Positions 1 through 24,059 of a stretch of 24,059 nt of DNA are shown in pieces. The stretch's first letter is position 1. The number at the start of each line of letters is the position of its first letter. A model generated the notes under the pieces. That model made no database searches. It worked only from the letters and a program-made list of their open reading frames with translations, and had not been told where the DNA came from. Source of the stretch: a virus. Location: UHGV virus genome UHGV-0237381. One strand, written 5' to 3'. The translations under genes and the position numbers were made by a program.

Positions 1-64
1 AGAAGCAAAAGCAAAAGCAGATATTGCGGAGATGCAGGAAAATGACGAAAGAGAACGACATTGA
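1..64 (+). CDS. 3' end of holin-like gene spanning the circular junction (continues from 23899/23923..24059)
   Basis: 24058-24059 'cg' plus base 1 'a' gives Arg, then EAKAKADIAEMQENDERERH and stop TGA at 62-64. Charged C-terminal tail, overlapping the endolysin start. Confidence 0.7.
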   Translation, partial: EAKAKADIAEMQENDERERH

Positions 65-443
65 CACCCTTGCCCGCACCATATATGGGGAAGCAAGAGG
101 GGAAAAGACGATTGGAAAAAAGGCGGTTGCTTGTGTTATAATAAACCGCTACAAAGCGAAAAAATGGTTTTCAGGAAAAACAATTGCGGAAACATGCCAA
201 AAGCCTTGGCAATTTTCTTGTTGGAATAAGAACGACCCAAACCGCCAAAAGATTATGAATGCATCAATGCTTGAATTGGGTGAATGCTTGACAATTGCAG
301 AAGACTTTGTGAATGGTAAGGAAAAAGATTTTCTTTGCGGGGCTTGTCATTATCACACAGTAAATGTGAAGCCAAGTTGGGCGGAAGGAAAGAAGGCGGA
401 TTTTATGATTGGCAATCATTTGTTTTATATAGGGGTTGAATAA
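42..443 (+). CDS. Endolysin, SleB-like cell wall hydrolase (Hydrolase_2)
   Basis: LARTIYGEARGE, VACVIINR, QFSCWN, HYH and IGNHLFY motifs. ATG at 42 follows GGAG/AGGA. Confidence 0.9.
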   Translation: MTKENDIDTLARTIYGEARGEKTIGKKAVACVIINRYKAKKWFSGKTIAETCQKPWQFSCWNKNDPNRQKIMNASMLELGECLTIAEDFVNGKEKDFLCGACHYHTVNVKPSWAEGKKADFMIGNHLFYIGVE

Positions 444-584
444 ATGGATAAGATGAAAGAAGCATTGGCAAAGGTTGCCCCTTGGATTATATCATGGGCA
501 ATGGGACTTGTGACATATTACATGGCAGAAAATACAGAAAAGGGCTTTTCAGCCCTGATTTCAATTGTGGAAGTTTTCAAATGA
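444..584 (+). CDS. 46-aa small membrane protein in the lysis cassette (not in ORF track)
   Basis: MDKMKEALAKVAPWIISWAMGLVTYYMAENTEKGFSALISIVEVFK. ATG directly after the endolysin TAA, SD AGGGG upstream, stop overlaps the next ATG (ATGA). Confidence 0.65.
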   Translation: MDKMKEALAKVAPWIISWAMGLVTYYMAENTEKGFSALISIVEVFK

Positions 585-844
585 TGGATTGGTTGAAAAG
601 TTTATTGTTTTTTATTTTGTGGACTTGCCTTGTTTTTTATGGTGGATTTGTAGCGGGAAAAAATTCCACACAGAAGGAAGAATTGAAGAAAGATGTGCAA
701 CTATACCAAAAGAGGGAAGAAAACACCACAGAGCAAGAAAAAACAGCGGAAAAAATAAAGATTGTTTACAGGGAATTGAAAAGTGATGAAAAGGATTGTG
801 ATTTTGTGCTTGATTTTGATGTTTCAAAGTGCTTGCCAAAGTAA
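581..844 (+). CDS. Rz-like inner-membrane spanin
   Basis: N-terminal TM (LLFFILWTCLVFYGGFVAG), then charged coiled coil and C-terminal Cys residues. Lies downstream of the endolysin. Confidence 0.7.
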   Translation: MMDWLKSLLFFILWTCLVFYGGFVAGKNSTQKEELKKDVQLYQKREENTTEQEKTAEKIKIVYRELKSDEKDCDFVLDFDVSKCLPK

Positions 845-965
845 GCCTTTGACCTGTTGCCCGATAACTTCAGGAAGAATTCCACAGCCAAAAACAGTGC
901 GGGACTATATTGCGAATGATAAAATCTTTCAATCATATCTTGACAAATGCAAATGTAATTTATAA
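786..965 (+). CDS. Rz1-like outer-membrane lipoprotein spanin
   Basis: Signal peptide MKRIVILCLILMFQSA-C (lipobox-like), Pro/Cys-rich mature part, overlaps the 3' end of the Rz-like gene in another frame. Confidence 0.7.
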   Translation: MKRIVILCLILMFQSACQSKPLTCCPITSGRIPQPKTVRDYIANDKIFQSYLDKCKCNL

Positions 966-968
966 TAT
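940..968 (+). promoter_or_regulatory. Candidate sigma70 promoter for a short non-coding transcript
   Basis: TTGACA (940-945), 17 bp spacer, TAATAT (963-968). TATAAT also present at 961-966. Confidence 0.45.
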
Positions 969-971
969 ATA

Positions 972-1055
972 CAACGAAAGCAAAAATTTTTTTCATTTTG
1001 ACTTCAAGTAATATGTTGTAAACAGAAACCCCGCTGAATGGCGGGGCTTTCTTTT
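972..1055 (+). ncRNA. Candidate ~80-nt small RNA
   Basis: Promoter upstream, intrinsic terminator downstream, no plausible ORF. Contains TTTTTTTCATTTT, the complement of a start-codon region. Confidence 0.35.
1025..1055. terminator. Intrinsic terminator, probably bidirectional, between convergent operons
   Basis: GAAA-CCCCGC-tgaatg-GCGGGG-CTTTCTTTT. Confidence 0.8.
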
Positions 1056-1215
1056 ATTTCATTTCAAAATGCCTTTTCAGTATTCGGGCAATCAGCCTTG
1101 AAATTGGCAACATTTCAATTTTTGCATACTTTTCCACAAGTTCAGCAGTTGCCTTGTCAATTGTGATTGTAATGCGAACAGCTTTTTCATCATCTTTTAA
1201 AATCTTTCTTCCCAT
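1054..1215 (-). CDS. Ribbon-helix-helix (CopG/Arc-like) DNA-binding protein, 53 aa (not in ORF track)
   Basis: MGRKILKDDEKAVRITITIDKATAELVEKYAKIEMLPISRLIARILKRHFEMK: alternating beta strand RITITI, helix A, then 'ISRLIARIL' helix B. SD GGGGG upstream. Confidence 0.8.
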   Translation of the reverse strand: MGRKILKDDEKAVRITITIDKATAELVEKYAKIEMLPISRLIARILKRHFEMK

Positions 1216-1224
1216 GATAACCCC

Positions 1225-1893
1225 CTATTTAATAGCAACTTGACATTCTTGGAAGATTTCCAAGCCTGCAATGTTTCTTTCACCTGATTTGATTGCATTG
1301 CGAACAGCAGTTTCATTCAATTGAAGATATTGCAAAGGAACTTTTGACAAGTCAGTTAAGCGGAAAGCCCAAACCTTGCGAACAACTGAATTTGCGGAAG
1401 ATTGGTTGATTTCCATTTGCTTTGCGGTTGCATCAATGATTTTGTTTTGTTTTGCTTCAATTGCTTCAATCATTGCTTTCCTTGTGACAGCATCATATTC
1501 ACCCGCACCCGATTTCAAGGCTTCAAGTTCTTCAGCCTGTTTCAAGGCTTCATCTTCCGCCTTTTGTTTAATTGCAAGGGCTTCAGCTTCAATTCTTGCC
1601 CTTTGTTCATTCAAGAAGTGGTTTATCTTGCCACGAACAATTTCTTCAGCATCATTCAAAAATGATTTAGGTTCATTAAACATTGCCTTTATTTCTGCAA
1701 GTTCTTTCTTTGCATCTGATGAAAGTTCATCTTCCTGTTTCTTGATGGCTTTTTTGTAATCTGAAATTTCTTTCAACATTATCACCGCATTTTCCTTGTC
1801 AGCTTCATTTTCAATTTTGGCTTCATTCATTTTGTTGAGATAAACCCTTGCTTTGATTTCAATGGGCTGAACTATTGCTTGAAAATCTTTCAT
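1225..1893 (-). CDS. Coiled-coil phage protein with Gp157-like C-terminus
   Basis: Long helical region followed by 'DLSKVPLQYL...AVRNAIKSGERNIAGLEI'. Start MKDFQ at 1893 with SD GGAAGGA. Confidence 0.6.
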   Translation of the reverse strand: MKDFQAIVQPIEIKARVYLNKMNEAKIENEADKENAVIMLKEISDYKKAIKKQEDELSSDAKKELAEIKAMFNEPKSFLNDAEEIVRGKINHFLNEQRARIEAEALAIKQKAEDEALKQAEELEALKSGAGEYDAVTRKAMIEAIEAKQNKIIDATAKQMEINQSSANSVVRKVWAFRLTDLSKVPLQYLQLNETAVRNAIKSGERNIAGLEIFQECQVAIK

Positions 1894-1920
1894 TGTTTTT
1901 TCCTTCCGATAAAAATTAAA

Positions 1921-1985
1921 ATACATCTTATATATACACTAATTGTTTTAATTTGTCAACATACTTTTTCATATTTTTTCATATT
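1921..1985 (-). promoter_or_regulatory. Leftward promoter with upstream 10-bp direct repeats
   Basis: On the minus strand: TTGACA (1959-1954), 17 bp, TATATA (1936-1931), preceded by AATATG-AAAAAATATG-AAAAAGTATG. Near-copy at 4375-4439. Confidence 0.7.
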
Positions 1986-1990
1986 AGGTG

Positions 1991-2019
1991 TTGACAATTA
2001 AAAAAATGGGAATTATAAA
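1991..2019 (+). promoter_or_regulatory. Rightward sigma70 promoter (divergent pair)
   Basis: TTGACA (1991-1996), 17 bp, TATAAA (2014-2019). Confidence 0.7.
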
Positions 2020-2045
2020 GGACTTGTTTTCAACATTATTTTGAG

Positions 2046-2990
2046 GTGCAAAAAATGGAAGATGGAATATATTTCAATTTGCCTGATGAAGTTTATCACA
2101 ATGAGAAAAGATTGAGTTCTTCAGGAATTCGGGACATATTAGACAACCCAACATTTTATTGGTTCAATTCTAATTTGAACCCATTGCGGGAAGAAAAGCC
2201 AAGCGAAGCAATGACAGATGGCAAAATATTTCATGCAATGATATTGGAAGGCGAAAATTTCCACAACAAATTCAAAGTCACACCGCCTGAAATAGAGATA
2301 TTGAACAAAAATTGTTCAGAATACAGGATTTGGAAATCAGCCCAAACATTGGAAGTGATTTCACAGGCAAAATTCAAGAAGTTCAATTTGATTTGCGAAT
2401 ATTTGAAAGAAGAAGGGCAATTGCTTGATTGCAATATATTTCAAGGTGGTTTCCCTGAAGTTTCAATCTTTTGGACTGAAGACGGCATCAAGAGAAAAGC
2501 CCGCATTGACTACCTGAAACAAAATTCAATCTTGGATTTGAAAACATTCTTGAAAACGAAAAAAAGCCCGCTTGCAAGTTTTGTTTCACAATATTTTTTC
2601 AGTTTCAGGGTTTACCTTCAATTGATATATTACAAAAGAGCGGTTTTGTTTGCTTTGAATAGTGAATTGCCTGTTTATGGAACAGATGAACAGATTGCCT
2701 TTTGGGAATCCATGAGGGGAACAGAAGATTTGATGACAATGGCGGTTTTTGTGAATAGAGAATTGCCACAAACAGCCCTGAAGGTGTTTTTGAAGGATAG
2801 ATGCCCCGACCTTTGGCGATTAGGTGAAAAGCAGATTGCACAGGCGGAAAACATCTTCAAAGAATACATGGAAAAATTCGGTTCAAAGTCAGCATGGCTT
2901 CAAGATGTTGAAGTTGGTGCGGAAGACCTTATTTTCACAGATGCGGACTTCCCGCAGTCGTTTTATGAATTATTACAAGGGGAAATGTAA
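2046..2990 (+). CDS. PD-(D/E)XK exonuclease, RecE/ExoVIII-like (DUF3799-like)
   Basis: GIYFNLPDEVYH...LSSSGI, G.IFHAMILE, EVSIFW, KARIDYL, ILDLKT and YLQL..Y motifs. Confidence 0.85.
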   Translation: MQKMEDGIYFNLPDEVYHNEKRLSSSGIRDILDNPTFYWFNSNLNPLREEKPSEAMTDGKIFHAMILEGENFHNKFKVTPPEIEILNKNCSEYRIWKSAQTLEVISQAKFKKFNLICEYLKEEGQLLDCNIFQGGFPEVSIFWTEDGIKRKARIDYLKQNSILDLKTFLKTKKSPLASFVSQYFFSFRVYLQLIYYKRAVLFALNSELPVYGTDEQIAFWESMRGTEDLMTMAVFVNRELPQTALKVFLKDRCPDLWRLGEKQIAQAENIFKEYMEKFGSKSAWLQDVEVGAEDLIFTDADFPQSFYELLQGEM

Positions 2991-2991
2991 G

Positions 2992-3162
2992 ATGAAGTTA
3001 GAAGAAAAGAAAAAACAGATGATTGAAGAAGCAAAAATCAAAATCAAAGTATATAAAACTTTGCTTGAAGCTATTGAAGAAAATGGGGGAATGTTTGCAA
3101 AAGCAATGATTGAAGGAAAGTTGCAAGCAGAAAAAACATTTGTGAAAATCATGGAGAGTTGA
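2992..3162 (+). CDS. Hypothetical helical protein (56 aa)
   Basis: ATG 2 nt after the exonuclease stop, SD AGGGG upstream. Confidence 0.6.
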   Translation: MKLEEKKKQMIEEAKIKIKVYKTLLEAIEENGGMFAKAMIEGKLQAEKTFVKIMES

Positions 3163-3166
3163 GAAG

Positions 3167-3610
3167 ATGACACAAAAACACTTGAAATTCATTGACAGCT
3201 TGCCTTGCGTTGTATGTGGAAGATATGAAAGCACACATCATCACTTGTTGCGAGTTGATAGGGAATATTTGACAGCAACCAAAGAAACAGAAGGTTTGAT
3301 GTTTCCAAAGGTAAAATCAAAGGGCATGGGGACAAAGTCAGATGACAGGTTTTGTTTGCCTGTTTGCCCAAAGCATCATGCGGAAGCACATGCCTTTGGA
3401 AATGACAAAGCATATTTTCAAAAACATGGAATTGTGAAACCTGAAGAATTTGCCCTTGCATTATGGAGAAGAAGCGGGCAATATGAAAGAGTGATGGATT
3501 TGATGAAATGGCATTTTTTAGGGAAGGGAAAATGTTCAGAATTGCAGAGTTCAAAAAAGTTGGGGGCAGACAAGTTTTCACAAAGTTTGCATTCAAGGGG
3601 TATAAATTAG
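3167..3610 (+). CDS. DUF968-like HNH/zinc-finger putative nuclease
   Basis: HLKFIDSLPCVVCG...HHHL...GMGTKSDDRFCLPVCPKHHAEAH. Confidence 0.75.
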   Translation: MTQKHLKFIDSLPCVVCGRYESTHHHLLRVDREYLTATKETEGLMFPKVKSKGMGTKSDDRFCLPVCPKHHAEAHAFGNDKAYFQKHGIVKPEEFALALWRRSGQYERVMDLMKWHFLGKGKCSELQSSKKLGADKFSQSLHSRGIN

Positions 3611-3933
3611 ACCAAGAAGGGAATTTGACCCACTACAAAAAGAAAATCAACCAAAAGGACAGGAGAAGAAAAAACTTTGTTGAAATAAACATGTGGACAG
3701 GACAAAGGGACATCAAGGGGAAACCTTTATATGCTGAAGATTATGTTTTTGACCACATCAACAAGGTGAATGGAATTATAAAATGGTTCAACAACATGGG
3801 CGGTTTCATCTTGCGGGTTGATGCAGGAAAGATTGAAATTCCTTATTCATATTTGAATGAAGATGATGTGAAATTGGAACTTTTGGGAAACCGCTATGAA
3901 AACGAGGGAAGGAAAAACAAATGGAAGGATTAA
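3532..3933 (+). CDS. YopX-like protein
   Basis: MWTGQRDIKGKPLYAEDYV ... LELLGNRYEN matches the YopX 'TG.KD..G.EIYEGD...EVIGNI.EN' pattern. Confidence 0.7.
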   Translation: MFRIAEFKKVGGRQVFTKFAFKGYKLDQEGNLTHYKKKINQKDRRRKNFVEINMWTGQRDIKGKPLYAEDYVFDHINKVNGIIKWFNNMGGFILRVDAGKIEIPYSYLNEDDVKLELLGNRYENEGRKNKWKD

Positions 3934-3936
3934 AAA

Positions 3937-4146
3937 ATGAGCGGTGGAAAAAGATGTAAATGTGAAAATCCAAAATGGGAAGTTTTGCAATATAAATGTA
4001 ATTATTCAGCTTTTGAATATCCAAAGGGGGAATATCATAGTTCTGATTATTCATTATTACATTGCAAAAATTGCGATGCTTTTTGGCGAACAAAAGCTGA
4101 TTATGTTGAAAAAATTTTGAGGGAACAAGATGATGAAAATATTTAA
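3937..4146 (+). CDS. Small Cys-rich putative zinc-binding protein
   Basis: CKC...CKNCDAFWRT. SD GGAAGGA. Confidence 0.6.
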   Translation: MSGGKRCKCENPKWEVLQYKCNYSAFEYPKGEYHSSDYSLLHCKNCDAFWRTKADYVEKILREQDDENI

Positions 4147-4336
4147 TTTAGTTATAATGAAAAAGCAATGGTTCAACTATGAAAAAACAAAGTCTTTTGA
4201 TGAAGGCTTCACAAAAGGGGTTGAACATTCGTTTTTTGTTAAAATACACATTATGAAAGAATTGGAAAGACTGAAGAATGACCATTGGGACAAAGATGCA
4301 TTTGACCGAATAATTGAGCTTATGAAAAGGGAATAA
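4130..4336 (+). CDS. Hypothetical protein
   Basis: Overlap-coupled ORF with SD GAGGG. Last gene before an AT-rich spacer. Confidence 0.55.
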   Translation: MMKIFNLVIMKKQWFNYEKTKSFDEGFTKGVEHSFFVKIHIMKELERLKNDHWDKDAFDRIIELMKRE

Positions 4337-4370
4337 ATGATTGAAAAACAAGTCTTTTTTATTTTATTGT

Positions 4371-4400
4371 TAAAAATATGAAAAAATATGAAAAAATATG
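4371..4400 (+). repeat. 3 x 10-bp tandem repeat (A/T)AAAAATATG
   Basis: taaaaatatg aaaaaatatg aaaaaatatg, abutting the -35 hexamer. Confidence 0.9.
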
Positions 4401-4439
4401 TTGATAACAAAAAATATATAGTGTATATATTAGATATGT
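4375..4439 (+). promoter_or_regulatory. Promoter of the second early operon, paralogous to the leftward promoter
   Basis: TTGATA (4401-4406), 17 bp, TATATA (4424-4429). 54/65 ungapped identity (hand count) to the reverse complement of 1921-1985. Confidence 0.7.
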
Positions 4440-4464
4440 TCAACAGATATGAAAGGAAGTCAAC

Positions 4465-4845
4465 ATGAAAAAATATATTGGAAATGTTATTGAATGCAAT
4501 GGTGGTGTTGTTAGAATGTTAAACACTAAAGGTGCATTAATCCCACATTGTCAAGGTGGTTTGAATTGTGCAAAAGAAGATTTGGTTTTTGTTTCTTATG
4601 AAGAAGCAAAGGTGAACAAAGACTTCTTGGCAATGAATGGAATTCGCTTTTTGACTGATGAAGAAGTTGCACATTTTTTCAGGGGTGAAAATTTGAAAGG
4701 CGAAAAATTGAAAAAGCCTGAAGCCCCAAAAATCAGCGAAGAAGAAAAAGCGGAAATGAAAAAGGCAATTGAAGAAACAATCAAAGAATATGAAGCAGAA
4801 GGAAAAGATGCAAAATTTATGAAGGAAATGTTGGCGAAGTATTAA
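4465..4845 (+). CDS. Hypothetical early protein
   Basis: Strong SD GAAAGGA, first gene after the promoter. Confidence 0.7.
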   Translation: MKKYIGNVIECNGGVVRMLNTKGALIPHCQGGLNCAKEDLVFVSYEEAKVNKDFLAMNGIRFLTDEEVAHFFRGENLKGEKLKKPEAPKISEEEKAEMKKAIEETIKEYEAEGKDAKFMKEMLAKY

Positions 4846-4852
4846 AACACAG

Positions 4853-4871
4853 GGGGCGGAAACCCCGCCCC
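4853..4871 (+). other. Intergenic GC-rich hairpin without a U-tract (possible mRNA stabiliser or weak terminator)
   Basis: GGGGCGG-aaacc-CCGCCCC followed by TTCAAC. Confidence 0.55.
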
Positions 4872-4895
4872 TTCAACATAAGAAAGGAAGGAAAA

Positions 4896-5213
4896 ATGGA
4901 AAATTTGAAGAATGTATTTATTGAAGCATTGAAAAAGCAAGTTAGTGAAAGGGCGGATTCTTTGCTTGAAGATGATTTGAACAATGAGGAAGGCGGGAAA
5001 TATTTTATAAAATATGATTTTGATGCGGTTGACATTGGGGTTGGGCATCAAATAGTAAGAAAAGACACAATCCAAGATGAAGACCAAGCCTTTGAAGATG
5101 CAAAAGATGAATTGATTGAAGAATTGAAAAATGCTGATTATGAAACTTTTTATTCTTTGATTGAAAATGAAAATGTTTTAAATGCAATTATTGAACTTTT
5201 GGGGGAATGTTAA
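4896..5213 (+). CDS. Highly acidic hypothetical protein
   Basis: D/E-rich, 105 aa, SD AAGGAAGG. Confidence 0.7.
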   Translation: MENLKNVFIEALKKQVSERADSLLEDDLNNEEGGKYFIKYDFDAVDIGVGHQIVRKDTIQDEDQAFEDAKDELIEELKNADYETFYSLIENENVLNAIIELLGEC

Positions 5214-5214
5214 A

Positions 5215-5421
5215 ATGGAATTTAAGAAATATAAACAAGATGCAGTGAATGGCAAATGGTATGAAGTGCAGGAAGAAGGCTTCACAAATGAAGAATGGGA
5301 AGCATTTCAAAAAAGATGGCATCAAGGCGAAAAAATGGTGAAGAAATTCACAAAAACTGAATGTTTTATGATTTTATTTGCTTTGTTGTTGGTTGAAGCA
5401 AAAATATTGGGGATTTGGTAA
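5215..5421 (+). CDS. Small protein with C-terminal TM helix
   Basis: MEFKKY...CFMILFALLLVEAKILGIW. SD GGGGG. Confidence 0.6.
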   Translation: MEFKKYKQDAVNGKWYEVQEEGFTNEEWEAFQKRWHQGEKMVKKFTKTECFMILFALLLVEAKILGIW

Positions 5422-5422
5422 C

Positions 5423-5611
5423 ATGAAAACAGCTATATTCAAGGGATATGATGAAGATGGTGAAATTTGGGCAATTGGCAAGTCTTATGGTGAAAACGAT
5501 TATGAAACCAAGTTTATTTGCCCGATAGAGCCAACAAAAGAACTTGTTGAAGAATACGAAAGGTTGAAAAATGTATTTGATAACAGCGGAAAAAAAAAGT
5601 CGGTTACATAG
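5423..5611 (+). CDS. Hypothetical protein ending just after an A9 tract
   Basis: MKTAIFKGYDEDGEIW..., coupled to the upstream stop codon. Confidence 0.55.
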   Translation: MKTAIFKGYDEDGEIWAIGKSYGENDYETKFICPIEPTKELVEEYERLKNVFDNSGKKKSVT

Positions 5612-5790
5612 GAAGATTGACAAGAAGTGAAGAAAACTTTTTGTATATCTTCAAGGTTGAGAATGAAACTGAAATAAAAAGATTTAATGAAAAAATTGTT
5701 GTTTATTCGGTTTTTGAATTATTAAACTTTATTGAAAGGGTAGAAGATGACATTGAAAGCGGAAGTTTTGCGACATCTAAAGCAATATAA
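5571..5790 (+). pseudogene. Gene apparently frameshifted at the A9 tract (5590-5598)
   Basis: ATG at 5571 with SD GAAAGG. With A8 it reads MYLITAEKKVGYIGRLTRSEENFLYIFKVENETEIKRFNEKIVVYSVFELLNFIERVEDDIESGSFATSKAI* to TAA at 5790. Confidence 0.45.
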
Positions 5791-5960
5791 AAGCATCACA
5801 AGTTTTGAAGCCTTCACCGAATATGGGGGCAACAAGACTTTCTGCAATTATATTTGATTTAAGAAAAACACATATCATCAATGATGAATGGATTGAAAGA
5901 ACAAACAGATTTGGTGATAGTGTAAGGTTTAAAAAATATTTATATGTAAAGGAAATTTAA
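5747..5960 (+). pseudogene. Winged HTH (HTH_39-like) gene frameshifted at the G5 tract (5825-5829)
   Basis: With G4 it reads MTLKAEVLRHLKQYKSITSFEAFTEYGATRLSAIIFDLRKTHIINDEWIERTNRFGDSVRFKKYLYVKEI*. Span of 214 nt is 71 codons + 1. Confidence 0.75.
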
Positions 5961-5962
5961 TC

Positions 5963-6250
5963 ATGGAAACAGAACCAAGAATGGAAATTGTAATGAATGC
6001 AGACAAAGACCCCAAAAATGTTGCATTGGGTGTTGATAGATTGCGAAGCCTTATTGAAAGGATTGAAAGATTGCAAGAAGAAGTGAAGGAAATTCAATCA
6101 GACATCAAGGATATATTTGCAGAAGCAAAGGCGGTTGGTTATGATGTGAAAATCATGCGGGAAGTGATAAAATTGCGAAAAATGAATGCAGTTGACCGAG
6201 ATGAACAAGAATATTTGATTGATACATATAAAAGGGCTTTAGGGCTATGA
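5963..6250 (+). CDS. gapR: GapR-like nucleoid-associated protein (DUF2312)
   Basis: DRLRSLIERIERLQEEVKEIQSDIKDIFAEAKAVGYDVKIMREVIKLRKM...EQEYLIDTYKRALG is a near-consensus DUF2312 sequence. Confidence 0.92.
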   Translation: METEPRMEIVMNADKDPKNVALGVDRLRSLIERIERLQEEVKEIQSDIKDIFAEAKAVGYDVKIMREVIKLRKMNAVDRDEQEYLIDTYKRALGL

Positions 6251-6447
6251 AAAACGAAAAGAAAGGGTGCTTCTTGAATATCTACAAAGACCCAACAGGG
6301 AAAAAGAAGGACTATATCATTGAAATGGGTGGTGAATATGACAGCTTCAGAATTGCGGTTGATTTTGCCAACCTTTTGACCATAAAAAACAATATTATTA
6401 AAATTGAAGAGGGAGTGAAAAAGAATGAAAGAGATTTTGACAATTGA
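6247..6447 (+). CDS. Hypothetical protein
   Basis: ATGA overlap with gapR. Confidence 0.55.
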   Translation: MKNEKKGCFLNIYKDPTGKKKDYIIEMGGEYDSFRIAVDFANLLTIKNNIIKIEEGVKKNERDFDN

Positions 6448-6742
6448 AAAATTGCGGAAGATTAGGAAAAGGAAAGGAATGACACAGGCAGAATTTGCGG
6501 GCTTGGTTGGATATTCTGAAACCTACATTCAAAAGCTTGAACAGGGACAAAAGCCCATCACAAGCGAGTTCACAAACAATTTGTTGAAAGCCCTTGATCT
6601 TGAAAAAGCATATAGAAGGGCATGTTCACAATGTTGTGAAGTTCATGAAAAAGCAAAAAGGGGAAAATCATCAATAAAAGATTGGATTTTTAGATTGATT
6701 TTTGTTTTGTTTTGGATTTTATGTTTAATTTTTGCACATTAG
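6425..6742 (+). CDS. XRE/Cro-type HTH protein with C-terminal TM segment
   Basis: LRKIRKRKGMTQAEFAGLVGYSETYIQKLEQGQKP; C-terminus WIFRLIFVLFWILCLIF. Confidence 0.85.
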   Translation: MKEILTIEKLRKIRKRKGMTQAEFAGLVGYSETYIQKLEQGQKPITSEFTNNLLKALDLEKAYRRACSQCCEVHEKAKRGKSSIKDWIFRLIFVLFWILCLIFAH

Positions 6743-6755
6743 AAAGGAAGAAAAA

Positions 6756-7169
6756 ATGTTTGGATTATTTAATAAAAGAAACACAGAGATTGAAAAAGAA
6801 ATAAAAGAAATTGTTTTAAGTGTTTTTCACTCAGAACTTGAAGAAATAAAGGAATGGAACGAAGAAACCTTTCCTGATGCTACTTTGAGCGGACAACTTG
6901 CCAAATTGGAAGAAGAGTTCAAAGAACTTTCAGAAGCAAAAGAAGAAGACAAGATGAAAGAATTTGCAGATGTGTTCATTGTTCTTGGTGGGTTGAGAAG
7001 ATGGGAAAGCCATGTTGGAAGACTTTTTGAAAACAAATTTGCTGAAGACATGTCATTTGCATTGTTAGGTTGTTTGTTAGGTGAAATACAAAAGAAAATG
7101 AAGATAAACCGCAAAAGAATTTGGAAGAAGTCAGGTGATGGAAAATTTCACCACACCAACAAAGAGTAA
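6756..7169 (+). CDS. MazG-like all-alpha NTP pyrophosphohydrolase (DUF550 / dATP-dGTP pyrophosphohydrolase-like)
   Basis: WNEETFP...KLEEEFKEL...EFADVFIV...KKMKINRKRIW...FHH. Confidence 0.75.
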   Translation: MFGLFNKRNTEIEKEIKEIVLSVFHSELEEIKEWNEETFPDATLSGQLAKLEEEFKELSEAKEEDKMKEFADVFIVLGGLRRWESHVGRLFENKFAEDMSFALLGCLLGEIQKKMKINRKRIWKKSGDGKFHHTNKE

Positions 7170-7191
7170 ACAGGAAGACCAAAGGAAGAAG

Positions 7192-7219
7192 GAAGGGGAA
7201 ACACCGCCCCTTCTTTTTT
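7192..7219 (+). terminator. Intrinsic terminator ending the early operon
   Basis: GAAGGGG-aaacaccg-CCCCTTC-TTTTTT. Confidence 0.75.
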
Positions 7220-7223
7220 ATAC

Positions 7224-7253
7224 TTGATTTTTATTTTTAGTTGTTTTTATATT
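7224..7253 (+). promoter_or_regulatory. Candidate late promoter upstream of the terminase genes
   Basis: TTGATT, 18 bp, TATATT. Same geometry as 23853-23882. Confidence 0.45.
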
Positions 7254-7277
7254 TAAACAGGTTTAAACATCAAAAAA

Positions 7278-7715
7278 ATGGTGTTTAATGAACAAAGGGG
7301 GAAAGTCTTGAACAATAACTTGAACAGCGGAAGGGCAAAAAAGGCAGATAATAAAAGGCTTTGCAGGGAACTTTTGAGAAAGGGAAAATCCCAAAGGGAA
7401 ATTGCAAAGTTTTTGGGGGTGAGCTTGCCAACCGCCAATGCATATTGTCAAGAAATAGCAAAAGACATTGAAGAAGCCCAAAGAAAGGCTGAAGAAAAAG
7501 CACAGAAATTGGAAGAACTAAAAAAAGCAAGGGAAGTTGCCAAGAAAATTGAAAAGAAGGAAAAAGCAGAACCAACACCAATTGCATCACCTGAAGAACT
7601 TGCCAAGGAAGGCTTCACCGCTTGTTTGCGGGAATTAAAATTGCGATTGTCAACAATGACCAATGAAGAAGTCATGAAAATAACTGTTGACCTTTGGGAT
7701 AGGGTGAACAGATGA
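7278..7715 (+). CDS. terS: Probable terminase small subunit (HTH plus coiled coil)
   Basis: HTH GKSQREIAKFLGVSLPTANAY. ATGA overlap with terL. Confidence 0.65.
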   Translation: MVFNEQRGKVLNNNLNSGRAKKADNKRLCRELLRKGKSQREIAKFLGVSLPTANAYCQEIAKDIEEAQRKAEEKAQKLEELKKAREVAKKIEKKEKAEPTPIASPEELAKEGFTACLRELKLRLSTMTNEEVMKITVDLWDRVNR

Positions 7716-8965
7716 ATTTCAACTTTGATTTTAAATTCAATTTTAATTTTGGAAGTCAAGAAAAGCAGGATTTGACCTTTTCGCAGTTTTGCACCGCTGT
7801 TGATTATCCACAACCATTTCCAAAACAAATTGAAATGAAAAAGTTTATATTTGAAGGGGATTTTCCCCGCATGGTGCTTGGTGCAAGAGGATATGGAAAA
7901 ACCGACTATGGCACAATTCTTGGAAGTGCTGAAGCCCTGATGAAAAACCATCAATTGGAAATCCTTGTTGTGACAAAGGAACAAGAAAGGGGAAAAGAAA
8001 TTGTTGAAGAAATCAGAAACATTCTTGTCAAGCAAGATGCCAAATTGAAAGGGCGGGCAAAATTCAAAATTCGCTTCAAGGAAAAATTGGGAAAAGAACC
8101 AAATTTGATTGCCTTGACGATACGAAGCAGGGGTTTCAGAGGAAGACACCCTGATTTGGTTATAATGGAAGACCCCATCACCCCTGATGATGACAGCCCC
8201 GCAGAAAGAAGAAGGGTGAAAAAGGTATATGAAGAAATCTATAAATTGACCAAAAACATTGTGATTATTGGGCAACCTGTTCACAAGGCTGATTTATACC
8301 AAGAATTGCGGGAAAAAATCCCAACATTCCTGATGATTTGGGGTGATATACCCGAACTTGATTGTGACCTTGATGCACAAAGAAAAGCAGGTGTTTCAGA
8401 AGAAAGCATTCAAGCATCATATTTCTTGAACATTATGGGTGCGGACAACATGCCCTTCTTCAAAATTAAAACAGTTGATTTCACAGCAAAAGAAAATGTT
8501 GCATTCATTGACCCCGCAAGAGAGGGAAAAGACTTCACAGCAATTTCAGTTGCAGGAAGGAACTTTGACAATTTGGTTGTTTCAGGTTGGGCATTCAGAA
8601 AGGCTTGGTATGATTGTTTGGAAGAATTTGAAAAGATATTCACAGCCTTGAATGTTGGAAAAGTATGTATTGAAACCAATGGAATTGGTGATTTTGCGGT
8701 GATACAAATGCGGAAGTTGGGAATCCCCGCAGTTGGGAAAAACACAACAACAAACAAGCATTCAAGAATCATGAATGTTGCATCTTATGTTCGGGATATA
8801 AAGTTGTTTGAAATGACACAAGGTGACCCCGCCTTGATACAAGGGAATAAAATTTTTATTGACCAAGTAAAAAATTACGAATACAATGCTGAACATGATG
8901 ATGCACCCGACAGTTTGGCAGGTGTTGCAATTTTCATGGGGTTAGTAAAAGATGGCATTTCATAA
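7712..8965 (+). CDS. terL: Terminase large subunit
   Basis: Walker A GARGYGKT, RGRHPDLVIMED (Walker B), nuclease motifs FIDPA...DFTA, IETNG, HDDAPDSL. Confidence 0.93.
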   Translation: MNFNFDFKFNFNFGSQEKQDLTFSQFCTAVDYPQPFPKQIEMKKFIFEGDFPRMVLGARGYGKTDYGTILGSAEALMKNHQLEILVVTKEQERGKEIVEEIRNILVKQDAKLKGRAKFKIRFKEKLGKEPNLIALTIRSRGFRGRHPDLVIMEDPITPDDDSPAERRRVKKVYEEIYKLTKNIVIIGQPVHKADLYQELREKIPTFLMIWGDIPELDCDLDAQRKAGVSEESIQASYFLNIMGADNMPFFKIKTVDFTAKENVAFIDPAREGKDFTAISVAGRNFDNLVVSGWAFRKAWYDCLEEFEKIFTALNVGKVCIETNGIGDFAVIQMRKLGIPAVGKNTTTNKHSRIMNVASYVRDIKLFEMTQGDPALIQGNKIFIDQVKNYEYNAEHDDAPDSLAGVAIFMGLVKDGIS

Positions 8966-9917
8966 TATATTCAAAACAATGACAGGGGGAACAGTTGTCA
9001 CAGACATTGCGAACCCATACAAATTGAAGGTTGATGAAACAACCTTTGTTGATTTCCAAACTTCCCTTTTATATCAAAAAATCCTGAAAAGATGCTATGC
9101 AAAAAGCATGGGCATGACAGATGAACAAGCCCGCAACCTTTGGGATAGTGTTGAACTTTCAAATGCACAATATGGAACAATCACCCGAATTGCTGATGCA
9201 ATGACAGCCAAGAAAGAATTGATTTTGGTGAATGATAGCGGTGTTGTAAGGGTTGCAGATTACCAAGAAGGGGAAGAAATAAAAAAAGCCTATGCAGAAG
9301 GAAAAAAGGCAAATGGTGTTTATATGAACTTTCAAAAATACACCATGACCGATATTATCAAAATTTACATGGGACTTGTTTTTGATATTATGGGCGGGGC
9401 AAAAGTGAACCTTGGATTGGCAAAGGCACTTCAATTGAAGATTGCTGATTTGCGAAAAACAATTTCAACATCTTCTTCAGATGATGCCAAAAGCCAAGCT
9501 GAAACAATTGCAAAGGCTTTGAAAGATGGAAAAAGCACTTGTCTTGATGCAGGTGACAGCATTGTGACAACCCCGCTTCAAACCCAACCGATAACAGACG
9601 GATTGAAGCTTGTTTATGGTTGTTTGGCTTCCTTGATTGGTGTTTCAACATCATTTGTTGCAGGAGAATTGACTTCAGGCATGGCAGTCACAGGGGAAGC
9701 AGATGTGAATGCAAATGAAGATGGTATCAAAGATTTCTTCAATTCTGTTTTCAAACCTATACATGACAAACTTTTTGACATTCAGTTGAAGTTCAAAACA
9801 GACAATTGGCGAAAGTTCAAAGAATTTGCACAAGTCATTCCCTATGTGGAAAGTTCAATGTTCATAACTGATGAACAAAAGAAAGAATTTTTTGAATATT
9901 TATTCGGGGGTGATTGA
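8952..9917 (+). CDS. Portal protein (short, 321 aa)
   Basis: Position after terL, helical content, 'LASLIGVSTSFVAGE' portal-like segment. Confidence 0.7.
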   Translation: MAFHNIFKTMTGGTVVTDIANPYKLKVDETTFVDFQTSLLYQKILKRCYAKSMGMTDEQARNLWDSVELSNAQYGTITRIADAMTAKKELILVNDSGVVRVADYQEGEEIKKAYAEGKKANGVYMNFQKYTMTDIIKIYMGLVFDIMGGAKVNLGLAKALQLKIADLRKTISTSSSDDAKSQAETIAKALKDGKSTCLDAGDSIVTTPLQTQPITDGLKLVYGCLASLIGVSTSFVAGELTSGMAVTGEADVNANEDGIKDFFNSVFKPIHDKLFDIQLKFKTDNWRKFKEFAQVIPYVESSMFITDEQKKEFFEYLFGGD

Positions 9918-10438
9918 TGATATTCAATTCTGTTCAATATTTGAAATTATTGTTTGGGGCGGACTTTTTCAAAGGGCGGTTGCTGAATTCAGACCTTGAA
10001 TTGAAACAACTTGCCCTTCAATCAATTTTAAAATCAACAACACTTTCCAAAAGAGAAATTGAAGCGACTGTTTATAAAGTTGTTGACAATTACGAAGAAA
10101 AAATGAAAAAATTGAAGAAAGAGAAAGTCAAGGCATTCAAGGCAAAAGCTTTGAACAATGAAGTTCTTTTGAAAGATAGGATTGAAAACCTTGTGTTGTG
10201 GAATGAAGTTCAGAACCTAAAAAAAGAACATGAAGGGCAATTTTACAGATGGTTGCCAAGTTCTTCAAAAATCCCCGACCCTGAACATCAACTTCTTTAT
10301 GGAAAGATTTTCAAAGTTGGGGAAGGGGACAAGGAAGGCAACATGCCTTCTGAAAGATATGGTTGCAAATGTGGAATTCAATTTTTGACAGCCAAGGAAG
10401 CCAAAGAAATGAAAGGAAGGTTAAAACATGGCATTTAG
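9914..10438 (+). CDS. MuF-like head morphogenesis protein
   Basis: YRW...DPEH..LYGKIF...PSERYGCKC motif, located after the portal gene. Confidence 0.65.
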   Translation: MMIFNSVQYLKLLFGADFFKGRLLNSDLELKQLALQSILKSTTLSKREIEATVYKVVDNYEEKMKKLKKEKVKAFKAKALNNEVLLKDRIENLVLWNEVQNLKKEHEGQFYRWLPSSSKIPDPEHQLLYGKIFKVGEGDKEGNMPSERYGCKCGIQFLTAKEAKEMKGRLKHGI

Positions 10439-11045
10439 TGAAGAACAAGAAGCCCAAATTTTGGATATGATGGGCAAAATGGGTGAATTCTTGACCAAGC
10501 AAAGCGAAAGCAAGGAAGAAAAGAAAGAACCTGAAAAAAAAGATGAAAGATTGCTTGATGAAGCAAAAAAGAACATGGAAGAAAAGAGCAATCAAGAAGA
10601 AAGCCAAGCCAACATTGAAAAGGCATTGGATTTCAACATGAAGATTTCAACATTTGCGGAAAAATACAAAGATATTTTGCCCGCTTCCATCAAGTCGGTT
10701 ATTGACACCGCAAATGGCAAAAGCTACACTTCAGCAATTGCCAAAGCTGATGAAATGCGAAAAGCAATTCTTGAAGCATATTTGGAAGTTCAATCAAATG
10801 TTGACAGCCTTCCCGATGGCATGAAAGCCAAGGCAAATGCTTATAAAGCATTGACAGAAGATGCAAAAAGAGCAAAGTCGGGGCAATATTGGGAAATTGT
10901 GGAAGTTGGTGCAGAACTTCAGACTTCAAAAAAGAGGGCTGAAGCAGTAAACAAAGCCAATGGAAGCGGAAACGGAAGCGGGGAAGATAATGCCTTCAGG
11001 GCAAAATTCCTTGCATTGGGTGATAAATACAAAAGAAAGGAATAG
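10428..11045 (+). CDS. Capsid scaffolding protein
   Basis: Charged helical protein with a Gly/Ser/Asn linker near the C-terminus, in the head module. Confidence 0.55.
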   Translation: MAFSEEQEAQILDMMGKMGEFLTKQSESKEEKKEPEKKDERLLDEAKKNMEEKSNQEESQANIEKALDFNMKISTFAEKYKDILPASIKSVIDTANGKSYTSAIAKADEMRKAILEAYLEVQSNVDSLPDGMKAKANAYKALTEDAKRAKSGQYWEIVEVGAELQTSKKRAEAVNKANGSGNGSGEDNAFRAKFLALGDKYKRKE

Positions 11046-11048
11046 TAA

Positions 11049-11459
11049 ATGGCTACATTATTGGGAACACCTTATGAAAGGGGAAAATCTGATGTTATTG
11101 TTAGCAGAAAGGTTGATGCACCTATTGAAGAAGGTTTATTTGTTGCAGATGCAGGCGAAGGAAAAGTTGCAGTAAACGGCGAAACCCCTTTTGGCATCAT
11201 GGGACAAAATGAAATTGTTGGTTGTTCAGTTGTTGTTGCGGGAATGAAAGTATATGTTCAAGCTGATGCAGGTTGCAACCCAACAGTTGGCGGACAAGTT
11301 CATGTGACCGCAGAAGGCAAAGTTTCACATGAAGGTGGAACAGCAATCAATGCAACATTCGCTGAAGGTGAATGCAAAGAAAATGGTGTCACAGACAACA
11401 CCGCAGTAAAAGCAACAAACCGCAGATGTGTTGCAATCAACATGGTTGGCGGTTGCTAA
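11049..11459 (+). CDS. Head decoration/cement protein
   Basis: Small Gly/Val-rich beta protein ('PTVGGQVHVTAEGKVS') between scaffold and capsid genes. Confidence 0.6.
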   Translation: MATLLGTPYERGKSDVIVSRKVDAPIEEGLFVADAGEGKVAVNGETPFGIMGQNEIVGCSVVVAGMKVYVQADAGCNPTVGGQVHVTAEGKVSHEGGTAINATFAEGECKENGVTDNTAVKATNRRCVAINMVGGC

Positions 11460-11614
11460 TGGCAAAACAGGATTTGAAAGAACCTGAAGAAATAAAAGAA
11501 CCCGAATTTCAGGTTCAAGCGAGTGAAAGCGAAGAGGTGAAAACCGAGCCAAAGCCCGCAAAAAAAGAAAAAATTGTTTTAAAGAAATTTTCTAAATTTA
11601 TGAAAGGAAAATAA
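11459..11614 (+). CDS. 51-aa charged, probably disordered head-module protein
   Basis: TAATG overlap; MAKQDLKEPEEIKEPE...KKFSKFMKGK. Confidence 0.55.
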   Translation: MAKQDLKEPEEIKEPEFQVQASESEEVKTEPKPAKKEKIVLKKFSKFMKGK

Positions 11615-11615
11615 A

Positions 11616-12485
11616 ATGGCTACTGATTTAAGAACAGGTATTCTTGAAAAAGAAGAATATTTGAACAATGCCCGCATCATGTATTCACCTGTTATTTTGG
11701 CATTACAAAATAAAGAATTTCACAATGTTGATATTTCAAAAGTGAAATTCAAAGAATATAATGTTGAAGATGATTCAATTGTTGCGGAAGTTCTAACAAA
11801 AGAAGCAACAGAAAAAGCACACATCAAGGCAAGAGGTGTTGAAAAAACATTCAACATCTTTGTTAAGGGTGCAAAATTCATCAAGTCATTGGCTGATGGT
11901 GCAGTTGTTGACCTTCAAAAAATCCACAACCGAGTTTTAAGAGATTACATGATAATCTTTGACAAAGATGGTTTACATGGTGACGGTGGAAACAATGGTT
12001 TGTTAAAATCAAATGACCCATATTATGTGACAAATGCAAATCATCAAATTCCCGCTGTTGATGGAAATGGCTTCAACCGAGTTCAAAACATCAATGCTTT
12101 GATGAACACATTAAAACTTCAAGTTGGTGAAAAAACTTCTTCTTCTGATGTGAAAATCTTTGTTTATGGTGCGGATTTAATTAAATTCTTGGGTTCAATT
12201 ACACAAGACAATGAAACAACAGTTCGTGACATTCTCAAAAAGGCATATCCTGAAGCAATGTTCATTGAAATCCCTTCATTGGCTTTGAATTCTGATGATG
12301 GCAATGGTTTTGTTGTGGTTTCTGATGATGCAACAACACTTCATTTGACTACTGAACCAACTATCAAAAAACAAGGCGAGAATGAAGAAAATGAATATTA
12401 CTATGCAAACTATGTGACAGGTTCTTTGCAGGTTACACCTGATTTGGAAGGTGCAATCATCAAACAGCCAATCACTTTTGCATAA
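11616..12485 (+). CDS. Major capsid protein (HK97 fold inferred)
   Basis: 289 aa, strong SD GAAAGGA, 'DKDGLHGDGGNNGLL' spine-helix-end motif, synteny. Confidence 0.7.
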   Translation: MATDLRTGILEKEEYLNNARIMYSPVILALQNKEFHNVDISKVKFKEYNVEDDSIVAEVLTKEATEKAHIKARGVEKTFNIFVKGAKFIKSLADGAVVDLQKIHNRVLRDYMIIFDKDGLHGDGGNNGLLKSNDPYYVTNANHQIPAVDGNGFNRVQNINALMNTLKLQVGEKTSSSDVKIFVYGADLIKFLGSITQDNETTVRDILKKAYPEAMFIEIPSLALNSDDGNGFVVVSDDATTLHLTTEPTIKKQGENEENEYYYANYVTGSLQVTPDLEGAIIKQPITFA

Positions 12486-12496
12486 GGGGGTGAACC

Positions 12497-12760
12497 ATGG
12501 CTGATGAAATCAGAAAATATGCAAACCAAGTGTTGCAAAGCATAAGTCAAGCAACATTGACAGATGAAGAAGCAATCCTTCTTCCTGAAGTCGATCAAGC
12601 TAACCTGATTTTGGAAGCCTTGGCAAAAGTTATGAACCAAAGAGGGGCAACAGGCAACGGCTTCAAGAAATTGCGAGCCTTTGCCACCCTCAACGGCATA
12701 GAGATTGGAACGAAGCAAAACAAAAGAAGTGATATTTTGATTGGCATGGTGATTGAGTGA
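12497..12760 (+). CDS. Putative head-tail adaptor
   Basis: Position after the capsid gene, small and helical. Confidence 0.4.
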   Translation: MADEIRKYANQVLQSISQATLTDEEAILLPEVDQANLILEALAKVMNQRGATGNGFKKLRAFATLNGIEIGTKQNKRSDILIGMVIE

Positions 12761-13227
12761 TGGAGTTGAAAATTCAAAATCTTTCAAAAAAGTTGGCTTT
12801 CAAGCTTGATAAATACCAAGTTCAAGTCGGTTTGTTGGAAGATAAGAAAAGAAAACAGCCAAAATTCGGAGAATATAAAAGCTATGCAGGAAAAACACTT
12901 TTGAGGGAAGGCAAAGTTTCAACAGGTGCTTCAATGGTTGAAGTTGCTGAATATCTTGACCGCAAATATAAATGGTTGCGGAAGCCATTCTTGATAAGAA
13001 ACAATAAAGAAGTTGTTTTGGTTTTGAATGACATTGTGAAAGATATGAATGGGCAGGATTTGAAACAGCGGATTTTGAACGGATTTCAAGCTGTTGTCAG
13101 AAATCCAATATTGCGGGGCGAGTATGGAAAGAACACAAGCCCATGGGCAAAGAAAAAAGGCTTCAATCAATTACTAATGATGACAGGACAATTTTTCAAA
13201 AATGTGAAGGCGAGGTTTAAAAAATAA
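12757..13227 (+). CDS. Putative neck/tail completion protein (HK97 gp10-like)
   Basis: Basic protein with VQVG, RKPFL and 'NTSPWAKKKGFNQLLMMTGQF' motifs. Confidence 0.55.
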   Translation: MMELKIQNLSKKLAFKLDKYQVQVGLLEDKKRKQPKFGEYKSYAGKTLLREGKVSTGASMVEVAEYLDRKYKWLRKPFLIRNNKEVVLVLNDIVKDMNGQDLKQRILNGFQAVVRNPILRGEYGKNTSPWAKKKGFNQLLMMTGQFFKNVKARFKK

Positions 13228-13661
13228 TGTTCAGACCAAAACTTGAAGAATGCTTGAAAGGCATATTTGAACTTGAAAAAGTTATTTATGGCAACATTGG
13301 TGAAGGAAGTGAACAAAATGCCATCTATGTTTCCATTGACCAAATAAAGACAAGCCCTGCTGATGGGGAATGTTATTTCAGGGTAAGAGGGACACTTGGC
13401 ATCAATGCTGAAGCGGTGAATTATAAATATGGTTATTTGAAGGAAAGATGCAGGCTTGCAGACAAGAACTTGACCAAATATTTTGGCTTTGCTTCAAATG
13501 ACAACAATGTGAATTTTTCGGTTTATGATGATTTATTTGTCAAGCCAACATTAGATTTCACATTCAGGATTTCAATTCCTTGGAATCCACCCGCAGGGAA
13601 AATGACTTTTGAAAAGTTGAATTGGGTTAAAAATATTATAAACAGGATAAAGGGAATATAA
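13227..13661 (+). CDS. Putative tail terminator
   Basis: 144 aa, immediately before the sheath gene. Confidence 0.45.
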   Translation: MFRPKLEECLKGIFELEKVIYGNIGEGSEQNAIYVSIDQIKTSPADGECYFRVRGTLGINAEAVNYKYGYLKERCRLADKNLTKYFGFASNDNNVNFSVYDDLFVKPTLDFTFRISIPWNPPAGKMTFEKLNWVKNIINRIKGI

Positions 13662-13662
13662 A

Positions 13663-14592
13663 ATGAAAGATGTTTTATTGGAATATGTGATGAAGGTTGA
13701 TGCCTATGCACCGACCCCATCAGCTTCAACAGCATACATTCGCAAGGTGCTTTGTGTTGTTAAGCCATTGCCCGAAGGGATAACAGGAACAATTTCAGAA
13801 TGCACCACAAAATCAGAAATTCAAGCATTGACAAGTGCAAATTGTCATGTGTTGTTGGAAGCGGGGCTTCCTTCTGTTTATGTGTTGCCAACAAACACAT
13901 TGGATATTGCGGATATATTAGAAGCAACAGACAAGAAGTTCTTCACAATCTTGGTTGATGGTGCATTCACAAATGAAGAAATGAATGCCCTTGATGATGG
14001 TGAATTCAATGGTGTTATTGGTTGGAGTGTAGAAAACAGAGAGCAAGCCAAAAATTGGGGCTATGGAAACAGCAATGTTGGATTTTATGACCTTGATGTG
14101 AATGGTTCGCAAAATATGTATTATGCATTTGGTAAATTGCTTTCAGCTAATACATGGAAAAATCAACAATATATTGAAATGCCTTATGGTTCGGGTATTA
14201 GTTCAATCAATCAAGCTGAATTGATGTTTGAAGACAGCATTTCTTTTGTGTTGACTTCTGATGAATACCAAAACAGACTTGCTTTGTTTGCATCAAACCG
14301 CAGGGCAATTGTTGCACCTTATGTTTATGAAGAATTGACATTGAAGCTTCAATCAAAAGCCCTTCAATATATTTCATTGAACCAACCAAACTATACAGAA
14401 GCAGAAGCAAGCCTATTGGAAGACGCATTGCAAGGTGTTGTTGATGGTTATGTTGAACAAGGCATCATCACACATGGAAAAGTTGTTGTGAGTTTGACAG
14501 ATGAACAATTTGTTGCACAAGCTTCAATCAATATTCCTGAACCAAAAGCATTGTGGAGAATAAAAGCAACAATGAAGCAAGGGGAGATTTAA
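13663..14592 (+). CDS. Tail sheath protein (minimal, 309 aa)
   Basis: C-terminal 'PNYTEAEASLLEDALQGVVDGYVEQGII...ALWRIKATM' resembles the sheath C-terminal domain. Confidence 0.7.
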   Translation: MKDVLLEYVMKVDAYAPTPSASTAYIRKVLCVVKPLPEGITGTISECTTKSEIQALTSANCHVLLEAGLPSVYVLPTNTLDIADILEATDKKFFTILVDGAFTNEEMNALDDGEFNGVIGWSVENREQAKNWGYGNSNVGFYDLDVNGSQNMYYAFGKLLSANTWKNQQYIEMPYGSGISSINQAELMFEDSISFVLTSDEYQNRLALFASNRRAIVAPYVYEELTLKLQSKALQYISLNQPNYTEAEASLLEDALQGVVDGYVEQGIITHGKVVVSLTDEQFVAQASINIPEPKALWRIKATMKQGEI

Positions 14593-14595
14593 GAG

Positions 14596-15021
14596 ATGTT
14601 ACAGATTTGGAATTGTGAAGGCGGTTTCACTTATAATGGGGTGAACTATAAATTCAAGGATTTGGATTCTGTTGCTTATACATACAGCAAGAAAAATCAT
14701 TTGATTAGAGGTGCAAACGCAACAAACAAAATGGGTATTTTAAGCCAAGAAGGCGGAAAGACACCTGATGTTGTTGAATATAGTGTTGTTGATTGCACAA
14801 AAGCAATTTATTCACTTTTGCTTCAGTTATTTGAGGAAAGAAAAAGAATTGATGCTTTCTTCATTGACCGCAACACAGGTGAATATATAATCTTCAAAGA
14901 TGCTATAATCAGAGATAAACCAAGACAAGCAAATGTTGGTGAAGATGACACAAGCCATTCTTTCATGTTTGCGGTTGAAAGTTTCAATGTGACAGAAAAA
15001 GTGATTGAAGATGAAGCATAA
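14596..15021 (+). CDS. Tail tube protein
   Basis: 141 aa, beta-rich, directly after the sheath gene. Confidence 0.65.
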   Translation: MLQIWNCEGGFTYNGVNYKFKDLDSVAYTYSKKNHLIRGANATNKMGILSQEGGKTPDVVEYSVVDCTKAIYSLLLQLFEERKRIDAFFIDRNTGEYIIFKDAIIRDKPRQANVGEDDTSHSFMFAVESFNVTEKVIEDEA

Positions 15022-15373
15022 TATCACAAAAGATGACCTGAAGGGGCTGAAAAGCCCCGCAGGCTTTCAAGTTTTATTCACACTTTTGATTGGCTTTTAT
15101 TCAGTACCTGCATTTGGTGCATCAACTTCATTTGATGAATTTGTGAAGGATTTTGAAAAGATGCCAAGGGAAGACCGCAGAAGAATTCTTGCAAAGTCGG
15201 TTTGCATTACTCAATTGACCGAAAGTGAATATATGAATGTTCTATGCTTTGCGAGAGATGAAAACGGCATTCCCTATTCAAAAGAGAATGTGGAAAACTT
15301 GATCTATGATGAAATCATGGAAATTGTTGTTGATGTTTGCTTGGCTTATTCTGATTGCAAGGTTTTTTTTTGA
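15011..15373 (+). CDS. Tail assembly chaperone (gpG-like)
   Basis: Between tube and tape-measure genes; ends GTT TTT TTT TGA. Confidence 0.7.
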   Translation: MKHNITKDDLKGLKSPAGFQVLFTLLIGFYSVPAFGASTSFDEFVKDFEKMPREDRRRILAKSVCITQLTESEYMNVLCFARDENGIPYSKENVENLIYDEIMEIVVDVCLAYSDCKVFF

Positions 15374-15552
15374 CAGATGACCAAATAAAGCAATTGGGAA
15401 AATTTTCAGTTGACCTTTTTCAACAAGCTAATGTATTATTAAAAACAAGAAGTGATTTCACCTTTGAAGAACTTTTGAACACAGCATTTTTGGAAGCATA
15501 CAATGGCAGACAGTTATATTTTAAATATAAAACCGACAATTTCCGCAAGTGA
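15364..15552 (+). CDS. -1 frameshift extension of the tail chaperone (gpT-like)
   Basis: Slippery T TTT TTT at 15364-15370. The -1 frame is open (FFLTDDQIK...) to 15552 and has no good start of its own. Confidence 0.75.
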   Translation, partial: FFLTDDQIKQLGKFSVDLFQQANVLLKTRSDFTFEELLNTAFLEAYNGRQLYFKYKTDNFRK

Positions 15553-16462
15553 TGGAAGAAAGCTTGAAAGTGATTTAAATGGAAGGTTTGCAAGGGTTGC
15601 CAAGAAATTTGGCGGTGCTTTGCGAACAGTTGGTTCAAAATTAAGGGGAATTATTGCGGGCGGTGCGGTTGCAGGTATTTCAGCAATGATGACAAACCCC
15701 ATTGACAGCCTGAATTCAACACTTGATGAAACTTTAAGAAGATATGATGACATAAGTTCAAGGGCAAAACAACTTGGTGTTTCTTCAGGACAGCTTTTCC
15801 AAGCAACAGCAATTGCAAAAAGTGCAGGCATTCAGGAAGAAGACTTTCGGGCAATGTTGACAGCTTATGCGGTGAAAGTTGGTGAAGCAAAGGCGGGACA
15901 AGACCAAATGTTGAAAGAATTTGTGAACGAAGATTTGTTGACAGGCTTTTTCAAAATGGTTCGCAGTTTGCGAGAATTAAGCCCTGAACAAAGAGCATAT
16001 TTTGGGGCAAAAATTCTTGGTGAAGATGATGTTGCCAAATTGGCGGAGTTAATCAACACAGATGTTCAAGAGCGACACAGACAACTTTTTGGAAAAACCA
16101 CAGCGGAACAAACAACAAGGGCAATTGAAAAGCTTGCAGGCACAGAAGGCAAGCAATCAATCATGAGGGGAAGACTTGATGTTGAAAATCTTTTGGCAAA
16201 ATCACAAAACATCACAAATGAAACAATCAAAATGCAAAGCGAGCTTGAAAGAAAGAAGCAGGAAGCGGAAAATATAAATTTAAGCAATTATGAAATGTTT
16301 GCCCGCATGCAACAAGCGACAGAAGAAAGCAAAATCATTCTTGCGGATATGCAAGCAAAGATTGCACCATTACTTGAAAAAAGTGTTGGTATTCTTGAAA
16401 GATTATATAATTGGTTAATAAATTCCAAACTTGGAAAATGGGCAGGGGGGGTTTTTAAATAA
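15503..16462 (+). CDS. Tape measure protein (very short, 319 aa)
   Basis: Ala/Gly-rich helical protein, 'SRAKQLGVSSGQL...AKSAGI', follows the chaperone pair. Confidence 0.75.
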   Translation: MADSYILNIKPTISASDGRKLESDLNGRFARVAKKFGGALRTVGSKLRGIIAGGAVAGISAMMTNPIDSLNSTLDETLRRYDDISSRAKQLGVSSGQLFQATAIAKSAGIQEEDFRAMLTAYAVKVGEAKAGQDQMLKEFVNEDLLTGFFKMVRSLRELSPEQRAYFGAKILGEDDVAKLAELINTDVQERHRQLFGKTTAEQTTRAIEKLAGTEGKQSIMRGRLDVENLLAKSQNITNETIKMQSELERKKQEAENINLSNYEMFARMQQATEESKIILADMQAKIAPLLEKSVGILERLYNWLINSKLGKWAGGVFK

Positions 16463-16995
16463 TGTTAGGCGGAACAGCACCTGTTTTGGTATTTAATTTT
16501 GCAAGCATTAGTTCAGCATCTATTTTGAACAAATTGGGCTTCAATATAGGGGAAGACAGCATATTCAATCTTGACATTCCGATTGTTTCAATTCCTGTTT
16601 ATTTAGATGAAAAATTGACAGGAATTCTTCTTGATGACCATGAAAGAAGCATCAATATTGAATTTGAACAAGACGAAAACCACAACTATGAAAGGGTGAT
16701 TTCTTCAGATGTGAAAGTCACATTGGTTGCACAAAAAGACAATGTTGCATTTCAAGGATTTCTTGCTTTATTTGAACAAATATTGAAGCGGGTTAATTAT
16801 CAAGCATATAAAATATATTTTTATTATGATGATGTTTTCATGATCAACGCATCTTTGAAAGATTTTGCAGTGACAACAAGGGAAAACACAGACACAAGGG
16901 TTGTGACCTTTACTTTGACAAACAGAAGTGAAGAATCAAAAGTTATTGAGTCGGTTTTGAAAAAATTCGGTGAAACTTTGAAAGTGTTTAAGTGA
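16462..16995 (+). CDS. Baseplate/tail tube initiator-like protein
   Basis: First gene after the tape measure, beta-rich, tube-like size. Confidence 0.5.
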   Translation: MLGGTAPVLVFNFASISSASILNKLGFNIGEDSIFNLDIPIVSIPVYLDEKLTGILLDDHERSINIEFEQDENHNYERVISSDVKVTLVAQKDNVAFQGFLALFEQILKRVNYQAYKIYFYYDDVFMINASLKDFAVTTRENTDTRVVTFTLTNRSEESKVIESVLKKFGETLKVFK

Positions 16996-17258
16996 TGGCG
17001 GTTAATTGGTATAATATAGGCAATAAAGCCAAATTTGAAGCAAAAGGCATTCCGCAGGAAGTCTTTACAAAAGAATTGGAAGATTTGGGGCAACAAGAAA
17101 TTGTTTTCATAAAGGGATTTTCTTTTTCGGTGATATTTATGGGCGAGATGTTGACACCTTCTTTGAATGGGCGAAACCCATTTGATAAAAACAAAAATGC
17201 GTGTTATGTTGACCCTGAAACTTCAGATGTATGGGTTGGATATGAAACTAATATGTGA
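16992..17258 (+). CDS. Small baseplate protein
   Basis: Synteny and translational coupling. Confidence 0.4.
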   Translation: MMAVNWYNIGNKAKFEAKGIPQEVFTKELEDLGQQEIVFIKGFSFSVIFMGEMLTPSLNGRNPFDKNKNACYVDPETSDVWVGYETNM

Positions 17259-17691
17259 AAATGGCTTTTATAAGTTTTTTCCTGATTTTGTTGGGGAAAT
17301 TAAACTTTGGGAAAATAAGAATGGCACAAAGCTTTTCAAGGTTCGTGACTTTTGGACATTTGAAAGCCTTGCAAACTTCCCAAACTATTCATTCACAGGA
17401 CAATTGGTTTATGGTATTATTCCCGCAGTTGTAAACTATGCGGGAAGCCCTGAAGAAGTTTTATCAAAAAATAAATTGACATATAATGTAAAACTTGGAA
17501 CAATAACACCAAGGGCATTGGTTATTTTGCAAAGGTTGAATTATGCAAATGGGGCATATTTGACCTTCCCAAATATCCCTCAAGCCTTTGCCCTTGACCA
17601 AGATTTGCAACAGATTTCAGGATTTGAAGCATTTGTTGATGTAAGGTTGAACACCTATAAAATTGAAAGGCTTTTATATGAAAATATTTGA
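17242..17691 (+). CDS. Baseplate protein in the hub position (149 aa)
   Basis: Start MKLICENG at 17242; assignment by synteny only. Confidence 0.35.
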   Translation: MKLICENGFYKFFPDFVGEIKLWENKNGTKLFKVRDFWTFESLANFPNYSFTGQLVYGIIPAVVNYAGSPEEVLSKNKLTYNVKLGTITPRALVILQRLNYANGAYLTFPNIPQAFALDQDLQQISGFEAFVDVRLNTYKIERLLYENI

Positions 17692-17992
17692 AGCAAAAAG
17701 AACAGGTGGAGTGATAACAGCAGACAGCGGGGTTGTGGTTGATTGCCCTATTTTGGGCGAAGGCGGGGACAGTGAAGGTTTCATCATCATGGCTGAAGGT
17801 GAACTTGTTTATATACCAAAAAGAAGCCCTGATTTATCCACAACATTGCAATTATTATCCACAAGTTTATTCACAATTGCTTCAGGCATCATGCAAGCTA
17901 ATATGGGCGGGGATATTACAAGCCCAACTTTTGCACAAGAATTGACAGATTTGAAAAAACAGGTTGATGAATTAAGGGGAAAATTGAAATGA
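17678..17992 (+). CDS. Putative baseplate spike/tip protein (104 aa)
   Basis: Short beta N-terminus and helical hairpin C-terminus, located before the gp25-like gene. Confidence 0.35.
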   Translation: MKIFEAKRTGGVITADSGVVVDCPILGEGGDSEGFIIMAEGELVYIPKRSPDLSTTLQLLSTSLFTIASGIMQANMGGDITSPTFAQELTDLKKQVDELRGKLK

Positions 17993-18294
17993 TTGATGGT
18001 TTCATTGAAAATGGAGAGTTCAAGACAAGTGACACAATTGTTTTCAAGGCGAAAAACATCTTGGAAACACAGGAAGGTTCTTTGAACTATGCCCCTGAAT
18101 TGGGGATTGATTTAAAAAGATTTCTTGACCCTGATGTGAAGATACAAAACAGGACTTTTGAAGCATACAGCATTCAAAAGTTGGGTGAACAAGGGGTGAA
18201 CCCCATTGAATTGATTGTAAACAAGGAAACTTTCCGCCAAGTGTTTGACTATACAGTTGCGGAAGCAGATAAGGAAGGATTGATTGCACAATGA
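17989..18294 (+). CDS. gp25-like baseplate wedge / sheath initiator
   Basis: LETQEGSLNYAPELGID motif, immediately before the baseplate J gene. Confidence 0.7.
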   Translation: MIDGFIENGEFKTSDTIVFKAKNILETQEGSLNYAPELGIDLKRFLDPDVKIQNRTFEAYSIQKLGEQGVNPIELIVNKETFRQVFDYTVAEADKEGLIAQ

Positions 18295-19106
18295 CATACA
18301 CAGTGACAAACGGATATTCACCAAGAAGCTATGAAACAATTTTGGCAGAATGTGTTCAGGTTGTGAATGAACAATTTGGGACAAGCTACACTTCCCAAAG
18401 CTTCACAGGAACGAACCTTTGGAAATTCTTATATGCAACCATTCAAGGCTTGATGACTGTTGAAAATAACATTGCAGAACTTGGGGTGAAACTTCAAGAC
18501 TATATCAGAACACAAAATGAAAGTTTAATCATTCCCCGCAGTTCTTATGATGGCATCATGCAGATAATCAAAGATGAATTGGGGCTTGTTTCTTCAATAA
18601 AGGTGGTTGAAAGTGCAAGTGAAGCGGGACAAATACATCTTGCAATTGATATTGACAGGAATTCTGAAGATTATGCAGACCGCAAAGCAAAAATATTCAA
18701 AATTCTTCATGAAAACATGGGTGCGGGTTTGTTTTATAATGGAACAGAAAAAGGAACAGTCAATGCATCAAATGGGCAAGTTTTCAACTATGCATTTGAC
18801 CTTCCAACTGAAACATCTTTGAAAATAAAAATTCAAGTTAGGGTTTCTGAAAACACAACATTGTTTGTGGAAACACCAAATGAAATTAAAAACAAGTTTC
18901 TTGCAAATTTTGCGAAGTTATACCGATTGGGCTATGACTTTGAACCGCAAATTTTCTTATGTAGGGATAGGGATTTGCCTTTTGCTTCAGAAATAAATAT
19001 AAGCTATTCAACAAGCGGTTCTGATTATAAAACAGCAATTCTTGAAGCAATGTATGATGAAAAATTCACAATTGACCCAAACAATGTGGAAGTTGAGGTG
19101 ATTTGA
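18291..19106 (+). CDS. Baseplate J-like wedge protein (short)
   Basis: N-terminal 'GYSPRSYETIL', synteny; 271 aa. Confidence 0.65.
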   Translation: MTYTVTNGYSPRSYETILAECVQVVNEQFGTSYTSQSFTGTNLWKFLYATIQGLMTVENNIAELGVKLQDYIRTQNESLIIPRSSYDGIMQIIKDELGLVSSIKVVESASEAGQIHLAIDIDRNSEDYADRKAKIFKILHENMGAGLFYNGTEKGTVNASNGQVFNYAFDLPTETSLKIKIQVRVSENTTLFVETPNEIKNKFLANFAKLYRLGYDFEPQIFLCRDRDLPFASEINISYSTSGSDYKTAILEAMYDEKFTIDPNNVEVEVI

Positions 19107-19630
19107 TGGTTCAATTTGTAACAGGTGAGCAAGAAGAAAAAAGATTTTGGGACATATATTCCAAACTTGCCCAACAAACCTTGCTTGATATTGAAAACTA
19201 TTTCAAAACAGCATATCAAAGCCCCGAACTTGGGCGAATAATCTATGAAGAACAAGTAATGCCTATTTATAAAGTTTTGGAAAAATCATTGTTTGTGAAG
19301 GCTTATTCACAGATTTTGGAAGGTGAAAAAACTTTGGGTTCTGTTGAAGCTTATTTGAAGATTTTATATGCAATATTTGGAAAAGAAGCAAAAATCACAA
19401 TAACACAAGAACCATTGCATTTGCAAATTGATATTGTTGCACCTGTTCAAAAATTTTATTTATGGATTACAAAATCAAAAAAACAAATTGTCACTAAAGA
19501 TGGAAAGGCAATCAAATTCAAACAAATACTTGCAGAAGTGACCGACAGGGAATTGCTTCAGATTTTAAGGGCAACGACAAAGGCGGGAACTTTTGTTGAA
19601 TTCACTTTAAACAAAGAAGGGGCGATATAA
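19106..19630 (+). CDS. Baseplate wedge protein (gpI-like)
   Basis: 'GSVEAYLKILYAIFG' and C-terminal 'LRATTKAGTFVEF'. Confidence 0.6.
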   Translation: MVQFVTGEQEEKRFWDIYSKLAQQTLLDIENYFKTAYQSPELGRIIYEEQVMPIYKVLEKSLFVKAYSQILEGEKTLGSVEAYLKILYAIFGKEAKITITQEPLHLQIDIVAPVQKFYLWITKSKKQIVTKDGKAIKFKQILAEVTDRELLQILRATTKAGTFVEFTLNKEGAI

Positions 19631-20712
19631 TGGCAACAGAAGAAACCACAATTTCAGAACTTGAACTTGCTGATGAATTATTGGCAGACATGAATATTGC
19701 TGTTGACACAGCAAGCGAAACAAGGGCAATCACTTTGAAACAATTGAAAGCTTGGCTTGGTTCTTCCTTGCCAACAGGATTTGTTGTTGCTTCAGTTGGA
19801 AAAATAAATGATGAAAGGCTCACTTTGCTTGATGGAAAAACTTTATCAAGGGTGGGAACTTATGAAGCATTTTGCAACAAGGTTGTTGCTGAAGTTAAGG
19901 CAGGAAGATGGACTTCATGCACAGAAGACCAATTCAATCAAGAAGTTTCACAAACAGGACAATGCAATAAATTTGTTGTTACAAATGATTATGTGAGAAT
20001 TCCAAAATTTGGCAATTGTATGTATTCAGCATTGATTGATGGAAAAATTCCAGTTGCGGGTAATGGCAATGGAATAGGTTTATACAACGGAAACGGATAT
20101 GGTTCTTGGATGGTGACAGGACCAACAGCATCTATTGGTAATGTACCTCGTATTGCGAAAGATAAATATGGCACAGCCGGCACTGACATGGGAGTAGGTA
20201 ATGGAACAGAAGGTATAGACAAAAGATTAGTAGGTTTGACAACAGATGCTAGTAAATCAGGTATTGAAGGAACACTTTCAACAAACCCAATGACAATTTA
20301 TTATTACATGGTTGTTTCAACTGAAGGGCAAACCGCAAGTGTTGATGTTGATATAAATAAGGTTTATGAGGATTTAGAGCTAAAAGCAAATTCAAATTTA
20401 TCAAATATTGCTTCAAATATTGACTATGTTGTTGAAACATATCGTAGCGGGGCTAGTTGGTATAGAAAATATAAAAGCGGTTGGGTAGAGCAAGGGGGAA
20501 CTGTTTCAAGTAATCAAAACACAGATACTACATTGACGTTTCTAAAAAAATTTATAGATACAAATTATACATTTACAGCATGCCATGCAAAGAGTACAGG
20601 TTATACTAATGGGGCAAATGTAAACTATTTTAATAAAAAAAATGTGTCAATTACGGTTTATCAATGTGATGGCAATGGGTTTTCTTGGAATGCTTGCGGG
20701 AAAGGTGCGTAA
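19630..20712 (+). CDS. Tail fibre / receptor-binding protein
   Basis: N-terminal 'TTISELELA', collar-like 'LPTGFVV...LLDGKTLSR', C-terminal 'DYVVETYRSGASWYRKYKSGWVEQGG' fibre-tip domain. Confidence 0.85.
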   Translation: MATEETTISELELADELLADMNIAVDTASETRAITLKQLKAWLGSSLPTGFVVASVGKINDERLTLLDGKTLSRVGTYEAFCNKVVAEVKAGRWTSCTEDQFNQEVSQTGQCNKFVVTNDYVRIPKFGNCMYSALIDGKIPVAGNGNGIGLYNGNGYGSWMVTGPTASIGNVPRIAKDKYGTAGTDMGVGNGTEGIDKRLVGLTTDASKSGIEGTLSTNPMTIYYYMVVSTEGQTASVDVDINKVYEDLELKANSNLSNIASNIDYVVETYRSGASWYRKYKSGWVEQGGTVSSNQNTDTTLTFLKKFIDTNYTFTACHAKSTGYTNGANVNYFNKKNVSITVYQCDGNGFSWNACGKGA

Positions 20713-20724
20713 AAGGGGGTAAAA

Positions 20725-21075
20725 ATGTTTAAAATTGGCGATAAATTAAATGAAGAAAACTACACACAAGGGGCGATTTGGTGCAATGAAAATGGTTGTG
20801 TTATAAACCCCGAAACATTAGTGATTGAAAAAATACCTGAACCAACACAAGAAGAATTGGTTGTTCGGAAAAGAGCGGACAGAAACCGCCTTTTGGAAGA
20901 TTCAGACAAAAGAATGCTTCCCGATTTTCCTATTTCAGCGGAAGAAAAGGAACTTTGGCTTTTATATAGGCAATATTTGCGAAACATAACCAAAGAACCT
21001 GAATTTCCAAATGTTGATGTTTTAAGTTTTGAAAATTGGCTTGGGCAGATACATTCAAAAGAACCTATATTGTAA
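20725..21075 (+). CDS. Tail fibre assembly chaperone
   Basis: RADRNRLLEDSD...PDFP...YRQYLRNITKEPEFP. Confidence 0.85.
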   Translation: MFKIGDKLNEENYTQGAIWCNENGCVINPETLVIEKIPEPTQEELVVRKRADRNRLLEDSDKRMLPDFPISAEEKELWLLYRQYLRNITKEPEFPNVDVLSFENWLGQIHSKEPIL

Positions 21076-21085
21076 GGAGTGAGAA

Positions 21086-21328
21086 ATGCAAGAGGGAAAA
21101 AACATTTCGGGTAGAAATGGTAGAGGAAGCCACAAAGTCGGCAATGTGAATGTTCAAATTGGTGACAAAGAAGGCATCTATGCAGGAAGTGCAAGCAATA
21201 TGGCAAGATTGTTCATTCTTTGCAATGTGATTTGGGCAATTGTTTTTGGCTTGTTTGCTTATGCAAAAGGTATTGAAACAGGAAACCTTGAAACAAGGGT
21301 TGAAATTTTGGAAAGAATGCATAAATGA
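21086..21328 (+). CDS. Single-pass membrane protein (accessory cassette gene 1)
   Basis: TM segment RLFILCNVIWAIVFGLFAYA. SD AAGGAG. Confidence 0.65.
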   Translation: MQEGKNISGRNGRGSHKVGNVNVQIGDKEGIYAGSASNMARLFILCNVIWAIVFGLFAYAKGIETGNLETRVEILERMHK

Positions 21329-21597
21329 AATATCAAGAGGGTTTGAAGGAAACAAAGAAATTCTTGAAAACCACACCTGAACCGCAGATGCGGGAATTGT
21401 GCAACCAAGCAGGCTTGATCGAAAAGGAAACAGAAATGATTGTTCAAAGATTCCGCAAGGGCAGACCAAGGCTTCATGCTTCCTATGATTTGGGAATGAG
21501 TGAAAGCAGGCATTCAATAAAGATGACCTTGATTTTGAACATTCTGAAGAAAGTTCTTGTTCAATTGGGATTTATAGACGAAACATTTTTGAAATAA
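21325..21597 (+). CDS. Sigma70-region-4/LuxR-like HTH protein (cassette gene 2)
   Basis: AGLIEKETEMIVQRFRKGRPRLHASYDLGMSESRHS. Confidence 0.6.
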   Translation: MKYQEGLKETKKFLKTTPEPQMRELCNQAGLIEKETEMIVQRFRKGRPRLHASYDLGMSESRHSIKMTLILNILKKVLVQLGFIDETFLK

Positions 21598-21627
21598 ATT
21601 CAAAACAACATTTTTAAAAACTTATGG

Positions 21628-21659
21628 CATGGTTAATTCCGAAAGGGGAATTGACCATG
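21628..21659 (+). promoter_or_regulatory. 13-bp RNA hairpin sequestering the SD region and AUG of a 34-aa ORF
   Basis: CATGGTTAATTCC-gaaagg-GGAATTGACCATG (one G-U pair). The 3' arm ends in the ATG at 21657. Confidence 0.7.
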
Positions 21660-21761
21660 TTTTATTTTGACCGCTTGAAAATTTACATGATATTGCAGGA
21701 AGTGAGCAAAGAAACAGGCATTCCCTTCAACATTTTATTGGAAGGAATAAAGAATGTTTAA
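21657..21761 (+). CDS. 34-aa leader ORF (cassette gene 3; not in ORF track)
   Basis: MFYFDRLKIYMILQEVSKETGIPFNILLEGIKNV*. SD GAAAGGGG; overlaps the next ATG. Confidence 0.55.
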   Translation: MFYFDRLKIYMILQEVSKETGIPFNILLEGIKNV

Positions 21762-22185
21762 TTTCAACCCATATTTAAACTATCAACAACGATTGATGCA
21801 AATGGAACAGCAACAGAACCTTCAACCTGTTCAACAAATGCAACCACAAATGCAAGCATTGTTTGTTTCCAAGGCAGATGATTTGAAAAACTTTTCTATC
21901 ATGCCAAATGTTTTGTATATAGGCATCAATCAGGCTTCAAAAGAAATATATGTGCGACAAATGAACAATGACGGCATCACCGAATTGAACACATATTCTT
22001 TGGCAAGCGAAAACAAAGAAAAAGGCACACTTGAAAAGATACTTGAACGAATAGACAACCTTGAATTGAGTTTGAAAGGAAAAGGCAATGAATGGAATGA
22101 TAAACCAAATGTTGGGGCAAATGCTTCAAGGAAGATTTCAAAATCACCCCATGATGGGAATGTTTCAACAAATGATGCAGAATAA
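21754..22185 (+). CDS. Protein with Gln/Met/Pro-rich low-complexity N-terminus (cassette gene 4)
   Basis: NPYLNYQQRLMQMEQQQNLQPVQQMQPQMQ, then a small beta domain 'IYVRQMNNDG' and a short coiled coil. Confidence 0.75.
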   Translation: MFNFNPYLNYQQRLMQMEQQQNLQPVQQMQPQMQALFVSKADDLKNFSIMPNVLYIGINQASKEIYVRQMNNDGITELNTYSLASENKEKGTLEKILERIDNLELSLKGKGNEWNDKPNVGANASRKISKSPHDGNVSTNDAE

Positions 22186-22312
22186 AACCCCACAACAGAA
22201 AATTCAAACCCTTATAAATTCCGCACAATCAAGAGGGTTTGACATCAACAAAAAATGTTTCACCGAGCAGGATTTGCGACAGCTTGGTTTGAATATTCCC
22301 CGCCAAGGGTGA
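22088..22312 (+). CDS. Met/Gln/Asn-rich small helical protein (cassette gene 5)
   Basis: MINQMLGQMLQGRFQNHPMMGMFQQMMQNKTPQQ...QSRGFD. SD AAAGG. Confidence 0.7.
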   Translation: MNGMINQMLGQMLQGRFQNHPMMGMFQQMMQNKTPQQKIQTLINSAQSRGFDINKKCFTEQDLRQLGLNIPRQG

Positions 22313-22365
22313 TTTCTTCCTTTTGGAATGATTGTTTTAAATTTATTTATTGAAAGGAAAAGAAA

Positions 22366-22980
22366 ATGGCAGAAGGAAATTATAGTCTTTCGGATATTGC
22401 TTCAGTAATGGGAAGACATGATGGCTTTGACAATGACAATTGGATTTGGATTTTGTTTTTGTTAATCTTTGGCAATGGTTATGGATATGGAAACAATGGT
22501 GCATTGACAAGGGCAGAAATGACAGATGGTTTCAACAATCAATCTGTTTTGCGTAAGCTTGACGGCATAACACAGGGTTTATGTGATGGATTTTATTCAC
22601 AAAATACAACAATGCTTCAAGGCTTCAACACACTTGGTTCACAAATTTCAAATTGTTGTTGCGAAACTAACCGAAACATTGATGCGGTTCGCTATGAAAA
22701 CGCAAAAAACACTTGTGATATTGTGCGAGCAATTGAAAAAGATGGAGATGCAACAAGAGCTTTAATCAATGCAAACACAATGCAAGCATTGCGAGATAAA
22801 GTTGCAGAACAAAGCCAAGCAATTCAATCAAGGGATTTTCAATTGTCACAGTTGGCACAAAATGAAACTTTAATCAGCAGATTACAGCCAACACCAAAAC
22901 CCGCATATTTGACTTGTTCACCATATCAAGCACAAATGTTTCCATTTGGCAACTATGGTTGCGGTTCTTGCGGTTATTAG
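22366..22980 (+). CDS. Gly-rich TM / CCC coiled-coil protein (cassette gene 6)
   Basis: YSLSDIA, WIWILFLLIFG-NGYGYGNNG, QISNCCCETNRNID, TCDI, LRDK, P.PAY, terminal GCGSCG. Strong SD GAAAGGA. Confidence 0.85.
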   Translation: MAEGNYSLSDIASVMGRHDGFDNDNWIWILFLLIFGNGYGYGNNGALTRAEMTDGFNNQSVLRKLDGITQGLCDGFYSQNTTMLQGFNTLGSQISNCCCETNRNIDAVRYENAKNTCDIVRAIEKDGDATRALINANTMQALRDKVAEQSQAIQSRDFQLSQLAQNETLISRLQPTPKPAYLTCSPYQAQMFPFGNYGCGSCGY

Positions 22981-22987
22981 TTAAAAC

Positions 22988-23007
22988 AGGGCGGGCAACC
23001 CCCGCCC
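22988..23007 (+). other. Intergenic GC hairpin after the CCC gene
   Basis: GGGCGGG-caacc-CCCGCCC, with only a short ATCTTT tail. Confidence 0.55.
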
Positions 23008-23027
23008 ATCTTTGAAAGGAAAAAAAG

Positions 23028-23369
23028 ATGAATTGTTGTAATCCTTATTTTCACAAGTCAACCGCATTGACAGCAAGTGACACAGCGGTTGAAATTACAA
23101 TCACAAACAGCACAAACATTTCAAGCCTTGATTGTTTTGAATTTGTTTTGTGTCAATGCCCTTCTGAAGTTGTAACAGGTGAACCCTTGCCCTTCACAAT
23201 CAATGTGAACGGAACAGCAGTCAACCTTTTGAATAAATACAGCTTGCCAATATACACAAACAGACTAAAACCCCGCAAAAGATATTTTGGGGCTTATGTT
23301 GCGGAAGGTGGAACACCTTATGTGATTTTGTTCAATACACCTTGCGACCCACAATTTGCGACAGCATAG
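23028..23369 (+). CDS. Cys-rich beta-sandwich-like protein (cassette gene 7)
   Basis: MNCC..., FVLCQCP, PFTINVNGTAVNLLNK, RKRY. Confidence 0.7.
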   Translation: MNCCNPYFHKSTALTASDTAVEITITNSTNISSLDCFEFVLCQCPSEVVTGEPLPFTINVNGTAVNLLNKYSLPIYTNRLKPRKRYFGAYVAEGGTPYVILFNTPCDPQFATA

Positions 23370-23376
23370 GGGGTGT

Positions 23377-23856
23377 ATGATGGAAAAATACAAAGAAATA
23401 GTTGAAAAGGTTTCAAGCAAGGGTGACAAGTCAGACATGGAACTTCTTGCCTGCATGATTGGTAAATTCATTGATGAGATGGAAGAAAGACACCCTGAAA
23501 AGGTTCAAAATTTCATGTTAGCAATGGAAGATGAATTTTCCTTCTTCCTAACCGACAGGGAAGCCAAAGCGGTTGTGGATAAAATGGAAAATGAAAGCAA
23601 GGAACACCCCAAAGGTGAAAAGTGGAACAAAGAAACTGTTTTGAAGGTTTTTGCAGATGCAGGACACCCAACATCAAATGTCCGATATTCTGAAAATGGT
23701 GTATATTGGGCAATGAATATGGTATATTCAGATTTCTTTCCCATGTATAAAGATGATGTTTCAAAATATGTTGAACATGCATATTTGTTCTTGAATGATA
23801 AAGACTATTCAGGGAAATATTCAAAAGAAAAATGGTATGCCAAAAAAAGAGCTTGA
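23377..23856 (+). CDS. Helical protein of unknown function (cassette gene 8)
   Basis: LTDREAKAVVDKMEN...GEKW...YWAMNMVYSDF...FLNDKD. SD AGGGGG. Confidence 0.75.
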   Translation: MMEKYKEIVEKVSSKGDKSDMELLACMIGKFIDEMEERHPEKVQNFMLAMEDEFSFFLTDREAKAVVDKMENESKEHPKGEKWNKETVLKVFADAGHPTSNVRYSENGVYWAMNMVYSDFFPMYKDDVSKYVEHAYLFLNDKDYSGKYSKEKWYAKKRA

Positions 23857-23882
23857 TTTTGTGAAAAATATCTTCTTATAAT
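23853..23882 (+). promoter_or_regulatory. Candidate promoter for the lysis cassette
   Basis: TTGATT, 18 bp, TATAAT. Confidence 0.5.
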
Positions 23883-23898
23883 AAAGGGGAAATATTAA

Positions 23899-24059
23899 AT
23901 GCTAAAGGGGGCTTGGAAAATAATGCAGGGTGACACATTAAACACAACATTTGCAAGTTTGTTTGCAACATTTTGTTCTTTTATTATTGCCCATTTGCCT
24001 GAATTTCAAGCCTTCATCACTTTTTCATTGACTGTTGTTTTCTTGGTTTATAAAATACG
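23899..24059 (+). CDS. Holin-like gene, 5' part (continues to 64 across the junction)
   Basis: (MLKGAWKI)MQGDTLNTTFASLFATFCSFIIAHLPEFQAFITFSLTVVFLVYKIR: two hydrophobic segments, directly upstream of the endolysin once the genome is circularised. Confidence 0.65.
   Translation, partial: MLKGAWKIMQGDTLNTTFASLFATFCSFIIAHLPEFQAFITFSLTVVFLVYKI

Follow-up and report, generated by a model that had tools for sequence, protein, structure and literature searches.

A gene module recurrent in gut phages, with a predicted trimeric coiled-coil protein and a fibre-like beta domain

In the Bacillus exosporium, a Cys-rich self-assembling scaffold (ExsY/CotY) and a trimeric TNF-like knob are made without export (BclA, BxpB). 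Tetrabrachion, the S-layer stalk of Staphylothermus, is a membrane-anchored hendecad coiled coil with partner proteins, phage tail fibres have an elongated trimeric shaft and a beta knob, and class I viral fusion proteins have a long trimeric coil behind a hydrophobic segment rich in Gly. The module considered here occupies positions 21086..23856 (2,771 bases, 11.5%) of the window, that is, of the whole 24,059-nt virus genome UHGV-0237381, whose close relatives are mostly represented by contigs of 24-25 kb. Its likeness to the exosporium is a works-like analogy: the module has no collagen repeat (GXX repeats are absent from all eight proteins), its CCC protein g6 is a predicted helical coil with no significant match among PDB sequences, it is carried by phages of non-sporulating hosts, and the knob of the window copy is not BclA-like. 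Tetrabrachion is similar by design, but is an archaeal cell-surface tetramer and far longer.

The earlier note had described a self-contained cassette of eight genes. All eight ORFs are present on the + strand, and the motifs CCC, GCGSCG, MNCC and CQC occur in their products. None of the eight proteins matches a family of known function in Pfam, PHROG or NCBIfam; the only family matches are phrog_21718 (g4), phrog_16490/9288/8119 (g6) and DUF7841 (g8). The tail assembly chaperone proposed upstream is recovered (PF16778, E 6e-13), and the phage's own fibre candidate and chaperone lie at 19630-21075, while the downstream "holin" is holin-like only in hydrophobicity and position and has no match in the same three databases.

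The eight genes do not form a fixed unit. In 94 non-redundant loci, conservation extends over a core of five slots (21754-23856), mostly with an HTH gene in front, and the claimed recurrence of gene order holds for this core: g4 is present in 76/85 loci, the g5 type in 66/85 (including the homologous F27 type), and the knob slot is filled in 85/89. The TM-HTH pair is separable, being found 3.4 kb from the core in PMQ04. The single-TM protein g1 (80 aa, 21086..21328) is lineage-specific, and in 9/82 loci its place is taken by an unrelated TM gene. The likely HTH regulator g2 (90 aa, 21325..21597) has counterparts in 43/82 loci; three proteins in the same position match Sigma70_r4 or r4_2 above the cut-off. 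g2 itself has no Pfam HTH match, and is related to the counterpart in L081 with E 6e-10; its score against the HTH profile used is circular, g2 having been one of the seeds. The putative 34-aa ORF g3 (21657..21761), whose stop overlaps the start of g4, is also lineage-specific: it is seen only in the two closest relatives whose sequence includes this stretch, L165 and L167, and its substitutions by codon position (10/4/9 and 21/15/14) have no third-position excess, so that its coding status is uncertain.

The CCC protein g6 (204 aa, 22366..22980) is the centre of the module. It comprises a Gly-flanked hydrophobic segment (about residues 26-35), a predicted coil (61-145), a Pro/Tyr arm and a Cys-Gly tail. 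Its homologues form 3,147 clusters at 50% identity, and the CCC motif is present in 122 of 138 full-length cluster representatives. One singleton protein, encoded on a 2.9-kb contig, carries the g6 rod behind a long N-terminal region of unrelated sequence.

The proposal that g6 is a self-assembling coiled coil agrees with structure prediction of the homo-oligomer, which yielded a parallel homotrimer (ipSAE 0.65 versus 0.00 for the best control, three copies being the one number modelled). The score mark used is reached by 20/30 solved pairs and 1/23 single chains, counts that apply only roughly to three copies. Contact agreement between runs is at least 52%, and pLDDT at least 67. With a hydrophobic period of 3.66 over residues 60-146, the prediction for residues 61-145 is a hendecad coiled coil of three parallel helices, which at the standard helix rise would make a rod of about 13 nm. 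Homologues do not differ in length by steps of 7 or 11 residues, and the confident trimer contacts include nothing beyond residue 145.

The N-terminal part of g6 allows another reading, quite unlikely in our estimate, in which the module acts on the membrane of the infected cell or lysogen, serving superinfection exclusion, defence or the timing of lysis, with g7 as a sensor and g6 inserting its Gly-rich segment like a fusion peptide. As in class I fusion proteins, g6 homologues have a hydrophobic run (median 11 residues, 35% Gly behind it) followed by the predicted trimeric coil; moreover, crAss-like homologues are labelled 'spike protein/glycoprotein' in GenBank, and the module is insulated and dispensable in the manner of morons. 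However, the GenBank label is automatic, and g6 lacks a second, C-terminal membrane anchor, ending instead in the Pro/Tyr arm and Cys-Gly tail. The weak covariation (Neff 108) shows only a local hairpin of residues 160-170 with 176-191, and no sign of a six-helix or other long fold-back.

Cysteines make up 4.1% of g6 and 5.5% of window-type g7, against a background of 1.8%. In g6, C97-C99, C117, C199 and C202 are conserved in 87-99% of weighted sequences. C97 sits inside the predicted trimer core, while C73, C99 and C117 are absent from the confident trimer contacts and may therefore face outward. The Cys-Gly tail is present in 83/84 loci carrying a g7 gene and in 2/4 loci without it, and is missing in two archaeal-virus homologues, which also have no g7 match.

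The all-beta protein g7 (113 aa, 23028..23369; model pLDDT 88.9) has a fold similar to phage fibre bead or knob domains. Its model aligns with the tail-fibre bead of Pa193 gp47 (residues 240-340, PDB 9b45) over 94/113 residues at Z 5.8 and rmsd 3.2, a modest match under the tool's caution level of Z 8; the 9b45 chain is itself an AlphaFold model fitted to density, according to PMC11456595. In contrast to that bead, to which it is 12% identical, g7 stands alone as one domain and has no baseplate-binding part. Foldseek against PDB gave no hits at E<=0.001, and the g7 profile none of significance among PDB sequences, while in BFVD many fibre proteins match (E 5e-5 to 1e-3, TM about 0.5), including tail-fibre, collagen-fibre and adhesin-stalk proteins. 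Of the shaft-and-knob design of tail fibres, the trimer is here predicted and the knob modestly matched.

These fold matches would suit an optional virion appendage, a head or collar fibre binding mucus or host surfaces, as would the tail, lysis or integrase/recombinase neighbours seen in 14/29 sampled loci and the singleton joining the g6 rod to another N-terminal part. We consider such an appendage rather improbable: a single N-terminus would need to fit virions as unrelated as those of crAss-like phages, siphoviruses and the present 24-kb phage, the g6 N-terminus is a membrane-type segment rather than a docking domain, the other neighbours vary (head, replication and other genes), and the fusion is a single sequence from a short contig.

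In other phages, the slot after g6 may hold a different beta domain. Among 89 loci, the window type is found in 49, a BclA_C-like type in 36, both in none, and neither in 4. The two families are non-homologous (hhalign 0.53%), yet each of them is similar to domains at the distal end of trimeric fibres. Five of six tested members of the second family match BclA_C, the best with E 5.7e-9 and 36.4 bits, below the 38-bit cut-off; it is this alternative knob that bears the likeness to the exosporium, window g7 having no BclA_C match at E<=0.1. The BclA_C-like domain, together with a ferritin-like protein in many module copies and the numerous Clostridia hosts, could indicate cargo remodelling the spore coat or exosporium of the host. 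As a general function this is very improbable and largely refuted: the module also occurs in crAss-like phages, in a cultured phage of Bacteroides uniformis and in the present phage with its probable alphaproteobacterial host, the window knob is of the other type, and phrog_16490 is found in 0/14 control genomes.

The last slot also has two alternative occupants, DUF7841 or the ferritin homologue F7, the latter in 18/79 loci. In the window it is the helical protein g8 (159 aa, 23377..23856; PF25223, E 1.5e-10), which has no clear known fold: the best fold match (Z 5.1) is to helical hairpins, with matches mostly covering residues 1-54 and barely the C-terminal domain, and comparison with PDB sequences gave nothing significant; neither the sequence nor the fold matches include a ferritin. 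No longer g8 forms were found among proteins of 414-2000 aa; a 294-aa crAss-like DUF7841 protein exists outside this range. F7 is homologous to prokaryotic ferritins such as PDB 3kx9 (E 4.4e-6 to archaeal ferritin), but its first ferroxidase ligands are altered (E19 to Q, Y26 to H).

F7 brings in an intracellular metal/redox sink, in which membrane-tethered rods with Cys rings and tails would bind Fe or Zn together with the ferritin-like or DUF7841 partner and shield the anaerobic host, or the infected cell, against oxygen. We regard it as unlikely. C97 in the predicted core could form a Cys3 site, the module has promoter signals of its own ahead of g4, and RNA data hint at its expression without structural genes. 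Against this stand the changed F7 ligands, the lack of profile similarity between window g8 and F7 (hhalign 0.29%), and the cultured phage phiCP26F, which has naturally lost the core yet retains the ferritin gene; the fibre-type knob is also left unexplained.

Two further core proteins precede g6. In g4 (143 aa, 21754..22185), a Q/P-rich N-terminus is followed by a conserved middle domain and a C-terminal coiled-coil-like segment; its profile has no significant relative among PDB sequences, and it is likely an assembly partner. The Met/Gln/Asn-rich helical protein g5 (74 aa, 22088..22312), with NP motifs, is likely a helper or chaperone. The Q/N/M richness, for which prion-like scaffolds had been suggested, occurs in proteins with conserved ordered cores. 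A relation of g5 to TAL repeats was rejected, as the PDB sequence matches had no passing stretch.

The regulatory spacer and hairpins that had been proposed are upheld in part. Terminator-like hairpins exceed chance (9 observed versus 2.7 +/- 1.7), while promoter-like matches do not (12 versus 10.1 +/- 3.2). The best hairpins, on the + strand, are one of 15 pairs with a T tail at 21626-21661, where it overlaps the g3 start and its RBS, and a GC-rich one of 7 pairs at 22989-23007, between g6 and g7, which would favour g6 mRNA over g7 mRNA. At z<=-2, a hairpin precedes g4 in 32/79 loci and follows g6 in 52/91, compared with 4/94 inside g6. Direct repeats of 10-12 bp before g4 reach p<=0.05 in 10/36 spacers and are absent from the window spacer. 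On 20400-24059 Rfam gave nothing (best E 0.25); in 12 loci it found a single tRNA.

The module was found, as had been claimed, in phages of Bacillota and Bacteroidota, including cultured Clostridium and Bacteroides phages; in C3_41T2LP, which infects B. uniformis, g6 is accompanied by a g7-like gene and DUF7841. The CCC gene is present in two archaeal-virus records. The natural deletion in phiCP26F marks the module as accessory. The host of the window phage is probably a gut alphaproteobacterium, as previously suggested, its GapR being 70% identical to a chromosomal GapR from a gut alphaproteobacterial MAG. Of the suggested cross-phylum transfer, the multi-phylum spread is seen, but the most similar cassettes come from contigs assigned to bins of other gut alphaproteobacteria, so that the window copy is not evidently a fresh import from another phylum. 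The contigs G092:C20 and G182:C12, in the stretches compared, share only g6 among window proteins and may be misbinned, hence MAG labels are not taken as proof of host. Near-relative contigs in two bovine-gut RNA runs of one study, found with the cassette stretch as the query and possibly containing DNA, cover most of g4-g8 and only scraps of structural genes, a hint that the module functions in living cells. Another raw RNA run, X21, gave poly-T scraps only. ESM Atlas matches were only to unnamed phage clusters. A search of the openly accessible literature, main texts only, yielded no description of the module and no virion proteome of a phage bearing it; proteomics supplements on crAss-like phages may bear on its presence in virions.

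No evident export signal is seen by eye in the partner proteins, and the design is the same in Gram-positive and Gram-negative hosts; the module should therefore work either at the inner face of the membrane or once the cell has lysed. The reading we prefer, at somewhat less than an even chance, is a rod-and-knob assembly built in the cytoplasm and cross-linking after lysis. The g2 protein would drive a promoter ahead of g4, and g6, produced in excess, would form a three-stranded rod with a hydrophobic anchor, likely assembled in the host cytoplasm with the aid of g4 and g5. The g7 knob likely caps the rod, docking, as we infer, on the Pro/Tyr and Cys-Gly tail of g6. After lysis, oxidation would likely cross-link the rods through the g6 cysteines, giving a layer that protects or adheres. 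Cys clusters in an anoxic cytoplasm usually bind metal, the ferritin homologue in the last slot points to metals as well, and the RNA runs hint at activity in living cells; all three count against this reading. That the module is a portable operon shared by gut phages across several bacterial phyla, crAss-like phages included, for an oxidation-triggered coat of cross-linked rods and knobs, similar to an exosporium or occlusion body and protecting virions, or the cells they infect, on the way from one animal host to the next, is possible though doubtful; if true, this would add a new type of structure to tailed phages.

The novelty lies in the module, the window copy being one ordinary member. 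It comprises more than 3,000 clusters at 50% identity, its order is kept in phages whose gut bacterial hosts include both Gram-positives and Gram-negatives, and its g6 homologues are mislabelled as spike protein in crAss-like records. Be it a post-lysis coat or an oxygen/metal shield, the module would matter for the persistence of phages of anaerobes and for their passage between hosts.

All eight ORFs of the cassette (21086..23856, plus strand, 11.5% of the window), together with their Cys motifs and hairpins, are present at the places claimed in the earlier note. Its claim of conserved gene order in other phages also holds: the Q/P-rich g4 (21754-22185) lies upstream of the CCC protein g6 (22366-22980) in 76 of 85 loci, a gene of the M/Q/N-rich g5 type (22088-22312) in 66 of 85, and a knob gene follows g6 in 85 of 89, the counts being in-sample, as the profiles were iterated on the very loci counted. 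An HTH gene, in the window probably g2 (21325-21597) following the TM gene g1 (21086-21328), is found upstream of g6 in 43 of 82 loci. The slot after g6 (n=89) contains the window-type knob (g7, 23028-23369) in 49 loci, a BclA_C-like one in 36 and neither in 4; the two never occur together. The last slot (n=79) is occupied by DUF7841 (g8 of the window, 23377-23856) in 31 loci, a ferritin homologue in 18 and two other families in 9, with none detected in 21. Beside these ferritin homologues stands the reading of the module as an intracellular metal or redox sink, which we consider unlikely.

The sample comprised 80 IMG/VR loci, 75 GTDB loci (picked up via CCC-type patterns) and several others, 160 g6 loci being reduced to 94 non-redundant ones. 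Overall, g6 forms 7,057 clusters at 90% identity (among 7,260 candidates) and 3,147 at 50% identity, 1,779 of the latter at E<=1e-10. The module neighbours vary: when 29 loci were sampled and 85 of their 145 flanking ORFs scanned, 14 loci had a tail, lysis or integrase/recombinase gene next to the module. A small family (F23) that looks peptidase-like by eye and has a conserved Cys and a conserved His often flanks the module (L069:4978-5379, L066:4945-5313 and 17 further loci); two members tested had no Pfam match. Two g6-family sequences, P0395 and P0437, represent one possible g4-g6 fusion and one g6 rod after a 410-aa unrelated N-terminus, both singletons on short contigs that may be chimeras.

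For the homo-oligomer of g6, put forward for modelling in the earlier note, a trimer is predicted: the three-copy model has ipSAE 0.65, and the highest-scoring of three controls has 0.00. The mark used for such scores was attained by 20 of 30 solved pairs and by 1 of 23 single chains, counts that apply only roughly to three copies. The runs share at least 52% of contacts, with pLDDT of at least 67. The predicted interface is parallel and in register (residues 61-145), and the hydrophobic period of 3.66 corresponds to an 11-residue repeat. In the model C97 is inside the core, and C73, C99 and C117, outside the confident contacts, may face outward. The N-terminus contains an uncharged, Gly-rich stretch of 27 residues with acidic residues before it, and about 11 residues of this stretch form a hydrophobic run (medians, n=90). 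Such an arrangement would fit either an anchor with N-out topology or a re-entrant segment; a membrane effector is considered rather unlikely. The C-terminal Cys-Gly tail of g6 is present in 83 of 84 loci with a knob gene and in 2 of 4 without, a contrast that rests on few loci but would fit docking of the knob on the tail.

The best solved match of the confident g7 model (pLDDT 88.9) is region 240-340 of the Pa193 fibre (Z 5.8, next best 3.4), which according to PMC11456595 is one bead in a trimeric fibre. In BFVD the top five matches (TM 0.70-0.77) are uncharacterised or unnamed proteins of 110-167 aa, and many fibre proteins rank after them; a virion appendage, to which such matches could point, is nonetheless rather unlikely. 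BFVD also contains a possible fusion, with a g7-like fold inside a 294-aa crAss-like DUF7841 protein (A0A8S5LXP6). The g8 model, likewise confident (pLDDT 90.4), has no clear fold match. In its manner of working the module may be likened to exosporium scaffolds and fibres, but on the tested features it belongs neither to the exosporium system nor to class I fusion proteins, and a role as spore cargo is highly improbable. No description of the module was found in the portions of the literature searched.

Among cultured phages, the module is carried by six Clostridium perfringens phages and by B. uniformis phage C3_41T2LP, where it is rearranged. Many crAss-like records contain g6, labelled 'spike protein/glycoprotein' or 'outer capsid protein/viral fiber', and MAG bins (weak evidence) extend the list to Gastranaerophilales, Treponema, Fibrobacter and Enterousia. 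A g6 homologue lacking both tail and knob also occurs in two virus records with the label Methanomassiliicoccales, a host assignment on which the literature searched contained no paper; this is a possible sign of cross-domain spread. In these records (L162:5650-7163, vir335; L163:4659-5540, vir215) the genes after the homologue are a coiled-coil-like one and one for a large membrane protein of surface type.

The window GapR (5963-6250; E 3e-31) is 70% identical to a GapR encoded between amino-acid permease and pyruvate kinase on the chromosome of a gut alphaproteobacterial MAG. In the order of this MAG, g6 matches occur in 4 of 201 genomes, and one contig carries a close cassette (g4 49%, g5 55%); g7 at 73% is present on a contig binned as Enterousia. 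Close relatives come mainly from animal gut and faecal runs, and since their contigs are mostly 24-25 kb, the window is approximately a whole genome. It also encodes terminase, cell-wall hydrolase and an Rz-like spanin (E 2e-4); a PHROG scan of 43 ORFs gave no integrase match. The phage represents a common, unclassified small gut lineage (terminase cluster of 287 members), and most structural genes in 8952-19630, including the putative capsid (11616-12485), have no PHROG match. The tail fibre gene (19630-20712) is swapped between close relatives (L165, L167, L161 and sequencing run X3), the cassette directly behind it being retained. The 34-aa ORF g3 (21657-21761) is also found in L165 and L167, its stop there overlapping the g4 start, and not in L161; its substitutions show no coding-type bias.

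In five C. perfringens phages the flanks are about 95% identical, coverage of the CPD1 region is only 54-60% and there is no g6 match. For 17DYC, 93.95% identity to phiCP13O over 70% is reported (PMC10353432). In phiCP26F a deletion was confirmed, extending from the terminator before g4 into the gene preceding the ferritin homologue, with the TM-HTH pair and the ferritin homologue retained (L181:6005-6799). The core (g4-g8) is therefore dispensable for phage growth in culture. The remaining ferritin homologue is an orphan with altered metal ligands.

The window contains 9 terminator-like hairpins (2.7 by chance), with promoter matches not above chance. Hairpins with z<=-2 follow g6 in 52 of 91 loci, precede g4 in 32 of 79 and lie inside g6 in 4 of 94. 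Among 36 spacers before g4, 20 contain a -10-like hexamer (8.9 expected) and 10 contain 10-12-bp direct repeats, absent from the window. From these patterns we infer that g4-g8 may form a separately promoted operon with g6 in excess. In one bovine study, near-relative contigs from two RNA runs span most of 21659-23990 and only small bits of the structural region, and the same runs contain g6 pieces from several other phages, a mere hint of expression, as the runs were selected with this stretch and may contain DNA. In 18 of 92 loci (2.6 expected) the g6 stop is directly followed by a short hairpin motif of the form YYC, variable 3-4-bp stem, loop, stem, KUGAY, with the terminator-like hairpin coming after it (e.g. 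L028:6374-6404, L065:6523-6557, L135:8564-8601, L158:5544-5578). Stem covariation in this motif is circular, the pattern itself having selected it, and the motif has no Rfam match and is not found in the window.

Support for the architecture is far stronger than for the function. Two unrelated fibre-tip folds alternate behind a predicted trimeric rod, and one design lacking evident export signals is used across very different envelopes, which argues that the rod-and-knob assembly would be built in the cytoplasm and would work either at the inner membrane or following lysis. The favoured function, held tentatively, is a predicted layer of rods and knobs that would be cross-linked by oxidation once the cell is lysed.
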